From a virus (lineage: Duplodnaviria > Caudoviricetes), in IMG/VR virus record IMGVR_UViG_2928716645_000002, positions 43,985 to 107,984 of that record: a stretch of 64,000 nt of DNA; one strand, written 5' to 3'. The position numbers and the translations under genes were made by a program. Numbering within the stretch: the stretch's first letter is position 1; the number at the start of each line of letters is the position of its first letter. The notes under the pieces were generated by a model. That model saw only the letters and a list, made by a program, of their open reading frames with translations. It was not told the origin of the DNA and made no database searches. Below, piece after piece: positions 1-64,000 of this stretch.

Positions 1-158
1 GCCAGCGCGGCATCCGACTGCGCCAGCGCCGCATTGCGAGCCTTGTCGCTCGCAATCATCTTGTTGTCGGCGTCGACCTTCTGCTGCGCGCCCCGGACAT
101 AGCCCGAGGCATCGAAGTCAGAGGTGACCCGCAGGGACGACAGCGCCACTCCCGCCAT
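1..158 (-). CDS. Probable tape measure protein, N-terminus (truncated by window edge)
   Basis: ATG at 158 after GAGGGAGGG; reads MAGVALSSLRVTSDFDASGYVRGAQQKV..., open to the edge; directly follows the tail chaperones. Confidence 0.7.
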   Translation of the reverse strand, partial: MAGVALSSLRVTSDFDASGYVRGAQQKVDADNKMIASDKARNAALAQSDAAL

Positions 159-555
159 TTACGTGCCCTCCCTCTCTCAATGCCTTGCGGCTTTCTTCGG
201 CTTCCTTCTCCCGATCGGCCTCGCGCTGAACGTGCTCGAGAAATTCCTCGTCCATGGCGCTGACAAACGCCAAGAACGTCTCGAACTCGACGCCACGAAT
301 GTCATAGCGTCGCGCGTAGGTATCGATGGAAAGGAAGGTGATGGGTGACTGGCCGCCCATGGCGCCGTATTGCCGATCGAACCGAAGGGCATGCCATGCA
401 CGCCAATAAGTTCCGGCCCAGAATGGCAATACGGTATCGTCGGGCCGCTCTGCCTCTGCCGCGAACTCTACGGCGTCAGGATCTTCTTCGGCTAGTTCGA
501 GAAGCCAGTCGTCAATGCCCTTCTGCTCGAACTCATAGCGAAGGGCCGCCCTCAG
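118..555 (-). CDS. Tail assembly chaperone GT, frameshifted C-terminal part
   Basis: The -1 frame is open from the slippery site (LRAALRYEFEQKGIDDWLL...) into ORF 118..429 (PFWAGTYWRAWHALRFDRQYG). Confidence 0.8.
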   Translation of the reverse strand: MRAALRYEFEQKGIDDWLLELAEEDPDAVEFAAEAERPDDTVLPFWAGTYWRAWHALRFDRQYGAMGGQSPITFLSIDTYARRYDIRGVEFETFLAFVSAMDEEFLEHVQREADREKEAEESRKALREGGHVNGGSGAVVPAGHL

Positions 556-998
556 TTTTTTATTTTGGCCGCGACGAACTCGGCCTCTTCACGGCCGACT
601 CGCGTCGCCGCGCCGTAGATCGAGCCGCGGATATACCGGTACTCGGGATCAGTCAGGATCTCGATCGCCTTCTCCGGCGAGAACGGAATGTCCTGCTCAT
701 CGTCGTCGACCAGGCCCTCCCAGCCGAGCAAGAGGTGCTCGACAGCTAGATTGCCGTGGGCCTCGGCGAGAACGTCGTCGGGGACGTTATCGCCGTACTT
801 TCGGGCAAGCTTGGCGCCGATGGCGTCCCTTGCGATCTTGAAGGGAGCGTAATTCGTCGATCGAACGAACCAACGGATGGCACCGGAGGGGTCGATATCG
901 ATCGCCGGTATCCAGTCGCCCTCTCGCTCCTTCTGGCTGTCGGCCCTCATTGAGGACAACTTCAACTTACGCACTGTCTTTTCGGGGGTTTCAGTCAT
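552..998 (-). CDS. Tail assembly chaperone G
   Basis: 148 aa, lies downstream of the tail tube, contains LLGWEGL, and ends in A AAA AAC TGA. Confidence 0.8.
   Translation of the reverse strand: MTETPEKTVRKLKLSSMRADSQKEREGDWIPAIDIDPSGAIRWFVRSTNYAPFKIARDAIGAKLARKYGDNVPDDVLAEAHGNLAVEHLLLGWEGLVDDDEQDIPFSPEKAIEILTDPEYRYIRGSIYGAATRVGREEAEFVAAKIKN
555..561 (-). promoter_or_regulatory. -1 ribosomal frameshift slippery heptamer AAAAAAC
   Basis: X XXY YYZ pattern in the correct frame immediately before the G stop codon; the -1 frame is open. Confidence 0.85.
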
Positions 999-1173
999 GG
1001 CTTGGTGTCACCTTGGTGAGCAAGGGAAGCCTGGCGGGCGCCAGGGGGTGACCAGCGATCCTGAGGACACCAATCCTCTACCGGCACCGACCGGTCCGGA
1101 TCGCTGGGATTTCGGGGCACCGCGCAACGCGCGCGATGCTGTTGGCGAATTCGTTCGGCGCAGTCGCCGCCGG

Positions 1174-2655
1174 CTATTCGACGTACTCGAAGCGATCGAG
1201 CAGGATGTGCGCGTTGGTCGCGACGTCCTGCGCGGCCTGGTAATCGAAGTCGGCCATGACCTGCGTGTTCTTGGCCGTGGCCTGCGGGTTGCCGCCACCG
1301 CGATAAACCGCTCGCGGCACCTGCCAGATCAGCGCCTGGCCGTTCTTCTGAACCCGCGAGTTGATATTGCGGGGGGTACCGTTCCGGAACGCCAACACCT
1401 CGGTCAGGCTGCCGAAATAGGTCGTCAGCTTGCCGGTGACGGTGCATTCGCCGTCATCCAGCCCAACCGGCGCGTCGGAGTCGACCGCGTCCAGCGCCTG
1501 CAGATTGTTGTTGATCTGGACCGAGAAGCCCTTGGCCCAGTTCGGCGAGCCGAGTTGCGCCTGGTTGACACCGAGACGGCCGACGTTCGCATTGGCCGCC
1601 ATGACGACACCCGTCGTCACCGGATCCGGGGTCGCGTCGAGCGTCACAGTCGTCTCGTCACCGCCGAGGCCCAAGAAATCCGCGGACCACTTCAGCTTGT
1701 CGCCGCTCTGCATGTCGACGTTGAAGGTGTTCACCCGCATGCCGAGATACTTGATGAACGCCGGCGTCTGCATGCCGAGAAAGCCCTTCTCGATAGTCAT
1801 CGTGTTGGGCGTGACGCCGTTCTTGATCTGGTCGCTGACGAAAACCGAGATCGTCTTGCCGGTGCCGGGATCGGCTGCCCAGCCCGACGGCAGATTGTCC
1901 AGTGTCAGTTTGTTGGCGGCGATCGCAGCGATGCGCGCGTAAGCCGCATTCCGAGCCTTGGCGCCGGCGGTGACCAGGAAGGCGAACGTCGAAGCGTCGG
2001 CGGTGCCGCCAACCTTGATCCACTGTCCGACAGCGAGACCGAGCGTGGTGAAATCGAGGGTCGTGGACCCCAGCCCGTCGACCAGCGCCGTGACGTCGCT
2101 GGCGACACCGGCGAAACCGACCACCTTGAGCCGTGCGGTACCTGGAGGCGCCGCCTCCGCGACCATGCCGGCGCCGCCGACAACGGTGGTGCCCGTGGAC
2201 GCCGAGGCGCGGAAGATCTGGTTGTTCGCCGCCTGGCCGAAGCCGGTCGCGCGCACCAGCATGCCGATCTTCACCGCGGCACCGCCCGACACCACGGCAT
2301 AGGTGCTCGCCGTGGTGCCGGCATCGGTGACGACGCTGTCCGCGGTGCCATCGTTGAAGAACACCGGGGCATTCACCCACGTATTCTCGAACGCCGACAT
2401 GAGGAGTTCGGACAGCGGCGAGCCATCGTCGGGGAAGGAGATCTCGCCGTTGATGCCGCCGTTGGTCGTCTCGTTCGTCTTGATCGGATCGCCGAGCATG
2501 CGGTCATCGCGGATCTCTTCCGAGTCCACATACGTCGGCGCCAGGGAAAGCGACTCGCCGGTCATCCTGACCTTGCGCATGCGCGGCGTCGTCGGGGTGA
2601 CGCCGGGCGTGGTCTCCCGAACGAGAGCGAGTTGCGTACGGTTGGATGAGGTCAC
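1174..2655 (-). CDS. Major tail tube protein
   Basis: 493 aa; N-terminus RETTPGVTP..RMTGESL is typical of siphophage tube proteins; position fits. Confidence 0.85.
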   Translation of the reverse strand: MTSSNRTQLALVRETTPGVTPTTPRMRKVRMTGESLSLAPTYVDSEEIRDDRMLGDPIKTNETTNGGINGEISFPDDGSPLSELLMSAFENTWVNAPVFFNDGTADSVVTDAGTTASTYAVVSGGAAVKIGMLVRATGFGQAANNQIFRASASTGTTVVGGAGMVAEAAPPGTARLKVVGFAGVASDVTALVDGLGSTTLDFTTLGLAVGQWIKVGGTADASTFAFLVTAGAKARNAAYARIAAIAANKLTLDNLPSGWAADPGTGKTISVFVSDQIKNGVTPNTMTIEKGFLGMQTPAFIKYLGMRVNTFNVDMQSGDKLKWSADFLGLGGDETTVTLDATPDPVTTGVVMAANANVGRLGVNQAQLGSPNWAKGFSVQINNNLQALDAVDSDAPVGLDDGECTVTGKLTTYFGSLTEVLAFRNGTPRNINSRVQKNGQALIWQVPRAVYRGGGNPQATAKNTQVMADFDYQAAQDVATNAHILLDRFEYVE

Positions 2656-2670
2656 GGCGTTCTCCCAATG

Positions 2671-2695
2671 AAAAAGGCGCCCGATGGGGCGCCTT
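2671..2695 (-). terminator. Intrinsic terminator-like hairpin
   Basis: Minus strand reads AAGGCGCCC-CATC-GGGCGCCTT followed by TTT. Confidence 0.6.
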
Positions 2696-2722
2696 GCGTG
2701 AGGTCAGCGATGGTTGGTGGGG

Positions 2723-2968
2723 TTACTTCTCGGAGGTCGCCGGGGCCGCTGGCGGGCTCGTCTCGAGTTTGTTCGGCGGCACGATCACCGGAGCCGGCAT
2801 CGGCACCGACTTCTCGTCCTTCTCCTTGATGAAGCCGCGCGACTCCAGCGTCTCGATGCTGTGCGGCTCGAGGTTGTCGTCGGTCTTGACGACGTTGCTG
2901 CGCTCATCATCGGGCTTGAAGCGGCGGTTCACTGTGTTGAATGCCTTCAGGACGGAGTACTCGGTCAT
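2723..2968 (-). CDS. Small hypothetical phage protein
   Basis: MTEYSVLKAF..., with AGGAG upstream; lies in the tail operon. Confidence 0.6.
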   Translation of the reverse strand: MTEYSVLKAFNTVNRRFKPDDERSNVVKTDDNLEPHSIETLESRGFIKEKDEKSVPMPAPVIVPPNKLETSPPAAPATSEK

Positions 2969-2981
2969 GGGCTCATGTCTC

Positions 2982-3455
2982 CTATTGGGCTTCTCGCAAG
3001 CCCCATTCGATGCTGGCGGACAGCAGGTAATAGTTCCCGTTCTCAGCGCCGGGATCACCCGCGGCCAGGTCAGCGGCCAAGAACTCCAGTCGGTCTTCCA
3101 GCAGCGTCAGCCCGCGGAACATCCGGACGAGCCCCTTCGCGATGCGCCGCGCCGCGACGGCACCGGTTTTGCGAGGCGTGAAGACGTGAAACCAGAGCGT
3201 GCCTTCCTCGTCCCAGCGATTGTCGCCGGCGCCCTCGCCGCCGCCGATGGTTTCCTGGCCGTAGAAGGACGAAACCAGCATGACGAGCACCCACGCCGAT
3301 ATCTCGCCGCTCGGCGCGCTGTCGCCCTCGTTTTCGTAGACCAGCGGCGCGACGCTGAAATCCCATTGCCCTGGGACCAGGCTGTTGGTCTCGAGATCGA
3401 CATAGCCGAGGAGCGCGCGGAGCGCGTCGAACACCTCATCGTTGGGCAGATCCAT
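2982..3455 (-). CDS. Tail terminator-like protein
   Basis: MDLPNDEV... start is coupled to the upstream stop; EEGTLWFHVFTP motif; precedes the tube gene. Confidence 0.7.
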   Translation of the reverse strand: MDLPNDEVFDALRALLGYVDLETNSLVPGQWDFSVAPLVYENEGDSAPSGEISAWVLVMLVSSFYGQETIGGGEGAGDNRWDEEGTLWFHVFTPRKTGAVAARRIAKGLVRMFRGLTLLEDRLEFLAADLAAGDPGAENGNYYLLSASIEWGLREAQ

Positions 3456-4108
3456 CAGGACACCTTCATCGACAGCACCAGCGCCGGATAGGTCATCTGC
3501 GCGCCGGCCATGGTGTCGGGCCGCAGCTTTCGGCGCGCATATGGCCGATAGCCCCGCCGGAATTGGCCCTTCAGGATGTAGCCACCCGGCAGCGGGATCA
3601 GCGTGCGCTTCGCCGTAACGAAGTTGCCGAACCGCGCCATAAGGGCCTTCTTGACGTCTTCGATGATGCCCGGCGGCACCGACATCCGCATGTGACCGAC
3701 ATCGATCTTGCGGCTGTACGGCCGGTTGTTGGTCAGGATCACGGTCGCATTGAGCGGAATTTCGTCGAAGCTCTTCACGATGCCGCCGGGCGTCATGATG
3801 AACCAAGATCGTTTGTAGTCGCCCGAGTCTTCCGGTGAGCGCTCCACCGCAGTCTGAAGCGCGTACTCGACGATTTCGCGCCACCAACGGAAGACATACA
3901 GGATCGGGCCCGGCGGCGTGACGGTCTCTTCTTCGGCGTCGAGCCGACCGTTGACGTATTTGTCGTACCGCTCCGAGCCGATGCCTTCCTGGATCGCCTT
4001 CGACAATTCGGAGCGCGCGAAGGCGGCCATTTCCTTGGCGATGTTCTCCGGTGCGATCCCCGCAGTTGCGAACTTGAGATCCCGCTCAAACGTCGAGATG
4101 CGGGGCAT
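3455..4108 (-). CDS. Neck / tail completion protein (HK97 gp10-like)
   Basis: SPEDSGDYKRSW and NNRPYSRKI motifs; position fits. Confidence 0.65.
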   Translation of the reverse strand: MPRISTFERDLKFATAGIAPENIAKEMAAFARSELSKAIQEGIGSERYDKYVNGRLDAEEETVTPPGPILYVFRWWREIVEYALQTAVERSPEDSGDYKRSWFIMTPGGIVKSFDEIPLNATVILTNNRPYSRKIDVGHMRMSVPPGIIEDVKKALMARFGNFVTAKRTLIPLPGGYILKGQFRRGYRPYARRKLRPDTMAGAQMTYPALVLSMKVS

Positions 4109-4110
4109 TT

Positions 4111-4491
4111 CTAGCCGTCCACGATCATCTTGACGCGAACGATCTCGCTATCGACCGCTATCGGATCGACCGATTTCACCGTCTTGGCGCCCCCTTTGAC
4201 TATGGCGACATCGCCAATGACCGGGATAGCGGGATCAACGTTAAAGGGGGGCGCGGCCGGAGCTGGAGCGTGTTGCGGCCAACCATCTGCCCGGATCTGC
4301 GTCATGGAGATGATCACGACGAACGGCTGCTTGTAGATTCCGGCTGCAATGGCCTCGGCGTTCAGGCGATAGCTGCGGACATGCGCCCGTACGTTGACCT
4401 CGTCCTTGTGAGCGCCGATGACGCGGCGAAGAACGACATCTTCACCCTCGTCCGCCAGCGATGCGTCCAGATCGTCGATGTGATCCGACAT
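4111..4491 (-). CDS. Head closure (stopper)-like protein
   Basis: MSDHIDDL..., about 126 aa, follows the connector gene. Confidence 0.6.
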   Translation of the reverse strand: MSDHIDDLDASLADEGEDVVLRRVIGAHKDEVNVRAHVRSYRLNAEAIAAGIYKQPFVVIISMTQIRADGWPQHAPAPAAPPFNVDPAIPVIGDVAIVKGGAKTVKSVDPIAVDSEIVRVKMIVDG

Positions 4492-4493
4492 GG

Positions 4494-5183
4494 CTATGCC
4501 GCAAGCGCAACGTAGCGCCACTGGTCGAGAGTGGCGGCGATTTCCGGCGGGAGCGTAGAACTGCCTGGCGTTCCTCCGACCCAGAATACCTTCCGGTCCA
4601 CGTCGACCACCTCGATCTCCTTGAGGAGAGGATCGCGCTTCCGCGCGGAGCGGGCTCCCTTGACGAGATCAATGACCGCCTTCTCGATATCGTAGGGCAA
4701 CGTGCGATCGTTACCTGCGTCCTGCAGTCGGTAGCCTGCGGTGAACGAGACCACCACCTTGTGGCAACCATGCCAGGAGGAGACCCTGTCGTTTCGAAGC
4801 CGCGATAGCAGGCCGGCCGCACCGTCGATTTCGAAATCGGCCTCTTGGAGCGCAGTGTCGCCGACAACAACCGAGGCCACCGCGGTCACGGGGCGCCTGG
4901 CCAAGATCAAATGCCGGCGCGGGTTCGCCGCACCGACGCCGCTAAACCTCCGAATCCCGTGATCCTCGAAGCGAAACGTCTGGACCAACTCCTCCGAAGC
5001 CAGCGTCATCGAGCCATCGGACGCCTGCGGCACCCGGAGATAGGCGCAAACCGCGGCCGAGGCCTGATTTATCTTCTCCGTCAGGTACGCGTCCTCGGCA
5101 GATCCGGAAATTCCGAGGTCAGCCTTCACGGCCTCAAGCGTGGTGAGCGCTTTCGTGGCGGCCGGTGTCGCGACGGTGAACAT
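4494..5183 (-). CDS. Head-tail connector (adaptor)
   Basis: LTTLEAVKADLGI..ED.YL and FTAGY..LPYDIEKAV motifs. Confidence 0.8.
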   Translation of the reverse strand: MFTVATPAATKALTTLEAVKADLGISGSAEDAYLTEKINQASAAVCAYLRVPQASDGSMTLASEELVQTFRFEDHGIRRFSGVGAANPRRHLILARRPVTAVASVVVGDTALQEADFEIDGAAGLLSRLRNDRVSSWHGCHKVVVSFTAGYRLQDAGNDRTLPYDIEKAVIDLVKGARSARKRDPLLKEIEVVDVDRKVFWVGGTPGSSTLPPEIAATLDQWRYVALAA

Positions 5184-5205
5184 CGGCGCCTCGCGCTACC
5201 AGATC

Positions 5206-5676
5206 CTAAGCAATCGGAGTCGCGCCGTCGCCGGCGATCTGGCCGTCGGGGCTTTTGACTTCGCTCTGCGGGGACGGAACATCGAGACCGAGCGCCTCGA
5301 GCGCGCGCTGAATGGCCGAGATCACCTCGGCTTCCGACGTCGCCGCCGCGATGTCGATCTTGTGCTCGGCGGCGATGGCTTCGAGTTGCGCATGCGTCAG
5401 AAGAGCGAGCTTTGCAGTCGCCTCGTCACGCTTGGCCTGCAGTTCGGCAGCGGCTTGAACGCGCGCCTGCTCTTCCTCGAGCAATCTTGCGGCCTCATCG
5501 TCCTCGACACCGCGGTCCATCTTGGATTCGCGGGTCTCTTTGGCCCATTTTTCGGCGATCGCAGCCTCGGCAAGCGCACCGGAGACCTCCTCACCGACCA
5601 AAATCTGACGCGGATAGACGCTGCCATCTTCGACGCCGGAGAATTCCTTTGTGACCTTTGCGCGGATGAGGCTCAT
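5206..5676 (-). CDS. Hypothetical protein with a C-terminal LEM/Rho-N-like helical motif
   Basis: 156 aa; LTHAQLEAIAAEHKID..EVISAI. Confidence 0.6.
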   Translation of the reverse strand: MSLIRAKVTKEFSGVEDGSVYPRQILVGEEVSGALAEAAIAEKWAKETRESKMDRGVEDDEAARLLEEEQARVQAAAELQAKRDEATAKLALLTHAQLEAIAAEHKIDIAAATSEAEVISAIQRALEALGLDVPSPQSEVKSPDGQIAGDGATPIA

Positions 5677-5699
5677 GCTGATCTCTCATTTCTGGGCGA

Positions 5700-5744
5700 A
5701 AAATCGCGAAAAATGGCTCAAAATGAGCGATTTTTCGCGATTTT
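5700..5744. repeat. Long inverted repeat with phased A/T tracts
   Basis: AAAATCGCGAAAAAT-G-GCTCA-aaa-TGAGC-G-ATTTTTCGCGATTTT. Confidence 0.85.
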
Positions 5745-5839
5745 GGCTGTTTTTGGGTCAAAAGTCGCTGTTTTTGGCTTGTTTTCGGGCGTTCTCGGCC
5801 GGCTCCCGCGAACGAAAGCCGGCCGAGTTGAGCGCTGAA

Positions 5840-6283
5840 TTACGACACCGCCTGAACGACCGGCGCGTTGTTGGCGCCATCCAGGATGGCCATAGCGGCA
5901 AAAGCCGCGGCGCCAGCGTTGTTCGCCGGCGTGACAGTCAAGCGCGTGTAGCGCTTGCTGCCCCGATAGCCGAGCTTGCGGACCTGTCCGTCGCTATCGA
6001 ACTTGAAACCGGCGGCCGTCAGCGGAGCGACGCCGACAGTCTCGCTGATCATGTCGCCATCGGCGACGGTGTTCGCGCCCGACATATCGGCATTGTTGCT
6101 CTCCTCGAGCAGAACGGCGAACGTCGCGTCGGCGTCGGCGACCGCGCCGATCTGGATGGCGTACGTCAGCCGGGTGAAGCCCTGGATGTCGATGATCGAA
6201 CCGACCTGGGCGGTGTTGTCGGCAACCGAGACGGCCGCGAGGACCGCCTTCAACTGCATTCCATTGGCGCTATCGCGGCGCAT
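5840..6283 (-). CDS. Putative capsid decoration / cement protein
   Basis: 147 aa, beta-rich, YRGSKRYTRL motif, directly after the capsid gene. Confidence 0.6.
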   Translation of the reverse strand: MRRDSANGMQLKAVLAAVSVADNTAQVGSIIDIQGFTRLTYAIQIGAVADADATFAVLLEESNNADMSGANTVADGDMISETVGVAPLTAAGFKFDSDGQVRKLGYRGSKRYTRLTVTPANNAGAAAFAAMAILDGANNAPVVQAVS

Positions 6284-6384
6284 GTGCGTTTCCTTTCGGA
6301 ATATGGGTGAAAATGCGGGGGAAGACTCTCGCGGCCCGCACCGAAGCGCGGACCGCCTGGCCCTTGGCGGACCGTCGGTCTCGG

Positions 6385-7803
6385 TTACGAGGCCGAGAAC
6401 TTCAGAACCTTGATGGCCTCGAAGTTCTGGACGCCGCCGCCGACGCGCTTGGTCGTGTAGAAGAGGATGTACGGCTTGGCGGTGAACGGGTCGCGCAGAA
6501 CGCGGATGCCGACGCGGTCGATGATCAGGTAACCGCGCTTGAAGTCACCGATCGCGATCGACGTGCTGTTCGCGCCGATGTCCGGCATGTCCGGCATCTC
6601 GACCGCCATGCGGCCGATGATCTCCTCGACGAAGCCCTCCGGACGGAGAACCATGTTGAGCAGATAGTTGCCCTGGCCGTCCTTCAGCTTCCGGACGGCG
6701 CCGAGCGTCTTGCGGTTCGCAACCCAGGTCGAGTTGTTGCGGTAGAGCGTCTTGAGCGAGTGATAGAGGTCGATCAAGCAGTCCGCGCCCTTCGGCGGGG
6801 TGTCGTCGGTCTTGAACGCGCCCGCGGCACCGGTCGGGACGTACCCGATCTTGCCCCATGCGTACGCGGTGTCGGCGACGATCGGGTAGCCGCCGATGAA
6901 GCCGGCCGGCTTGAGGACGCCGTCACCTGAGATGAAGGCAACACCCTCCTTCTGGGCGAACTCCAACTGGACTTCGCCGGCAAGCCAGGTGGCGATGTCC
7001 ATGAAGGAGTCGTCGAGCAGGCTCTGCGAAGCCGCCGGCATGGCGTACATTTCCATGATCGGGAACTTCAGCTCGGCGAGATTCGCGCCCGCGGTCTGCG
7101 AGCGGGAATCCGTCTCGCCGACCCAGCCCGACGCGGTGCCGTGCTGGTTGACCAGCTTCTTGTACTCGGCGGTGCCGATCTGGCGGACCGTCGCCAGGTC
7201 GCGCATCGGCGAGATCTCCTTCACGACCTCGTTGATCGTCTGCTCGATCTCCGGCAGGACGGTGTAGCCGCCGTCGGGATCGGAGCCGACGGTCATCGCC
7301 GCCTTGACCTCCAACTGGCGGAAGGCATGCTCGCCGCCGACGGCACCCTCACCGCGGCGGAAGTAGGTGTTGAACGCCTTGGCATACGCCGCGTAGCCCT
7401 CGTTCTGAGTCCGCGGGTCGACCTTGGCGCCGCCCTGGCCGCCGCTGACCGTGAGCGCGGCCTGCTTCTCGTTCAGCTTGTCGATCTCGGCGGCGATCTT
7501 GTCGACCTTGGCGCCGATCTCCTTCTGGGTCTTGACCGCTTCGTCGACAGCAGCGTTGACCTTGTCGACCTTCTCGGCGGTGACGGCGTCCGCCTTACCC
7601 TTCAGGGCCTCATCGTTCGAGGCCTTGAAGTCGGCGAAGATCTTCTCGAGCCCCGCGAATGCCTTGGCCTGGTCGGTCTTGAAGTTGCCGAGGTCGGTGG
7701 TGAGCTGCTGCAGCACCTCCGCCGGACTCGCATCAGCGCGCACGCGGCCGGCGAGGATCGCTCGCGGCATAGCGGTGCCGCTCAGCATGACGCTCTTGGT
7801 CAT
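6385..7803 (-). CDS. HK97-family major capsid protein
   Basis: Coiled-coil delta domain, DGGYTVLPE, WVGE, GDFKRGY and KRVGGGV motifs. Confidence 0.97.
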   Translation of the reverse strand: MTKSVMLSGTAMPRAILAGRVRADASPAEVLQQLTTDLGNFKTDQAKAFAGLEKIFADFKASNDEALKGKADAVTAEKVDKVNAAVDEAVKTQKEIGAKVDKIAAEIDKLNEKQAALTVSGGQGGAKVDPRTQNEGYAAYAKAFNTYFRRGEGAVGGEHAFRQLEVKAAMTVGSDPDGGYTVLPEIEQTINEVVKEISPMRDLATVRQIGTAEYKKLVNQHGTASGWVGETDSRSQTAGANLAELKFPIMEMYAMPAASQSLLDDSFMDIATWLAGEVQLEFAQKEGVAFISGDGVLKPAGFIGGYPIVADTAYAWGKIGYVPTGAAGAFKTDDTPPKGADCLIDLYHSLKTLYRNNSTWVANRKTLGAVRKLKDGQGNYLLNMVLRPEGFVEEIIGRMAVEMPDMPDIGANSTSIAIGDFKRGYLIIDRVGIRVLRDPFTAKPYILFYTTKRVGGGVQNFEAIKVLKFSAS

Positions 7804-7843
7804 GACGTTCTCCTGATCTGTGATGTGGTGGTGATGGGTGTCG

Positions 7844-8842
7844 TTAAGCCTTCAGCGACTGGCTGAGCGCGAGCGCGCCCTTGATCCAATCGTTGTTGCC
7901 AGCGTCATGCGTGGCAGCAGCGGCAGCGTCTTGCGTACCGCTATTCTCTCGGGCAGCAGCGTCTGGCTTGCCGCCTTTGATCTCCTGCAGAAGGGCGCGC
8001 GCCTGGCTGCGCGACATGCCGCCTTCCTTGGTCAGCAAGGACTCGACTTTGCGGACCGAATTGAACTGCGCGGCCGCTTTCGTGGCCGCCGGATCCTCGG
8101 TGAGGGAGTCCTTCGACATCAACGCAGTGGCAAATCCGAGCTTGATCGCCTGCTCCGCCGAGAAGAAGGTCTCCTCGTCCATCCAATTTTCGATCTTCGA
8201 CGCCTTCTCTCCGGTGCGGCGCGCGTAGATGTCGCGCAGCGCGTAATCGAACGGCTCGAGGTAGTCGGCGCACTCCTGCATGTCGTGGCGATTGCCGATC
8301 GCGATGACCCATGCGTTGTGGATCATGATGAAGGCGCCCTCGCCCATCAGACGCTCGTCACCGGCCATCGCGATGATGCTCGCGGCCGATGCGGCCAGGG
8401 CGAGCACCTTCACCGTGATCTTGCCCTTGTATTGCCGGAGCGTGTTGTAGATCGCGATGCCCTCGAACATATCGCCGCCAGGGCTGTTGATCTGGACTTC
8501 GCAGGGCTCGTCGTTGAACTTCGCGAGCTCGGTGGACACGGACTTCTCGGTGATGCCGCCACCCGTCCACCAGTCGTAGCCAATGACGTCATCGATCTTG
8601 ATGATGTTCTTGGTGTCCTGGTTGACCGGGCGGATTCCGGCCTTCCACTTCGTGAGAATGTCCTCACTGGGCGGAGCCGACGCGATATCGGTGCGCGGCT
8701 TGATGTCGATCCGCGGGGGCCGCGCGTTGATGGTGATCACGTCAGCTCCGCCCTCGGCGCCGGCCGCACCATCGTCTGTCGCCAGAATCGCGGCAGCATC
8801 GAGTACCGCGCGCGCATGCGCCCGTTGGTTCTTGTCAGCCAT
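7844..8842 (-). CDS. ClpP-related prohead protease
   Basis: INSPGGD, LAASAAS and MIHNAW motifs. Confidence 0.95.
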   Translation of the reverse strand: MADKNQRAHARAVLDAAAILATDDGAAGAEGGADVITINARPPRIDIKPRTDIASAPPSEDILTKWKAGIRPVNQDTKNIIKIDDVIGYDWWTGGGITEKSVSTELAKFNDEPCEVQINSPGGDMFEGIAIYNTLRQYKGKITVKVLALAASAASIIAMAGDERLMGEGAFIMIHNAWVIAIGNRHDMQECADYLEPFDYALRDIYARRTGEKASKIENWMDEETFFSAEQAIKLGFATALMSKDSLTEDPAATKAAAQFNSVRKVESLLTKEGGMSRSQARALLQEIKGGKPDAAARENSGTQDAAAAATHDAGNNDWIKGALALSQSLKA

Positions 8843-8857
8843 GGGGGATCCAGTTCG

Positions 8858-10168
8858 TTACGGTTTGGTGGGGTCTTCGGACGGGTCATCCAGCGGCGGG
8901 CCGCCGTTGTGTCCCAGCATCGCGGCCATCGCCGCTGCGGCGTCTGAGCCGGCGGGCACCATGTTCGTTGGCTGGAGATAGATGTCTCCGCCTTCGACCG
9001 GGTCCATGTCTTCCTTTTCGCGGATATCGTTGACCGACAGCCATCCCCACTGGCGTCCGACGGCATAGGCCGCGTAGCGGGTCTTGATGTCGCCCCGGAT
9101 CAGGCCGGCCGGATTGAACCGGACGTAGACCGTCGGATCGGCGTCACCGAGCAGATCGCGACGGATCGATTCCGCCCACATCGTTAGGTAGTCCTGCAGC
9201 GTGTAGGCGACGAACGCGGAGCCGATCTGCTCGATGCCGCTGCCCCAGGATGTCGTCTTCGACGTCAGACCGATCAGGTGCGGCGGGACGCCGAACCGCA
9301 TCGCGATGTCGTACTGCGTCAACTCCATGATCTGGAGCAGTTGCGCGTCGACCGACGTCATGGCGATGCGCGCGTATTCGAGGCCGTCCTCGAGCAGCAG
9401 CAGCTTTTGCGCGTTGTCGGCGCCGCGGAATTCCTCGAGGCTCGCCTTCAATCGAGCAACTTCGGGGTCCGTCAGCGACTTCGGATGCTTCAGAACGCCG
9501 CCGGGGACAGCTCCGTTCTTAAATATCTTCGCCGCATACTTCTGCGCCTGGATCGAAAGACCGATCTCCTCCGCGGCGTAGCCAATGACGGAGAGGCCCC
9601 GGACACCGTCGATCGACATGCCGCGCAGGTGGAAGATGTCGTCCTGCGTCAGATCGACTGTGCCGCCCGCCTTTGACGTGTAGACGTACTTCAGCGACAG
9701 ATCGGCATTCTGCGAGACCTGAACGCTGCCCGGCATCAGCGGAATCAGCGACTTGATCTTGCCGAGGGACCGAACCTTCAGCGCGTAGCCGTTGCCGCGG
9801 AGCAGGACGCTGAGCTGCATCATGCTCTTGAACTCGCTGGGGGTCTGCCACGAGTTCGGCTTGACCTGCAACACGTTCCAGAGCGGATGATCGTCGGCAT
9901 CGATCCGCTTTTTGGGGTCGACCCGGCGCTTGAAATCGAGCGGCATCGATTTGACGGCGCTCGCGAGAATGTTGGCGCAGCGATACGCCGTCGTGACGCG
10001 CATCGCGCCTTCCGGCGTGAACATCGCGCCGGACTCGCTCGTCAACCCGCCGCGAAGGAATTCGACCAGGCGCGGATCGGTGAGATCGATCGACTCGCCA
10101 ACGTCTCCGGCCGCTCGAGGCGCCGCCGGCGCGACACCGCGAGGTGAAAGCGACTTAAGCAGCCCCAT
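8858..10168 (-). CDS. HK97-family portal protein
   Basis: KPNSWQTP, LRGNGY, FGVPPHLIG and NDIREKED motifs. Confidence 0.97.
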   Translation of the reverse strand: MGLLKSLSPRGVAPAAPRAAGDVGESIDLTDPRLVEFLRGGLTSESGAMFTPEGAMRVTTAYRCANILASAVKSMPLDFKRRVDPKKRIDADDHPLWNVLQVKPNSWQTPSEFKSMMQLSVLLRGNGYALKVRSLGKIKSLIPLMPGSVQVSQNADLSLKYVYTSKAGGTVDLTQDDIFHLRGMSIDGVRGLSVIGYAAEEIGLSIQAQKYAAKIFKNGAVPGGVLKHPKSLTDPEVARLKASLEEFRGADNAQKLLLLEDGLEYARIAMTSVDAQLLQIMELTQYDIAMRFGVPPHLIGLTSKTTSWGSGIEQIGSAFVAYTLQDYLTMWAESIRRDLLGDADPTVYVRFNPAGLIRGDIKTRYAAYAVGRQWGWLSVNDIREKEDMDPVEGGDIYLQPTNMVPAGSDAAAAMAAMLGHNGGPPLDDPSEDPTKP

Positions 10169-10398
10169 TAGCGAGCACCAAACGTTGCGACCGCAACGAA
10201 GATCGCGCCAGGTACGGTATAGGCGAGCGGCGGGTAGACCTGATACAGGCCGTATCCGAGCAACGCGGTTCCGCCGAACAACATGGCGTCGCGCAGATCG
10301 AACGGCGCGACGATCGCGGCGCCTGCAGCGAGCAGACCGCGTCCAACGGCTCGAGCGGCCCTCGCCGGCGCCGTAACTATTCGCTGCCAGCGTGACAT
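10168..10398 (-). CDS. Small membrane protein between terL and portal
   Basis: 76 aa, hydrophobic; its stop overlaps the portal start. Confidence 0.65.
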   Translation of the reverse strand: MSRWQRIVTAPARAARAVGRGLLAAGAAIVAPFDLRDAMLFGGTALLGYGLYQVYPPLAYTVPGAIFVAVATFGAR

Positions 10399-10416
10399 TC
10401 GGCCCTGCCTGTATGC

Positions 10417-12102
10417 TTAGAGCACCAGGAGACCGCGGCGCTTGAGCACCGATGCGCCTGTTGCTTCAGGGTTGGTTGCCATGAACCAAGCAGAATCGAA
10501 CATCGCCATGACCGGATCGATCTTGGCGTCGCCGGCGGTCTGCTTCGTGGCGCGGATCGCGGTCGCGGTCGGCTCAATCTTCAGATTGGCGACGCACCAG
10601 TCCATCATTGCGCTCGGCGCGTGGCGGAGCGTTCCGCTCGCCAGCTTCCGCTCGCAGGTTTTGATGGCATTCATCATGCCGAAGCCCTGCGGCGCTCCGA
10701 AGAGAAGCTTGGCGTCGACCGTGACGCCGATCTCGTCGAGGGCGTCGGTGAACTCGCCGAGCCCCGCGGGGTCGACGGCAACGCCGCCGAGCAGTCCGCG
10801 ATCCTTCACCAGCTTGATGATGCGGACAATCCTCGACACGTCGTCGAGCTCGTCGTCGACGATCGTCAGATCTCCGGCATTCTCGAAGTCAGTGAGCCGC
10901 GGAGCGATTGCCGGCCTGCGATCGAGGACACCTCGGTGGCACCAAGCGTGAGACCAAAGCAGCCAATGTCGCGTAACCGCGTGCCTGCCCAGCAAACTCA
11001 GGCCGAAGAGGTCGTCGAGACCGCCGCCGTCCACGCCTGGCACGATCACGTCACAGACGCGAAACAGCGAGCGGAACGTGATCGCTTTGTCAGATCGGCG
11101 GGTCCAATATTCCGCCCCCGGCCAGCGATTGGCCCGGAGGTTCATTCCGATCTCGATGTTGAGATGCTTGGCGAGGAAGGTTCGAAGCGCGTCCTCGTTG
11201 CCGCGCTGGGCTTTGGTCAGTTCGCTCAGCAGCCATTCGGTGCTGACGGACAGTTCGAGGTTCGGGTTTGTGATCCGCCAGTTCGCTGGATCGAGGTAGG
11301 ACTTGGCCTTGATCATGAACTCCGGGAATTCGTAGAGCATCCCGAAGCTGGTCGGATCCACGATTTTGCCGTCGCGCACGTCGCGGAAGTAGTCGAGCTT
11401 CTCCTTGAACACGCCGGCCGGCGGCGCGTCAGACTGCGTCGAGAGATAAACGACGAAGCCTTCTTTCCTCGAGACCAGACCACCGGTCGCCTCCTGGAAC
11501 ATCGCCGCGGCGTTGGCGCGCTTGCCGAAGATCCAGAGCTCGTCGACGAGGACGAAGGCGGCCTTCTTGCCGCCGACGACGTCGGTATCGGCGGCGACAA
11601 CCTTCAGGACCGCGTCCGTCGTCAGGTGTGTGATCTGACGGTAGTTGTCCTGGACGTGCAGCAGATCCCGCAGTTTCGGATGCAGCCTGACCATGGCTGC
11701 CGCCGGCGTGAACGAGTTGTTGGCGATCTCGATCGTCGGCGCCAGGATCAGCAGTTCCGCGCCGTGACGCCAGTTCCTGACCAAGGCCGTGACCATGATG
11801 CCGGCGGCGATCGTCGACTTGGTGTTCTTCTTGCTGATCAGCAGGAAGAACTCACGGATGAGCCGTTTGGCCTGCTCGTGGTCGTAGGCGCCAAAGATCG
11901 TCCGGACGAAGTCAAAGACCCAGGGCTCGCAGACCTCGCCGAACGTTGGTTGCCGCGGCAGGTCGTAGATCTGCAGCGACTTGAACACCTCGAGCGCGGC
12001 ATCCGCCTCGCTCGGGAAGAGCGGGTCGAAGGGGACGAGCGTGTCTCCCGCCACGACGCGCCTTTCCCAGTCGGGACAGGCGGTGGACCAGACCGGCGTC
12101 AT
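10417..12102 (-). CDS. terL: Terminase large subunit
   Basis: WSTACPDWE start, ISKKNTKST Walker A variant, VLVDELW Walker B, GVDGGGLDDL and KIDPVMA nuclease motifs. Confidence 0.95.
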   Translation of the reverse strand: MTPVWSTACPDWERRVVAGDTLVPFDPLFPSEADAALEVFKSLQIYDLPRQPTFGEVCEPWVFDFVRTIFGAYDHEQAKRLIREFFLLISKKNTKSTIAAGIMVTALVRNWRHGAELLILAPTIEIANNSFTPAAAMVRLHPKLRDLLHVQDNYRQITHLTTDAVLKVVAADTDVVGGKKAAFVLVDELWIFGKRANAAAMFQEATGGLVSRKEGFVVYLSTQSDAPPAGVFKEKLDYFRDVRDGKIVDPTSFGMLYEFPEFMIKAKSYLDPANWRITNPNLELSVSTEWLLSELTKAQRGNEDALRTFLAKHLNIEIGMNLRANRWPGAEYWTRRSDKAITFRSLFRVCDVIVPGVDGGGLDDLFGLSLLGRHAVTRHWLLWSHAWCHRGVLDRRPAIAPRLTDFENAGDLTIVDDELDDVSRIVRIIKLVKDRGLLGGVAVDPAGLGEFTDALDEIGVTVDAKLLFGAPQGFGMMNAIKTCERKLASGTLRHAPSAMMDWCVANLKIEPTATAIRATKQTAGDAKIDPVMAMFDSAWFMATNPEATGASVLKRRGLLVL

Positions 12103-12304
12103 TGCGATCGCGACGACCGGTGCCGCCGGCGAAACTCTTTGTACCGGCCAGTTACGAGGGGCTCGGCGCGCCGCTTGCCACACCTGCTGGCGATGCCGAC
12201 GGCCCGGTCAAGACGGCAATGTGGTAGGCGCCGCATGATCGCCATCGTGACGATGCGCGTCCCCGGGCGCTCGTGGTACGATCCCCGCCCGAGCGGCATG
12301 GCGA

Positions 12305-12766
12305 TTACTCGTTGACCGCAGTGTTGTCGACGACCAGGCCAATCTTCGGCGGCTCCGGCGGCTGGAAGGCGCCTGACGCCGCGACGAGCTCAGCGGCCGC
12401 CTTGCGCTCGGCCTTTTTCCCAACCTTCTCGGGCTTCGGCGGCTGCAGCGGCGCCGGCGCCTGGCTGCCGGCACGCGCGAGATCGGACATCGCCTGCGCG
12501 GCCGCGGCCACGCGCGTCATCTCCTCAAGCTTTTTGATGCAGGTCGCGTTGCCTTTCTTGGCCTGCGTGTAGAGCATACCGACGACCTCGGCCCGCTTCT
12601 TGGCGACACCGGTCGCGATCTCCTCCCGGAACGACTTCACCAGCGTCGGGGTCGATATCCCGAGCGCTCGAGCGCAGTCGTCCTGGGACATCCCGCACGA
12701 GATCCACTGCTCAACCTTCGTGCGCTGCGTTTTTGTCGGCTTGAACGCCGGCCGCCCTCGGCCCAT
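12305..12766 (-). CDS. terS: Terminase small subunit
   Basis: GRPAFKPT plus an HTH (ARALGISTPTLVKSF) and a C-terminal GKKAERK..FQPPEPPK. Confidence 0.85.
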   Translation of the reverse strand: MGRGRPAFKPTKTQRTKVEQWISCGMSQDDCARALGISTPTLVKSFREEIATGVAKKRAEVVGMLYTQAKKGNATCIKKLEEMTRVAAAAQAMSDLARAGSQAPAPLQPPKPEKVGKKAERKAAAELVAASGAFQPPEPPKIGLVVDNTAVNE

Positions 12767-12821
12767 GCCGAAACTCCAATTTCTTTGCCAGTTTTGGCGT
12801 TCCGGCCGAATTTTCTGGCTG

Positions 12822-12900
12822 GCCAAAAAAAATTGCGGGAATGAGACCCCGTGCGGTAGGGGGTCCCGTCGGTTCCTAGACTTTCCGACCCCATACCCCC
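12822..12900. other. Putative cos / packaging-site region
   Basis: Non-coding, directly upstream of terS. Minus strand reads GGGGGTATGGGGTCGGAAAGTC...ACCGC...TTTTTTTT, resembling cos-proximal sequence of HK97-like phages. The exact cut site is unknown. Confidence 0.5.
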
Positions 12901-13519
12901 TTGGCCTCGAGCCGGTAGCGGCCATGGTGCATGCCGGCGCGTCGGTTGCGGGCTGGCGTCGGATTGGCTGGCGTTCAGCCTGGCCGAATAGTGTCAGCCC
13001 CTGCAGGCTATGTGCTGGCGCCGCGCCGCGCGCGGCAACCGCCCGCGCTCCAGTCTCGACTAGCTCGGTTGTGTGGTTGTGTCCTGTTGACGTGGCGGGC
13101 GCGCGCCGATCCGTCGGGCTATGCCGCACCGTGCGGCGCGCTGTCGCTTGGCAGTCCATCCCATGCGTCGGCGGCGCTGATGCAGCGCTCAACCCGGATG
13201 ACCGGCAACACGATGATGACTGCAGGTTGGCGCCGTTGTCGGCGGGCGCGGCGCGGTGCGGCGGGCTGTAGCTCGACTACCTCGCCCATGCCGCGCCCCT
13301 GACATGCGAAACCCGCCGAGGCGGTGCGGCCTGGCGGGCTTTGGATTGCAGCGACAATGCGTCACCGTGCTTGCTCTGAATCGGAAATTGAGTCGGCTGT
13401 CAAATCGCTGTTGCCCGGGTTGTCGGTGGATGATGGCGCCGACGGTGCGCCATGCCTCTCAATTCCGTGGTACTTGCCGGGCTAGATGACTGCGGCATAA
13501 CTCAATCTTGAGGCGTCCA

Positions 13520-13831
13520 ATGATCGATACAAAGGCGAGTAAGGCAACAGCCAAGCGCAAGCCAGCGAGCCGGGCATTTGCATCCGCTGACACGTCACTG
13601 AGAATCAGCGCGGCCGAATTCCGGACCTGGCAGGAAGGCGCCGGGCTGTCGAATGCCGCAGCTGCCCGGCTGCTCTACGTGGCGGAAAACACGTTGGCAC
13701 AATACCGCGCCAACGGCGCCGGTCCTGATATCGCCCGACAAATCTGGGCGATCATTGCAGGGATAAGGCCGGACACTGGGCGCCAACGCGCCGAGCTACT
13801 GGGCCGGATCAATGCGGCCCTAGACGGCTAA
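13520..13831 (+). CDS. Small XRE-type HTH regulator (Aca-like) at the left edge of the island
   Basis: ISAAEFRTWQEGAGLSNAAAARLLYVAENTLAQY. Confidence 0.7.
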   Translation: MIDTKASKATAKRKPASRAFASADTSLRISAAEFRTWQEGAGLSNAAAARLLYVAENTLAQYRANGAGPDIARQIWAIIAGIRPDTGRQRAELLGRINAALDG

Positions 13832-13897
13832 CGCCTCAATATTGCGATACCGACCCGGGCCAGCACAAACTTTTTTCGCAATTTTGCGTTTTGCCAG

Positions 13898-13931
13898 TTG
13901 ACGGCCGCGCGAATATCTGCGCATGTGCGCA
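13898..13931 (+). promoter_or_regulatory. Putative sigma70 promoter with a palindrome over the -10 region
   Basis: TTGACG at 13898, upstream T-tracts, and TGCGCA-TG-TGCGCA at 13918-13931. The -10 element is weak. Confidence 0.5.
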
Positions 13932-13973
13932 TCACCACGGCGCGATTGTGCGCAACTTCAAAGGCCCGGCGAA

Positions 13974-14138
13974 ATGATCCCCTTCATTTCCTTTTGCATC
14001 GCTAACCCGGCTTTCACTCTGGCCATGCTCGCAGCGATCTATACCGCTTGCTGGGCCGCCCTTGCCCCCTTCCTTTACGCGCCCGCCAAGTCTCGGCGCC
14101 TTTCGATCCGGCGCCGTGCGCGCCGCGACCGCCGCTAG
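13974..14138 (+). CDS. Small hydrophobic protein with a basic tail
   Basis: ATG follows motif A and an SD; one TM-like segment and an RRRARRDRR tail. Confidence 0.55.
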   Translation: MIPFISFCIANPAFTLAMLAAIYTACWAALAPFLYAPAKSRRLSIRRRARRDRR

Positions 14139-14149
14139 GAGCTAGGCAC

Positions 14150-14368
14150 ATGCGAACGAAGCAAACATTGAAAACCGGAACGCGCATTGAATTGCATGGC
14201 ACGCCAGCAATCGGCGCCTTTCCCGCGGTCGCTCCGGAGAGCGCGACAATCGCGCAATGGACTGCGGCAAGCGGTCCGCTCATGCCGGGTTGGCATATCG
14301 TCAAGTTTTCCGATGGCGGAAGGCTTTGCATCCACGAAAACCGATTCCGGGTTATCGACAACCGCTAA
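14150..14368 (+). CDS. Hypothetical protein (72 aa)
   Basis: AGGAG SD; MRTKQTLKTG... Confidence 0.65.
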   Translation: MRTKQTLKTGTRIELHGTPAIGAFPAVAPESATIAQWTAASGPLMPGWHIVKFSDGGRLCIHENRFRVIDNR

Positions 14369-14412
14369 CCCGTTCCACCGCGCAACTGTGCGCAACTGAA
14401 AAGGCCAAGCCC

Positions 14413-14493
14413 ATGGAAGATTTTCTAGACTTCACCCTGTTTTGCATCGCGGCGGTTGCCGGGACGTTCATCATCTTCGCTTGCTGTCTCTGA
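14413..14493 (+). CDS. 26-aa hydrophobic micropeptide
   Basis: Motif A and AAAAGG precede MEDFLDFTLFCIAAVAGTFIIFACCL. Confidence 0.5.
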   Translation: MEDFLDFTLFCIAAVAGTFIIFACCL

Positions 14494-14583
14494 CGATTTG
14501 CAGCCTATGCCGTGCGCGTCACGGCATAACCGGCAAACCGCCGACCCGCGCAATAGTGCGCAACTCAAAAGGAAGTAACTGAA

Positions 14584-15462
14584 ATGACTGTCTACACCGC
14601 AACCGCCCGTTTCGATGGTACCGCCCGCGCGCTCACCGAGAACGAATTGCGCAAGTTGGCGCCGTCGGTCTTCGCGGTCGACGCGCACCATTCGCGTTCG
14701 GAGCGTTTCCAGCCTATCCCGACTTTCGACGTGCTGCGCGCGCTGATGGCGGAGGGCTTCCAGCCCGTCGGCGCGAAACAGAGCGTTGCCCGGCTCGATG
14801 ATCGCCGCGATTTCACAAAGCATCTGATCCGGCTCCGCCGTCTCGACAACGCCACGGCGTACACCGTCGGTGATACCGTCTGCGAAATCCTCCTCAAGAA
14901 TGCGAACGACGGAACGTCCGCCTATGACTTGATCGCAGGCCTTTTCCGTGTCCGTTGCCTCAATAGCCTTGTGGCACAGGTCGGCACGGTCGAGTCCGTC
15001 AAGGTCCGCCATACCGGCTCCGCGCAGGATGTTTCGCACAAGGTGATTGAAGGCACCTATCGCGTGCTGGGCGAGGCTCAGAAGGCGCTGGCGGCGCCGC
15101 AGGACTGGGCGCGCCTGGCCCTCAACACCGACGAAAAGCAGGTGCTGGCGGAAGCCGCGCACGTTCTGCGGTTCGGTGACGCGGAAGGCGAAACCAGCAC
15201 GCCGATTCAGCCCGCGCAGTTGCTGCAGCCGCGTCGCCGCGACGACGTCGCCGCCGATCTGTGGACCACGTTCAATGTGGTTCAGGAAAACGTCATTCGT
15301 GGCGGGCTGACGGCGCGCGGCCGCGACGCCAATGGCCGGCGGCGCCGCGTCACCACCCGCGCCGTTAACGGGATCGATCAAGACGTGAAACTGAACCGCG
15401 CCCTGTTCACCCTCGCCGCCAAGATGGCGGAGCTCAAGGGCGCCGCCCCGCTCGCCGCCTAA
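14584..15462 (+). CDS. DUF932/DUF945-family protein
   Basis: APSVFA..HHSRSERF, KHLIRLR, NANDGTSAY and DLWTTFNVVQEN motifs. Confidence 0.92.
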   Translation: MTVYTATARFDGTARALTENELRKLAPSVFAVDAHHSRSERFQPIPTFDVLRALMAEGFQPVGAKQSVARLDDRRDFTKHLIRLRRLDNATAYTVGDTVCEILLKNANDGTSAYDLIAGLFRVRCLNSLVAQVGTVESVKVRHTGSAQDVSHKVIEGTYRVLGEAQKALAAPQDWARLALNTDEKQVLAEAAHVLRFGDAEGETSTPIQPAQLLQPRRRDDVAADLWTTFNVVQENVIRGGLTARGRDANGRRRRVTTRAVNGIDQDVKLNRALFTLAAKMAELKGAAPLAA

Positions 15463-15555
15463 GCGATTGCAGCCCATGCCCGGGCTTGTCCCGGGCATGA
15501 TCGGCAACCGCCGGCAACCGCGCAATTGTGCGCAACTCGAAAAGGGAAAACTGCC

Positions 15556-15660
15556 ATGAAGTATCGCCGCCACGAAACCGACCGCAAGCCCTGTGACAAG
15601 CGGACTCGCCGCGACGCGGTCCGCAACGGGAAGCGTGCTTACCTGAATTCCTGCCTGTGA
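15556..15660 (+). CDS. 34-aa basic micropeptide (absent from the ORF track)
   Basis: Motif A and AAAAGGG precede MKYRRHETDRKPCDKRTRRDAVRNGKRAYLNSCL. Confidence 0.5.
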   Translation: MKYRRHETDRKPCDKRTRRDAVRNGKRAYLNSCL

Positions 15661-15765
15661 GTACCGCTTCACTTTTGCGGCTTGTCCGCCTCTCATTCTT
15701 CGTCCGCGACGCTAGCGTGGTTATCAGCGTCGCAAGCATTCTCCTCATTCCCTAGGGAAACACCG

Positions 15766-16218
15766 ATGGAACTGAATAACCCTCATCTGCCGCGCAAAGG
15801 TGCCCGCGTCATGAACGGCACCGATGATCGCGATTTGGGAGTCGTCATTGACGTCCGCGACAATCCCAACGGACCGGTACAGGTGAAATGGGACGGCGGA
15901 GAAACGGGTTGGCACGGCGCCGATGGTATCTATTTGGCGCGGCCGAACTCGTTTCTTTTCAACTGTTGCGCGGGCGACATCGCGCCCGATTGGTCGCAGT
16001 TCAAATCCCTGGAAATCGGCGGGTGCGTCACCGAGACGGAAGAGAATGGCGACACGTTCACCATCGGCGGGAAGCCCGATAGTGAAGCCGAATTCTGGAC
16101 GGTTTACGCCCGCCACCATTCTGGCGAGGCGGAAGCGATCACGGATTGCAAAACCCGCGATGCGGCGGAATGCGCCGCCTCGCAACTGCGCGACCTTTCC
16201 CACCTTCCCATGACTTGA
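15766..16218 (+). CDS. Hypothetical protein
   Basis: AGGG SD; MELNNPHL... Confidence 0.7.
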   Translation: MELNNPHLPRKGARVMNGTDDRDLGVVIDVRDNPNGPVQVKWDGGETGWHGADGIYLARPNSFLFNCCAGDIAPDWSQFKSLEIGGCVTETEENGDTFTIGGKPDSEAEFWTVYARHHSGEAEAITDCKTRDAAECAASQLRDLSHLPMT

Positions 16219-16309
16219 CGTTGCGACACTGCGCAGTGCCTGGCGCTGCGCAGCACGGAACGCCAAAGCGGACCAACGCGCGATTGTGCGCAACGAAAAG
16301 GACTCGGAC

Positions 16310-16513
16310 ATGCGAGGGATTTGGACTCTCTACGTTGACCAATACGGCAACCATTGGGGTGCCAGCACGGTGGCAGAGCTGCGCGCCAAGATCGGCCGCG
16401 GCAGGGTCGCCAAGATGTATCGCGACAAGCCGCACGGCGGCGCCGTCCATTGCGGCTACATCGTTGGGCCGTATTGGTGCACGGCCTATCGGCCGGTTGA
16501 ACTGGCCGCCTAG
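16310..16513 (+). CDS. Hypothetical protein (67 aa)
   Basis: Preceded by motif A and an SD; ends in LAA. Confidence 0.75.
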   Translation: MRGIWTLYVDQYGNHWGASTVAELRAKIGRGRVAKMYRDKPHGGAVHCGYIVGPYWCTAYRPVELAA

Positions 16514-16575
16514 CGGCGCCGTTTCGAGACTTCACCCCGCGCGATTGTGCGCAACTGAAAGAGGAGCAATTCAAC

Positions 16576-17139
16576 ATGGCTTGGCAGTTCTATGACTTTT
16601 TCGACCATCCGACCATCGAAGGGCCGTTGCCCGAAAAGCGCTGGATCAAGCACGCCAGCGACAAGCGACACAAGGTCCGCCACAGCTCGAAAGTCACCCG
16701 CTCCACCGGCGGCGTATCCGCCAATGACCTGAACGAACGGCACACGCTCGAATATGCCCGCTGGCTGGCCCAGCGCGACGGGATCACTATCCCGCCCGGC
16801 TCCGAATATATCGTTCAGCGGGCTGACGTGAACGTCCCGGGCAGCAAGCCTCAATCCCGAATCCGCGCGGTCGAATTCGGCAAGCGGCGGACCACGCAAA
16901 GCGGCTACGGTCGCAGCGCCTGCACTAGGCACCATTGGGACGTCGCCGCCCGGATCGAAATTCCGAACTGGGATTGGCAACCCGCCGAACCGGTTGAGGA
17001 GATCATCCCGGAAGCGGTCCCGGTCCCGGTTGCGCCTTCCTTCAAGATCCCGGCGCGGATCCTGCGCACGTCTTGCCTTGTGCCCGTTCTGGCGCGTGTC
17101 CCGGTTGCGCCTTCCTGCGCAATCCGGCTTGCGGCTTGA
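16576..17139 (+). CDS. Hypothetical protein
   Basis: Preceded by motif A and GAGGAG; ends in LAA. Confidence 0.75.
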   Translation: MAWQFYDFFDHPTIEGPLPEKRWIKHASDKRHKVRHSSKVTRSTGGVSANDLNERHTLEYARWLAQRDGITIPPGSEYIVQRADVNVPGSKPQSRIRAVEFGKRRTTQSGYGRSACTRHHWDVAARIEIPNWDWQPAEPVEEIIPEAVPVPVAPSFKIPARILRTSCLVPVLARVPVAPSCAIRLAA

Positions 17140-17510
17140 TGGTGGCGCCGATGAAACGCCAGCAAGCTCCGACGTTCAGTCAGTTGTGCGACGCGCTGCA
17201 GTCGCGCCCCGCTCCGTGCTCGCAAGCCGAGTGGCGCGAGGCCTCAACCGCCATGCGCCTGGCCCGCCGCCATCCCGGCCGCGTCGGCAGGACCATCTAT
17301 ATCGAGTGCGGGACGTTCGCGCGGCGCGTTTACCTTGAAGCGACCTGGGGCGGGATGAATTGCTACAACGGCCCGCACCCGTTCGGTTATGTCAACATGA
17401 TCGCGCATCACCGATTCATGTTCCAGCAGGGACTGCGGGAAGGCCGCGTTGCGGAGGCAAGACAATTTGCGGAGGCCTCGCGCCTCCGCGGTCCGGTGCC
17501 GCTGCCATGA
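17139..17510 (+). CDS. Hypothetical protein
   Basis: TGATG coupling to the upstream gene. Confidence 0.6.
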   Translation: MVAPMKRQQAPTFSQLCDALQSRPAPCSQAEWREASTAMRLARRHPGRVGRTIYIECGTFARRVYLEATWGGMNCYNGPHPFGYVNMIAHHRFMFQQGLREGRVAEARQFAEASRLRGPVPLP

Positions 17511-17614
17511 CGCGGAAGCCTCAACCCCGCAAACAGCGCTGCCCGTACTGCAGGCAGCTGCGGCCCTTCTACATGATCGCAGCGCACATCACCCAATGCG
17601 AGGCCCTACGGTAG
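17507..17614 (+). CDS. 35-aa C2HC zinc-finger micropeptide
   Basis: ATGA coupling; CPYC-x11-H-x3-C. Confidence 0.5.
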   Translation: MTRKPQPRKQRCPYCRQLRPFYMIAAHITQCEALR

Positions 17615-17713
17615 GGTCTCGGCTACGGCCGATTTCCGCAGTGGATGACGTTCACCCCCGGCGGCGGCTGATTCCTAATTCGCGCGATAGTGCGCAAAGC
17701 GAAAGGATGACAC

Positions 17714-17911
17714 ATGCGAACAATCAAACCCGCGACGCCCGATAACGCAATTTGCCTCGGGAACGCGATAGAGGCGATGAAAAAGGCACGCCACTGGATG
17801 CGCGCGGCCGAATGCCCGAAGGCGCTCGAAGCGCTGCAGGAAGCGCTAAAAAGCGCGGAAGGTGCAAAGCGCCACATGCAACACCGGCTGAACCGCACCG
17901 CGGCCCGCTGA
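17714..17911 (+). CDS. Hypothetical helical protein (65 aa)
   Basis: Preceded by motif A and AAAGGA. Confidence 0.7.
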   Translation: MRTIKPATPDNAICLGNAIEAMKKARHWMRAAECPKALEALQEALKSAEGAKRHMQHRLNRTAAR

Positions 17912-17957
17912 ATTCTTCCCCCTCGGCTACGGCTAATTTTGAAAGGAGATCACCTCA

Positions 17958-18860
17958 ATGAGCACAATCACGATTTGGACTTGCACCACCGAAGGCGACA
18001 ACTGCGGGACCGAAACGACGGTCCATGCCACGGAAGCCGCGGCGGTGGATTATGTGCGCGGGAGCCTGCGCGATATCCTCAAGCGGAACCCCGAGCGCCT
18101 GGCCGCGATCGAGGCCGCGACCGCAGAGAATATCGCGGAGCTCTGGGAAGACTCCGTTGACGGCCCCTGCATCATCGAAGAGCAGGCCGTTGCGTTGCCG
18201 CCGTTCGCGGTTGCAATCTATGAAACTCGGCACGGCGACGAAACGCGACTCTACCCCAACAGCGACGCGGCGCGCGCCTGGCGCAGCGAGATCGCCGCCG
18301 AGAACTGGGCGGCACGAATGGACGAGGACAAACCAGCCGATCCGGACGAGGTAGCCGAAGCCTATTTTGAGCGCGTCGGAGAGATGCGCGGCGATTTCTT
18401 CCGGCTCGAGGAATTGGAGATTGTCGGCGGCACAGTCCCGGTTGCGCCTGCGCAGGATTGGCGCCAGATCGCGCGCGACCTGGCCGCCGCGCTCGACTCC
18501 TGCACCCATCAGATTGGCCAGATGCGCGGCATGTTCAGCGACGAGGACGGCACAATTTCGGGAGCAGTTTCCGACGCCGAAGACGCAGCCGCAGCCTACC
18601 GCCGGGCGGCCGCCGGCCTCCCGCCTGCGCCCGCGCCACAATTCATCGGACAGGATGACCGCGCTTGCGCGGAAGGCTGGGGGCTGTTCGAGAACAGCGA
18701 CACCGGCAAACTGGAAATTCAGGCCGACGCCGAGTCCTCAATCTTTGTTTGCGACGGCGTGAGCCACGACGACGAAGCCGAGGTCTTCGTAAAGACTCAG
18801 GCAGCCGCGGGCAGCGAGTACCACGCCTTGGCGCTGCTGCGCGTCGGTACCGCGCAATAG
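17958..18860 (+). CDS. Acidic hypothetical protein (300 aa)
   Basis: AAAGGAG SD; visibly D/E-rich. Confidence 0.8.
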   Translation: MSTITIWTCTTEGDNCGTETTVHATEAAAVDYVRGSLRDILKRNPERLAAIEAATAENIAELWEDSVDGPCIIEEQAVALPPFAVAIYETRHGDETRLYPNSDAARAWRSEIAAENWAARMDEDKPADPDEVAEAYFERVGEMRGDFFRLEELEIVGGTVPVAPAQDWRQIARDLAAALDSCTHQIGQMRGMFSDEDGTISGAVSDAEDAAAAYRRAAAGLPPAPAPQFIGQDDRACAEGWGLFENSDTGKLEIQADAESSIFVCDGVSHDDEAEVFVKTQAAAGSEYHALALLRVGTAQ

Positions 18861-18916
18861 TCCCGGCTACGATCGATTTTGCACCCCCGAGCTACGGCCG
18901 ATTTTGCAAACACCGC

Positions 18917-18946
18917 TTGACAGATTCGGCCGACGCAAATTAGAGA
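18917..18946 (+). promoter_or_regulatory. Putative sigma70 promoter
   Basis: TTGACA-18 bp-TAGAGA, between a motif B pair and motif A. Confidence 0.6.
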
Positions 18947-18987
18947 ACCAGCCCTGCGCGATTGTGCGCAAATTGAAAGGACGAGAA

Positions 18988-21135
18988 ATGCAGCATTCCG
19001 CCACCTATTCGCCCGACGATAACAAGCTGCGCCTTTATCCGGCGCACCGCCTCGACGCCGAGGATTACGCGCGCGTGAAGGCCGCCGGCTTCAAGTGGGC
19101 GCCGCGTCAAGAACTGTTCGTCAAACCGACCTGGAGCCCCGGCGCCGAAGACTTGCTGATTGAGATGTGCGGCGAAATCGGCGACGAAGACACCACGCTG
19201 ACCGACCGCGCCGAGCAGCGCGCGGACCGCTTCGAGGAGTACAGCGACAAGCGGCTTTCGGAAGCCAACCGCGCGCGCGAGGCCGTGGACCAGATCGCGG
19301 AGCGGTTTGCGATGGGGCAGCCGATCTTGGTCGGCCATCACTCGGAGAAGAGCGCGCGGCGCGACAAGGAGAAGATGGACGCCGGCATGCGCAAGGCGCT
19401 GAAGCTCTGGGACACCTCGAATTATTGGACTGCGCGCGCGGCCGGCGCAATCGCTCACGCCAAATACAAGGAACTGCCGGCGGTGCGTCATCGCCGCATC
19501 AAGACAATTGAGTCCGACAAGCGGAAGTTGGAACGGCTGCAGGCGGACACTGAACGCCAGCTGAAGGCCTGGCAGATCGTCGCCGACATCACCGACCCGG
19601 AGAAGCAGCGCGCGGCCGGCTTGGCCGTGGCCAACGCGGGCGGCTTTTGGTCGATGTCGTTTCCGCTGGCGGATTATCCGCGCGACCCGCCGGCCTCGCA
19701 GTATGAGGGACCGATGGGGCTTTGGTCGGCGATTGACGGGAACGTCATCACCGCCGCGCAGGCTGCCGCTATCGCGATTCCGAGCCTGGAGCGGTCCGGG
19801 CCTTCGCGAGCCCGTTGGTTGGCCCACTATGACAACCGGCTGGCCTACGAACGCGCGATGCTGGCCGAACAGATCGGCGCCGAGGCCACCGCTAACCCGC
19901 TGGCCGACCGCTTCGCCTTCGCCGTCGGCGGTCAGATTCAGACGCGCCGCGGCGACGAGTGGCTTACGATTGTGAAGGTCAGCAGGGGCGCTAACGGTTC
20001 GGTTTCCAGCATTCAAACCGCGGCCCCCTCAGGATCGCGCGGGCGCGGTGTTTACTGGAAGGTCGAAAGCGTCCGCGACTATCGCGCGCCGACCGCCGAG
20101 AACGTCGCCACGGCGAAGGCAGCCACCAAGCTGCCGCCGCTCTGCAACTATCCCGGCGAGGGATTCCGCGAAATGACGGAGGCCGAATGGAAGGGCCGCC
20201 GGCAGTGGTCGGATTTCTCCTATGTGCGCGGCATTGAGGCAACCGAGACCGCACAGAAGCACCGCGCGCGATTCATGCCGGTACCGGGCAAGATGTGGGA
20301 GCGCCAGCAAGTTTTCATTACGGATGCAAAGCGCGTCGATCCGCCCAGGATCGCGCCGGCAGCCGAGCCGCAGGCGCCCGCGGAATTTGTCGCCGAATAT
20401 GTAGCGCCGCCGGTCGCCGATCTTGACGCCACGCTGGAAGTGGTCGGCGAGATCATGGCGGAGCCGTCGCCGGTTGAGACGGTGCCGGAGGTCGTCCCGG
20501 TTGCGCCCGCGGAGGCGTCGCGCCATCTCCCGGATACGGCCGATTTGCCGGCGCCCTCTTCGGCCGACACGTTCGAGGCCATGCGGGCAATGCTGAAAGG
20601 CGGCGGCGTGCAAGTCGTCGTCGCGCCGCAGTTGTTCCCGACATCGCACGCACTGGCGGGCGACGTCGCAGAGCTCGCCGACATCCGAGACGGGCACCGT
20701 GTGCTTGAGCCTAGCGCCGGCACTGGCGTGTTGATCGAGGCGGCGCGCCGCAATGTCGACGGCTACATCGATATTGTCGCGGTCGAGATCAACCCGACGC
20801 TTGCGCGCGGCCTGGCCGGTCGGTTTCCCGGCGTCAAGGTCATCAACGCCGACTTCCTCGAGGTGGACAGCTCCGAGATGGTCGGGAAGTTCGACCGCAT
20901 CCTGATGAATTCGCCATTCGAACGCGGCGCAGACATCAGACATATCGAGCACGCGCGCACGTTTCTGCGGCCTGGTGGCCGGCTCGTCGCGATCTGCGCG
21001 GACGGTCCACGCCAGCGCGCGAAGTTCGAACCGATCGCGACGGAGTATCGCGCCCTGCCCGCCGGGTCCTTCAAGGCCGCCGGCACAATGGTCAACACGG
21101 CGCTCGTCGTCATCGACGGGCCGCCGCCGGGGTAA
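18988..21135 (+). CDS. DUF3560-domain protein fused to an amino-DNA methyltransferase
   Basis: ATYSPDDNKLRLY and GQPILVGHHSE; C-terminal LFPT, VLEPSAGTG and ILMNSPF. Confidence 0.9.
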   Translation: MQHSATYSPDDNKLRLYPAHRLDAEDYARVKAAGFKWAPRQELFVKPTWSPGAEDLLIEMCGEIGDEDTTLTDRAEQRADRFEEYSDKRLSEANRAREAVDQIAERFAMGQPILVGHHSEKSARRDKEKMDAGMRKALKLWDTSNYWTARAAGAIAHAKYKELPAVRHRRIKTIESDKRKLERLQADTERQLKAWQIVADITDPEKQRAAGLAVANAGGFWSMSFPLADYPRDPPASQYEGPMGLWSAIDGNVITAAQAAAIAIPSLERSGPSRARWLAHYDNRLAYERAMLAEQIGAEATANPLADRFAFAVGGQIQTRRGDEWLTIVKVSRGANGSVSSIQTAAPSGSRGRGVYWKVESVRDYRAPTAENVATAKAATKLPPLCNYPGEGFREMTEAEWKGRRQWSDFSYVRGIEATETAQKHRARFMPVPGKMWERQQVFITDAKRVDPPRIAPAAEPQAPAEFVAEYVAPPVADLDATLEVVGEIMAEPSPVETVPEVVPVAPAEASRHLPDTADLPAPSSADTFEAMRAMLKGGGVQVVVAPQLFPTSHALAGDVAELADIRDGHRVLEPSAGTGVLIEAARRNVDGYIDIVAVEINPTLARGLAGRFPGVKVINADFLEVDSSEMVGKFDRILMNSPFERGADIRHIEHARTFLRPGGRLVAICADGPRQRAKFEPIATEYRALPAGSFKAAGTMVNTALVVIDGPPPG

Positions 21136-21212
21136 TTCCGGCCGCCCTCCCGCTTACGACCGATTTCCCATCCTCCCCTCGGCTACGGCCGATTCCGAAA
21201 GGAGCTTGATTC

Positions 21213-21770
21213 ATGTCCGACCGCTTTACCTCTGAGGAAATGCACCTGCTGAAGCAACTTCAGAACGGCCCGCAGCGCGACCGCGACCGCATACCTGAAC
21301 GTGTTCTCGTCAATAGCGGGATGGCCCGGCGTGCCGATTCTGGGATGATCGAGATCACAAACGCCGGCCGCGCATGGATGGATTTGCCTGACGTCGGCGA
21401 GGAACTCGGCCGCGCTCGCGCCAGCATCCATAGTTTCGACCGCTTCAAGGCAGGCGATCCGGCGCGCAGCATTTTCCGAAAGATGGGCCTTCTGGAGTAT
21501 CTCGATGCGGCGCAGAGCTGGGGGCAGTTGCGGGCGCTCATCGTGCGATTCAACGACCCCGACAAGGGTCACTTCGTGAAGCGAGCCAAGCAATGCGACG
21601 GCGTCTGCAGTTCGGGCGAGCGCGTCTTACTGCATGCCATCCTCTACGTGACCGACTTCGCCTGGCTGGCCGACAAGCTGGGTGGCAAAGAGGTATGGCA
21701 GAACATGAACCGTGCCGGCGGTGAACACCGTGCGGCGGTTGCGGCCTGCATCGGCGCTGAGGTGTACTGA
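21213..21770 (+). CDS. Hypothetical protein
   Basis: AAAGGAG SD; 185 aa. Confidence 0.75.
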   Translation: MSDRFTSEEMHLLKQLQNGPQRDRDRIPERVLVNSGMARRADSGMIEITNAGRAWMDLPDVGEELGRARASIHSFDRFKAGDPARSIFRKMGLLEYLDAAQSWGQLRALIVRFNDPDKGHFVKRAKQCDGVCSSGERVLLHAILYVTDFAWLADKLGGKEVWQNMNRAGGEHRAAVAACIGAEVY

Positions 21771-21771
21771 C

Positions 21772-22050
21772 ATGGCAAGCGCGCAACTGCTAATCGCCGC
21801 CGGCTTCAGGGTCACCACGCGCGCCGAGTTCGACGCCGCCACCGACGTGCCCGCCGGGATGCGCCTGGTGGCCACGCGCATCTTCAAGCGATGGGGCGGC
21901 GACTTCGTGGTGTACGACCCGGCCGGCGGCGATGACGGCTGGCTACTGATCGATTATGATCGCGACCAGATCATCGGCGAGACGATCGAGCACCTCGGGC
22001 GGCTCGCACCGCCCGAGCCGCCGGCGCCGGCACAAGGTTCGCTGTTCTGA
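21772..22050 (+). CDS. Hypothetical protein ending in QGSLF
   Basis: ATG immediately follows the upstream stop. Confidence 0.65.
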   Translation: MASAQLLIAAGFRVTTRAEFDAATDVPAGMRLVATRIFKRWGGDFVVYDPAGGDDGWLLIDYDRDQIIGETIEHLGRLAPPEPPAPAQGSLF

Positions 22051-22094
22051 TACCGGATACGATCGATTTTGAAACTGGAAAGGAGAGAACGCAG

Positions 22095-22544
22095 ATGCAG
22101 CATAGCAACGTGATTAACCGCCTTCTCGGTACCGGCACACTCACATGGGCAAGCGCCGAACGCCGGAGCGACCGTTACGGAACGGTTTATCTGATACCGC
22201 ATCGCCATAACTCCCTCACGCGCAATCCCTCTGTGTCGCTCATCGACGTTGAGGCGGCTCGCGCGTTTGAGGGACGCCGGGGAGACCTGGTCGCGGTTGT
22301 GAAAGAGACACGGGAAAGCACTCACATCGGAGACCTGTTCCGCGGCGTCTCTCCCCGTACGCCGGAGGTCGGCCAAATCATCGCGCTCGGTTCGGGAACG
22401 CTGATTATTGAGCCCGCACCAGAGGGCGGCGTGATGGTCGGCCTTCGACCCGACGACGGTCGCGATAGCGATTGGTTGCGCATCCGGGCGCTCTACGACG
22501 CGCATGAACAGACCGTCGACCTGCACTTCCATCCGACGAAGTGA
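22095..22544 (+). CDS. Hypothetical protein
   Basis: AAAGGAG SD; 149 aa. Confidence 0.75.
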   Translation: MQHSNVINRLLGTGTLTWASAERRSDRYGTVYLIPHRHNSLTRNPSVSLIDVEAARAFEGRRGDLVAVVKETRESTHIGDLFRGVSPRTPEVGQIIALGSGTLIIEPAPEGGVMVGLRPDDGRDSDWLRIRALYDAHEQTVDLHFHPTK

Positions 22545-22554
22545 GGCCGCGGTC

Positions 22555-22929
22555 ATGTCGAGAACCGTCCGCCGCGTGCCCGCCGACTGGCAGCATCCTC
22601 GCAACTCCTCCGGCCGCTACATCCCGCTGGCTTATGCCCTCCCGGATGCGCCCACGCCCTACCCGGCCGCCAGCTATATGCCGGCATGGCCGACCGCGGA
22701 GCGGACGCATTGGCAGTTGTACGAGACCACCAGCGCCGGCACGCCGGTTTCGCCGCCCTGCCCATCGCCCGAGGCTTTGGCCAAATGGCTGGCCGACCAC
22801 CACACGGAGGCCGCGCCGGGATTCACGGGAACTGAGGCGCAATGGCTCGGCGCAATCAAGCGCGGCGGCGTCATCCCGCCGGTGATGTCCGTCGGCAAGC
22901 GCCTGGTCAATCCGCTCGACTACACCTGA
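22555..22929 (+). CDS. Hypothetical phage protein
   Basis: RRVPADWQHP and WQLYETTSAGTPVSP. Confidence 0.75.
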   Translation: MSRTVRRVPADWQHPRNSSGRYIPLAYALPDAPTPYPAASYMPAWPTAERTHWQLYETTSAGTPVSPPCPSPEALAKWLADHHTEAAPGFTGTEAQWLGAIKRGGVIPPVMSVGKRLVNPLDYT

Positions 22930-23022
22930 TCGGCCGGGACTCCCGGCTACGATCGATTTTGTGCTACCCCCTCGGCTACGGCCGATTCCGGGCGACTGTG
23001 CCCAACCGGAAAGGATCCTGAG

Positions 23023-23346
23023 ATGTCACCACCACGATTTGTCCACCGCAAGATCTCGAGCGACGATTTCAAGGCCGAACTGGCCAAGCAGGGCATGTCG
23101 GTGTCGGCGTTCGCGCGGGTCTGGTGCCAGAACCTCTCGACCGTCAGGAAGTGGGCGAACGGCGGGAACGATATCCCGACCTGGGTGCCGATCGCGCTGA
23201 CCATGATGACGCTGCCGAATGCCCACGGGACCGCACGCATGGCGGCCGCGGCGATGATCCAGCAGGACCGGCTGCATCCCGAGCTCGGTGAATTTCCCTA
23301 TCAGAAACTGCGGCAGATGCCGGCGGACGACGAGATCGAGGAATAG
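23023..23346 (+). CDS. Small XRE-type HTH regulator (Aca-like) at the right edge of the island
   Basis: SSDDFKAELAKQGMSVSAFAR..STVRKWANG..IPTWV; preceded by a motif B pair and motif A. Confidence 0.8.
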   Translation: MSPPRFVHRKISSDDFKAELAKQGMSVSAFARVWCQNLSTVRKWANGGNDIPTWVPIALTMMTLPNAHGTARMAAAAMIQQDRLHPELGEFPYQKLRQMPADDEIEE

Positions 23347-23352
23347 CCCCGG

Positions 23353-23568
23353 CTACGATCGATTTTGCGCGCTGCGCCTTTTCTTCGCCGCGCTCCGCTT
23401 CTTCGCCGGTGATCGCTTGGCGGCTGGCATCGGCGTCGACTCCTTTGCCGCTGCGGCAGCCGCAGCGTCCCGAGCATCGAGCTCCCGCTTCTGCGCCTGC
23501 ATCCGCTCGAACCTGGCTTCGCGCTGAGCCCGCAGCGCGTCGGCGCGCGGTGATGGTTCGCGTCCCAT
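23353..23568 (-). CDS. Small basic hypothetical protein
   Basis: TAATG coupling; MGREPSPRADALRAQRE. Confidence 0.55.
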   Translation of the reverse strand: MGREPSPRADALRAQREARFERMQAQKRELDARDAAAAAAAKESTPMPAAKRSPAKKRSAAKKRRSAQNRS

Positions 23569-23843
23569 TAAGCTGGGTCCTCCCATCGGACCGGCGCTTC
23601 GCCGACCTCGAGCATAACCGGCGGGTGCGTGCGCGAGATAATCCGAAGATGCACCGCCGCCCCTGCATTGAGCCGTGCCAGCTCTTCCGCCGTCGGTTTC
23701 CATGCCGACGTTAGCGATGGCAGCGAGTCGTTCAGCACCTCAGCGCGGATCGGGAGATCGAAACATTCACCGTTTCGCTCCTCGTTCCAGTCTTTCGGAG
23801 CGGCCAACACCATGTTGGAGCCGGAGATCTTGGCAATTTCCAT
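23568..23843 (-). CDS. Hypothetical phage protein
   Basis: GGAG SD; APKDW..C..LP and SAWKPTAEELARLNAG. Confidence 0.75.
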   Translation of the reverse strand: MEIAKISGSNMVLAAPKDWNEERNGECFDLPIRAEVLNDSLPSLTSAWKPTAEELARLNAGAAVHLRIISRTHPPVMLEVGEAPVRWEDPA

Positions 23844-23852
23844 TGTGCTCTC

Positions 23853-24197
23853 CTACGATCTCATGCGGTTTGCTCGAGCTTGAATGCCGGCCCGGGTGTT
23901 GTGGCTGTTGCAGGCGCAGCGGCCATTAGCCAGGTCGCGGGCCAGATCCGGGCGATCTCTGACGTCTTGGATGTGATCGGCGTACATCTGGTCGCCACGC
24001 GCCTTGCTGCGCTCGCAGCGGACACCATTCTCAACGTGCTCGCAGCGCCAGCCGGCGCGCTGTTTTACCTTCAACGCCCACTGCTGGTGCTCGACGGTCT
24101 GATAATGCGGGTCCGCCCGCTTCTCCGGAGGCTTCACCTTCCTGGTGTCCAGCGTCGGGACGCGCGGGCTGAGAGACGGAATTCGCGATCGCCTCAT
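23853..24197 (-). CDS. Packaging-type HNH endonuclease
   Basis: VKQRAGWRCE and YADHI..DLANGRCACNSHN. Confidence 0.85.
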   Translation of the reverse strand: MRRSRIPSLSPRVPTLDTRKVKPPEKRADPHYQTVEHQQWALKVKQRAGWRCEHVENGVRCERSKARGDQMYADHIQDVRDRPDLARDLANGRCACNSHNTRAGIQARANRMRS

Positions 24198-24379
24198 TTC
24201 TTTTCTCCCCGCCGCGGTCCGAACATCTTCCGCCCCATCGCGCGCACCATCTCCCGCTGGTCCCAGGTCATGTGGTCGTTGTCGACATCGAGCAGCAAAA
24301 GACCGTATTCCCGCCACACCCGCTGCTTCGTCTCGAGCGGGGTTTCCCGCGTGTTGGGCGCAAACCGTCCGAGCGACAT
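24194..24379 (-). CDS. Hypothetical protein
   Basis: ATGA coupling to the HNH gene. Confidence 0.55.
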   Translation of the reverse strand: MSLGRFAPNTRETPLETKQRVWREYGLLLLDVDNDHMTWDQREMVRAMGRKMFGPRRGEKK

Positions 24380-24390
24380 CGATCCGGCCC

Positions 24391-25296
24391 CTACTTCAGA
24401 AATCCGGCGGCGCCCAACACTCGGCGCGCAGCGCTCCACGTCCGATCGATAATCGTGACGTGATCGTAGACCCCGGCCAAAGCGTTTAACGCAACCTTCA
24501 GTTCGATGTTGCTTGACCGGTGGTCTGGGCCGCCATGCTTGTGCATGTCCTCTGCGCTGGCCTCGTAGCCAATCCGGGCAAGCAAGATTTCGAAATGCCG
24601 CTCACCGAGCCGGCGCTTGGCCTCGTTGAGCCGAGCCTGCGCCTCGAGCGCGATCGTGTGCGAGGGCGAACCGCCGCCGCCGCCGTCGACCTTGTCCTGG
24701 AGCGCGAAGCCTCGCGACCCGTGGAACGTGGCCAGATCGAAGTCGCGCCGGAACCGATCTGCGGCGCTCTGGCGCAGCTTGTCCTCTGGATCGGCAGCGC
24801 CCCGCTTCTTCGACTCGGTCAGATTGAGATGCGAGGCCCGGACGGTGTCGACCATCACGTTGAGCCGCGGGTTTTCCGGATCCGGGATGATGTGCTTGCG
24901 CCGGCCGCTGGCGAGCCGCTCGGCCTCGTCCGCCGCCTTCTGTTCCTTCTTGGTGAGCGGCTTGCCCCAGAGATTCAGCGGGTCGGTCGAGTCGACGGTC
25001 CCGCTCCGGAAACCCTGCTGGAACAGCTTATTCCGATGCAAGGCTTCCTTGACGCGGCGCGCGCCCTCTGTGTCGCGGTCCATCAGGTACTCGACCACGA
25101 GTTCCTGGACGATGCGCTGCCTGCGGCGCGTCTCTTCGAATAGGAGTTGACCTTCGTAAGTCAGCCCCTTGTACGACTCCATCGGTGTGGCTCGACGGAT
25201 ATCGCGCATGAATGCACGGGCGCGGCGATCGCGCGCCTTGTCGACGTGCACCGTCGCAACATCCGTGATCTGTGCTTGAGACATTCCATCCTCCAC
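24391..25296 (-). CDS. DUF6456-like putative late-gene activator
   Basis: AADRFRRDF..VDGGGG..ARLNEAKRRLG..LKVALNALA; sits at the end of the early operon, in a Q-like position. Confidence 0.65.
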   Translation of the reverse strand: MEDGMSQAQITDVATVHVDKARDRRARAFMRDIRRATPMESYKGLTYEGQLLFEETRRRQRIVQELVVEYLMDRDTEGARRVKEALHRNKLFQQGFRSGTVDSTDPLNLWGKPLTKKEQKAADEAERLASGRRKHIIPDPENPRLNVMVDTVRASHLNLTESKKRGAADPEDKLRQSAADRFRRDFDLATFHGSRGFALQDKVDGGGGGSPSHTIALEAQARLNEAKRRLGERHFEILLARIGYEASAEDMHKHGGPDHRSSNIELKVALNALAGVYDHVTIIDRTWSAARRVLGAAGFLK

Positions 25297-25425
25297 GCAG
25301 AATCACGAATAGATTTCGCGGAGGTGATTTGTCTACGATTGCAAGAGGAAAGTTGAAGCGTCATCCACCAGTGCTTTAGAGACGCGGCATACACGACGAC
25401 GGCCGCCGATCGACGCTCGCGGCCT

Positions 25426-25917
25426 TCACATCGTGAACTTGGCACCGAGCTGCCGCAGCATTTCGTAAGGCCCGATGTACTCGACGCCGAACTGCTTGCA
25501 GACATTCGGGATCTTTGGCTTCTTCGACGTCGCATCGACGAGCTGCTCGGCTGTCGCGACGATCATTCCGTCTACCTGGGCTCGGGCGATAAGCCAGGCG
25601 TCGGCCCCTTTGAGGAATTCGCTGGCGTTGTGCTGCGGGTACGTCTTGACGACATATTCCGCTATTGGCTGATACGCGGCCTGAACTGGCGCGGCGGGCG
25701 GCTGGAAGAACTGCGTGCCGTCGCGATCCTTGACCCAATCAGCCAGTTCATCGCCGAAACCAACCATCTCCTCGTAGACGGTGCGGCATGACACGATCCG
25801 GCCAGACGCTGACTCCTTGTCGAGCCAGGTCCAGAATCCCGGCACGATATCCATGGCGTAGGGGCCATTCTGCGCTTGGATGAAAATGTTGCTGTCCAAA
25901 CAATACGGCTTCGGCAT
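25426..25917 (-). CDS. DUF4411-family PIN-like protein
   Basis: YCLDSNIFIQA..PGFW, ADAWLIA and KIPNVC motifs. Confidence 0.9.
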   Translation of the reverse strand: MPKPYCLDSNIFIQAQNGPYAMDIVPGFWTWLDKESASGRIVSCRTVYEEMVGFGDELADWVKDRDGTQFFQPPAAPVQAAYQPIAEYVVKTYPQHNASEFLKGADAWLIARAQVDGMIVATAEQLVDATSKKPKIPNVCKQFGVEYIGPYEMLRQLGAKFTM

Positions 25918-25920
25918 CGA

Positions 25921-27084
25921 TCACCGCAGCTCCAGCTTGTCGGCCACGGCACGCAGCAGCGGGACCTTGACACCGAGCAGGCGCGCCGCATCCCGGTACA
26001 GGGTGTGGCCCTCGAACGTGGCGTTGATCACAGCCCTGGTGAACAGCGAGCCGTTACGCGAACGAAGGGTGACGTAGAAGTCGCCGCCGCCTTCATCGCC
26101 GCCGCTGTCCCGCTGCCGAAAGCGGGCAAACTCGCGTCGATACATCTCGTCGATTTCGCGTTGGTCGACGTCGAGCAGATCGGATGCCCGCCGCAGCAGC
26201 ACCAGCGAACTCACCCGATAGCGCCGCACCAGATGGCCGATGTTGGCCTCGATGCTGACCTTGTAATTCCAGTGACGACGCAAGCTTTCCGCCGGCACGA
26301 GCACCTCGGCCGCGACGGCGTTACAGAACTGCTCGGTCCTGGCCTCTTGCCGCTGGCTCTGCGCCAGCTCGACGTTCGATATCCCGGTGGTGCCGATCCA
26401 CAGGTGTGCTATCTCGTGCGCGAGCGTGAATATCTGTGCGGCTTTCGCGTCTCGGCCGTTGATGAATACGAGCGGCGCCACCTTGTCCGCGATGGCGAAG
26501 CCACGGAATTCGTCGACGGACAGCGCGCGGTGAGTGTTGTTGCCCACTATCCCGCTGCGCATTACCATGATGCCCGCCGCCTCGGCCTGGCGGATGAATA
26601 GGCGTAGGAAATCCTCCCAGCTGCTCGCCTCCGCCCGCATGGCCTCATCGATCTTGAGCACCTCGACGATACTGCGCGCTACCTCGTTCGAGTCGCTCCT
26701 GATCGTGAAGGCGCCCACGAAGCCCAGCGGCTCGGCGCCCTCTTGCTGCCGGTAGTCCCGGTACCATTCATGCTTCCGGATGATGTCGTTGACCAGGTCG
26801 TTGAAGTCGACGCTAGGCCGCCGCAACTCGGCATTGCCCACGGTCCGCAGATCCGGCAACGCGAACTCGTCCGCCGGCGGACTCTGCAGAAACAGGTAGC
26901 CGAACGGAATTCGCAGGACGTTCGCTAGGGTCTGCGCCTGCTTGAATGTTGGCTTGGCCTCGCCGCTCTCCCATGCATCGAGGCGGTCCGGCTTCACGCC
27001 GAGCCTTCCCGCCACGTCCTCCGGCGCGAGCTTCGATCGCTCGCGCGCCCAGCGCAGAACTTCCGGTGTGATGAGCGCTTCCAT
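25921..27084 (-). CDS. XRE-HTH fused to an ImmA/IrrE metallopeptidase
   Basis: N-terminal HTH, FTLAHEIAH (HExxH) and EQFCNAVAAEVL. Confidence 0.93.
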   Translation of the reverse strand: MEALITPEVLRWARERSKLAPEDVAGRLGVKPDRLDAWESGEAKPTFKQAQTLANVLRIPFGYLFLQSPPADEFALPDLRTVGNAELRRPSVDFNDLVNDIIRKHEWYRDYRQQEGAEPLGFVGAFTIRSDSNEVARSIVEVLKIDEAMRAEASSWEDFLRLFIRQAEAAGIMVMRSGIVGNNTHRALSVDEFRGFAIADKVAPLVFINGRDAKAAQIFTLAHEIAHLWIGTTGISNVELAQSQRQEARTEQFCNAVAAEVLVPAESLRRHWNYKVSIEANIGHLVRRYRVSSLVLLRRASDLLDVDQREIDEMYRREFARFRQRDSGGDEGGGDFYVTLRSRNGSLFTRAVINATFEGHTLYRDAARLLGVKVPLLRAVADKLELR

Positions 27085-27180
27085 TGCAGTTGGTTAACTG
27101 TTCCCGGGCCGGCCTGCCACCCCGCGGCCGCGCCAACCGTCGCACGAATTCGTTAACGGCTCAACGTCCCGCCGGGCACG

Positions 27181-27205
27181 AAAAAGCCCGAGCCAGGCCC
27201 GGGCT
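27181..27205 (-). terminator. Intrinsic terminator downstream of dnaB
   Basis: AGCCCGGGC-CTG-GCTCGGGCT-TTTT on the minus strand. Confidence 0.7.
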
Positions 27206-27301
27206 GCATTGCGCGCCCTTGCGGGATCGGGCCGCTGGCCCTGCTCCACACGATGCGGACCACGGCCTGCTATGGTCGGACGGGGGTGACTTAATTATAA
27301 G

Positions 27302-28732
27302 TCAAAACGGTATCTCCTCTCTGTTTGCGCTTCCTCCGAACAGCATCCGCGGCCCGTTGAAGTCGATTTCCTTCCACTTGCTGCCGGTACCGCTGCGGTT
27401 CTTGAAGACGGCGAAGGCCGCCTTGTCTTTCCAGATGTCGTATTCCCTCAGCCAGCGATCGCGCTGCTCGCGGCCTTTCGGGTTGTCTTCCGAAGCCGGC
27501 TCCGGCTCGTTGTCGCGGAGCCAGATCTTTGGGATCGTCAGGCCGATGATGACGTCGCTGTTCTCGACGATGAGGCCGCCGCCGTAGATGTCGCCGCTTC
27601 CGAATTTCCAGCTTGGTGCCCGCTGCCCCTCTCGGGTCAACTGCGCGAGTTGCCAGACGACACCGTCGAGCTCCTTGGCGAGATCCTTCGTGTAGGCCGA
27701 CGCATATTCGACCGTCCGCACAACGTTCCAATGCTCCTGTTCCGGTTCGACCAGCTTCAGGTGATCAATGCAGAACTGTCTCACGCCGTACCGCCGCTTC
27801 GCCTTCCGGAACTCGTTGCCGATCTGCTTGATCGTCATCCGGCTGCGGTCCTGGACCCAGACCTTGATCGACTCGAGCTGTTCCCTCGCCCGCCGGATGT
27901 CGAGGAATTCCTTCTGGTTGAAGTCGCCGCTGATCTGCTTCTTGACCGAGACGCCCGACAGCGATGCGATGTCACGATATGCGATCTGCTCCGCGGACAT
28001 CTCGAGGCTGAGCGAAAAGCCCGGGAAAATGCTGGTCTCATCCAAAGACGGTCCGGCGTTGTCGCGCAGGATCTGCGCCATCAATGCCGATTTGCCGTGT
28101 CCCGACGGGGCGGCCAGCGTGACAGTAGTCCCACCAACGATCGGTCCGAGAACCTCGTCCAATTCCGGGATCTTGGTGAGCACGCCGACGGCTCGTTTGC
28201 CCTGATGTTCGTAGGCCTCGCCCGCCTTCGCCATCGCGCTTCCGGCTGCGTCGCCGAGCGCAACGGCGTGCCGCACCCGGTCGTGGTCGTCGACGACACG
28301 GAGCAGGTCGTCGATCTCCTGGCGCGTTTGGTCGAAGGTCTTACCCGGCGCCGTGGCTACCTTGCCGAGCTCGACGCGAGCCCGCTCTCGCCAAGCCAAC
28401 ACGACGTCGTCGACGAAGTCGAGCGCACTGCCGACGTCCGCGGCCTTCTCGATCAAGATCTGGAGCACGGCCTCGGTATCGCCGACACCTTCGAACTCGG
28501 TCGGCAGCTTGGCCTCGAGCAGCGACAGAGCCGGTCCGGCACCGTTCAGGCAACAATCCTCGACCGCGGAGAAGATCAGACGATGGTGCGGCACCGTGAA
28601 CTGGTCCGCCGACACGCGATCCGAGACGGCCCAGAAAGTCTCGGCCGACCCTAGAATTTTTCCAATGATCGCCTCTTCGGCCCGAACGTTTTGGGTCGGC
28701 TTGGCGGTTTGCGCGACAGGCTTACGGCTCAA
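27302..28732 (-). CDS. dnaB: DnaB-like replicative helicase
   Basis: APSGHGKS, SLEMS, IDHLKL, LAQLTR and KNRSG motifs. Confidence 0.92.
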   Translation of the reverse strand: MSRKPVAQTAKPTQNVRAEEAIIGKILGSAETFWAVSDRVSADQFTVPHHRLIFSAVEDCCLNGAGPALSLLEAKLPTEFEGVGDTEAVLQILIEKAADVGSALDFVDDVVLAWRERARVELGKVATAPGKTFDQTRQEIDDLLRVVDDHDRVRHAVALGDAAGSAMAKAGEAYEHQGKRAVGVLTKIPELDEVLGPIVGGTTVTLAAPSGHGKSALMAQILRDNAGPSLDETSIFPGFSLSLEMSAEQIAYRDIASLSGVSVKKQISGDFNQKEFLDIRRAREQLESIKVWVQDRSRMTIKQIGNEFRKAKRRYGVRQFCIDHLKLVEPEQEHWNVVRTVEYASAYTKDLAKELDGVVWQLAQLTREGQRAPSWKFGSGDIYGGGLIVENSDVIIGLTIPKIWLRDNEPEPASEDNPKGREQRDRWLREYDIWKDKAAFAVFKNRSGTGSKWKEIDFNGPRMLFGGSANREEIPF

Positions 28733-29820
28733 ACGATTGTCTCCCGGCGCAGGCGCGCATTCCAGATGTCGAGATAGTCGCTACGCATGCGCGGTTCCGG
28801 CTGGCTGTCGTGCAGCTTGCCGATCGCGACCATGCGTTCATGAAGTTTCCGCACCGCGGCGCGGCCGGCGGGCTCGGCGAGGATCAGGTCGCCGTCCTGG
28901 CGGCGCCATGGCTTGTCGCCGTCGGGGAAAGATGTGATCCGCTCCACCTCGATCGGCGGCTCGAGTCCGGCGACTCCGCTGGTGCTGAGGCCGGCCCAGA
29001 CCGGGCGCCGATACTTGATCAGCGCGCGCGCGGCGAGACAGGTCTCCAGCCCCTCGCCCAACCCGATATGCGGCGCGACCCCGCCGATACGAACGGCGCC
29101 GCCGGCCGCGACGCCGGTACCGATCTTTGCCTTGTCGACCGGCGCCTTTGCCGCCTTTGCCGGGTCAAGGTGGACTTTCCAGATGGCAGTCAGGTCACCG
29201 AACACGTCATCAACGCGGGCAACTAGCGTCGGAAACGCGAGCCGATCGTCGAGGTCATAGAAGACGCGGCCGTGAAAACGCAGACAATCGTCCCAGCCAC
29301 CGGGGGGGACCGGAATCCCGCGTGCGATCAAATAGGCCTCGGCATGAGTACCGGCGATCGCGACGCTCTCGGCCCAGATGCCGGCCGCCGTGGCCTGGCG
29401 TGCGCGGGCGTGCTCCTCGGCGCGGCGCTCGTCGGCAGCCCGCTTCTCCGCGGCATCTGCCTCGCGATCCTCTCGCCTCCTCCGCTCTTCGGGGGTTTCC
29501 TCGCGGGCGCGATCGAGCCCGACGAACTCGCGCGCGCGGTCGAAGACCTCGGCGTCAGCCCTGTGGTTGCCGGTCATACCATACGCAAACAGGTTGATCT
29601 CGTCGCCGCCGATGCTTGCCGAACTCCTGACCCAGCTGCCGCGGTGATATTTCCCGACCGTTCCCAGATAGACTTGGAATGAGCCGAGGTCACCTTTCAC
29701 GCCGGGAGCGCAATAAGCGATCTTGCCGCGGGTCTTGTACCCCTTCCAGAAGTGGTCGAGGACACGCTCCAACTGCTCGTTGAGGCGTTTCTTGATCTCG
29801 GCTGTATCTTCTCGAGTCAT
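28729..29820 (-). CDS. TOPRIM primase-like protein
   Basis: YLIARGI, GEGLET and FPDGD motifs. Confidence 0.85.
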   Translation of the reverse strand: MTREDTAEIKKRLNEQLERVLDHFWKGYKTRGKIAYCAPGVKGDLGSFQVYLGTVGKYHRGSWVRSSASIGGDEINLFAYGMTGNHRADAEVFDRAREFVGLDRAREETPEERRRREDREADAAEKRAADERRAEEHARARQATAAGIWAESVAIAGTHAEAYLIARGIPVPPGGWDDCLRFHGRVFYDLDDRLAFPTLVARVDDVFGDLTAIWKVHLDPAKAAKAPVDKAKIGTGVAAGGAVRIGGVAPHIGLGEGLETCLAARALIKYRRPVWAGLSTSGVAGLEPPIEVERITSFPDGDKPWRRQDGDLILAEPAGRAAVRKLHERMVAIGKLHDSQPEPRMRSDYLDIWNARLRRETIV

Positions 29821-30173
29821 GCCTCGACCTTCGGCCGGCGGCGCGGCGCGTCCTCGGCACCGAACGCCGCCTTGATGGTCACGTCGTCCTTGATCCGGTG
29901 CCACAGCACGTTGGCCGCCGTCCAAGTCCGCTGCCACGCGCTGAAGAATTTGGCTCGCTTCGCGGAGCGCTCGATCGCGTTGCCGCGCTTGTCATAGCGG
30001 CGCTGAAACCACCTCGCCCGCGCACGCAACTGCTTGTGGCGATTCCGCATAGCCAGGTCGCCCATACGCCAGTGACGCCCGCACATAATAGAGACCCCTT
30101 CGGCGTCCTCGCTGGCTTCGCGCTTGAACGTCCGCCCGCAGCCCGGGATGCAGCATCTGATGCGATCCGTCAC
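29817..30173 (-). CDS. Hypothetical Cys/His-containing protein
   Basis: CCIPGC..CGRHW; coupled overlaps with neighbours. Confidence 0.7.
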   Translation of the reverse strand: MTDRIRCCIPGCGRTFKREASEDAEGVSIMCGRHWRMGDLAMRNRHKQLRARARWFQRRYDKRGNAIERSAKRAKFFSAWQRTWTAANVLWHRIKDDVTIKAAFGAEDAPRRRPKVEA

Positions 30174-30988
30174 AGAAGATTCTCCTGCTTCGGCTCCTGC
30201 GCGGCGACCGGCGGCGGTGCTAAGGGATCGGCCGGCTTCCAGTGATCGAAGTCGACCGCGATCTCTTCATAGACGCGCGGGTGTTGCGCCTTGAAGTTCG
30301 GGAAACCCACGGCGGCGCGATAGACGCCTCGATCGAGAACGAGCCAGCCGGCGCCGGAAGGCAACCAGCGGCGGTGATCGATGTTGATGTGCTTGAAATC
30401 GGCCCGGACTAGGAAGCCACGCTTCTCCAGAATGATCGCGATCTTGATGGCGGCGATCTTCCAGCTGGTTAGTTGGACCGGTGACGGAGCGCCTGGATCA
30501 ACGTCGGGCACGTAATCCGGTAGCATGTGCCGCTTCGCCGGCGCCCACTCGAACCATTCCGGATCATTCACGCCGTGGCGATCGCCGGGCAACTCGGGCT
30601 CAAACGGCTTCGGCTTGTAGCCCAAGTAAAAGGCTTTCGCCTTCTTCTCTCTGATCTGCTCCTCCGATTGCACGTAAATGATGGTGAGGCCGATGTACTT
30701 GCAGATCCGGCCAAACCCGCCCTGTGAATCCGCTGGCACGAGTACGGCGCGGCAATCCGGGCCGGCGCGATCGGCGGAGAACGATCCGTATTCCTCAAGC
30801 GCCTGGCTGATGACTTCAGTGTTCAGTCGAAGCTTCGCCTCGACGCCGATCTGGAATCCGTCCACCCTGCGCACCAGCAGGATGTCCCAGCCACACGTCT
30901 CGGGGTAAGCGGTCCATCCCTCGGGTAGCGAGGAGATGAACCGCTTGCACAATTCCACTTCGGTGGCGAATGGCTTCAGTTTCGGCAT
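30170..30988 (-). CDS. Putative PD-(D/E)xK nuclease-like protein
   Basis: YPE..WDILLV..GVEAK. Confidence 0.55.
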   Translation of the reverse strand: MPKLKPFATEVELCKRFISSLPEGWTAYPETCGWDILLVRRVDGFQIGVEAKLRLNTEVISQALEEYGSFSADRAGPDCRAVLVPADSQGGFGRICKYIGLTIIYVQSEEQIREKKAKAFYLGYKPKPFEPELPGDRHGVNDPEWFEWAPAKRHMLPDYVPDVDPGAPSPVQLTSWKIAAIKIAIILEKRGFLVRADFKHINIDHRRWLPSGAGWLVLDRGVYRAAVGFPNFKAQHPRVYEEIAVDFDHWKPADPLAPPPVAAQEPKQENLL

Positions 30989-33405
30989 CAGAGTACAGGT
31001 GCGGCCATGAGCGCGGCCGCGACCGGCCGAACCCAAATCGGTGTTGATCCCATCATGAAGGTCTGGCCCGACCAGGCGGCGAGTAGCGTGGTGCCGCAGA
31101 CACCAGCGATCGCCTGTGCCGCCGGCGGCGGAACCATGTTGCCGATGCGCTCGCGCCACGCGGAATCTGAGGCGCCGTCGAGCACCAGCAGATTGTTCAT
31201 GCGTTCAACGTGCGCGGCCCATTCGGGATCGAGCGGGTCGAGCGACAGGACCGACCGTTCCGCTTCATCGTCGAGGTCGACGAGGCCCTGAAGCGCGGCG
31301 AGCTCGAGCGTCGTGAAGGGACGATGCCAGGTGCCATCGAGCGCCCGGATGACACAGACCAGCTTGTCGTTGGCGCTTGGGAGCTTGTCCCATGGCGCCG
31401 GTTCGCTGGCGGGGCCGTTGCCGGTCTCGCGCGGGTCGGCGACTGACCACGGCCCGTTGTTGTTCTTGGCATGGGCCGGCACGGCACCGCTGTGCTGGTC
31501 CCACGGCACGACGCCGTAGTGACCGCCGGTGAGGTACACGTCACGTTTCTCGTCCGACAGCGCTTCTGGGCGGGGGTCAGCCACTGCGAAGGCGCCGTTC
31601 GTCGGATGAGTTTCGCCCGCCACGACGCCGGCATGGCCATTCCATTCCTTCACGCCGAGCGACGAATTGCGCGCGCCGTCGGCAAGCCGCGGGTCCGCAA
31701 CCGAAAGCGCACCGCTAGCCGGGTGCGTCGATGACGTCACCGCGCCGCCGTGTTGTCTCCACTCGGTGACCTTCAGGACGTGATTGTGCGTGGCTGCACC
31801 AAACCCGGGCCGCGGATCTGCGACCGCTCCGGCACCCGAGGCCACCTGCTGCGAGCCGGTGACGGGCCTGGCGTGCTCGGTCCAGCCCGTGACGCGTTCC
31901 TTCGAGCTCGACGCGTCGGGATGCCAGTTGAGGTGGCGCGGATCGGCGACCGCGAAGGCGCCATTCCCGGTGATCGAGGCGCCGATGACGGCGCCAGTTG
32001 CTTCATCGAACCCGGTGACGCGGTACTTGGTCTGCTTGTAATCGTCGCGCTGCGCCGGGCGCGGATCCGCGACGGCCAGCCCACCGCCGGCACCGCCAGG
32101 TCCGGCGACTGCTGGCGATGCCTCCGGCCACGACACGATGCGGAACGACGAGTTGAAGACCTTCCGCTCGAGCCGCGGGTCGGCGACCGCATAGCGGCCG
32201 GTGCCGACCGAGACGTCGCCCTTCACGACAGCCGAAGGCTGGTCCCAATGGCCGACGCCCATCTGGACACTCTTCCCGTGGCCGTCGATGCGAGGGTCGG
32301 CGACCGACTGAGCATGGCCGGCCGGGCTTCGCTGCGTCGTGATCGCTGCAGCCGTTCCCTTCCAGCCATTCACCCGGAGCGAGCTGAAATCCTGCGCGCG
32401 GATCTCGCGCGGATCGGCGACGCTGAAAGCCCCGGTCGTGGGATTGGCCCGGCCCGTTACCGTACCGGACGTTTCATCCCAGCGTCGAACGCCGAGCACC
32501 CCCCTATGCCACTCCTCATCGGGCACGATGCCGAAATCGCGCAGATGGCCGTCCTGCACCGCGAGATCGTTCAGCGATCGCCAGTCCGCGCCGGCTCTCA
32601 CGAAGGCAAGCCGCACCCACGTCTTCCATTGCAGCGACGGCATCCGGTGCATCGGCCCGCCGAGACCCGGGATGATGCCCGGGATCGGCAGCTTCTCGAG
32701 GATCTCGCCGACTCCGCGCAACGGATGCTTGACCGGCTCGTAAAGGAACGTCGGGATCTTGGCGACATACCTCGCGACCAACAGGAAGCGCTTCCGACTC
32801 TGACCAAGATGGCCGATCTCGCCGCAGTCGTGCGTCGTTTCGGCAACGGCATAACCATAGGCGCGCAGCAGCGCCACGATCTGGTCGAGGAGATGCCGAC
32901 CCCGGGTTGCGATGCGCGGGACGTTCTCGAAGACGACGAGCTCGACGGGATCGTCCTTGTACGCCTCAAGCATCAGCCATATACCGCGGAGCGTCAGGCC
33001 GTTTAGTGCCTGGTATTTCCGCGTGGCAGAGATCTTCTCGGACAGAAGACCGGAAAAGCCTTTGCACGGCGCAGACAGGAAACAGATGTGCGGGCGCTGG
33101 TCACCAAATGCGCGGCGAATGTCGATCGGCCCGCGCTCGACCCAACCGGCCGGCGGCTCGTGCCCGCAGAAATCGCGGTATTGCTCACGCGAGAACAGAT
33201 CCATGCACGTCGCCGGCACGCCGGCCATGTACTTCGATCCAAAATCGCGACAGGCAGCGGCATCGCTATCGATGCCACCAAGGCAGTTGAACCTCGCAAC
33301 AAGGTTCCCCACCCTGGCATGCCCCATATTGAAGCCCTTGGCGCCGCCGCCGCTGCCACAGAACAGGTGAGCGTGATTGATATCGACTTGGAGGAGCGGC
33401 TGCAT
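30988..33405 (-). CDS. C5 cytosine DNA methyltransferase with internal repeats
   Basis: LFCGSGG, APCKGFS, FENV, QSRKR and IGNMVPP motifs; nine VADPR repeats. Confidence 0.93.
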   Translation of the reverse strand: MQPLLQVDINHAHLFCGSGGGAKGFNMGHARVGNLVARFNCLGGIDSDAAACRDFGSKYMAGVPATCMDLFSREQYRDFCGHEPPAGWVERGPIDIRRAFGDQRPHICFLSAPCKGFSGLLSEKISATRKYQALNGLTLRGIWLMLEAYKDDPVELVVFENVPRIATRGRHLLDQIVALLRAYGYAVAETTHDCGEIGHLGQSRKRFLLVARYVAKIPTFLYEPVKHPLRGVGEILEKLPIPGIIPGLGGPMHRMPSLQWKTWVRLAFVRAGADWRSLNDLAVQDGHLRDFGIVPDEEWHRGVLGVRRWDETSGTVTGRANPTTGAFSVADPREIRAQDFSSLRVNGWKGTAAAITTQRSPAGHAQSVADPRIDGHGKSVQMGVGHWDQPSAVVKGDVSVGTGRYAVADPRLERKVFNSSFRIVSWPEASPAVAGPGGAGGGLAVADPRPAQRDDYKQTKYRVTGFDEATGAVIGASITGNGAFAVADPRHLNWHPDASSSKERVTGWTEHARPVTGSQQVASGAGAVADPRPGFGAATHNHVLKVTEWRQHGGAVTSSTHPASGALSVADPRLADGARNSSLGVKEWNGHAGVVAGETHPTNGAFAVADPRPEALSDEKRDVYLTGGHYGVVPWDQHSGAVPAHAKNNNGPWSVADPRETGNGPASEPAPWDKLPSANDKLVCVIRALDGTWHRPFTTLELAALQGLVDLDDEAERSVLSLDPLDPEWAAHVERMNNLLVLDGASDSAWRERIGNMVPPPAAQAIAGVCGTTLLAAWSGQTFMMGSTPIWVRPVAAALMAAPVL

Positions 33406-33614
33406 TAGGCCAGCGCCTCCGCAATGTCCTGGGCGAGCTCGGCAAGCGAGACCACCTTCGAAGTCGGCAAGCTCGGCACTTTCACGCCGGTCTCGAGCGC
33501 GATCGTTTCCGACATCCCGACATACTGGACGCCATGATAATCGGTGGTGCGGATGCCGTGTCGGCGCAGGACGGCGGGGAGAACCATCTCGATCTTCTTT
33601 GCATCGATCCGCAT
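33405..33614 (-). CDS. Hypothetical protein
   Basis: 69 aa; TAATG coupling. Confidence 0.6.
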   Translation of the reverse strand: MRIDAKKIEMVLPAVLRRHGIRTTDYHGVQYVGMSETIALETGVKVPSLPTSKVVSLAELAQDIAEALA

Positions 33615-33617
33615 CGG

Positions 33618-34748
33618 TCACACCCTCATCGGCATGAGGACGTAGAGCGAGTCGGCGTCGCTGCCTTTGAACAGCGTCGGCGAACCCGGATCGGCGAGAT
33701 CTACTTCCAGCGTGTCACCCTGCACTTGGGCAACAATTTCGTGGAGGTATCGACTGTTGAAGCCGATCTCCATGCTGCCCGACGCATACTCGGCGTCGAG
33801 TTCGTCTACCGCATCGCCGGCGTCCGGATTGCTGACCGTCAGCGTCACCTTTCCGTCGGCGAGAGACACCTTCACGGCGCGCCCGCGCTCGCTGGAGATC
33901 GTCGCGACACGGTCCGCCGCGGCCGAGAACTCGCTGCGCGGCACCTTCAGGACGCGATCGTTGTTCTGGGGAATGACGCGATCATAATCGGGGAAAGTCC
34001 CGTCGATCAGCTTCGACGTCAAAGTGAGGTCGCCGGCGGTGAACCGAATCTTGCCCTGGCTGAGCTCGACCTGGACTTCCTGTTCGGCGCCGCCGAACAA
34101 CTTACCCACCTCTGCGACGGTCTTCCGGGGGACGATAATACCCGGCATGCCGGTGGCGCCCTCGGGCAAATCGAGATCGAAGCGCGCCAGGCGGTGGCCG
34201 TCGGTTGCGACGCCTCGCAGCGTGTTCCGGTTCCCCTCGCGCCGAGTGTGCAGATAGATGCCGTTCAGGTAATACCGGGTCTCTTCGGTCGAGATCGCGA
34301 ATTCAACCCGCTGGATCAACCGGTGAAGGTCCGTCCCCTTCACTGAGAACGAATGCGTCAGGTCGCCGGCCTTGACGTCGGGGAAGTCGGAAGGCGGCAA
34401 TGTCTGCAGCGTCGAGCGGAAGCGTCCCGCCTTCACCGTCACGATGTTCCTGGCGTCGTCCTGCTCCAGCGTGACCTGCGACCCCGCCGGCATCTTCCGC
34501 ACAATCTCGTTGAGCAACCCGGCCGGCACCGTGGTCGAGCCCTTCGCCGCGACCTGGGCCGGCACCTTGTCGATCACCTCCAGGTCGAGGTCGGTCGCCT
34601 TCAGCAGAAGCGCATCCTGCTGAACATCGATCAGCACGTTGCTGAGAATCGGGATGGTGTTGCGTCTCTCTACAACGCGCGTGACTTTTGCCAAAATCTT
34701 GACGAGCGCGGCTTGCTCGACGATGGCTTTGAAGGATGCTTGGCTCAA
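33618..34748 (-). CDS. dnaN: DNA polymerase III beta clamp
   Basis: VERRNTIPILSNVL, ATDGHRL, SKLIDGTFPDY and YVLMPMRV; TTG start after AAAGGAG. Confidence 0.97.
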   Translation of the reverse strand: MSQASFKAIVEQAALVKILAKVTRVVERRNTIPILSNVLIDVQQDALLLKATDLDLEVIDKVPAQVAAKGSTTVPAGLLNEIVRKMPAGSQVTLEQDDARNIVTVKAGRFRSTLQTLPPSDFPDVKAGDLTHSFSVKGTDLHRLIQRVEFAISTEETRYYLNGIYLHTRREGNRNTLRGVATDGHRLARFDLDLPEGATGMPGIIVPRKTVAEVGKLFGGAEQEVQVELSQGKIRFTAGDLTLTSKLIDGTFPDYDRVIPQNNDRVLKVPRSEFSAAADRVATISSERGRAVKVSLADGKVTLTVSNPDAGDAVDELDAEYASGSMEIGFNSRYLHEIVAQVQGDTLEVDLADPGSPTLFKGSDADSLYVLMPMRV

Positions 34749-35317
34749 AACGGTGTCTCCTTTCGAGATGGGGTGAGTGTCGGTTCGAAGAGATCGCCGC
34801 GCGGCGCTGCGAAGCGCGGATCCAGATGGCCGCGAAGCCACCAGGCCACGCCGAGGCTCTCGGCGGCGTCGAGGGATGTGATGTTTCGGTCGATCAGTTG
34901 GGCGTAGCCCAGCGACGTCTCCTTGGTGGCGCGCCCATTGCCGGTGAAGGCCTTCCGCCACGTCCCCTGGTTGACGTAGATGAACGGGACATCATGGGCG
35001 GCGAAGACCTCCTCGGCGATCGCGCACAGCCCGTAGATCCGCTGGAATGTCTTCATCGGCGGACGCGTCGCCGCCGGCTCGGGGTTCTCCTCTGTTGGCT
35101 TCCCCTTGAGCTCGATGTCGGTACGCAGCGGCTCTTCGGCCGCGCCGTGCTTGACCTGATTGTCCTTGATGATCTGGTAGAGCGTCTTCCGGAAATGCCG
35201 GAACACCTGTCCAGAATTCTTGCCCTCCCAATGGAAGGCCCGAGTCCAGACATAGCGTTCGCCGTCAAGCAGCGTGATGCCGGTCGTCGTCGCTATGTCG
35301 AGGCCCAGGATCTTCAT
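34745..35317 (-). CDS. RuvC-like Holliday junction resolvase
   Basis: ILGLDIAT, AAEEP, TGNGRATK and DAAES motifs. Confidence 0.8.
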   Translation of the reverse strand: MKILGLDIATTTGITLLDGERYVWTRAFHWEGKNSGQVFRHFRKTLYQIIKDNQVKHGAAEEPLRTDIELKGKPTEENPEPAATRPPMKTFQRIYGLCAIAEEVFAAHDVPFIYVNQGTWRKAFTGNGRATKETSLGYAQLIDRNITSLDAAESLGVAWWLRGHLDPRFAAPRGDLFEPTLTPSRKETPF

Positions 35318-35322
35318 CGCGA

Positions 35323-35514
35323 TCAGACCGCCGCCTCGATGGCGGACTCATCGAACCACGCTTCGGTCTGCCGGTTGTCGCCAGCGCGATACCGGACGAG
35401 ATAGCTGTTGGCATGGTCGAGATACTCGGTACGGCCAATCACCGTGCTCTGCTCGTTGCTATCGACCATCTTCACGGTCGACTTCAGTTCGTACAAAAAC
35501 GGTTTACCCTTCAC
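35323..35514 (-). CDS. Hypothetical protein
   Basis: 63 aa; AGGAG SD. Confidence 0.65.
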   Translation of the reverse strand: MKGKPFLYELKSTVKMVDSNEQSTVIGRTEYLDHANSYLVRYRAGDNRQTEAWFDESAIEAAV

Positions 35515-35566
35515 TTCTCTCTCCTGTGGTTTGCGTCAGCGGAATTGCTGCGCGTCGTCCGAATGG

Positions 35567-36124
35567 TCAGGCCTCGTCGCCGTCATCGCCCTTCGGCTGC
35601 TCGCCGCCCTCCGGCGCCGGCGGCGGCATCGACAGCACGTGATCGCGCTCGGACCGCGCATCGCGGAAGGCGGCAAGCCATGCCTGTCCCTTGAGCGAGC
35701 CGATCTCGTACGGGTTGTCGGTTTCTTTCGAGCCAGGCTCGCTATCGAGGCGGAAGCCGGCGGCGCGGCCCTCGAGCTTCGCCCGCTCGTCCTCGGGCGT
35801 CGGGCCCACGCCGGCCATGCCGAACAGTTCGAACTGCCGCGGGCTCAGCACTTTGCCGAGGTACCCAACGTAGATGCCGGCTTTGCGGACCTTCTCGCAG
35901 AACGCGTCGATGGCCTCGTCGCCGCCCGCAACAAGTTCAAGCGCGAGCTTGGCCGCATCATTGTGCAGGCCCTGCGCCTGGGTCTGGGCATAGGTCCCAC
36001 GGAGCTTGTTCTTCGCGGTGTTGTTGACTTCGTTCTGCGCGGCCGCCTCGGCTTGCGCGTTTCGGATCCGCGAGAGGTTGGCGGAATCGAGGGCGGCTTG
36101 TGCGGGTTCGTTTGGCTTCGACAT
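35567..36124 (-). CDS. Hypothetical protein with a C-terminal Rmf-like motif
   Basis: Helical N-terminus; EGRAAG..NPY..QAWL. Confidence 0.6.
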   Translation of the reverse strand: MSKPNEPAQAALDSANLSRIRNAQAEAAAQNEVNNTAKNKLRGTYAQTQAQGLHNDAAKLALELVAGGDEAIDAFCEKVRKAGIYVGYLGKVLSPRQFELFGMAGVGPTPEDERAKLEGRAAGFRLDSEPGSKETDNPYEIGSLKGQAWLAAFRDARSERDHVLSMPPPAPEGGEQPKGDDGDEA

Positions 36125-36139
36125 GGGGATCCTTTGTTG

Positions 36140-37021
36140 TCAGTGGGTGATGAAGGCGATGGGCCGTTTCGACTGCCAACACAGCGCACAACTGCCGCAC
36201 GTTCCGGCCTTCTGGAGTTGCTGCGGGCAGACGATTGCGTGCGCCGGCGCCTGCGAGGGCAACTCGACGGACACCGTCGAGCATTCGTCTATCGGCGCAT
36301 CAGAGAACCGGATCGCGAAACGGTCCCAGTTCTTGAGAACGAGGCGCACCAGCGCGGCGGCGATTGGATCGCGATCGCAGTCCCAGCGTGCCGAGAAGCC
36401 GAAGGCGTGCAGTTGCGGCACCATGTCGAGCAGCCGCTCCCAGAGGCGGACGTACTCGACCGAATAGAAATCGCCGAGGACATGCAGCCGGACGGCAAAG
36501 CCCCGGCGGTGCCGGCGGCCGAGCTCGATCACCTCCTCGACCAGGCGCATCTCCAGCGCGTCACCATGCGCGAGCCGGTGGGCGTGCTGCATGTGGTTCC
36601 CGAAACAGGAACGGAAATGCCGGCAGGACCGCGGACATGTCGCCCGCTCCTCGAGGGTCAGAGTGTAGATCGGGAAGCCACGCCACTTGCCCTTGGTGAC
36701 CGCCTTGCCGATCTTCGCGCTGTTGAAGCCGCTCTTCAGAATGGCGTGGTCGTAGTTGGCTGGGTCGACAACAGTCGACCGATAGATCGCGCGGCCCTCG
36801 ACGATGGCCGGTAGATCATAGGGCGGGATCTTCGCGGTGCGCCCGGCGAGCGGCAGCGCAGCCTGGCGCGACAGCGTGCTCGCCTTAACGCCAACCTTCC
36901 TGTTGATGATGAGACGGAGGTACGGGATCGATCCGCCGAGCTGGGCTTGGATCTGCGGAACGGTGAGCTTTTGCGCGGCAAGCGCCCTCACCTGTTCGTG
37001 GTCGATGGTGCGGGTTCTCAT
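36140..37021 (-). CDS. GP88-like Cys-rich (radical-SAM-related) protein with an N-terminal HTH
   Basis: TCPRSC..SCF, RLHVLGDF and CPQQ..TCGSCALCW motifs. Confidence 0.7.
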   Translation of the reverse strand: MRTRTIDHEQVRALAAQKLTVPQIQAQLGGSIPYLRLIINRKVGVKASTLSRQAALPLAGRTAKIPPYDLPAIVEGRAIYRSTVVDPANYDHAILKSGFNSAKIGKAVTKGKWRGFPIYTLTLEERATCPRSCRHFRSCFGNHMQHAHRLAHGDALEMRLVEEVIELGRRHRRGFAVRLHVLGDFYSVEYVRLWERLLDMVPQLHAFGFSARWDCDRDPIAAALVRLVLKNWDRFAIRFSDAPIDECSTVSVELPSQAPAHAIVCPQQLQKAGTCGSCALCWQSKRPIAFITH

Positions 37022-37202
37022 GCACCACCTTCAATGACGAGGACGCGGGCCGACGTCGTCTCACGACGCCATTCCGAACGGCCGTCGATATTGATCCATC
37101 GGCGCTCGAGCCGAACCCAGAATAGCCGCGGCGCAAGCCGATAATCGGCCATCGGCGCCCAGCCGCGCATGTCCCAGCCCGGTGGTGGTGGCAGGTACAC
37201 CT

Positions 37203-37823
37203 TCATGCCGCCACCTCCCGCTCATCGAACAGCGGCGTCGGTGCGATGATCCTTTCTTTCCGGCGGCGCTCCGGGCGGCTGCCGTCGTCGTACTTGCCAA
37301 CCTCGTTACCCCACGCCACGAAGCCTTCATGGCTTTCCCGCGAAAACAGATCGCAACGGACGAGACCTGCCGTCTTTTCGCGGATGTGCTCGTAGAACTT
37401 GGCTGGCTTCTGGGAGTGACCGCGCGGCTTGCCCTCGATCTCGCCATAGAACGCATCATGGATCTGGTACTCGTCGCCGAACACACCGAGCAGGATGGAC
37501 TCGTGCATGCCGCGAGACCGATAACCGGTCCCGAGACGCCGCTTTGGCCAGACCAGTTCGGTCTTGTAGAGCGCGCCCCACTGCTCCAGCAGCCACATCG
37601 ACTTGTTGAGCGTCGGGGGGCACGCCCAAAGCAGGATGATGCCGTTCGCTCTGATGAGGTGGCCAACCGGCAATTTCGCCAGGTCGGTCCACGACATGAT
37701 GTCGTATTGAGCCGAGGCCGACTTCTTGTTCCCGTTGGCGGAATAGAGCGTAAACTCGGTCGGCGGATCGACGACCGCCAGATCGAAACCAAACATCGGC
37801 AGCGGGTCGAAGAACCAGTTCAT
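37203..37823 (-). CDS. MT-A70-family methyltransferase
   Basis: DPPT, LGTGYRSR..E, HSQKP and DLFSRE..WGNE motifs. Confidence 0.88.
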   Translation of the reverse strand: MNWFFDPLPMFGFDLAVVDPPTEFTLYSANGNKKSASAQYDIMSWTDLAKLPVGHLIRANGIILLWACPPTLNKSMWLLEQWGALYKTELVWPKRRLGTGYRSRGMHESILLGVFGDEYQIHDAFYGEIEGKPRGHSQKPAKFYEHIREKTAGLVRCDLFSRESHEGFVAWGNEVGKYDDGSRPERRRKERIIAPTPLFDEREVAA

Positions 37824-38224
37824 GCGCTCGCCTCGCGGGTGACGAGCGACTTGGCCAGGATCTCGCGCGAGGCCGGCGTCAGGCCGTAGCCAATGCAGCG
37901 ACGGTTCTCGATCTCGATGTGGAGATCCTTCAGTTTCGACCGCAACCGACAGATCACCACCTGCACCAGGTGCGCGTCGGCGGTCTGGCTTCGAGAGACC
38001 ATGGCGCGCAGCAGCACTTCGCTCGACCGAATCCCGTTCGGCGCGGTGTAGAGCGAGCGAAGAGCGCGGGCTTCTTGCGGTAGGAGACCCCACTCCCGCG
38101 GAAAGACGATCTGGTCGGCCTCGATCAGCCGGCTGAGATGGGTGTTCTCTGCTTCCAGTTGCGCGACCCGATCCCTGAGCCGCCGGATCTCGAGTTGATC
38201 GGGGGTTACACTGAGCGCCGTCAC
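37820..38224 (-). CDS. Stand-alone OmpR/CtrA-type winged-helix protein
   Basis: VQVVICRLRSKL..IENRRCIGY; no receiver domain. Confidence 0.8.
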   Translation of the reverse strand: MTALSVTPDQLEIRRLRDRVAQLEAENTHLSRLIEADQIVFPREWGLLPQEARALRSLYTAPNGIRSSEVLLRAMVSRSQTADAHLVQVVICRLRSKLKDLHIEIENRRCIGYGLTPASREILAKSLVTREASA

Positions 38225-38574
38225 GACTGCGGCTCCATGAAATACGCGCGCAGTGCTTCCTCGGCCGCGGTGCGTTCCGAGATCCTGTGCTGGCGGGCAT
38301 AAGCCTTCAGCGCGCGGCGCACCTCGGGCAACGGACGCACGACGAGCCCGTCGCCAACGCCAGGCTCTGGAAGGCTGAGCGTCCGTGCTTTGCCGGGCTC
38401 GCGCAGCAGCGCGCCGCGCTCCACGATGCTGTCGATCAAGTGCGAGATCGTGCCCCGCCCTCGAATGCCGAGGTGGTCAGCAATTTCCCTGTAGGACGGC
38501 GAGGCTCCGGAGGCATCGATCTGGTGCTTCACAAACTCGACGCACTGCGCCTGGACGTTGGTCAGCCCAATCAT
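38221..38574 (-). CDS. LexA-type DNA-binding-domain protein without the peptidase
   Basis: LT.VQ..SPSYREIADHLGI..ERG.L.REPGKARTL. Confidence 0.85.
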   Translation of the reverse strand: MIGLTNVQAQCVEFVKHQIDASGASPSYREIADHLGIRGRGTISHLIDSIVERGALLREPGKARTLSLPEPGVGDGLVVRPLPEVRRALKAYARQHRISERTAAEEALRAYFMEPQS

Positions 38575-38810
38575 GCTGGGCCTCCCGCCGGCAACGTCGG
38601 CTTGATCACCTCGTCCGCGTAGCGCGCGAAGACGTCATAGGCGGCCTGGCGGCCGACCGAGCCAACTAGGTATGTCGCGATCGCCTGCAGGTGCGCGTCG
38701 ACCACCAACGTGGCGACTTCTTTGCCGCCTGCGGACTCGACTGTCATCAAGGAGACAATGCATTCCTTGCGGGCGTAATCCTTTATGATGTTCGGGGCGA
38801 CGGCGGTCAT
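38571..38810 (-). CDS. Hypothetical protein
   Basis: ATGA coupling on both sides. Confidence 0.6.
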   Translation of the reverse strand: MTAVAPNIIKDYARKECIVSLMTVESAGGKEVATLVVDAHLQAIATYLVGSVGRQAAYDVFARYADEVIKPTLPAGGPA

Positions 38811-39400
38811 GATGCGACCTCGCGCCGGGCACGGTGTATTGCAGCCAGACGCTGGCCATGGAGCACGCGCCGCGCCCTCTCCTCCGGCGAAATGTTGCGT
38901 ACCCGCGGCTGCGTGCTCTGATATGCCAGCCGAACGTGCTGGGCGCAGTACGGGCAGTCCGGCAGCACCGGCGCCGCGCAGAAATAGAAATCCGGTGTAG
39001 ACGGATCTCCAAACGGCCATCTGCAGTCGCCACGGGCGAGATCGAGTACGCCCTTGCGCTGCGCCTGCGGAACACTGTCGTCGAACTCCGTCGCGTTCAG
39101 CGCCGAGAGCTCGGTGTCCAACTCGCCTGAAGCAATCGCTTGATCCCGCTGCGCAAGCACGTCACGAATCATGGTCTGACGGCGCGGTTGCGGCGGTGCT
39201 GACCGCTTCCGCTTCGGCACGCGGCTTTCCCGCACCTCTTTGGGCCGGGTATTCGCCATACCGAGCCGATGAAGCTTTCCGATCACGGCATTGCGGGTGA
39301 CGCTGCCGAGCTCAGCGGCGATCTGCGAGCAAGATAGTCCGGACTCGAACAGCTTCTTCAGCTGCTCGACCCGCTCCTCGGACCAGGTGGACGTCCTCAT
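38807..39400 (-). CDS. gcrA: GcrA-family cell-cycle regulator
   Basis: WSEERVEQLKKL, VTRNAVIGKLHRLG, CRWPFGDP..FYFC and PYCAQH motifs. Confidence 0.93.
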   Translation of the reverse strand: MRTSTWSEERVEQLKKLFESGLSCSQIAAELGSVTRNAVIGKLHRLGMANTRPKEVRESRVPKRKRSAPPQPRRQTMIRDVLAQRDQAIASGELDTELSALNATEFDDSVPQAQRKGVLDLARGDCRWPFGDPSTPDFYFCAAPVLPDCPYCAQHVRLAYQSTQPRVRNISPEERARRVLHGQRLAAIHRARREVAS

Positions 39401-39639
39401 CGGCGTGCCGCCTTCCGGCGCTCTTCGCGGATCTCGGCGAAGGGTTTCTCGCAGCGACCATCCAGCCACTTCGAGACGTCGAACCACCAGCGTGCCAACC
39501 CAATCCAGTATTCGCTGCACGACGTGCAGCGGTTGCTAATGGCGACGGCCCGATCGGCCAGGAATGGAAACACTTAGAAGCTCGCTTGATTGATGCGCCG
39601 CGAGACCGCGCGGCTCGTACTCTGACCGACCGGTGGTTC

Positions 39640-40071
39640 TCAGCGCCGGCTCAACTCCATGTGGATCTGTCGCTCGTCCGCTTCGCGCCGCACGCGCTTC
39701 ACCTCAGCCTCCGCCTCGGCCAGGCGCCGCTCGAGGATCTGGCGCGTCAGCCAGCGTTCGCGCGTTTCTTCCGGGATGTGCGACCAAAGCGCGTCGATGC
39801 ACTCGAGGCCTTCCGGGCCGGCGCAGACGTTGAGGAAATGCTCGATGTCGATCACGCGATTGCTTGCCGTCCAATTGTCGACGGTGCCCATGGAGCACTT
39901 CGCGCGCGCGGCCATCGTCTTTCGGAAGCTGCCGCCGGTCATGGCGTTGCGACAAACGCGAATGATTTCAGCGGTGATTTTTGCGGCTCTTACGTTCGTA
40001 GAAACCGGTTTGCACGAACGTAGGAGACGTTCGTTTGCATTGATCGAGGCGGCAAGCGATGCTGTTCCCAT
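39640..40071 (-). CDS. CII-like putative regulator
   Basis: Downstream of cro; HTH-like KTMAARAKCSMGTVDNW. Confidence 0.55.
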   Translation of the reverse strand: MGTASLAASINANERLLRSCKPVSTNVRAAKITAEIIRVCRNAMTGGSFRKTMAARAKCSMGTVDNWTASNRVIDIEHFLNVCAGPEGLECIDALWSHIPEETRERWLTRQILERRLAEAEAEVKRVRREADERQIHMELSRR

Positions 40072-40419
40072 GATGAATGCTCCCTATTTTCACAAACAAA
40101 ATTCTAGCGTGTCGGTCGTGCCGACACCGGACAAAGACGACGACTGGGCGCGCGCCGCCCTGGCCGGAACGCGAATGTTGATCGCGGAGGAATCCTTCGA
40201 CGCGATGCTGCAGATGCTGATTGATGCCGGCCTGGTGCCGAGGAGTTGCGCAGCGGTCATGCTCGACCGCCTTTCCGAGCGCCTGTTGCTGCACGCGTCC
40301 GGGCGCACTGGCACGCACTGGGCGATCCGGGTGCCGGAGTTGATTGATCAGGCGACGAGATTGGCGACGAAAGCCGCGACGCTGAGAACTGTGATCGGCG
40401 GCGTGTCATGATGCGAACC

Positions 40420-40953
40420 TCATGCCGCCCGCGCGGGCATATCGCCCGCGGCTTGCTTCAGGTTCGCAGCGTAGAGTTGCTCGACGGTGACGCCGCTGAG
40501 CGACATGAGGAGCGCCCAATGCCAATCTCGGATGCCGTTGCGACGCCACTTGTGGACCGCATCAACGGTTACGGCTCCTTTCGAAGCCGCGGCGATCTTG
40601 GCCGGGCCGCCGGCAGCCCAGATTACGTCGTCGATCGACGGTTGGTCCGGCAGCAGTCGCTTCTCGCCTTGCTGCTCGGGCCACCGATAGGTCCCGGCGG
40701 CAAGTTCACCGATAGCGCACAAGAGCGCATCATCCGGCTTGAACCATTCGCCCTCAGTCCGGAGATCGGCAAATATTTGATGAAGCCTGGCTTCCTCAGC
40801 CGTGGTGCCCCGAACGGTCGCGAGGATAACGATCGGCCACGGGCAGCCCGTCTGAAGCTTTGCGACCCGCTGCGACGGTTTGCCGGCGGTGAACCCAATC
40901 TTGATCGGCCCATCGCGCCCCGCCTGTGCAAAATAGATGGTCGGGGATGTCAT
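40420..40953 (-). CDS. GIY-YIG (T5orf172-like) domain fused to a Cro-like HTH
   Basis: IYFAQ..PIKIGFT..LQTG..GEWF, followed by GGPAKIA..AVHKWRRNGI. Confidence 0.85.
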   Translation of the reverse strand: MTSPTIYFAQAGRDGPIKIGFTAGKPSQRVAKLQTGCPWPIVILATVRGTTAEEARLHQIFADLRTEGEWFKPDDALLCAIGELAAGTYRWPEQQGEKRLLPDQPSIDDVIWAAGGPAKIAAASKGAVTVDAVHKWRRNGIRDWHWALLMSLSGVTVEQLYAANLKQAAGDMPARAA

Positions 40954-40956
40954 GCG

Positions 40957-41202
40957 TCACCCCTCAACCGCGCCGGCATCAGCGTCGGACGCGCGCTCCT
41001 GCTGGTCGATGAGCGGCAGGTCGACGAAGTCGTTCGGCGTGACCTCGCCGGCGGTAACTTCGAAGATCTTGATCAGAGTTTCCTCGTCCGGCATACGCTT
41101 GCCGGCCGCATAGCGGCTGACCGCGGCTTGGGACTTCCCAATCCGATCGCCGACCTCTTGGTGGCTGAGCCCCTCGCGGGCGATCCAGTCGCTGAGTTTC
41201 AT
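40957..41202 (-). CDS. cro: Cro-like repressor
   Basis: MKLSDW..SQAAVSRY..VTPNDF; divergent from cI. Confidence 0.88.
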   Translation of the reverse strand: MKLSDWIAREGLSHQEVGDRIGKSQAAVSRYAAGKRMPDEETLIKIFEVTAGEVTPNDFVDLPLIDQQERASDADAGAVEG

Positions 41203-41211
41203 AGCGACGAA

Positions 41212-41296
41212 ATACCATAATGGTATCTGTCGCACAAGGCATTAATACCAATCTGGTTTTAGACAATACCGTTTCGGTGAATTACCAAACTGGTAT
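41212..41296. promoter_or_regulatory. OR-like cluster of four ATACC-N5-GGTAT-type operators
   Basis: Sites at 41212 (perfect), 41245, 41266 and 41282, between cro and cI. Confidence 0.88.
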
Positions 41297-42038
41297 GAGT
41301 CGCCGACAGACCAAGGTCATGAAAGAAAAGCCGAATTTCCTCGCCGCACATCGCGAGGCCGCCGGCATGGCTGATCATGAGTTGGCCAAGAAGGTGGGAA
41401 CCTCGCAGCCGCAAATCAACCGCCTGGAGAATGGCGAGCGCAAGCTGACGATCGATTGGCTCCAGCGCATTGCCGTCGCACTCGACAAGTCGGTGCCAGA
41501 ACTGCTGGAACCGCCGCTCGGAACCATTAAGGAAACGCCAAAAGTATCACTCGCTGAGGTTGGCATCTCCGACTCACCTCCCGTACAGTCCCCGCCCAAT
41601 GCCGGGCTCGCAAATGAGCCGACAAGAACAACACGCCGGCGGATCGACATCCTGGGCCGCGCCGCAGGCGGCAAGGAGGGCAAGTTCATCTTGAACGGGG
41701 AAAAACAGGGCTACATTCTAGCACCGCCGAGCGTCGAGGCCGTATCGAAGGCATATGCGCTCTACATTTTTGGGAACTCAATGTCGCCGCGTTACGAAGA
41801 CGGCGAGATGGTGATCGCAAATCCAGAAGCGCCATATGGCAAAGGCAGTTACGTTGTCGCTCAACTCTACACTGACGAGGAAGGCGTCTTCGAGTGCTAC
41901 GTCAAGCGTTTCGTGTCCTTCGGGAAGGAGCTCGTGCTCGAGCAGCTAAATCCACCCAAAGGCCATGACGCGATCATGCGCTTCCCGGCAAATCGGGTCT
42001 ATCGGATCGACAAGCTAGTGGGTCCGGACGGCAAGTAG
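41295..42038 (+). CDS. cI: CI-like repressor (XRE HTH plus S24 peptidase); start uncertain
   Basis: SQPQINRLENG, AAG cleavage region, GNSMSP and VKR motifs. Confidence 0.92.
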   Translation: MSRRQTKVMKEKPNFLAAHREAAGMADHELAKKVGTSQPQINRLENGERKLTIDWLQRIAVALDKSVPELLEPPLGTIKETPKVSLAEVGISDSPPVQSPPNAGLANEPTRTTRRRIDILGRAAGGKEGKFILNGEKQGYILAPPSVEAVSKAYALYIFGNSMSPRYEDGEMVIANPEAPYGKGSYVVAQLYTDEEGVFECYVKRFVSFGKELVLEQLNPPKGHDAIMRFPANRVYRIDKLVGPDGK

Positions 42039-42126
42039 ACCACCAGATGTTGCGCGGAAAAATTCGATTCGACTCTGCGGCAGAAAGATTCAATCATCGC
42101 CATCCCTCCTGGAAGTTGCGACGGCG

Positions 42127-42384
42127 ATGCGATCTGCACCAAACCAAAAAACTGTTACGTCAGAGCCGTTTCTCGAAATTACCTGCACCGACTGTGGGCA
42201 CTCAAAGATCTGGTCCGAGCATGATGTCGCTTATTATGGCATTGCTCCCGATACGCCGATCGAAACCCTCGGCAAGCATCTATTTTGTTCGCGGTGTCGC
42301 GCTCAAGGTGGTTGGGGCTATAACCTCGAGATCTCTCCTCGGCGCAATCGTCCTGATCAGCCATGGCTCCGGCGCGCGGGCTGA
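42127..42384 (+). CDS. Small CxxC...CxxC zinc-ribbon protein
   Basis: CTDCGH..LFCSRC. Confidence 0.6.
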   Translation: MRSAPNQKTVTSEPFLEITCTDCGHSKIWSEHDVAYYGIAPDTPIETLGKHLFCSRCRAQGGWGYNLEISPRRNRPDQPWLRRAG

Positions 42385-42733
42385 GCTACCGAAGCCATCG
42401 GATCAGGATCTCGCCGCGGCGCGCGCTGAAATCGCGCGCATGGCTGAGCCCGAGCTGCGATCGCTGCTGACCTATTTTGCTGAATGCACCGATCGCACAT
42501 CGCTGAACCAGACGGTGAGGCAGGCTTGCAAATCGGCGTTCGTCAAATACCAGACCGAATTCGGCGGCAAGCGCACGGTCGACAAGCTGATCGCGGAGCA
42601 GGAGGAGCTCGGCGAGATCCAGCGAACCTTCCGCGCTACTGGGCAGGCGACGGACTCGTCCTATGTCGAGACCGTTGATCGACAACTCCGCCAGGCGGTC
42701 GGCGATGCCTTGAAGGCAAACTCCAGCCGCTAG
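42308..42733 (+). CDS. Putative exported helical protein; start uncertain
   Basis: Hydrophobic stretch ending in ARA-E, and one Cys pair. Confidence 0.5.
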   Translation: MVGAITSRSLLGAIVLISHGSGARAELPKPSDQDLAAARAEIARMAEPELRSLLTYFAECTDRTSLNQTVRQACKSAFVKYQTEFGGKRTVDKLIAEQEELGEIQRTFRATGQATDSSYVETVDRQLRQAVGDALKANSSR

Positions 42734-43239
42734 CGCGACAACCTCGACGCGAGCGTGCTGCGGATCGTCGGCAGCCGCTCTACGAAGTCGGCGATCCCGG
42801 CCAATTCGTCGCGGGCCGCCCTCACCTCCACCATCATCTCGGCGATCGCCGGCAGGAACTTCGACTTCTGGCGCCAGCGCCGGCATGCCATCTCGACCGC
42901 CCCCATGGATGGATCCAGCGACATGACGTCGTCGCGGAGGAATTGGCCGAACACTCCGGCATCCTGACTGCCGGCGTTCGGGAACGCCTTCAGCAGCAGG
43001 CCAAGGTAGGCGACTGCGCCGGCGGCCGGTATCGGCGCGATGGCTTGATCGAACGCCGCCTTGTTCTCTCGGTGCACCGCGATCGCGCGGTCCACCAGTC
43101 CCAGGAGCTCGGTGCTGGGCTCGTCAGCGAGCGCGGCGGCCTCGCGCGCCGCGGCGAGTTCTCGCAGCACCGGCTCGAGCCTCGCGAATGACGGCGGTGC
43201 CGGCGGCGAGCCGCGCGGCCGTTCAACGAGATCGCGCAT
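42730..43239 (-). CDS. Initiator-associated protein (helicase loader / P-like position)
   Basis: ACRRW..KFLPAIAEM; overlaps the initiator stop. Confidence 0.6.
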   Translation of the reverse strand: MRDLVERPRGSPPAPPSFARLEPVLRELAAAREAAALADEPSTELLGLVDRAIAVHRENKAAFDQAIAPIPAAGAVAYLGLLLKAFPNAGSQDAGVFGQFLRDDVMSLDPSMGAVEMACRRWRQKSKFLPAIAEMMVEVRAARDELAGIADFVERLPTIRSTLASRLSR

Positions 43240-44092
43240 GGAAATCCTCCTCGGTCAGGCCGGCCATCATGCCGTCGATCGCGGTGTCGGCGCGGCTCGG
43301 CGCCGTCGGCGTGCCGCCCCGAGGCGACCGGCGGTCGTAATCGTTACCCACCCACGTCCGCCAGGCGGCGTCCCAATCGGCCATCAGGTTGCCCCTGCTA
43401 GTGTGGAAGTTCTTGAACTTCTCAGCCTGAAACCGGATGTGGTCATCGTTCCATCCGCGCTCGCGAGCATACTTCCAACCCACATCCGGAAGCTGCCAGT
43501 CCGCGGGAAGCCTTGTCCTGCGCCCGGACTGACGTCCCCTGCGCTTTGGCTGCGGCTCCTCGGCCGGAGGATCATCGCCAAAAAGGCCTTTGGCCGGGTC
43601 CAATTCGCGCCCGGCAACGGGCGCCATCTGCTCTTCCCCTTCTTCCTTTCTTGTATTTTTTATTTCTTCTGTTTTGTGCTGGTCCTGTGCTGGTCCTGTG
43701 CTGGGACCTTGCTGGCGCTGTGCTGAGACGTTGTCGTCCACTGTGTCATCGACTTGATCGTCACCTTGATAATGATCGTAATTACAGATGGTTATGATGG
43801 TAACCCCCTTGTCGGTCCGTGTGTTGATCATCCCTTCTTTTTCGCATCGACCCAAATAGCCCCTCACCGACCCGACGCTCCATAGCCATTTTTCAGCGAG
43901 AAAACGCAGCGATCCGGCGAGGTCTCCACGATCGAGGTCGACGAAGAACTGGCCGAACCTGCGCTGCCGCGGTCTCCATGCCGCTTCCTGAATCATCCAG
44001 GTGAAGACCTCTCTCTCGGACATCGGGGATGGCCGGAAGAACTCATGCTCGTAGAGCGATCGGTAGAGTTTGATGTAGCCGCGATAAGCCAA
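43223..44092 (-). CDS. Lambda O-like replication initiator
   Basis: GYIKLYRSL, TICNYDHYQ and a C-terminal RLPADW..DWDAAWRTW; contains internal iterons. Confidence 0.85.
   Translation of the reverse strand: MAYRGYIKLYRSLYEHEFFRPSPMSEREVFTWMIQEAAWRPRQRRFGQFFVDLDRGDLAGSLRFLAEKWLWSVGSVRGYLGRCEKEGMINTRTDKGVTIITICNYDHYQGDDQVDDTVDDNVSAQRQQGPSTGPAQDQHKTEEIKNTRKEEGEEQMAPVAGRELDPAKGLFGDDPPAEEPQPKRRGRQSGRRTRLPADWQLPDVGWKYARERGWNDDHIRFQAEKFKNFHTSRGNLMADWDAAWRTWVGNDYDRRSPRGGTPTAPSRADTAIDGMMAGLTEEDFHARSR
43641..43726. repeat. Putative replication origin: 11-bp-spaced iterons plus an AT-rich tract
   Basis: TGTGCTG(G) at 43675, 43686, 43697, ~43708 (degenerate) and 43719, next to the T-rich stretch 43641-43675. 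Confidence 0.75.
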
Positions 44093-44172
44093 TTACAGGA
44101 CCTCGAAGGGCGCGGAAGGAGCGCTGGGCGACCTGCGGTTTACCATCGCAGGAGCTATCCCCACAAAAAATA

Positions 44173-44214
44173 ATACCACACTGGTATTGACAGTAAATAC
44201 CAAAACGGTATTCT
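44173..44214 (+). promoter_or_regulatory. PL/OL-like promoter with two perfect operators
   Basis: ATACC-ACACT-GGTAT (44173) and ATACC-AAAAC-GGTAT (44197) overlap TTGACA-16-TATTCT. Confidence 0.88.
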
Positions 44215-44238
44215 CCCGGACGCCACGGGAGACTTGCC

Positions 44239-44430
44239 TTGACCACCACGACAAAAACAGCCGATCCGGCCGCCCTCGAGGAAGGGCAGCGGTGCCCGAT
44301 TGCGGGCTGCGACGGCACCGTCGTGCTGGTCCGAGAAGGTGACTGCGCCTGCCACATCGCGCCGCCCTGCCCCGCCTGCACTGATGCTCACCTGTCGTGC
44401 GACGTCTGTGGCAAGGAGCGCCGGCCATGA
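44239..44430 (+). CDS. Cys-rich small protein
   Basis: CACHIAPPCPAC; first gene after the promoter. Confidence 0.7.
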   Translation: MTTTTKTADPAALEEGQRCPIAGCDGTVVLVREGDCACHIAPPCPACTDAHLSCDVCGKERRP

Positions 44431-46304
44431 CGGAGCTTGGCTATGTCGGCACCGCCGTCGTCTTCACTGGGGTCGGATTCCTCATCTGCTCAGCCTTTTT
44501 CACCCGCGCCTACTGGGCTGCAATCCGCGATCGCGGCGACCTGATGCTCGCCCTGTTCAATGCCGGCTCCTCGCTGAAGGCCGCCGGCCGCGCCGAGGAA
44601 GCTGCCCTGGCGTTTGGCGTCGCCAAGCGAGTTCAGGAGACGTCGGCATGCTGATCCGCGCCTCCGGGAATAGCCATTGGCGGAAGTTCTTCTTCGCCGC
44701 TCCAGCCATCACCATCGACGGGCGAACCGTCCTCGACGTGATCGAGGCCGACGACGAGGCCGGATATGTCGTCCGCTACATGCGCGACGAGGCTGGCCAG
44801 CTGATCGAAGACGGCTACCGCTACGCGACCATCCGCGAAGAAGGCGTCGTCGTCTTCACCGGCCAGCGCCGTTGGAGCCCGGACGACGCCAAGGCCGCGG
44901 CGCAGACCAAGCGCGATCGCCGCGCCATTCGCAACCTCGATATCCAACGTCGTGCCGGGAAGGACGTCACCGCATGACCGATCCCCTCGACCCGACCGCC
45001 ATTATCGACGACCTCGCCTTCCGGGCCGGGTATCTCGAGCAAGCGCACATCCAGACCATTGAGCGACTGAGAGCGCTTGCCGCGCGCGGTGGCGCGACGG
45101 CGGACGAACTGCGCCTGGCGATCGCCGGACTCGCCATCGACACTCACAAGGGACTTGCCGCGCTCCAGGTCGGCGCGGCCGCGCGGATGGCCGCTCGTCA
45201 CGCGGCCACCACGCCCGAGGTGTGCGCGAAGATCCTGCCGTTTCGACGCACCGGCGAAACAGAGGCTGTCCCGTCATGACGGAAAAGTCATCCACCATCG
45301 TGGTCCCTTTGTCCGGCGTGTGCCTCGATGAGATCGTCAATCCTTGGCACGGCATTGCCAAGATTGCCGAACGACTCGGCGTCCAACCACTCGAGGGGCG
45401 TAAACACCGGCCTACGGTCACCGTGAGCGGAGCCGAAACGTTGCCGCTGCACGGCGGATCACGGGCTCCATCGTACGACCTCTTCGAAGTTGTCGAGGCC
45501 GTGCTCGACCGCCTCGATCGAATTGAACGAGGGGGGCCATGATCGAAGCAACCCTACCACCAAGCTGGACCCGCCTCATCTTCGCGCCAGCGGCGGAGCG
45601 CGCCGCAGCGGCGCCGGAAGAGCGAGCCGCCTACGACAACTTCGTCGAGCGGCTGATGGCTCGGCCCGAGGATTTCGGATTCCGACTCGAAACACCCGAG
45701 GACGTCGCAGCGGACGACCGCTTCGACACCGCCCTCGCCGCAGAAAATCGGGATTGGGGATAGCCTATGGCACATCCAGGAATGACCCGGTGCACACCGG
45801 ACACCTTCGACCTCGACCTCACCGGCGCCTACGCCGTGATCCTTCGCGCGTACGGCATGACGTACGAGGGCACGATCGACGAGATCGAGGCCCGCGCCTT
45901 CCAGATCCTTTGGAAGCCGGCGGAGGCGCGCCCGTATTCCCAGGTCAAGCCGCGCCTCGCCGCGGCGATCGCGCTGGCGCGCCGTGACGGACCGATCGAT
46001 TTGAGCGCGGTGGCGGCATGAAGCTGGAACGCGCGATCATCCTCGTTCTGCTCGCCGTCATCGCGGCTCTCGTTCTCGAGGGCGCGACCGTCGAACTGCT
46101 CTGTGCCGCGCTGTTGCTCGGCCTCGTCCTCGGCGCGCTGCTGGGCGCGGCCTTCGTCACCGATCGGCAACAAAAGGAGTCGGCACCGTAATGGCAGCCA
46201 TTCGGACATTCGTGCGGGAAGTTGCGGCGTTCTTCGCGATCGCGGGGATGATCTTTGGCTGCATCGTGAAGGCATCGACCGCCATGGGGGTTATCCATGG
46301 CTGA
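44427..46304 (+). other. Run of coupled small hypothetical CDSs (44427-44654, 44648-44977, 44974-45279, 45276-45542, 45539-45763, 45767-46021, 46018-46191, 46191-46304)
   Basis: Mostly ATGA/TAATG-overlapping genes; three are membrane-like. Confidence 0.65.
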
Positions 46305-46863
46305 GCGGCGGGTCGAACTCGATCCCTCGGTGCTGATCCGACTCGGCACCAACATGGAAAACATCGGTCAGGCCTGGCAGGCCGACGTCGACGAGCTAAA
46401 CGCGGCGCGCGACCAGATCCAGATGTTGAGGCGCGAGCTCGACCAGGCGGACGACCGCGCATCAAACCTGCAGGCCGAGCTCTCCGCCTCTCGCGGCGAG
46501 GTGCGGCAGCTGCTGCAACGGAACTCCTACCTCGAGGCCCACACCCAACGCCTCTTCGAGACAGCCCAGGACGTCGGCGACAGCATGAAGTCGCTCGCCG
46601 AGTCTGCCGTTGACGTCGCGCGCCGAGCGCCGGCAGGGGCGCCGGCCGCCGCTCCGGTGCGTGCCGACGGCACCACGGCGCCGCGGCCCACGGCGGTCGC
46701 GGCGCCGACCGGACACGCGCCGGTCCAACGGCCGCGCACCTTGGACGATGTCCGAAGGGAGCAGAAGGCCGCGGCCGAGACCGACCCCGACGACGACGGC
46801 ACCGGCCTGCCGCCGGGCAAGCCGCAATTCCTCAGAACACCGCTTCCAACCGTCTCACCGTAG
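46297..46863 (+). CDS. Coiled-coil hypothetical protein
   Basis: Heptad-rich N-terminal half. Confidence 0.7.
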   Translation: MAERRVELDPSVLIRLGTNMENIGQAWQADVDELNAARDQIQMLRRELDQADDRASNLQAELSASRGEVRQLLQRNSYLEAHTQRLFETAQDVGDSMKSLAESAVDVARRAPAGAPAAAPVRADGTTAPRPTAVAAPTGHAPVQRPRTLDDVRREQKAAAETDPDDDGTGLPPGKPQFLRTPLPTVSP

Positions 46864-46870
46864 GTTACGC

Positions 46871-48223
46871 ATGACCGAACAGCCGTCACCGCTCAAGATC
46901 CTCTCCCTCGACGTCGAGAACGTGCTGCGCGTCCGCGCTGTGCGGATCACACCAACGGGCAACGTGCTCGAGCTCACCGGCCGCAACCGGCAGGGAAAGA
47001 GCAGCGTCATCGACGCACTCTGGGCCGCGCTCGGCGGCGAAAAGAAGATCCCGGCCGATCCCGTCCACGACGGCGCCAAGATGGGCAACATCGTCGTCGA
47101 CATCGGCGACGCCACAGGCCTGAAGTACCGCGTCACTCGCCGGATCAAGAAGAAGGATGATGGTGACTGGTCCACCAGCCTCACCATCGAGAACGAGGAT
47201 GGCTTCCGGTCCGACAAGCCGCAGCAGATCCTGAACACCTTGATCGGCGCCCTCAGCTGCGACCCACTCGATTTCATCAACAAGGGACCGAAGGAGCAGT
47301 TCGATCTTCTGAAGACGTTCGTGTCCGGGGTCGATTTTGACGCGATCGCCAAGGCCAATGTCGCGGACTTCGATGCCAGGACCGTGGTCAATCGCGATGC
47401 CAAGGCCCTGCGGACCCGGGCCAACGCAATCGTCCTGGACGAGACCGCCCCGACTGAACCGGTCGACGAGGCTGCACTGGTGCGGGAGCTCGCCGAGGCG
47501 GCCGATAAGAACGGCGCCGTGCAACGTTTTCGATCCGACCAGGCGGCACGCCGGCAGCGCGCGGCGGAGCGCGACGCTGCGGCTGAAGCGGCGCGACAGC
47601 GCATCGGCCAATTGCTGGCTGAAATCGAGAAGCTAACCAAGCAAGCTGATGAGGACGACACGGCGGCGGCCGAAATCCGCTTCGAGATCAGCGAGGCCGG
47701 CGATGAGCCGCCCACGGTCGACACTCAGGAACTGCAGGCCAGGATCACGGCAGCGCGCGAGACCAACGCCAAGGTCGCCGCGGCAGGCCGCGCACGAACT
47801 GAGAAGGAACGTCTCGCCAGCGAGGCCGCGGCGCTCGAGGCGAAATCCGAGGCACTGAGCAAAGCGATCGCTGCCCGCGAGACCGAGAAGCAGGAAGCGA
47901 TTGCGCGCGCCGAGATGCCGGTGCCGGGCCTGTCGTTTGGAGACGGCGTCATCTTGCTCGACGGCCACCCGCTCGCCCAGGCCAGTCAGGCCCAGAAGCT
48001 CAGCCTGGCCGTCGCCATCGCGATGAAGCTTCAGCCGCGCCTCCGCTTCCTGACGACCAAGCACGCCGCGTTGCTCGACGACGAGTCCTGGGCTGCGCTC
48101 GTCCGGCTCGCCGACGAGCAGGATCTGCTCGTCATCGCCGAGACCGTCAACTCCAACCGGCCGACCGCGGTGGTGATCGAAGACGGTCACGTTCGCGGGG
48201 CCGAGCAGCAAGCCGCGGAGTGA
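46871..48223 (+). CDS. SMC/Rad50-like ABC ATPase
   Basis: GRNRQGKSS Walker A, a long coiled coil, a degenerate signature ASQAQ, and LLDD. Confidence 0.85.
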   Translation: MTEQPSPLKILSLDVENVLRVRAVRITPTGNVLELTGRNRQGKSSVIDALWAALGGEKKIPADPVHDGAKMGNIVVDIGDATGLKYRVTRRIKKKDDGDWSTSLTIENEDGFRSDKPQQILNTLIGALSCDPLDFINKGPKEQFDLLKTFVSGVDFDAIAKANVADFDARTVVNRDAKALRTRANAIVLDETAPTEPVDEAALVRELAEAADKNGAVQRFRSDQAARRQRAAERDAAAEAARQRIGQLLAEIEKLTKQADEDDTAAAEIRFEISEAGDEPPTVDTQELQARITAARETNAKVAAAGRARTEKERLASEAAALEAKSEALSKAIAARETEKQEAIARAEMPVPGLSFGDGVILLDGHPLAQASQAQKLSLAVAIAMKLQPRLRFLTTKHAALLDDESWAALVRLADEQDLLVIAETVNSNRPTAVVIEDGHVRGAEQQAAE

Positions 48224-48696
48224 TCGCCATGTTCGACACGTTCTCCCGCTTTTTCCGCCCTCACCGCTCTTCGCCCATGGATTCGGCTCCGCCATGGGCG
48301 CGGGAAATCGACCGAAAGCTGAGCCGCATTTTGACGAACGAGGACCAACAGATGTCTGCCCAAGACGATCTCAATAACGCGGTTGTCGCGCTGGCTTCCG
48401 GCTACGCCAACCTCCACGCCTCCATCCTGCCGGTGCTGCAGACCATCGCCGACAACGCGAATGGCAACTCGGTCATCACGCAGGCCGTCGCCAACATCCA
48501 GGCAGTGACGGGCAAGATGGCCGACGATGCTGCGGCGCTGACCGCTGCCGTTCCGGCCGCGACCACCGTCTCGCCGCCGCCGGCGTCGCAGCCGGTCGTT
48601 CAGGACACGCCGACCGTCACGCCGCCGTCGATCGACGTCCCGCCGGTCACCGACCCGAGCGCTGCGCCGCCGGCCGGCGACGGCTCCGGCACCTGA
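48220..48696 (+). CDS. Hypothetical protein with a Pro/Thr-rich tail
   Basis: GTGA coupling; possible internal start MSAQDDL. Confidence 0.6.
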   Translation: MIAMFDTFSRFFRPHRSSPMDSAPPWAREIDRKLSRILTNEDQQMSAQDDLNNAVVALASGYANLHASILPVLQTIADNANGNSVITQAVANIQAVTGKMADDAAALTAAVPAATTVSPPPASQPVVQDTPTVTPPSIDVPPVTDPSAAPPAGDGSGT

Positions 48697-48767
48697 CCGG
48701 AAGACGGTTCCTCCCCAACTTGCCGCGCGGGTTTCGGCTCGCGCGGCCTCTTCTTCGGAAACTGACC

Positions 48768-49886
48768 ATGAATGCCGTTGTCCCCACCGCCGATGTTGCC
48801 GCTTCCGAGCCCGTGAAATTCGAGCCCGGCATCTACTTCGGCGTGCCCGAGGACAAGTACCACCAGGACACCTCGCTCGGATCAACGAAGCTGAAGGAAC
48901 TGGTGATCGACCCGATTGAATATCAGCACGGCCGCCTGCACGGCGCCGAGCAAAAAGAGACGTTCCAGCTGAAGTGGGGCCGCGCAATCCACTGCCGCGC
49001 GCTCGAGGGAAAGCAGTTCCTGTGCGAGCGCTTCCCGATCGCACCGTCCCTGACTGACTATCCCAAAGCGCTCGTGACGATGGATCACCTCCGCGAGCAC
49101 GCCAAGAAGCTAGGCCTGACCAAGGTCGGCAACACCAAGGCCTTGGTAGCCACCGCGATCCGAGAGTTCGACCAGACCATCCCGATCTGGGACGAGATCA
49201 TGGCCCGGTTCGAAACCGAGCATGCCGGCAAGACCATCATTCCGCGCGAAGCGATCGAGCACATCGAGCGCGCCGTGGAATGGATGCAGCGGGAGCCTAA
49301 ATTGGCGCCCGTGATGGAAGACGGCACGTTTACTGCCGGCGCATCCGAAGTCTCTATCTTCTATGAAGAGAATGGCGTCCGGCTCAAAGCCCGCATCGAC
49401 CACCTCCTATCCCACGCCGTCGTCGACCTGAAATCATTCCGGCCATTCCTACAGGAGCGGTTGAGGGAAGCCGCGAAGAAGGCGATCTCGCGCATGCGGT
49501 ACGACCTGCAGGCCGCGGCGTACATCCGCGCGCTGAAGGTTGCCGCCAAGCTGTTCGACGAGGGCAAGGTCTTCGATTGCCCCTACTCGCCTTCCTTCCT
49601 CGAGTCCGTGTTTGCAGCCTTGAAGGTCGCGGAGCGTGATCCGGGATCCGAGGAGGCGCTGAAGTGGGTCTGGGTGCTGATCAAGGCCTCGGGCGCGCCG
49701 CAGCCGGTCGTCGCGGAGTTCGATCTCGGCAGCATGATCTTCCGCCAGGCCGCCGTCGATATCGACGACGCCATCAAGAACTACCGCCTCTACGTCGAGA
49801 AATTCGGTCTCGACCAGGACTGGGTGCCGGAACTCCCGGCCGAGGTTTGGGGCGACACCGACTTCCCGTCTTGGGCTTTCACCTGA
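48768..49886 (+). CDS. RecE / exonuclease VIII-like PD-(D/E)xK exonuclease
   Basis: YH..SLGST.LK, GRAIH, KARID..VDLKS and YDLQAAAY motifs. Confidence 0.85.
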   Translation: MNAVVPTADVAASEPVKFEPGIYFGVPEDKYHQDTSLGSTKLKELVIDPIEYQHGRLHGAEQKETFQLKWGRAIHCRALEGKQFLCERFPIAPSLTDYPKALVTMDHLREHAKKLGLTKVGNTKALVATAIREFDQTIPIWDEIMARFETEHAGKTIIPREAIEHIERAVEWMQREPKLAPVMEDGTFTAGASEVSIFYEENGVRLKARIDHLLSHAVVDLKSFRPFLQERLREAAKKAISRMRYDLQAAAYIRALKVAAKLFDEGKVFDCPYSPSFLESVFAALKVAERDPGSEEALKWVWVLIKASGAPQPVVAEFDLGSMIFRQAAVDIDDAIKNYRLYVEKFGLDQDWVPELPAEVWGDTDFPSWAFT

Positions 49887-49901
49887 CCTCTGAGGACTGA
49901 C

Positions 49902-51413
49902 ATGAACATGATGACCGCCGGCGATCCCCGCGACCAAGAACGAGAGACCCTGCCAGCCGTGGTAGTGGAAAGCGTGATGCCCGCCATGCTCCGCGCTGAG
50001 ATCGACGGGCAAATCGCTACCGCGAAAGCCTATCCGCGGAACGTGTCCCGGGCGATCGGCAACATCAAGAGCCTTGCCACGCTCGACGAAGAGACCGCCG
50101 CGGAGTCGCTCTATGCGCTCGTTCGCAAGAAGAAGCAGCGCGGTCGCGGTGGGAACGAGACGGCCGAAACGGACAACGCAGCAATCGAGGGGCCGAGCAT
50201 CCGCCTCGCCGAGATTGCAGCGCAGTGCTGGGGCAATTGTCGCATCGAGGCCCACGTCGTCACGGTCAACCGCAAGGACAAATACGTTGAGGCCGTTGGC
50301 ACTTTCCACGACCTCGAGACCAACATGGCGTCGACAGCAACGGTTCGGCGCAGGATATCGACCTCGAGCGGCAACCTATTCTCGGACGACATGATCACGG
50401 TCACGGGTAATGCGGCGTGCTCGATTGCCAAACGCAATGCGATTCTCGCCGGCATTCCGCGCGGCGTCTATCGTCCGGCTTACCATGCAGCGCGCGAGGT
50501 GGTTGCCGGAACCACCGCCACCCTCTCCCAGAATCGGGACAAGGCTATCAAGGCCTTCGCCGCGTACGGCGTGACGCCTGATCAGATCTTCGAGGCTCTC
50601 GACGTCCAGGGCGAAGCGGACATCCGTCTCGACCACATCGCGACGCTGCGCGGTATGTTCATGTCGATCAAGAACGGCGAAGCCACCGTCGAGGAGATGT
50701 TTGCGAAGGAGAAGCCGGCAGAGGCTGATCCCAACTACAACCCGCTGGTGAAGAACCACGCCGGCGGCGCGACGGATCAACAGACTACGGGAGGCGCGAA
50801 TGAAGTAGGCCAGACCGGGAATGAGGGACAGACGCGTCAGGCCGATGCGTCCGGTACCGAAAGTCGATCTGCAGTTGCGCAGGAAAGCAGCCAGGCCGGT
50901 GAAAAGCCGGCCGCGGATTCCGCCGCGGCGGAGGCAGCGCATCCATCTGGCCATGCGGCAGGACATCAACCTGCGGCCGGATCGGACAGCGCTGCCACCC
51001 CGGCGCAGACGTCGGCGAAGCCAGCCCCCGTCGATGCTGGGACGAGCCAGGAGCGCACCGCCAGTGGCTCGTCCCAACCTGATTTGCTGTCCGGCCCAAC
51101 CTCCGCCCAGGACGGCAAAGCGCAGTCGAGCAGTCCCCAAGGCTCGCCTGCCAATGGAGCGGATGCGTCCCGTGGCCGTGGCGCGTCCGCTCCAGATCTC
51201 TTCGCATACCACAAGGCGCTGCTGACCATCGAAAACGGCGGTCCGCCGAAACTCGGCAAGATGTCTGAGCAGTGGCTCGGCAAGTATGGCCGGTTCGAGG
51301 GCGACGCCGAGAAGAAGCGCGGCGAGATATATGCCGCGCACGGCGAGCGCTTGACCGGCTCAATCGACACGGCTGCCTGCAGCAAGAAGGTCGAGGGGAT
51401 CATCGCGCGATGA
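49902..51413 (+). CDS. Putative single-strand annealing protein with a long disordered region
   Basis: EIDGQIATAKAYPR and IEGPSIRLAE..WGN; follows the exonuclease. Confidence 0.65.
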   Translation: MNMMTAGDPRDQERETLPAVVVESVMPAMLRAEIDGQIATAKAYPRNVSRAIGNIKSLATLDEETAAESLYALVRKKKQRGRGGNETAETDNAAIEGPSIRLAEIAAQCWGNCRIEAHVVTVNRKDKYVEAVGTFHDLETNMASTATVRRRISTSSGNLFSDDMITVTGNAACSIAKRNAILAGIPRGVYRPAYHAAREVVAGTTATLSQNRDKAIKAFAAYGVTPDQIFEALDVQGEADIRLDHIATLRGMFMSIKNGEATVEEMFAKEKPAEADPNYNPLVKNHAGGATDQQTTGGANEVGQTGNEGQTRQADASGTESRSAVAQESSQAGEKPAADSAAAEAAHPSGHAAGHQPAAGSDSAATPAQTSAKPAPVDAGTSQERTASGSSQPDLLSGPTSAQDGKAQSSSPQGSPANGADASRGRGASAPDLFAYHKALLTIENGGPPKLGKMSEQWLGKYGRFEGDAEKKRGEIYAAHGERLTGSIDTAACSKKVEGIIAR

Positions 51414-51826
51414 CGATCCTCGACCGCCCGCCGTCGGATTGGAAGCGGCCGGCTATGCCGGTACGCATCAAGCTGGATGTTGTCATCCGCCAGGAGGGCC
51501 GGTGCAAGCAGACGGGTGAAAAACTCGGCACGCTCGCCAACACCCGGTTTGACCACCGCCCGGCCCTCTGGGAGCGGAAGTTCGACACCACGGCGGACGA
51601 CACGGTGCCGCCGGCGAACGATCCGGCATTCATTGATGCCTGCACTGTCGCCGGCCACGACGTCCGGACGCACGGCAACGGCGCCACCACGGTGGGCTCG
51701 GACTCGCATCGCCGCGCCAAGATCAAGCGCTTCACCGACCCAAAGCCCTCGAAGCCCAAGCGGAAGATCCGCGGCCGCTCGACCTTCCCGAAGGGACGCG
51801 GCTTTCCATCACGGAGATCGGCATGA
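51410..51826 (+). CDS. HNH-like protein
   Basis: FDHRPAL..NDP..H..RT. Confidence 0.6.
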   Translation: MTILDRPPSDWKRPAMPVRIKLDVVIRQEGRCKQTGEKLGTLANTRFDHRPALWERKFDTTADDTVPPANDPAFIDACTVAGHDVRTHGNGATTVGSDSHRRAKIKRFTDPKPSKPKRKIRGRSTFPKGRGFPSRRSA

Positions 51827-52443
51827 GCACGCTCCACGAAAGGACCCCTCGTTTCTCGTCTGCATCGGCACTGATCCGGCACTATCGCGCCGTCCGTGCG
51901 CGCATGTCGCGCCTGGCGCCACCGCCGATCCTGTCCCTGCCGTCACCGGCAATGATCGCGGCCGGCAATCCAGCGCCGGTCCGCGGGATTGTCGAGGTCG
52001 TCCCGATCCGCCCCGAGGCGGAGCCGCCGAACCCCATTCTCGATCAGCGGCGCGCCGACCCGCGGCACCTCTGCCGGCTCTCGGCCAACATCGAGCGGCT
52101 CGCCATCCGTCGGATGATCGAGGCCTACTTCACAAAACTCCGTGAAATCGGCCTCCGCAAGCGCTGCTTCGTCCTTCGCCGATGTGCGGCGGAACAGTTT
52201 CGCATTCCAGAAGAAGGTCTGAGCGGCCCGGACCAAACCGCACCCATCGTCCGATTCCGCCAGATCACGATGGCGGTGGCGCGGCGCCTGACCGGAATGA
52301 GTCTGCCGCAGATCGGCCAGGCCTTCGGTGGACGAGATCACACCACAGTCCTTCACGCGTCCCGCAAGTATTGTGGCTTGGTCGAGGATGTCCTGGCCGA
52401 GATGTACGACGGCCAGTCTTGCCCGGTCGAGGTTGAGCAATGA
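51823..52443 (+). CDS. DnaA domain IV (C-terminal HTH) protein
   Basis: RQITM..SLPQIGQAFGGRDHTTVLHA. Confidence 0.9.
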   Translation: MSTLHERTPRFSSASALIRHYRAVRARMSRLAPPPILSLPSPAMIAAGNPAPVRGIVEVVPIRPEAEPPNPILDQRRADPRHLCRLSANIERLAIRRMIEAYFTKLREIGLRKRCFVLRRCAAEQFRIPEEGLSGPDQTAPIVRFRQITMAVARRLTGMSLPQIGQAFGGRDHTTVLHASRKYCGLVEDVLAEMYDGQSCPVEVEQ

Positions 52444-52775
52444 CGCCGACCGTCGAGCAGCCAATCCTGAACGCCGCCGAGCCTCGCATCCTTCGTCGCC
52501 GCGTGTTGCACCTTCGCGCGTCCGGAGGATCCACGTACGGCGAGGAGCTTCTCGGCGAGCAACAGAACGTCATCGGACACCTCTCTTCCTGGATCGGCAC
52601 CGGCAAGAACGAAGGTCAAACGAAGACCGTCTATACGCTGAAGGTCGATGGTGACGGCCCGGCGCCGGAGTTCTCGGACTTCGCATCGTTCCGCGACGCT
52701 TACGCCAGGCTGCTGGAGCAGCGCCGGCGCGACAAGGAATGGAACGACGCGGCGCCGAAAGGCGGTGACCAATGA
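52440..52775 (+). CDS. Hypothetical protein
   Basis: ATGA coupling. Confidence 0.6.
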   Translation: MTPTVEQPILNAAEPRILRRRVLHLRASGGSTYGEELLGEQQNVIGHLSSWIGTGKNEGQTKTVYTLKVDGDGPAPEFSDFASFRDAYARLLEQRRRDKEWNDAAPKGGDQ

Positions 52776-53614
52776 TCGGCGCCGATGGACACTTCACGGA
52801 TCAGCCGATCGTTCCCGGCGCCGACGTCATCTATCGCCCGAAGGGGAACGCCGGCGAGTACGCACCACTGGCCACCAACCCGTACCGCGGCTGCGGGCAC
52901 GGCTGTGCATATTGCTACGTTCCGCCGGCGACGCACATTCCTCGACCGACCTTCGACCAGGGTGCAGTGCCGCGGCCGGGATTTCTGCAGCGCCTCGAGC
53001 GCGACATCAGGCGCTACCAGGCCGCCGGCATCTCCGACGGTCACCCAGCCGATCAGGTCTTCATCACGTTCTCCAGCGATCCGTTCCATCATGGCGACCT
53101 TTCGTTGACTCGGCAGACGATGCACGCGCTGAAAGATGGCGGTATGGCATTCTGCACGTTGTCGAAGGGCGGCCGCCGCGCCCTGTCCTTCCTGCCGGAG
53201 TACCGACACGAGCGCGACGCCTATGCCTGCACGCTGACGACGCTCGACGACGACTTTTCACGGACGTGGGAGCGCAACGCGGCGCTACCTGGCGAGCGGA
53301 TCGCCGTCCTCGAGGCCTTTCACCAGGCTGGGATCTTCACTTGGGTCTCACTCGAGCCGACCCTCGACGCCGCGGCCTCTATCGCAATCGTTCGCGCGAC
53401 GTACCGGTTTGTCGATCTCTACAAGATCGGCAAGGCCAACTACGTCCCGAAGATCTCCAAGACGATCGATTGGGCAACCTACACCGATGACGTGACGCGG
53501 GCCTGCCGGGAGCTCGGCGCCCGTCACTACGTCAAGCGCGACCTGCAAGCCTTCCTTCCACCCGATTACGACAACCCGCTGCGCGTGCCGCAGCATCATG
53601 GAGCCGTGGCATGA
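52772..53614 (+). CDS. Radical SAM protein (SPL-like)
   Basis: NPYRGCGHGCAYCY and WVSLEP motifs. Confidence 0.9.
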   Translation: MIGADGHFTDQPIVPGADVIYRPKGNAGEYAPLATNPYRGCGHGCAYCYVPPATHIPRPTFDQGAVPRPGFLQRLERDIRRYQAAGISDGHPADQVFITFSSDPFHHGDLSLTRQTMHALKDGGMAFCTLSKGGRRALSFLPEYRHERDAYACTLTTLDDDFSRTWERNAALPGERIAVLEAFHQAGIFTWVSLEPTLDAAASIAIVRATYRFVDLYKIGKANYVPKISKTIDWATYTDDVTRACRELGARHYVKRDLQAFLPPDYDNPLRVPQHHGAVA

Positions 53615-54264
53615 AGCCCGAATTCATTTCGTTCACCGGCGCCGACGAATGGACGTCGGTCGAAGAGATGCACAAGCTGTCAGGAAAGTATCCGATCTAC
53701 TGGGGACTCCTCTTCAGCCCGAAGCGTCAAGGCACGGATCCGCGCTATCCCACGGGCGATGCTCTGTCGCGATTGATGTGGAGCAACCTGCGCCTATCGG
53801 CGCACCTCTGCGGCGACTACAGCCGCCGGATCATGGCGGGCGAGTCCATCGTCGACACCATCCCTGTCGATCTCGGCTATTTCACCACTATCCAGGTCAA
53901 TCACACCGAACCGGTCCCGGCCAAGATCATCCAGTTCCGGAACGGCTGGGGGAACATGCGCGCGATCGCGCAGACCCGTGCCGACACATTCCCGACCGAC
54001 ACGTCCGTGGATTGGCTCTTTGATCGCAGCGGCGGCGCCAGCATCGCGCCGACGGCATGGCCGGCGCATCCAGGCGGCGATCAGCTCGTCGGGTACGCCG
54101 GCGGTATCTCACCCGACAACGTCCGCGAAGTCATGTCGGTGCTCGAGCAAATGAAGGGCCGCTACTGGATCGACATGGAAAGCGGGGTCCGGACCGACGA
54201 CCGGTTCGACCTGGAGAAGTGCCGCGCGGTTTGCGAGGCCGTTTTTGAGAAGGGAGAAGCCTGA
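53611..54264 (+). CDS. TrpF/PRAI-like TIM-barrel protein
   Basis: TGAD, SAHLCG, LFDRSGG, GYAGGISPDNV and WIDMESGVR motifs. Confidence 0.75.
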   Translation: MKPEFISFTGADEWTSVEEMHKLSGKYPIYWGLLFSPKRQGTDPRYPTGDALSRLMWSNLRLSAHLCGDYSRRIMAGESIVDTIPVDLGYFTTIQVNHTEPVPAKIIQFRNGWGNMRAIAQTRADTFPTDTSVDWLFDRSGGASIAPTAWPAHPGGDQLVGYAGGISPDNVREVMSVLEQMKGRYWIDMESGVRTDDRFDLEKCRAVCEAVFEKGEA

Positions 54265-54409
54265 TGGATTTGCTCAATTGGATCTCGGATCACCCTACCC
54301 TGACGATCACACTGTCGCTGATCGCGAGCGCGACCTATGCGCTGCCACGCATCGTCACCGCGGTCGCCACCCGCAACATCAACATCTCCAACAGGCTCTG
54401 AGGGCGACG

Positions 54410-55090
54410 GTGAAGGACGTTCCGGTCATCTTCAGCGCCCCGATGGTGCAGGCCCTGCTTCGAGAGATCGAAGCCCCCGGGACCGGCAAGACCATGACCA
54501 GGCGGTTGGCCTGGGGCGAACCGTTCAACATCTACAACGATGAGGACGGCGAGCAGGCGGCGCAGCTGCGGGCTAAAGGCTGCAAGGTCAGCGGTCCCGA
54601 CGACATGGGCACGCGGATCGCGTGGCCGCCGTCACCATGGCAAACGGTGAAGCCCGGCGACCGGCTTTGGGTACGCGAGACCACCAGCGCAGAACACCGT
54701 TGGACCGGAACGAAGCCGAGCCTGATCACCGACTCCGACGTTTGGTATTGGGCCGACGGCAATCCGGATGACGGAGATTGGACGAAGCCCATCGTCTCGA
54801 TCCATATGCCTCGCCGGTTCTCGCGCCTCACCATGATCGTCACCGCGACGAAGATCGAGCGGCTGATTGCGATCAGCGAGGCAGACGCCCTTGCTGAAGG
54901 CGTGGAGCGGCGCGGCGACACAGATTACTGGGCCGGGCTGAACCGCGGGACCGATGCCGTCGCGTGCTTTTCCGCGCTGTGGCGGTCGCTGCACGGCATG
55001 GGCTCGTGGGACAAGAACCCGGAGGTTGTCGCGATCTCGGGGCGCGTCATCAAAGCCAACGTCGATATGCCGGAGGCACGCGCGGCATGA
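54410..55090 (+). CDS. ASCH/PUA-like phage protein
   Basis: IFSAPMV..GKTMTRR, GDRLWVRE, SIHMPR and DALAEG motifs. Confidence 0.75.
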   Translation: MKDVPVIFSAPMVQALLREIEAPGTGKTMTRRLAWGEPFNIYNDEDGEQAAQLRAKGCKVSGPDDMGTRIAWPPSPWQTVKPGDRLWVRETTSAEHRWTGTKPSLITDSDVWYWADGNPDDGDWTKPIVSIHMPRRFSRLTMIVTATKIERLIAISEADALAEGVERRGDTDYWAGLNRGTDAVACFSALWRSLHGMGSWDKNPEVVAISGRVIKANVDMPEARAA

Positions 55091-55569
55091 CCGATATCGC
55101 TCCCACCTGCTGCGGCAGAACCGCCCGCCTAACGACCGGTCGCGAGATCTATCCGAACCGCCGCGATCTGCATTGGAAGCACTTTTACAAGTGCGATCGC
55201 TGCGGCAATTACTGCGGCTGCCATCCCGGCACCACGAAGAGCCTCGGCACGCCTGCCAACGCCGCGACCCGCGCCGCGCGATCGAACCTGCACGATAACG
55301 TCTTCGACCCGATCTGGAAGAGCGCACCGGCAACCAGCCAATACGACGCCGAGGACCACAAGGCGAAGGCGCGGATCCTGAAGGCGGCGCGTTCTCGGCT
55401 CTACCGCTACCTGGCGCACCATCTTGGTATCGATCGCGATGCCTGCCACTTCGGCATGTTCACGCTCGAGCAATGCAAGCGCGCGACCGAGATCCTGACC
55501 GGACTGTCATATCGGACGGTCCGGGACTGGCACTACGCGCAGGTCAAGCAGGAAGGCAAAGCAGCATGA
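55087..55569 (+). CDS. DUF3268-like zinc-finger protein
   Basis: EIYP, CDRC..CGCHPGT..LGT and CHFGMF motifs. Confidence 0.8.
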   Translation: MTDIAPTCCGRTARLTTGREIYPNRRDLHWKHFYKCDRCGNYCGCHPGTTKSLGTPANAATRAARSNLHDNVFDPIWKSAPATSQYDAEDHKAKARILKAARSRLYRYLAHHLGIDRDACHFGMFTLEQCKRATEILTGLSYRTVRDWHYAQVKQEGKAA

Positions 55570-55985
55570 ACGACAATGCTCTGCCACCGTGCCCGCTTTG
55601 TCAGTGCACGAAACTGAACACTTTCCCTTACTTCTCGTCGCACGCCGGTCGGATCGACACGGTCCGCTGCACCGAATGCCTCTGCGAATCCAGCGTCGCT
55701 GCTTGGAAACAGCGGAAACCGGCACCGCCCGCAGCGTGGTTGCTGGTCGAGGCCCTGCGCGCCGATGAGGCCCACAGCGTCACGCTGTTCTGCGACAACC
55801 CCGATTTCAACATGAGGCCGAATAGCGCGGTCGAGGTCTGCGGCGACTACACCGACTGGAACGAACGGCGGTTCGAGGGCGACAACCTCACCGCGGCGTT
55901 GATGGCTGCATACCTCGCCAAGACCGGCGGCACCGTTGCGCCCGAGATCGCGGAAGCCCTGAAGATGGAGTCCGCCCATGGCTGA
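55566..55985 (+). CDS. Lar-like zinc-ribbon N-terminus fused to an unknown domain
   Basis: LPPCPLC..VRCTEC..AAW. Confidence 0.55.
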   Translation: MNDNALPPCPLCQCTKLNTFPYFSSHAGRIDTVRCTECLCESSVAAWKQRKPAPPAAWLLVEALRADEAHSVTLFCDNPDFNMRPNSAVEVCGDYTDWNERRFEGDNLTAALMAAYLAKTGGTVAPEIAEALKMESAHG

Positions 55986-56379
55986 CGTCACCGGCCCCAT
56001 CACCACCCTTCCCGGCTCAGGGCACCGCCTGCCAGACGGCACTATGTGCGACCGGCACGCAGACCGGCCGGCTGTCGCCCGCATCCAAGGCGAGACCGAC
56101 TCCTTCGGCTCGGAGATGAACGATCTCTGCAAGGAATGCTTCGAGAAGGATCGCGCCTATGCGCGGTCCCCTGAAGCTCGGACCGGTCGCTGCGACTGGT
56201 GCAAATGCGACGCCACCGATCTGCGCAACGCCCGCGACATCGACGAAGGCAGCGCCGGACCGGTCTACCGCGTCTGCGGCAGATGTCACCAAAAGCAGCA
56301 GGACGCGATCCAAGAGGAACTGCGCCAGCACGAACACGACTTTCCCTGGGACGACGGCGATTACGATGATTGCGACTGA
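55978..56379 (+). CDS. Cys-rich zinc-binding protein
   Basis: CDRH, GETDSFG, CKEC, CDWC and CGRC. Confidence 0.7.
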   Translation: MADVTGPITTLPGSGHRLPDGTMCDRHADRPAVARIQGETDSFGSEMNDLCKECFEKDRAYARSPEARTGRCDWCKCDATDLRNARDIDEGSAGPVYRVCGRCHQKQQDAIQEELRQHEHDFPWDDGDYDDCD

Positions 56380-57226
56380 AAGCAGATCGACATTGGTCCC
56401 AACCGACGTCGTCGCAGCCCTTAGCGTGCTCAACGGTCACGCCCGCGCTTTCGGCTGCGGCCGTGACGCGATCTACCAATACAAGGGTCTCGTCGCGAGG
56501 ATCTATGCCGCCGCCGGCCAGGCCAACGCACGGCCTGTCGGCGTCATGGCGAAATGCAACTATTGCCTCGGCACGGGCAAGTTCTTCTGCCAGTACAACG
56601 GACAGACGGATGATCCCTGCAGGAAGTGCGCGCGCAGCGGGTACGTCTTCCTGCGGTTCACGGAAACCACGATCGAAGGCCACAGCTGGCACCATCCGTG
56701 GATCTCGGAAGGCTCGGAAATCTACCGGAGGTCTGTAGGCGCCAGCGCGATCGAGTACGATCCCGCAACGCGATCAATCTGGGTGACGAAGTCGGATCAG
56801 CAGCCGGCAAACATCGGCTTCGGGTTCGTCGGAGACTGGCAGCCCAATTCAAAGGGCGAAGGCACCGTTGGCGAGCGAGCAGCCGAGTTGCTGAACACCG
56901 TCGAGGATTGGCTGTTTGCGACGAGGCCAGATGGCTTTGATCTCCGCTGGGATATCGAGCGCGCGCAGCGCGCCGCGACCGGATATAGCCTGCGGCTCGG
57001 CTGGATCGGCGACCACTGCCACTATTGCGGCGAGCCGAACATCCGGATCGGCCAAGGGCACTATGTCAGGCCGTTTGAGTGGACGGTTCGGTGCTGCGAG
57101 GTCCACTCGAAAATGGAGGTCGGGACCTGGGACAAGCGCGTCCCTCCGGCTGCACTGACACCGGCGGTCCTGAAATGGGCTGAGCGCCGCAGCTGGTCGG
57201 CCGACAAGCCGGGAGCGGCGCCATGA
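56366..57226 (+). CDS. Hypothetical protein with DnaJ-like CxxCxGxG motifs
   Basis: CNYCLGTG and CRKCARSG. Confidence 0.65.
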   Translation: MIATESRSTLVPTDVVAALSVLNGHARAFGCGRDAIYQYKGLVARIYAAAGQANARPVGVMAKCNYCLGTGKFFCQYNGQTDDPCRKCARSGYVFLRFTETTIEGHSWHHPWISEGSEIYRRSVGASAIEYDPATRSIWVTKSDQQPANIGFGFVGDWQPNSKGEGTVGERAAELLNTVEDWLFATRPDGFDLRWDIERAQRAATGYSLRLGWIGDHCHYCGEPNIRIGQGHYVRPFEWTVRCCEVHSKMEVGTWDKRVPPAALTPAVLKWAERRSWSADKPGAAP

Positions 57227-57636
57227 GGTTCACGCTCGAAGACGCCGCGCGCTATTGGGCTAGTTCCCGGCCGTCGAAGGCGTTTCTGGCCTTCGTGGCG
57301 CAGATCCGGCGCATCTTCACCTTCACCGAAGAGCGCGCCAATCGTCTCCAGCGATTCCCGCGCATCGTAAACGACTATCGCGACGGCATACCTGTCGCGG
57401 ATATCGAGGCCAAGTACGGTTGCTCGAAACAAACAGTTCTGCGGTACGCCCGCCTGGCCGGCCTCGACAAGCGCCCCAAAGGCGATGCCGAGCGGCGCCG
57501 CGGCATTATCGCCCTTTACCAGCAAGGGCGGCCGATCGCTGAAATTGCTGCGCGGATGGGCGTCTCGCAGGCCCTCGTCTCGAAGATTGCGAGCGAAGAA
57601 GGCATCAATCGCCGCAACTTCCGGAGGCGCGCATGA
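57223..57636 (+). CDS. Tandem HTH protein
   Basis: Two HTH-like segments, e.g. IAEIAARMGVSQALVS. Confidence 0.7.
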   Translation: MRFTLEDAARYWASSRPSKAFLAFVAQIRRIFTFTEERANRLQRFPRIVNDYRDGIPVADIEAKYGCSKQTVLRYARLAGLDKRPKGDAERRRGIIALYQQGRPIAEIAARMGVSQALVSKIASEEGINRRNFRRRA

Positions 57637-58373
57637 CCGCCCCTCTCTTCGCCGGCATCGGCGGTCACCAGACCCCGCGGCGCGGCCGCACCGACAACTG
57701 GCTGACGCCGCCCTGGCTGCTGCGCATGCTCGGCGGCTGGGAAGCCTTCGACTTGGATCCCAGCGCGATGGTCGACCAGCCGTGGCCGACGGCCCGGCGC
57801 CACTACACGATCGCCGACAACGGGCTGATCCTGCCGTGGGAAGGTGACGTCTGGCTCAATCCGCCCTACCTGCGCGGGCTGCTCGGCCGGTTCATGGCGA
57901 GGATGGCAGCCCATGGTCGTGGCATCGCGCTGATCTTCGCGCGGACCGAGACCTCGACGTTCTTTCGCTACGTCTGGGACCGCGCCTCGGCGGTACTGTT
58001 CCCGCGCGGCCGGATCGACTTCTGCACACCGGATGGTGGCGCCGCCGGCGACTCCGGCGCGCCGTCGGTGCTCTGCGCCTATGGCGATCGACACGCCGAG
58101 GTACTGGCTTCCGCCGATCGCGACTTCGGCCAGTTTGTGCCGCTGCGCCTGCCGCGGAGCGTCGTTGTTCTCGCGCTGGCGACCACCTGGCGCGAGGCGA
58201 TCGCCGAGTGGCTGCGCGCACAGCGCGGTCCGGTCGCCCTCGCCGACATTTACCGCGCCTTCGCGTCCCATCCGAAGACCGCGGCCAACCCGAATTACCA
58301 GGCCAAGATCCGGCAGGTGCTCCAGGAAGGCGCCGGCATGCGGGTCGGACGCGGACAATGGAGCGCAGCATGA
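57633..58373 (+). CDS. Phage N6-adenine DNA methyltransferase
   Basis: WLTPP, FDLDP, WLNPPY and FARTET..GRIDF motifs. Confidence 0.9.
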   Translation: MTAPLFAGIGGHQTPRRGRTDNWLTPPWLLRMLGGWEAFDLDPSAMVDQPWPTARRHYTIADNGLILPWEGDVWLNPPYLRGLLGRFMARMAAHGRGIALIFARTETSTFFRYVWDRASAVLFPRGRIDFCTPDGGAAGDSGAPSVLCAYGDRHAEVLASADRDFGQFVPLRLPRSVVVLALATTWREAIAEWLRAQRGPVALADIYRAFASHPKTAANPNYQAKIRQVLQEGAGMRVGRGQWSAA

Positions 58374-59278
58374 TCATCCGTCCCTGTGACGTCGAAACGA
58401 CCGGCTTGGACGAACGAGCCGAGGTGATCGAGATCGGCGCGCACGACATCCGCGACGGCACGCTCTATTCGTTGCCGCGGCGCACGTTCGTGAAGCCGGC
58501 GGCACCGATTCCGCCGAGCTCGTCCGGCATCCACCACATCACTGACGCCGATGTCGCGGACGCTCCCGCGTGGAATACGGCTTGGCGGATCCTTGTCGAG
58601 ATGGAGGACGACGGCGAGGAACTGAAGTTCGCGGCCCATATGGCGTCCTACGAAAGGCAGTTCCTCGACCCTCTCATCAAGGCAGACTGGATCTGCACAT
58701 GGAAGTGCAGCCTGCGACAGTGGCCCGATCTCGACAGCCACTCGCTCCAGGCACTTCGCTATGCGCTCAAGCTGGAGCCCAGCGATCCGTCGCTTACGAT
58801 GCCGCCGCACCGCGCCGCGCCGGACGCCTATGTCTGCGGGCTGCTGTTGCTCGAACTCTTGAAGCACCAGACCGTGGAAACGCTGGTGCAGTGGAGCAGC
58901 GAACCCGCTGTGTTCACGAAGTTCGACTTCGGGCAGTTCGACGGCAAGCCGCTCTCGGCGGCCGACGACGGCTATATGGACTGGCTCGCCAACAAAGAAC
59001 ACAAGATGGGAGAGGATTGGCGCTGGAATGCACGGCGCGAGATCGAGCGCCGCGCTGGAGCGAAGCGGAAGGAAGCGCTCGACCTCCTCTTGCCTGCGAT
59101 CGCCGGCGCCGCCACTGTTGCCGATCTTGAGAACTGGTACCACGGCTCGGGCCCCTATCTCGCCAGGCACGGCATCCTCGTCGGTTCGGATGAATATCAA
59201 TCGCTGATCTCCGCTTGCGCGGCGCGGAAGAAATCGCTGATCGAGGGCGGCCAGCCGCAATTCGGAGCGACGTCATGA
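58370..59278 (+). CDS. DEDDh 3'-5' exonuclease (ExoX-like)
   Basis: DVETTG, HHIT and HRAAPDA motifs. Confidence 0.88.
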   Translation: MIIRPCDVETTGLDERAEVIEIGAHDIRDGTLYSLPRRTFVKPAAPIPPSSSGIHHITDADVADAPAWNTAWRILVEMEDDGEELKFAAHMASYERQFLDPLIKADWICTWKCSLRQWPDLDSHSLQALRYALKLEPSDPSLTMPPHRAAPDAYVCGLLLLELLKHQTVETLVQWSSEPAVFTKFDFGQFDGKPLSAADDGYMDWLANKEHKMGEDWRWNARREIERRAGAKRKEALDLLLPAIAGAATVADLENWYHGSGPYLARHGILVGSDEYQSLISACAARKKSLIEGGQPQFGATS

Positions 59279-59853
59279 ACGCGGCGCTCCACAATCCTGG
59301 CGGCAAGGTCAAGCTGCGGCTCGCCGACGGCGTCGGCGGAGACGCCATGTTCTGCGGCCAGAACGATTGCTACCGGCCGATGCTGACCCGGAAGTGGGTG
59401 AACTTGTTCACCGCCGGCACGCGGCTGCCGAACAACTTCGTTCTCTGGATCGGGATGAACCCATCCGTCGCGGATGCCAACGTCGACGACCCGACTATGA
59501 ACAAGGTGATCGACTTCTCGATGGAGTGGGGCTTCGACGGCCTCGCCATGATGAACGTCTGCGATTACCGCGCGACGGAGCCAGCGAAGCTGCTCGAGCC
59601 GGGCATCGCGCCGCGCAGCAATTGCAACCTGCCGCTGATCCGGGATACTGCGAAGCAAGCCGCCAAGATTATCTGCGCCTGGGGCAACCTCCACCGCAAC
59701 CTCGTTCACTTCGCGGTGGATGTCGAAGATGCATTGAGGCGTGACGGACGCGAAATGTGGTGCCTGGGTCTGAACAAAGGCGGCACGCCGAAGCACCCAC
59801 TCTATGTCCGCGGCGACACCCCCCTCATTCGATTTAAGGAGATTCCTGTATGA
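59275..59853 (+). CDS. DUF1643-family protein
   Basis: IGMNPSVAD..DDPT, CAWG and PKHPLY motifs. Confidence 0.9.
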   Translation: MNAALHNPGGKVKLRLADGVGGDAMFCGQNDCYRPMLTRKWVNLFTAGTRLPNNFVLWIGMNPSVADANVDDPTMNKVIDFSMEWGFDGLAMMNVCDYRATEPAKLLEPGIAPRSNCNLPLIRDTAKQAAKIICAWGNLHRNLVHFAVDVEDALRRDGREMWCLGLNKGGTPKHPLYVRGDTPLIRFKEIPV

Positions 59854-61574
59854 CGTTCGCATTTCCGCGCGCGGTTCTGGAGCAGCACACCGCGTTCCTC
59901 GGCAAGACCGGCTCCGGCAAGACGTCGACCGCGAAGCTCGCGGTCGAGCAGATCCTCGCCGCAAACCCAGCCGCGCGCGTCTGTGTCCTCGACCCGATCA
60001 AGTCCGATTGGTGGGGCATGACGTCGAGCGCCGACGGCCAGCGGCCCGGCCTGCCGTTCTACATCCTCGGCGGTCCGCGCGGCCACGTCGCGCTGCATGA
60101 CTCCGCCGGCAAGGCGATCGGCGAGCTCGTCGCGACCGGCGATCTGCCGCTGTCCATCATCGACATGGCGGACTTCAACGCCGGCGGGCTGCAGAAATTC
60201 TTCAACGACTTCGCGCCCGCGCTCATGAAGCGGATGCGCGGCGTCGTTTATCTCGTGATCGAGGAGGCACACGAATTCGCACCGAAGGAGCGCGCCGGCA
60301 TCGGCGCCGAGAACCTCGCGATCCATAATGCCAAGAAGCTGGCCACCGCTGGCCGGTCGAAGGGTATCCGCCTGATGGTGGTGACCCAGCGCACCCAGGC
60401 GCTGCACAACGCCGTGCTCGGCAGCTGCGACACCATGATCGCGCACCGCCTCACGGCGCCGGCCGATCAGGATCCGGTCAAGAAGTGGCTGAAGTCCAAC
60501 GTCGACAAGATGACGTTCGAGCGGGTTTCCTCGTCCCTCGCCTCGCTGAAGACCGGCTCTGGCTGGTTGTGTTCCGGCGAGGCCCAGGTCGCCGACCTCG
60601 TGCAGTTCCCGAAGATCTCGACCTTCGACAATTCCGCGACACCGACGGACGGCGACGCCGAATTGCATGTTCAGACCGCACCAGTCGATCGCGACCGGCT
60701 GCGCGCCATCATCGGCGACGCCGTCAAGCTGGCGGAAGAAAATGATGTGCCGAGGTTGCGGGCGGAGATCATTCGGTTGAACGCCGAATTGGCGAGCAGC
60801 GGTGCGTCGCAAACCGTCGCGGCGCCTCAAGAGGAGATCGATGCAGCGTATCAGGAAGGACTTTGGGACGGGCTGCATCCCTTCCTGGACCTGTTCGAGG
60901 ACGTGAGGGTGATCAGCGTGGCCGTGCAGAATTTACTGGCTCGCGTTGGTGAGGTCCAATCGAAGCACAAGATCACTGCGGAGTGCGCTCCGCCGCACGC
61001 GCGAGAGCTGCGCAATCATAGGTCCCTACCGAAACCGGGCTCGCCATCCCTGAAAGCCCCACCTCGCGCGCCGGTGCGGCCGGCAGCGCCTCGACCATCG
61101 CCGGCGGCGAGCGGCGACGGATCCCTCACCTCTGCCGGTCAGAAGATGCTGGCCGTGCTCGACACCAATCCGCCGGTCCGCCGGACGTGGAAGCAGGTCG
61201 CGACGCTAGCAGGATTGAAGGCGCGCGGCGGCCACTTCAACACCGGCAAGAAATCCCTGATCGACTCCGGGCTGATCGTGGAAGACGGCGACCACGTCTA
61301 TGTCGCGACGCCGAGCAAAGCCGCCGTGACCGGCAGTATCCCGCCGGCCGAGTTGGTCGAGATGTGGTGCCGCAGCCTGTCGGGTGCCGCGCCAAACATC
61401 CTCCGGACCATCTACGCGAACGGCGGGACCATGTCGCAGGCCAAGGTGGCCGAGGTGCTGGGCGTACAGCCCCGCGGCGGTCACTGGAATTCCGGCTGGA
61501 AAGAACTTCGCGACAACGACGTCCTGACTGTCCGCGGCGGCACCGCCGAACTCACGGAGCTCTTCCGGCCATGA
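59850..61574 (+). CDS. HerA/DUF87-like ATPase with C-terminal winged-helix-like repeats
   Basis: GKTGSGKT, IEEAHEFAP and GRSKG..TQR; two RGGH(F/W)N repeats. Confidence 0.85.
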   Translation: MTFAFPRAVLEQHTAFLGKTGSGKTSTAKLAVEQILAANPAARVCVLDPIKSDWWGMTSSADGQRPGLPFYILGGPRGHVALHDSAGKAIGELVATGDLPLSIIDMADFNAGGLQKFFNDFAPALMKRMRGVVYLVIEEAHEFAPKERAGIGAENLAIHNAKKLATAGRSKGIRLMVVTQRTQALHNAVLGSCDTMIAHRLTAPADQDPVKKWLKSNVDKMTFERVSSSLASLKTGSGWLCSGEAQVADLVQFPKISTFDNSATPTDGDAELHVQTAPVDRDRLRAIIGDAVKLAEENDVPRLRAEIIRLNAELASSGASQTVAAPQEEIDAAYQEGLWDGLHPFLDLFEDVRVISVAVQNLLARVGEVQSKHKITAECAPPHARELRNHRSLPKPGSPSLKAPPRAPVRPAAPRPSPAASGDGSLTSAGQKMLAVLDTNPPVRRTWKQVATLAGLKARGGHFNTGKKSLIDSGLIVEDGDHVYVATPSKAAVTGSIPPAELVEMWCRSLSGAAPNILRTIYANGGTMSQAKVAEVLGVQPRGGHWNSGWKELRDNDVLTVRGGTAELTELFRP

Positions 61575-61942
61575 AACGTGCCCTCACCATCCTCAACGAA
61601 ACCGGCGACGTCACCATCACCTGGGAGGCGGAGAACGATGAACGCATGCTCCCGATCATCGAGAGGAAGATGAAGTCCGGCGTGACGTTCTTCCTGATCG
61701 AGCCGCGCATGAACGGCCTGGTAGCGCCGGACACCAGCAAGCCCCTCAAGAAGGTCAAGGATGCGCTCAAGCATCGGGCCCTTTCCATGAAGGACGAGGA
61801 TTTCGAGACCATGGTGGCCGAGGGCAAGGCCGAGCTCGTCCAGACGCCCGCGGCGCCGGCGCGCACGATCCGCAAGGCCAGCACGGCGCGCGAGGTCGTC
61901 AAGAGCGAGTCGGTCGGCGTCCAGCAGATGCGGGGCGGCTGA
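61571..61942 (+). CDS. 123-aa protein ending in -MRGG
   Basis: ATGA coupling to the HerA-like gene; CAG ATG CGG GGC GGC TGA. Confidence 0.8.
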   Translation: MKRALTILNETGDVTITWEAENDERMLPIIERKMKSGVTFFLIEPRMNGLVAPDTSKPLKKVKDALKHRALSMKDEDFETMVAEGKAELVQTPAAPARTIRKASTAREVVKSESVGVQQMRGG

Positions 61943-63192
61943 TGCAATTCCAACGGTCACCCTTCCCGGCCGAGGTCGAGTATTTCCTCGACAGCGCGGT
62001 GGAGCACGACGAGCTCGGCGCCTTCGCGCACGCCGTCCTGACGCTCCTCGGCAGCAGGAAACTTGTGCCTGAGCTCATCGAAAAGCGGAAGATTGGCCAC
62101 CTGCTGCACTGCCGGCAGTCTCGATGCCACGAACTCGACGCCTATGCTCACGAGATCATCGCCGAACTGGCGGAGCATGAGCGCCGGTCCTTCGTGGCGG
62201 TCGGCCTGCGGTGGGAGCCGAGACGCCTCCTGAACATCGCGGAATATCTCGCCAGCTTTAATTTCGAGGACGAGACCCGCGGCGGTGCCAACCTGCCATT
62301 CCGCCGACACTGGCGCTGCGACGACAATTATGACCCGACACCGCGTGCCAGGCGCAGGCTCTACGCACCGGGGGCGATCCGCCGCTACGCCCGCCTCGAG
62401 GACTGCTCGATGCCGTGGGCGCGGCTGCTGGCCGGCCGGCTGCGGCAACTGCCTGCGGCGGTGCCGGCCGATCTGGATCTGGTCTGCGACCTGCTGCTGG
62501 AACAGCGCGAAACCTACCGGGTCGAGTACCACCGCGCGCGGCAGAAATTCGAGGCCGAGCAGCGCCGCCGCTTTTTCTCCAACGGCAGCATCGAGCGCGA
62601 TCGCCGCGCCGTCCGCCGAGCGGCATCCTTCTGTGCCGGCCTCCTCGGCCCGGCCAAGGTCGGAGCGTTTGCCCGCGGCGAGGCCATCACCTTCGCCGGC
62701 CGTGACGTTTCGATCGAGGTGGCGCGGGCCCGTTCAATCGCCACCGTCGGGCATGGAGCCCTCGAGGTGAAGCTGTGTGCCCAGGATGGGACGCGGCTCG
62801 CCAACGTATGCGTCTTCTTCGACAAGACACCGGCGCTGGACCAACTCGCAGCGATCGCGATGCATGTCGAGGCCGGCGACGAGTCCGCCATCATTCAGAC
62901 CGGCAACCTGTTCAACGTCACGGCCGCCGGCTCCGAGCACCCCGTGGTGCGCGCCAGACTGGCGCAGATGCCGAAGGCGGAGGTCGAGGTGCTGGCGCCG
63001 GGTCGGCGACGCCGCACGGCCAGCGAGTACGACAAGCAGAAGGCTGCGCTGCGCCGCTACACCGCCGACACCATCGACATCTACGCCGAGGCGGTGCGCG
63101 CGCGGGTCTGGGGCCGCGACGTCAAGCGGCTGGATCCGTTCCTCGACCAGATGCAGGCCGCGATCGGCGAGATCAAAGGAAGGGCAGCATGA
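61942..63192 (+). CDS. Hypothetical protein (416 aa)
   Basis: TGATG coupling; VCVFFDKTPALDQL..GDE..GN. Confidence 0.75.
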   Translation: MQFQRSPFPAEVEYFLDSAVEHDELGAFAHAVLTLLGSRKLVPELIEKRKIGHLLHCRQSRCHELDAYAHEIIAELAEHERRSFVAVGLRWEPRRLLNIAEYLASFNFEDETRGGANLPFRRHWRCDDNYDPTPRARRRLYAPGAIRRYARLEDCSMPWARLLAGRLRQLPAAVPADLDLVCDLLLEQRETYRVEYHRARQKFEAEQRRRFFSNGSIERDRRAVRRAASFCAGLLGPAKVGAFARGEAITFAGRDVSIEVARARSIATVGHGALEVKLCAQDGTRLANVCVFFDKTPALDQLAAIAMHVEAGDESAIIQTGNLFNVTAAGSEHPVVRARLAQMPKAEVEVLAPGRRRRTASEYDKQKAALRRYTADTIDIYAEAVRARVWGRDVKRLDPFLDQMQAAIGEIKGRAA

Positions 63193-63668
63193 ACGCGCCG
63201 TAGACCCAAGAGCACGTGCTCGCCCGTGCTGAGACCATCGAGCGCCAGGCCGAGCGATGGAAGGGCAACCCCGGTTATGCCGAGACCCTGCGGATGGATG
63301 CATGGGCGTTGCGCACCGCCGCGGCGCTGTTCTCGCCCGAGATCCAGGACTGGTTCGAGGGTGCCCGGCTCGAGGCCGGCCACCAGGTTTTCCGGTTCGC
63401 TTCCGAGCATGATGCCGGCAAGACCGCGTTCGATTGGTTTTGGCTGATCGGATACCTGGCGCAGAAGGCCGCGACGGCGGCGGCGGCCGGCGATTTCGAG
63501 AAGGCCAAGCACCACACCATCTCAACCGGGGCCGCGCTGCTGAACTGGCACCGGCACCTATCCGGCTCGAGCCTTCTAATGCGTCCCGGCATCGACCCGA
63601 CCGAGCGCGGCGTGCCGATCCCGCATGCGGTGGATGACTCGCGAGAAAATACGTCGGCCCAACTTTGA
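63189..63668 (+). pseudogene. Phage protein with an in-frame TAG at codon 5 (or a GTG start at 63216)
   Basis: ATG AAC GCG CCG TAG ACC... is in frame with ORF 63216..63668. Confidence 0.5.
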
Positions 63669-63703
63669 GTGTGCGAAGAATCTAGCGTGAGGCAAGGAAG
63701 TAC

Positions 63704-64000
63704 GTGATGACGGCGAGCAAGTCGGAAAACCGCCTGAAGGGAGACCGAACACCGGCCTATGTCGGCCGGGAAACGGGCGCTGCGGAGCTCGATATCTCGC
63801 CCAATACCTGGGACCAATGGGTCGAGGCCGGGCGGCTGCCCGCACCCTGCGATACCTTCCCGACCGGAACACCTCGCTGGCGCTGGGAGGACGTTGACCG
63901 TAAGCTTTCCGGCCGGACGCTATCGGATACCTCCGATGCCGCCATGCAGGGAGCGCTGAACTTTGGTAAGAAAAAGGGAAGCCGGCGTGAAGCTACCTGA
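63704..64000 (+). CDS. Excisionase / AlpA-like HTH protein
   Basis: AAELDISPNTWDQWVEAGRLPAP..RWRWEDV; last gene of the early operon. An overlapping GTG at 63988 may start the integrase. Confidence 0.75.
   Translation: MMTASKSENRLKGDRTPAYVGRETGAAELDISPNTWDQWVEAGRLPAPCDTFPTGTPRWRWEDVDRKLSGRTLSDTSDAAMQGALNFGKKKGSRREAT

Follow-up and report, generated by a model that had tools for sequence, protein, structure and literature searches.

Phages of the HK97 type are known to keep the gene for the HNH endonuclease of their packaging module (gp74) beside cos and terS (PMC3592412, PMC11331095). In the 64,000-nucleotide stretch of DNA that we analysed, referred to here as the window, a 10-kb block of plus-strand genes (the island) lies between terS and the HNH gene. 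What are these genes for, and at which end of the virion chromosome do they lie? The window is best explained as part of a temperate cos siphophage of the HK97 type, with a genome of ~108 kb, integrated in Bradyrhizobium. Long minus-strand operons flank the island on both sides. Gene calling by codon usage indicated that the strand switch is genuine and placed 18 genes in the block, from 13520 to 23346, against the "about 20" of a first-pass annotation of this DNA. The late operon, with the packaging, head, tail and lysis genes (endolysin included), is located entirely downstream of terS, and the replication operon (helicase/primase/MTase; minus strand) closes with the HNH gene. Late transcription therefore most simply begins near terS, one of two possibilities that the annotation had raised.

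The terminase and HNH assignments held on closer inspection (Table 1). The PHROG match of terS begins at the Met at 12766, the start originally given, and the protein is 84–85% identical in three relatives. TerL is 50–57% identical to that of cos phages of the Burkholderia and Pseudomonas groups; its best match among isolated phages is Burkholderia phiBt-TXDOH (57%), in which HNH abuts terS. The HNH translation displays a DH...N...CxC-N-x-H-N motif and Cys pairs, and the Pfam HNH profile stayed below threshold on this protein. The packaging module resembles that of HK97 in a TerL of a shared PHROG, a ~114-aa HNH protein whose HNH motif is of the zinc-finger type and, by the predicted cut, a site of the TerS type with an A-tract. 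It differs in the location of HNH, 11.4 kb from terS (as annotated, ~11 kb), in another operon and adjoining neither cos nor the terminase genes in the window. HNH is 68–87% identical among relatives, and its similarity does not follow that of TerL. In G001, a linear, CheckV-complete metagenome relative of 104.6 kb, the HNH homologue (43%) is directly downstream of TerL; it is the only relative with HNH adjoining terL. Because of this arrangement the position of HNH is variable and that of the island is fixed. The description of the island as splitting HNH from terS was correct in that the island does lie between them, but the locus is probably better read as a fixed slot beside cos, with HNH as the movable part.

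The in silico evidence supports cos at ~12.85 kb, where the first-pass annotation had put it, ~80 bp upstream of terS and with a predicted cut near 12847–12856. The predicted cos is the best-conserved non-coding block in the alignment of relatives. Its GACCCC-NN-GCGGT core and the A-tract are present in every relative, and CCCC-NN-GCGGT is constant across three TerL types. On the side facing terS, the A8 tract is 15–22 bp away from the predicted cut. The TerS site of HK97 lies at bp 15–29 and includes an A-tract, and the cut leaves a 10-nt 3' overhang (PMC11331095); the predicted geometry fits this one. One end of G001 is 600 bp from TerL, and the other carries the island. Both ends abut the cos core, of which ~8–10 nt are absent, with no terminal repeat or duplication. 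The gap is as expected for a 3' cohesive end and gives an indirect hint of 3' single-stranded ends of roughly 10 nt. The placement rests on this one linear contig and on conservation. Together with the gene map, it supports the earlier proposal that the island occupies the end of the virion DNA away from terS, with its genes oriented inward. The leader between cos and the island has a ~170 bp indel among the aligned relatives, and a GC hairpin within it (13311–13342) is thermodynamically ordinary (z = -0.4).

Table 1. Features of the terminase, cos and island region, with positions in the window.
Feature	Coordinates	Strand	Evidence and remarks
Portal	8858-10168	-	PHROG profile match
TerL, HK97 type	10417..12183	-	phrog_9, 4e-113
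terS, 153 aa, first late-operon gene	12305..12766	-	phrog_12540 2e-24, phrog_309 (terS) 8e-7; match from Met at 12766
A8 tract, candidate TerS recognition element	12825..12832		Invariant in all relatives
Predicted cos	12840..12900		Core GACCCCGTGCGGT at 12845-12857; flanking CCCC/GGGG symmetry; conserved right-hand block ends ATACCCC
Non-coding leader, cos to island, ~620 bp	12901..13519		Without coding signal; conserved blocks
HTH-like gene 1, fixed left anchor	13520..13831	+	In all relatives, 35-93% identity; HTH from sequence pattern only
Promoter-like element (inferred), TTGACG-N17-GCATGT	13896..13924	+	Directly before first motif A
Motif A, eight copies	13940..18971	+	GCGC-R-A-YW-GTGCGCAA; each 4-8 nt before AAAGG Shine-Dalgarno
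Three small ORFs, two hydrophobic	13974-14138, 14150-14368, 14413-14493	+	Read downstream of motif A/Shine-Dalgarno
DUF932 protein	14584..15462	+	Pfam PF06067 4e-34; phrog_12094 8e-102
Six small cargo genes	15556..17911	+	Gene caller and translations; patchy among relatives
Six cargo genes, after the first	15766-16218 (acidic), 16301-16513, 16576-17139, 17139-17510, 17714-17911	+	
Motif B, ~11 copies	17617..23364	+	CYCGGMTACGRYCGATT; gene junctions in right half of island
Acidic 300-aa protein, pI 4.3	17958..18860	+	Translation
DUF3560 + class-I amino-methyltransferase	18988..21135 (alternative start 18904)	+	Pfam 2e-33; motif I EPSAGTG, motif IV NSPF
Four genes	21213-21770, 21772-22050, 22095-22544, 22576-22929	+	Second and fourth in nearly all relatives
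HTH-like gene 2, fixed right anchor	23023..23346	+	68-95% identical in all relatives including G001
Small gene at convergent junction	23568..23843	-	phrog_34105 3e-6; found in L007, L015, L047
HNH endonuclease, 114 aa, last named replication-operon gene	23853..24197	-	phrog_589 3e-8, phrog_144 3e-6

The comparison of synteny suggested by the first-pass annotation bore out the fixed slot. The order terL-terS, island, HNH recurs in eight IMG/VR proviruses and four named Bradyrhizobium genomes. At least ten Bradyrhizobium prophages, and G001 as well, carry the island at the equivalent site. The island ends are fixed, each by an HTH-like gene, and the gene content between them differs from relative to relative.

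A family name could be assigned to two of the 18 island genes, and the other 16 are without assignable function. HTH-like gene 1 had no match in Pfam, PHROG or NCBIfam, and HTH-like gene 2 had weak ones only, to the BcepMu gp16 family and phrog_8898. No family match was obtained for the three small ORFs or for the four genes before the right anchor, and family searches with the six cargo genes were uninformative; the first of the six encodes a 34-aa basic peptide that is kept in all relatives. The acidic protein gave a poor AlphaFold single-sequence model (pLDDT 43), and an Atlas search with it returned noise-level matches. Family scans revealed no known anti-defence protein encoded in the window. 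Among the island proteins they found no match to SSB, PsiB, ArdA or KlcA and no relaxase or conjugation genes, the element being a tailed prophage.

The two genes with names are the ones that invite comparison with plasmids. Orphan MTases and anti-restriction genes are overrepresented in the leading regions of plasmids (PMC11541004), and the first-pass annotation had listed DUF932, DUF945 and a DUF3560-methyltransferase as cargo of this type. The first and the last are indeed present; DUF945 was not detected in the island. The DUF3560-methyltransferase is an orphan, with no nuclease partner nearby, and has matches in over 5000 plasmid records, of which 84% are conjugative. One plasmid carries the gene run ssb-DUF932-..-DUF3560-kleA-radC. 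The DUF932 protein, found among relatives only in L008, L015, L026 and L034, is 46% identical to the DUF932 encoded next to ssb on Denitratisoma plasmid pI. Six relatives have ArdC-N domains that score above the Pfam cut-off, at only 25–27 bits and without the protease domain.

Two short motifs of 16–21 nt punctuate the island. Both are restricted to it and to the plus strand within the 108-kb genome. Motif A was counted 92 times across 11 islands; its core is invariant, and the copies exhibited neither stem covariation nor a conserved upstream element. Motif B has two variants without a common fold. The folds of the motifs are not unusually stable, and Rfam returned no match. The promoter-like element before the first motif A was missed by a consensus promoter scan, and TTGAC[GA]-N17-GCATGT is found at the equivalent position in four relatives (L005, L006, L007 and L057). 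The motif B copy at 20528 coincides with a domain junction of the DUF3560-methyltransferase, and the gene is split or recombined there in relatives. Of 36 homology breakpoints, 16 are no more than 15 nt away from a motif, an enrichment that becomes marginal once intergenic position is controlled for (P about 0.05).

We consider the island to be a lineage-conserved cargo operon on the cos side, with its own promoter or promoters and most likely a role in establishment or anti-restriction, and give this reading a probability of roughly one half. The role is argued from the plasmid-leading-region type of cargo, namely the orphan DUF3560-methyltransferase and DUF932, with ArdC-N in relatives. The plus-strand block would make up the final 10 kb of packaged DNA, at the virion end away from terS, and would begin ~650 bp inside that end, being transcribed inward from its own promoter(s). 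The two HTH genes would frame small exchangeable cassettes, each with a conserved short motif and a strong ribosome-binding site at its head, and expression would be independent of the late and replication operons. If the last-packaged end leads, the island would be among the first DNA to enter the cell. Early timing, entry order and anti-defence activity are what we infer from this anatomy. That the end packaged last is ejected first is the standard view, which has been contradicted for lambda in vitro, where either end reportedly emerged first with about 50% probability (PMC10287942). The positional advantage is further weakened because a cos genome circularises soon after entry.

The closest precedent is that of the Cluster A mycobacteriophages L5 and D29, in which the early promoter Pleft sits at the very right-hand, cos end; they also have a non-coding leader of ~500 bp and stoperators (PMC5712189, PMC6550527). 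Shared features are a cos genome, right-end genes read inward, a leader of several hundred bp before the first gene, and many intergenic copies of a short asymmetric site in a single orientation (here eight of motif A and ~11 of motif B, all on the plus strand), with rearrangements at the sites. The differences are also of note. Pleft of L5 serves the whole right arm, replication genes included, and the L5 sites are genome-wide and bound by the immunity repressor. The island, in contrast, is only 10 kb of cargo, its motifs do not occur outside it and keep a constant spacing to the Shine-Dalgarno sequence, and the CI-like repressor region at 41–42 kb is without motif A or B sites.

Temperate phages are known to have hotspots for accessory genes (morons), and phages of the T4 type shuffle regulatory cassettes. 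The island shares with both its fixed anchors, variable interior and regulatory motifs repeated at cassette borders. It is possible, if on balance unlikely, that it is an ordinary moron hotspot, whose location, where two essential operons end, reflects tolerance of insertions and whose genes are expressed mainly in the prophage state and serve lysogenic conversion or exclude superinfecting phages; the proximity to cos would then have no part in entry order. A prophage-expressed, lysogenic-conversion role fits the identical anatomy. The single locus with differing gene content, the small membrane peptides and the IS1595 transposase within the G001 island all agree with such a hotspot, and the one-strand repeated sites could be stoperator-like silencers or lysogen promoters. 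Yet the slot keeps a constant distance from cos across three terminase types, also where HNH is located elsewhere; its placement directly at cos, facing inward, is untypical of morons; and the named cargo (orphan methyltransferase, ArdC-N, DUF932) is of the establishment type and not typical of conversion.

More doubtful still is the strongest version of the entry-order idea, that this is a true phage leading region. The last-packaged end would enter first with self-regulated establishment and anti-defence cassettes from the gene pool of plasmid leading regions, motifs A and B would double as expression signals and cassette junctions, and the whole would represent a convergent, entry-order-based counter-defence. 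Gene 0.3 (ocr) of T7 is a counter-defence gene in the first-entering early region. T5 and BF23 have pre-early genes in their first-step transfer (PMC10644984). The concept is the same, counter-defence or takeover genes at the first-entering end being expressed before the remainder; those phages, in contrast, are virulent, have terminally repeated genomes and enter in stages or driven by transcription, whereas this one is a temperate cos siphophage in which staged entry is unseen. The leading regions of conjugative plasmids (Samuel et al. 2024, PMC11541004) are similar in their one-directional small genes at the presumed first-entering end, in the orphan methyltransferase, of an overwhelmingly plasmid-borne family, and DUF932, and, in the relatives only, in ArdC-type genes. 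Unlike them, the island lacks oriT, relaxase and single-stranded entry, phage DNA entering double-stranded, and neither Rfam nor motif folding found single-strand promoters of the Frpo type in it.

The virion end assigned to the island depends on cos. Because the closest isolated relative has HNH directly beside terS and cos, cos might be expected to follow HNH, with a cut beside it at ~23.4 kb, or packaging might be headful; the island would then occupy the end packaged first, or no definite end. We regard this as improbable. The junction at 23346–23568, the terminus that the first-pass annotation had named as its counter-case, has just a copy of motif B and lacks any block that varies in step with the type of terminase, whereas the conserved A-tract and core are beside terS and the G001 ends map there. 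In G001, with HNH beside terL, the contig end is still where the island starts, and a TerL of phrog_9, HK97 type, belongs to a cos family. Least credible of all is an origin by recent capture of a plasmid or ICE module, or by insertion of a separate mobile element into the phage: DUF932 and the DUF3560-methyltransferase are 45–50% identical to conjugative-plasmid genes, but these are the only two of the 18 genes with homologues in the plasmids examined, the island has no integrase, relaxase or transposase (PF00589 has no match in the whole record), its GC content and codon usage agree with the rest of the phage, and at least 12 relatives have it at the equivalent site with the same anchors and motifs, so that, judged from these comparisons, it is not a recent insertion.

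The lineage shows that an HK97-type HNH can lie away from cos, and the predicted cos core is easily tested. Should the cos-side cargo operon prove to be first-expressed and protective, it would link plasmid leading regions with the early regions of T7 and T5, and entry order would shape gene placement in temperate cos phages too. The ~40 uncharacterised cassette families of a dozen Bradyrhizobium prophages would then be candidates for anti-defence genes, in a symbiont of agricultural importance that has few characterised phages.

The sequence comes from an IMG/VR provirus record of 107,984 bp with 64% GC, of which the window is the final 64 kb. The host is taken to be Bradyrhizobium, because four named Bradyrhizobium strains carry relatives in their chromosomes. 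Genes were mapped with a codon-usage gene caller trained on long ORFs and with PHROG scans. The late operon extends beyond the window to a tail fibre, an endolysin (26516-27322 of the whole record, G000) and an array of 33 minus-strand tRNA genes in 12 kb (ARAGORN; G000:C1 3500-16000, outside the window), which also holds a Ro60-like RNA-binding protein (G000 7138-8475, phrog_850) and two Pfam HNH genes (G000 ~12037-12186 and 13711-13842). The record further encodes a Ku-like DNA-end-binding protein (G000:C1 20684-21529, phrog_4873 2e-49). In the plus-strand early block, far away from the true packaging genes, the N-terminal part of a 574-aa protein (window 59850-61574) gives a match of the terminase-large-subunit ATPase type (phrog_2666 4e-16). 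The replication operon comprises a DnaD-like initiator, methyltransferases, resolvases, a sliding clamp, primase, DnaB helicase and an HTH-peptidase regulator; two of its genes are DNA methyltransferases (window 30988-33621, phrog_116/32684; 37203-37823, phrog_359), so that with the DUF3560 methyltransferase of the island the phage encodes at least three.

Features of the window discussed in the text, with coordinates and strand
Feature	Coordinates	Strand	Remarks
Late operon		minus	terS, TerL, portal, then head and tail genes
Portal	8858-10168	minus	late operon
TerL	10417-12183	minus	late operon
terS	12305-12766	minus	late operon
A8 tract	12825-12832		
Core element, GACCCCGTGCGGT	12845-12857		12 bp beyond the A8 tract
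Predicted cos	~12847-12856		within the core element
Non-coding leader	12901-13519		~620 bp
GC hairpin	13311-13342		in the leader
Island	13520-23346	plus	18 genes
Left anchor	13520-13831	plus	HTH-like gene
Right anchor	23023-23346	plus	HTH-like gene
Small gene	23568-23843	minus	replication operon, after HNH
HNH	23853-24197	minus	near the end of the replication operon
Replication operon	~44 kb down to 23.6 kb	minus	
CI-like repressor	41277-42038		
Recombination block	from 44 kb	plus	

The elements singled out in the first-pass annotation are present where it had placed them, save for DUF945, which was not found. The gap between terS and HNH measures 11.4 kb and holds the 18 plus-strand genes of the island. 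This separation is a real departure from the usual layout, because HNH abuts terS directly in Burkholderia phiBt-TXDOH, the closest isolated phage (TerL 57% identical). A tblastn search with the HNH protein against phages and a megablast of 10-26 kb against isolated phages gave no match. In G001, a metagenome relative, a 43% HNH homologue lies immediately downstream of TerL, and in the prophage relatives the HNH identity is not in step with that of TerL; on these two grounds, it is the island that stays beside cos and HNH that moves. The TerL match of G001 (G001:C1 102340-104016) holds one in-frame TAA, which could reflect a sequencing error, a frameshift or a division into two ORFs.

The ~750 bp from terS to the first island gene are non-coding, and the best-conserved stretch begins 60 bp upstream of terS. 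The A8 tract is followed after 12 bp by GACCCCGTGCGGT and then by a conserved block ending in ATACCCC. The arrangement A7-8, ~10 nt, CCCC-NN-GCGGT is kept in every relative despite three terminase types (83-93%, 56-58% and 46% identity to the TerL of the window). The G001 contig (104,614 bp) is classed as linear by IMG/VR and as 100% complete by CheckV; 600 bp separate its TerL from one end, and its island starts at the opposite end. The final bases …AAAAAACCTCCGCATGAC and the first bases GTAGAAGC… of G001 align to either flank of the core, with ~8-10 nt of the core missing and no repeat common to both ends. Virion DNA with a 3' cohesive end, once its ends are polished in library preparation, should yield contig ends of this kind. 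HK97 DNA has 10-nt 3' overhangs at its ends, and its TerS site, which contains an A-tract, covers bp 15-29 counted from the cut (PMC11331095); by comparison, the A-tract of the window is found on the terS side of the predicted cut, at a distance of 15-22 bp. Cos is thus very probably located within the core, and the proposal of the first-pass annotation that it falls near 12.85 kb is borne out by the conserved A-tract and core beside terS, the ends of G001 and the HK97-like geometry. Further contigs ending at cos were sought by exact pattern among viral and metagenome contigs, with either already-known proviruses or nothing as the outcome. When the HTH gene was used for a profile search, two metagenome contigs of 1 kb came up; the start of one, ~35 nt away from the core, lends weak support to the assignment.

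With cos at this position, the virion chromosome would begin at terS and finish with HNH and then the island, which would be transcribed inward from the virion end. On the standard view, the last-packaged end leads during ejection, and the island would therefore enter the cell ahead of the rest of the phage DNA. For lambda, single-molecule work published in 2023 found that either end leads in vitro, with ~50% probability (PMC10287942). A unit read early and inward from the right cos end has a direct precedent in mycobacteriophages L5 and D29, which carry Pleft at the extreme right end, with a 500-bp non-coding leader and oriented stoperators where deletions arise (PMC5712189). Because of this precedent, we favor the reading of the island as an establishment and anti-restriction operon under its own control, to which we assign a probability of roughly 0.5. 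That the island is an ordinary accessory hotspot expressed from the prophage ranks second, as a possible but rather doubtful explanation.

Across cos, the island and the late operon point away from each other, and at ~23.4 kb the island runs head-on into the replication operon; it therefore needs its own promoter, for which the best candidate is a TTGAC[GA]-N17-GCATGT element, present ahead of the first motif A (see below) in several relatives. As to whether late transcription crosses the island antisense or restarts near terS, a question raised by the first-pass annotation, the operon layout points to a start in the cos-terS region as the simplest solution. The non-coding leader holds several conserved blocks, including GTTGACGTGGCGG at 13087, along with the GC hairpin, and two relatives show a 170-bp indel there. 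This leader is reminiscent of the abundant right-end non-coding RNA of L5. A scan for sigma-70 and terminator consensus sequences was not usefully above shuffles, and an Rfam scan of 12.2-25.4 kb gave no match.

The plus-strand island recurs in eight IMG/VR proviruses (80-132 kb), in four named Bradyrhizobium genomes (overlapping the eight) and in G001. In all of these relatives it starts with a homologue of the left anchor and ends with one of the right anchor, and the interior is variable. DUF932 is found in just four of the relatives examined; six encode a ~200-aa protein with the N-terminal domain of ArdC, an anti-restriction factor (25-27 bits against a Pfam cut-off of 22.6), and the G001 island holds an IS1595-family transposase and a peptide-chain-release-factor (PCRF) domain protein (L017, 11375-12370 and 15505-16299). 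No integrase was found in the whole record, and no transposase or relaxase among the island proteins scanned. A recent mobile insertion is rejected in view of the integrase-free record and of the retention of the slot in at least 12 relatives. Judged from this comparison of sequences, the island is a fixed slot rather than an insertion.

Of the 18 island proteins, 16 received neither a name nor an informative match in Pfam, PHROG and NCBIfam scans. An amino-methyltransferase domain (EPSAGTG, NSPF) forms part of the DUF3560 protein, which lacks a nuclease partner in its neighbourhood. More than 5000 plasmid records, of which 84% are conjugative, contain matches to DUF3560-methyltransferase. Plasmid pI of Denitratisoma carries the run cytosine methyltransferase, ssb, DUF932, two small genes, DUF3560, kleA and radC, and in Paraburkholderia pOLGA2 the DUF3560 gene lies downstream of a zincin-like metallopeptidase gene; exactly these gene classes are enriched in plasmid leading regions (PMC11541004). 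In unrelated viral contigs examined for the position of DUF3560-methyltransferase with respect to the terminase, neither the TerL_ATPase nor the Terminase_6N family gave a match. Two unnamed island proteins are strongly acidic, which is a hint that they may be DNA mimics; for the acidic 300-aa protein, the AlphaFold single-sequence model was unusable (pLDDT 43) and the ESM Atlas gave nothing above noise.

Two motifs are confined, across the whole 108 kb, to the island and to its plus strand. Motif A (GCGC-R-A-YW-GTGCGCAA) occurs in eight copies from 13940 to 18971, each followed after a few nucleotides by an AAAGG ribosome-binding site; a comparison of 92 copies from 11 islands shows an invariant core, with no stem covariation and no conservation upstream. 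One copy precedes a strongly basic 34-aa peptide (window 15556-15660), which retains 74-79% identity in every relative amid variable neighbours. Motif B (CYCGGMTACGRYCGATT) has ~11 copies in the right half of the island. One of them (window 20528-20548) falls within the methyltransferase gene, where the DUF3560 domain meets the methyltransferase domain; homology with four relatives breaks exactly there, and in G001, L019 and L021 (sequences of relatives) the match splits there in two pieces, which in G001 are two ORFs. This split suggests domain swapping. Of the 36 homology breakpoints with relatives, 16 fall at or near motifs, an enrichment with a raw P of ~1e-8 that becomes marginal (P ~0.05) when intergenic DNA only is considered. 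Both motifs fold no better than shuffled sequence (z-scores -1.1 to +2.1). Stable, covarying RNA hairpins are rejected on these z-scores, the invariant stems and the lack of a common fold among motif B variants, and we read the motifs as putative sequence-specific protein sites, on DNA or RNA, rather than simple hairpins.

Accessory hotspots are already known, as are right-end early operons (L5) and the placement of early or anti-defence genes at a leading end (T7, T5). What is new is that HK97-type temperate phages combine a fixed slot on the cos side with cassettes that bear slot-specific motifs, cargo of the plasmid-leading-region type and a displaced HNH.

Follow-up and report, generated by a model that had tools for sequence, protein, structure and literature searches.

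Nine copies of a small hairpin, motif A, lie in a Bradyrhizobium prophage, each just 5' of the ribosome-binding site of an accessory gene. The hairpin keeps its architecture, strand, and position throughout, recurs in related phages, coincides with joints between gene cassettes, and co-occurs with a small helix-turn-helix (HTH) protein. We give roughly even odds (about 0.5) to the reading that it is recognized in mRNA by a phage-encoded factor, the best candidate being the HTH product of the terminal island gene, and that this factor co-controls the island cassettes. Coordinates refer to the window, the 64,000-nucleotide stretch of viral DNA that was analyzed.

An accessory island with nine hairpins

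The island comprises 19 same-strand genes and is flanked by terS/terL/portal genes on one side and HNH/DnaB genes on the other, all on the minus strand (Table 1). The only families recognized within it are DUF932 and DUF3560 plus methyltransferase, both typical of conjugative leading regions, and none of its proteins was recognized as a known anti-defense protein. Intergenic gaps are as short as 45 nt. Every gene start that is uncoupled from the preceding gene carries an element, namely motif A (nine starts), motif B (three starts), or another hairpin (one start); none is bare. The first island gene precedes the first motif A and bears no copy itself; it encodes an HTH protein of a family with a distant member (L018) above the Pfam cut-off for HTH_31/HTH_3.

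The original prediction listed nine sense-strand copies, each followed by AA and a Shine-Dalgarno (SD) sequence, with none beyond the island. All nine were recovered with their coordinates and sequences, the AA and SD sequence follow every copy, and the 108-kb provirus record holds no further copies. The pattern GCGCRNNNGTGCGC has eight matches in the window, all on the plus strand; shuffled sequences gave 1.25 ± 1.25 matches, and none of 100 shuffles reached eight. Two copies had also been placed downstream of TTGAC boxes near likely transcript 5' ends. The boxes are present, 42 nt before the first copy and 39 nt before the eighth, but neither was called as a promoter in a sigma-70 scan; at none of the motif A copies did the sigma-70 and terminator scan call a promoter or a terminator. 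Between the first TTGAC box and copy 1 sits a pair of palindromic hexamers that is retained in the nearest relatives only and may be a DNA operator. The GGGCG-ACTG-TGCCC variant is kept at the terminal HTH gene in all close relatives.

Table 1. Features of the accessory island (window coordinates)
Feature	Position	Strand	Description
Accessory island	13520..23346	+	19 same-strand genes
First island gene	13520..13831	+	103-aa Cro/XRE-like HTH protein; Jackhmmer family
Palindromic hexamers	13918..13931		TGCGCA-TG-TGCGCA; 9 nt 5' of copy 1, on the TTGAC box side
Motif A copy 1	13940..13953	+	GCGCG-ATTG-TGCGC; 42 nt 3' of TTGAC box; 54-aa ORF 13974-14138
Motif A copy 2	14380..14393	+	GCGCA-ACTG-TGCGC; before 26-aa ORF 14413-14493
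Motif A copy 3	14548..14561	+	GCGCA-ATAG-TGCGC; before DUF932 gene 14584-15462
Motif A copy 4	15520..15533	+	GCGCA-ATTG-TGCGC; before 34-aa ORF 15556-15660
Motif A copy 5	16278..16291	+	GCGCG-ATTG-TGCGC; before ORF 16310-16513
Motif A copy 6	16539..16552	+	GCGCG-ATTG-TGCGC; before ORF 16576-17139
Motif A copy 7	17682..17695	+	GCGCG-ATAG-TGCGC; before ORF 17714-17911; one edge of the L010 two-gene difference
Motif A copy 8	18956..18969	+	GCGCG-ATTG-TGCGC; before DUF3560 + methyltransferase gene 18988-21135; additional T-A pair at 18955/18970; TTGACA 39 nt upstream; other edge of the L010 two-gene presence/absence difference
Motif A copy 9	22990..23003	+	GGGCG-ACTG-TGCCC, pair 2 flipped; before terminal HTH gene
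Terminal island gene	23023..23346	+	107-aa XRE-type HTH protein; AF2 model pLDDT 84

Pairing, core, and distance to the ribosome-binding site

Related proviruses (Bradyrhizobium, Mesorhizobium, Bosea, and metagenome contigs) supplied about 120 non-identical copies of the motif, which pairs 5 bp around a loop of 4 nt. Strong covariation among these copies bears out the earlier proposal that pairing, and not sequence alone, is conserved; as that proposal had noted, the inner pair alternates between A-T and G-T, and the last copy in the window carries a compensatory double change in pair 2. A set of 68 distinct matches has 99.4% paired cells and 35 cells changed on both sides, which none of 500 shuffles equaled. 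In an unbiased test, with copies chosen by core and SD/start context only, the outer three pairs were paired in 95, 95, and 88% of cases against a background of 37 to 41%; the fourth outer position was paired in just 13%, so the stem ends sharply.

Common to all copies is an invariant, asymmetric core, C-R-A-Y-N-G-T-G, made up of the loop plus two closing pairs, with A6 and G9 as invariant, asymmetric loop positions. This core is kept in one relative (L104) whose stems differ inside a single genome (GGCT, TGCC, and GCCC), and it is retained between phages that have almost no island genes in common. Of the 68 copies, 35 close with A-U and 32 with G-U, and on the opposite strand the G-U pairs would become C-A mismatches. 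The 5-bp hairpin is only moderately stable, which counts against the reading proposed below: in local folds it lies outside the minimum-energy structure in three of the nine window copies. The SD sequence is unpaired in these folds. No U-tract accompanies the hairpin.

The position of the motif is equally regular. Across relatives, the hairpin end is separated from the SD core by 6 to 8 nt (111 of 120 copies) and from the start codon by 17 to 23 nt, an SD sequence and a start codon follow at fixed spacing after 120 of 138 hairpins, and all matches at E ≤ 0.1 are on the gene strand. At least 37 unrelated gene families are headed by motif A. The fixed distance to the SD sequence favors a function in translation initiation. 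Together with the G-U closing pairs and the asymmetric core, it points to a sense-strand RNA hairpin rather than a duplex DNA operator; antitermination and single-stranded DNA (ssDNA) are weaker options.

Rfam gave no match at gathering score in the whole window and none at E ≤ 1 with permissive filters in positions 13400-23500. The original prediction knew of no description of this element, and this holds for Rfam and the literature searched, although close functional analogues exist in the Aca1/Aca2 hairpins, the promoter-early stem-loops (PeSLs), and the start-associated sequences (SAS) with their extended form (ESAS). SAS occur in Cluster K mycobacteriophages as 11 to 19 one-orientation repeats per genome at the translation starts of some non-structural genes, with inverted repeats just upstream and a presumed translational function (PMC3203893). 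As with motif A, orthologous genes keep their repeat. In contrast, SAS is a 13-bp GGGATAGGAGCCC-type repeat that contains the SD sequence, which is separate in motif A; ESAS has 17-bp arms of conserved sequence around a variable 4- to 13-bp spacer, whereas motif A has variable 5-bp arms around a fixed 4-nt loop; and the hosts belong to another phylum.

The terminal HTH protein as a candidate reader

In the mechanism that we propose, motif A would fold in the sense-strand mRNA at its fixed place 5' of the SD sequence. Pairing would suffice in the stem, while the loop and two closing pairs (C-R-A-Y-N-G-U-G) would be fixed because a sequence-specific, phage-encoded trans-acting factor reads them. 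The candidate factor is the XRE-type HTH protein of the last gene, itself preceded by motif A. Bound beside the ribosome site, it would damp the translation or change the stability of every cassette in concert once an early burst is over, as Aca2 does at anti-CRISPR mRNAs, here with 9 to 14 sites per phage. Since the same 28-nt module stands on every cassette, it would also be a recombination joint for gene gain and loss.

The terminal HTH protein belongs to no Pfam family and is listed as "hypothetical" in databases. Foldseek placed it nearest to HigA2, with further matches to C-proteins, Aca1, Aca2, and Aca10, all weak (E about 0.02 to 0.6, and 0.3 to 0.6 for the three Aca proteins), and it was assigned to none of the named Aca families. 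A profile search with the HTH proteins returned weak matches to HigA and AcrIF25, PDB sequence searches with both HTH proteins gave nothing useful, and BLASTP found no similarity between the first and the terminal HTH protein.

A cross-table of motif and HTH presence at 79 DUF932-anchored loci has the entries 7, 2, 1, and 69 (Fisher p = 1e-7, kinship ignored), an association for which common descent and synteny are confounders. Of the two exceptions, one is cut by a contig end. L078 has copies and no detectable HTH homologue, and L055 has a distant homologue and no copies. Distant homologues (30 to 43% identity, from Mesorhizobium, Bosea, and metagenomes) have two or three upstream copies in three of four cases and one variant copy in the fourth. 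Three features make the HTH protein an Aca2-like candidate reader: its gene stands last in the island, is preceded by a copy of motif A, and accompanies the motif from genus to genus. The reader could instead come from another part of the phage genome or from the host. A CCHC zinc-knuckle mini-protein (17507-17614) was rejected as a Com-like general reader, being present in only six motif-bearing phages.

Aca2 and Aca1, HTH regulators of anti-CRISPR operons, recognize hairpins in 5' UTRs as well as promoter DNA, and RNA motifs of this type are also found in intergenic positions inside anti-defense operons (PMC13551039). The island resembles these systems in that a small HTH gene ends a counter-defense-type operon, a covarying hairpin adjoins the ribosome-binding site, including between genes inside operons, and a DNA repeat stands just 5' of the first RNA hairpin in the window. 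It differs in that the motif sequence is unrelated and the candidate protein family apparently so, no acr gene is known in the island, each phage has 9 to 14 copies, one per independently translated cistron, and the recognized part would apparently be the loop and two closing pairs, not the stem.

Other phage lineages have their own fixed loop at the position of motif A. One of these (L017) has eight copies with the loop ATGGC at the same position, on stems of 5 to 9 bp that all differ; a Pfam scan of the ORFs in its island found no recognizable regulator. Such lineage-specific loops fit lineage-specific readers. We tentatively extend the proposal to a translational regulon of one protein and many cistrons in Rhizobiales temperate phages, with an RNA "socket" on each cassette, a terminal HTH reader, and lineage-orthogonal loops (CRAYNGUG, ATGGC, AATC-type, and others), each with its own reader. 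A gene moved between compatible islands would then bring its recombination joint and its co-regulation signal along.

If the HTH protein reads these hairpins, no other Aca-like regulator would have an RNA regulon of nearly this size, and translational control by DNA-binding folds would be general for phage early/counter-defense islands, beyond a few anti-CRISPR cases. Motif A would also explain how an island stays co-regulated despite turnover of its gene content, and the lineage-specific loops would be a ready source of RNA-protein pairs that may be orthogonal to one another.

Alternative explanations and distribution in host genomes

The strongest competitor, which we rate well below a trans-acting reader, is a factor-independent cis element, a 5' stabilizer or ribosome-binding-site insulator ("expression socket") that would keep the ribosome site open and protect the processed mRNA 5' end whatever gene precedes. 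Such an element is consistent with the unpaired SD sequence, the many unrelated families downstream, the different hairpins that occupy the same place in other lineages, the two copies at likely transcript 5' ends, and three copies that follow large GC hairpins, possible 3' protectors of the preceding cistron. It leaves unexplained why an asymmetric 8-nt core is invariant across genera while neighboring stem bases vary within one genome, and why each lineage has a fixed loop.

Motif A also marks joints between cassettes. Mosaic breakpoints between relatives coincide with it: in BLAST comparisons of many pairs, homology blocks begin 0 to 3 nt 5' of the motif or stop 2 to 15 nt past it. One relative (L010) lacks two genes (window 17708-18955) with the joint on the motif, and in five others (L089, L090, L094, L095, and L097) only junction modules of 80 to 100 nt are conserved between different genes. 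These joints would suit a motif that is primarily a recombination linker, existing for cassette shuffling, as do the PeSL cassettes of T4-type phages (PMC2839356, PMC4122927), which are likewise short repeated regulatory modules between small accessory genes in hyperplastic regions, with insertions, deletions, and replacements between relatives joined at the module. We nevertheless consider this role unlikely as the primary one. Recombination depends on identity, not on pairing; it would account neither for the compensatory stem changes nor for the fixed SD distance, nor for any strand bias that descent does not already explain. Shuffling more plausibly follows from the presence of a regulatory module in many copies. 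Moreover, PeSLs are composite terminator/promoter units, whereas the 45- to 100-nt junctions at motif A contain no detectable promoter and their conserved part is a hairpin close to the ribosome-binding site.

Slightly less likely still is a protein site in duplex DNA that would silence the island in the lysogen, acting either as a roadblock of the stoperator kind or, at numerous internal promoters, as an HTH operator. A 14-bp near-palindrome is of the usual HTH operator size, HTH genes bracket the island, and a related repeat, TGCGCATGTGCGCA, lies at the first promoter-like region. The stoperators of Cluster A mycobacteriophages are also many asymmetric sites in short intergenic spaces with one orientation relative to transcription (PMC9283540). 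However, stoperators are 13-bp duplex sites without a pairing constraint, whereas motif A mainly conserves the complementarity of arms that vary even within one genome, a feature that duplex recognition does not require. The conserved inner 8 nt are asymmetric, with CR and TG merely 6 bp apart, a G at position 5 breaks the palindrome in half of the copies, and the shortest gaps leave too little room for promoters, of which none is predicted.

An ssDNA hairpin (serving as a promoter, for priming, or as an attC-like recombination site in an island resembling plasmid leading regions) is very improbable despite the DUF932 and DUF3560-methyltransferase genes and the strand-specific pairing: the DNA that tailed phages inject is double-stranded, Frpo-type promoters and attC sites are far larger than a hairpin of 5 bp, no integrase or HUH nuclease is among the scanned island proteins, and a fixed SD distance would be meaningless for such a function. 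On geometric reasoning alone, we set aside a sigma-54 promoter, an IHF site, a CtrA box, a LexA box, an N4-type hairpin promoter, lambda nut boxB, an RNase III site, and an integron attC.

The hairpin followed by an SD sequence provides a computable marker by which accessory islands in Rhizobiales prophages, with their many unknown genes, can be located and their limits set. A covariance-model search of 101 genomes of the genus found the cluster in the known carrier only, a lower bound with 74 candidates scored per genome. In four whole Bradyrhizobium genomes motif A is not a genome-wide host repeat: each has one 10-kb cluster of 7 to 11 copies plus 1 to 6 scattered matches, and the five of these that were inspected have no SD sequence and start codon after them and are chance matches.

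Conserved pairing in the motif A stem

Motif A, a small hairpin just ahead of the Shine-Dalgarno (SD) sequence, was originally predicted at nine sites in the island, an accessory gene block of the window, and all nine coordinates and sequences were confirmed. The pattern GCGCRNNNGTGCGC matched eight times in the window, on the plus strand only, against 1.25 matches expected, and none of 100 shuffles reached eight. The motif is confined to the island: a search of the 108-kb IMG/VR provirus record returned no further copy. Rfam gave no match at the gathering score and none at an E value of ≤1.

The original prediction also held that base pairing, rather than sequence alone, appears to be conserved. 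Copy 9 (22990; GGGCG-ACTG-TGCCC) does carry a double change relative to the other copies that keeps pair 2. Searching 79 viral loci anchored on DUF932 with a covariance model of the nine window copies gave 54 matches (70 with a second model), and loci that had the island's terminal gene as their anchor contributed about 60 others. Every match in relatives at an E value of ≤0.1 lies on the gene strand. Across 68 distinct matches, 99.4% of cells are paired, 35 cells are changed on both sides, and ten extra pair types appear, a level of pairing reached by no shuffle. Because this alignment was fitted to the model, covariation was retested on copies picked without a pairing criterion, by an 8-nt core with an SD and a start codon downstream. 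In this pairing-blind set (n = 128), the three outer positions are paired in 95, 95, and 88% of copies, compared with 37 to 41% for the same core elsewhere, and the fourth is paired in 13%; the stem is therefore a defined 5 bp. Within it, the outer three pairs vary freely (GCGC, GGGC, GCCC, TGGC, CGGC, GGTC, GCTC, and others), and the inner core is fixed (C-R-A-Y-N-G-T-G). The both-side changes and the pairing-blind test agree that pairing is conserved beyond sequence alone.

Strand, molecule, and distribution

Of the 68 copies, 35 close the stem with A-T and 32 with G-T; the latter can pair in the sense strand alone, as G-U. In the loop, A6 and G9 never vary and are not symmetric. The two conserved dinucleotides, CR and TG, are separated by just 6 bp, a distance at which, we infer, duplex DNA could not accommodate two HTH recognition helices; recognition of a duplex makes no use of complementarity between the variable arms. 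The distance from the hairpin's end to the SD core is 6 to 8 nt in 111 of the 120 copies, and that to the start codon is 17 to 23 nt; such fixed spacing is meaningful in mRNA only. Judged from the sequences, the G-U closing pairs, asymmetric loop, free complementary arms, and SD spacing together suggest that motif A is an RNA hairpin formed on the sense strand.

Motif A is not a genome-wide host repeat. The close relatives of the window's provirus are Bradyrhizobium prophages, and lysogens with the island include Bradyrhizobium sp. C9 and B. embrapense SEMIA 6208. In four whole Bradyrhizobium genomes (8 to 9.5 Mb) a relaxed pattern found a single cluster of 7 to 11 copies each, plus one to six scattered matches. 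The five scattered matches inspected are chance occurrences, not followed by an SD and a start codon. Among 101 sampled Bradyrhizobium genomes, a search that scored few candidates per genome found the cluster only in the known carrier.

Gene starts and cassette joints in the island

The island comprises 9.8 kb and 19 same-strand genes oriented opposite to the flanking phage genes, and its only recognizable products are DUF932 and a DUF3560-methyltransferase fusion. Every uncoupled start follows a hairpin or repeat: motif A precedes the SD at nine genes, motif B at three (genes 17958, 21213, and 22095, where it stands directly before the SD and replaces motif A), and another hairpin at one. Motif B, partly a C-UACG-G tetraloop hairpin, is located at gene junctions in the island's second half.

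Features of the island and its flanks (window coordinates)
Feature	Position	Description
Island	13520-23346 (+)	Accessory gene block carrying motif A
Second HTH gene	13520-13831	First gene of island
Tandem palindromic hexamers	13918-13931	TGCGCA-TG-TGCGCA, between TTGAC box and first hairpin
TTGAC boxes		Before motif A copies 1 (13940) and 8 (18956)
GC-rich hairpins	14506-14528, 15474-15498, 16229-16253	8-11 bp stems without U-tract; each 25-30 nt upstream of a motif A copy
14-nt repeat GTCCCGGTTGCGCC	17023, 17098, 18435, 20494	Inside three different coding regions; encodes VPVAP at every occurrence
CCHC zinc-knuckle ORF	17507-17614	35 aa; C-x2-C-x11-H-x3-C pattern; translationally coupled to preceding gene
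Motif B (CCCGGCTACGRYCGATTYY)	17617, 17921, 18861, 18887, 20528, 21148, 21177, ~22052, 22941, 22970, 23348	Range 17617-23367
Terminal HTH gene	23023-23346 (+)	107 aa, XRE type; last gene of island
One flank		Small terminase, large terminase, portal; minus strand
Other flank		HNH endonuclease, IrrE/HTH protein, DnaB helicase

At least 37 unrelated gene families are headed by motif A, and orthologues keep the motif but alter its stem, which before DUF932 reads GCGC in the window, GCCC in related locus L023, and GCC in L015 and L016. BLAST blocks between the window and its relatives start 0 to 3 nt before a copy or end 2 to 15 nt after one. Two window genes (17708-18955) are absent from related locus L010, the joint coinciding with motif A, and in several relatives conservation between differing genes is limited to junction modules of 80 to 100 nt. 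This recombination behavior is like that of PeSLs of T4-type phages, whose joints are described as behaving in the same way; unlike in PeSLs, no promoter is detectable in motif A junctions.

A possible role of the GC-rich hairpins is 3'-end protection of the cistron that precedes them. Two of them (14506-14528 and 15474-15498) have flanking sequence in common (GATTGCAGCC...) and therefore form part of a larger junction module. One motif B copy (20524-20548) falls within a 715-amino-acid ORF, between the DUF3560 part and the methyltransferase domain; blocks of homology with relatives are interrupted there (20466/20522 to 20497/20528), and this copy looks like a fossil cassette joint in a fused gene. 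The GTCCCGGTTGCGCC repeat may encode a peptide linker common to these coding regions or mark a further site of recombination.

Candidate reader and proposed control

The terminal HTH is a candidate reader of motif A. Its gene is always preceded by its own copy; close relatives all have the GGGC variant there. An AlphaFold2 model (pLDDT 84) has a five-helix XRE-type HTH whose nearest solved folds, all with weak scores, are HigA2, R-M controller proteins, Aca1, Aca2, and Aca10; Pfam has no model for the family, whose annotation is hypothetical protein. Among the 79 DUF932-anchored loci, motif A (at least two copies) and the HTH occur together in 7 and are both absent from 69; motif A occurs without the HTH in 2 loci, one of them ended by a contig edge, and a distant HTH without motif A in 1. 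Four distant homologues (30 to 43% identity), from other genera or metagenomes, lie in analogous opposite-strand islands that have almost no other gene in common with the window. Three of the four islands contain two or three canonical copies with new stems, and the remaining one a single variant copy. The association is real, with these counts ignoring shared descent. The reader could instead be a different phage or host protein; the zinc-knuckle ORF, which is 73 to 100% identical in six related phages, far above its neighboring genes, was rejected as a general reader because its distribution is too patchy.

In the distant phage loci L104 (10559-11566), L105 (8715-10004), L106 (10491-11903), and L107 (10600-11988), the HTH homologue adjoins a HerA/DUF87-type ATPase gene or is one small gene away; this ATPase gene is absent beside the terminal HTH in the window.

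DUF932 islands without the terminal-HTH family have no motif A and carry other hairpins in the same position, in families whose loops are fixed and whose stems co-vary (L017, L021, L025, L034, L036, L043, and L045). Those in L017 (9555-13620) comprise eight copies with an ATGGC loop and stems of 5 to 9 bp, all different, 3 to 8 nt ahead of a GAAAGGGA-type SD; families in further islands include C-AATC-NN loops, CGCGTTCAT...ACGCG, and CCGGCCCTGGCAGGGGCCGG. A lineage-specific fixed loop with a free stem is the pattern that lineage-specific readers would be expected to produce.

We propose that the island would be transcribed from one or few promoters, with every independently translated cistron headed by the hairpin, followed by the SD and the ATG. 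The last product to build up, a phage factor that is probably the terminal HTH, would bind the motif A loop and closing pairs 6 to 8 nt from the SD, and limit 30S binding or alter mRNA decay, resulting in joint negative feedback over all cassettes. Which factor acts, and whether it represses, is our inference. Precedent comes from Aca2, which attaches to hairpins in the 5' UTR and blocks the RBS, and from Aca1, which likewise recognizes a hairpin; motifs of this type lie between genes within anti-defense operons as well (PMC13551039). Motif A is proposed to work like these Aca-type RNA motifs and is likened in the same respect to the SAS/ESAS repeats of Cluster K mycobacteriophages (PMC3203893), but its sequence, geometry, and protein family place it outside the Aca-type motifs, SAS/ESAS, and PeSLs. 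Identity with stoperators (PMC9283540) was rejected. The tandem hexamers followed by motif A copy 1 resemble the arrangement reported for aca operons, a DNA repeat and then an RNA hairpin.
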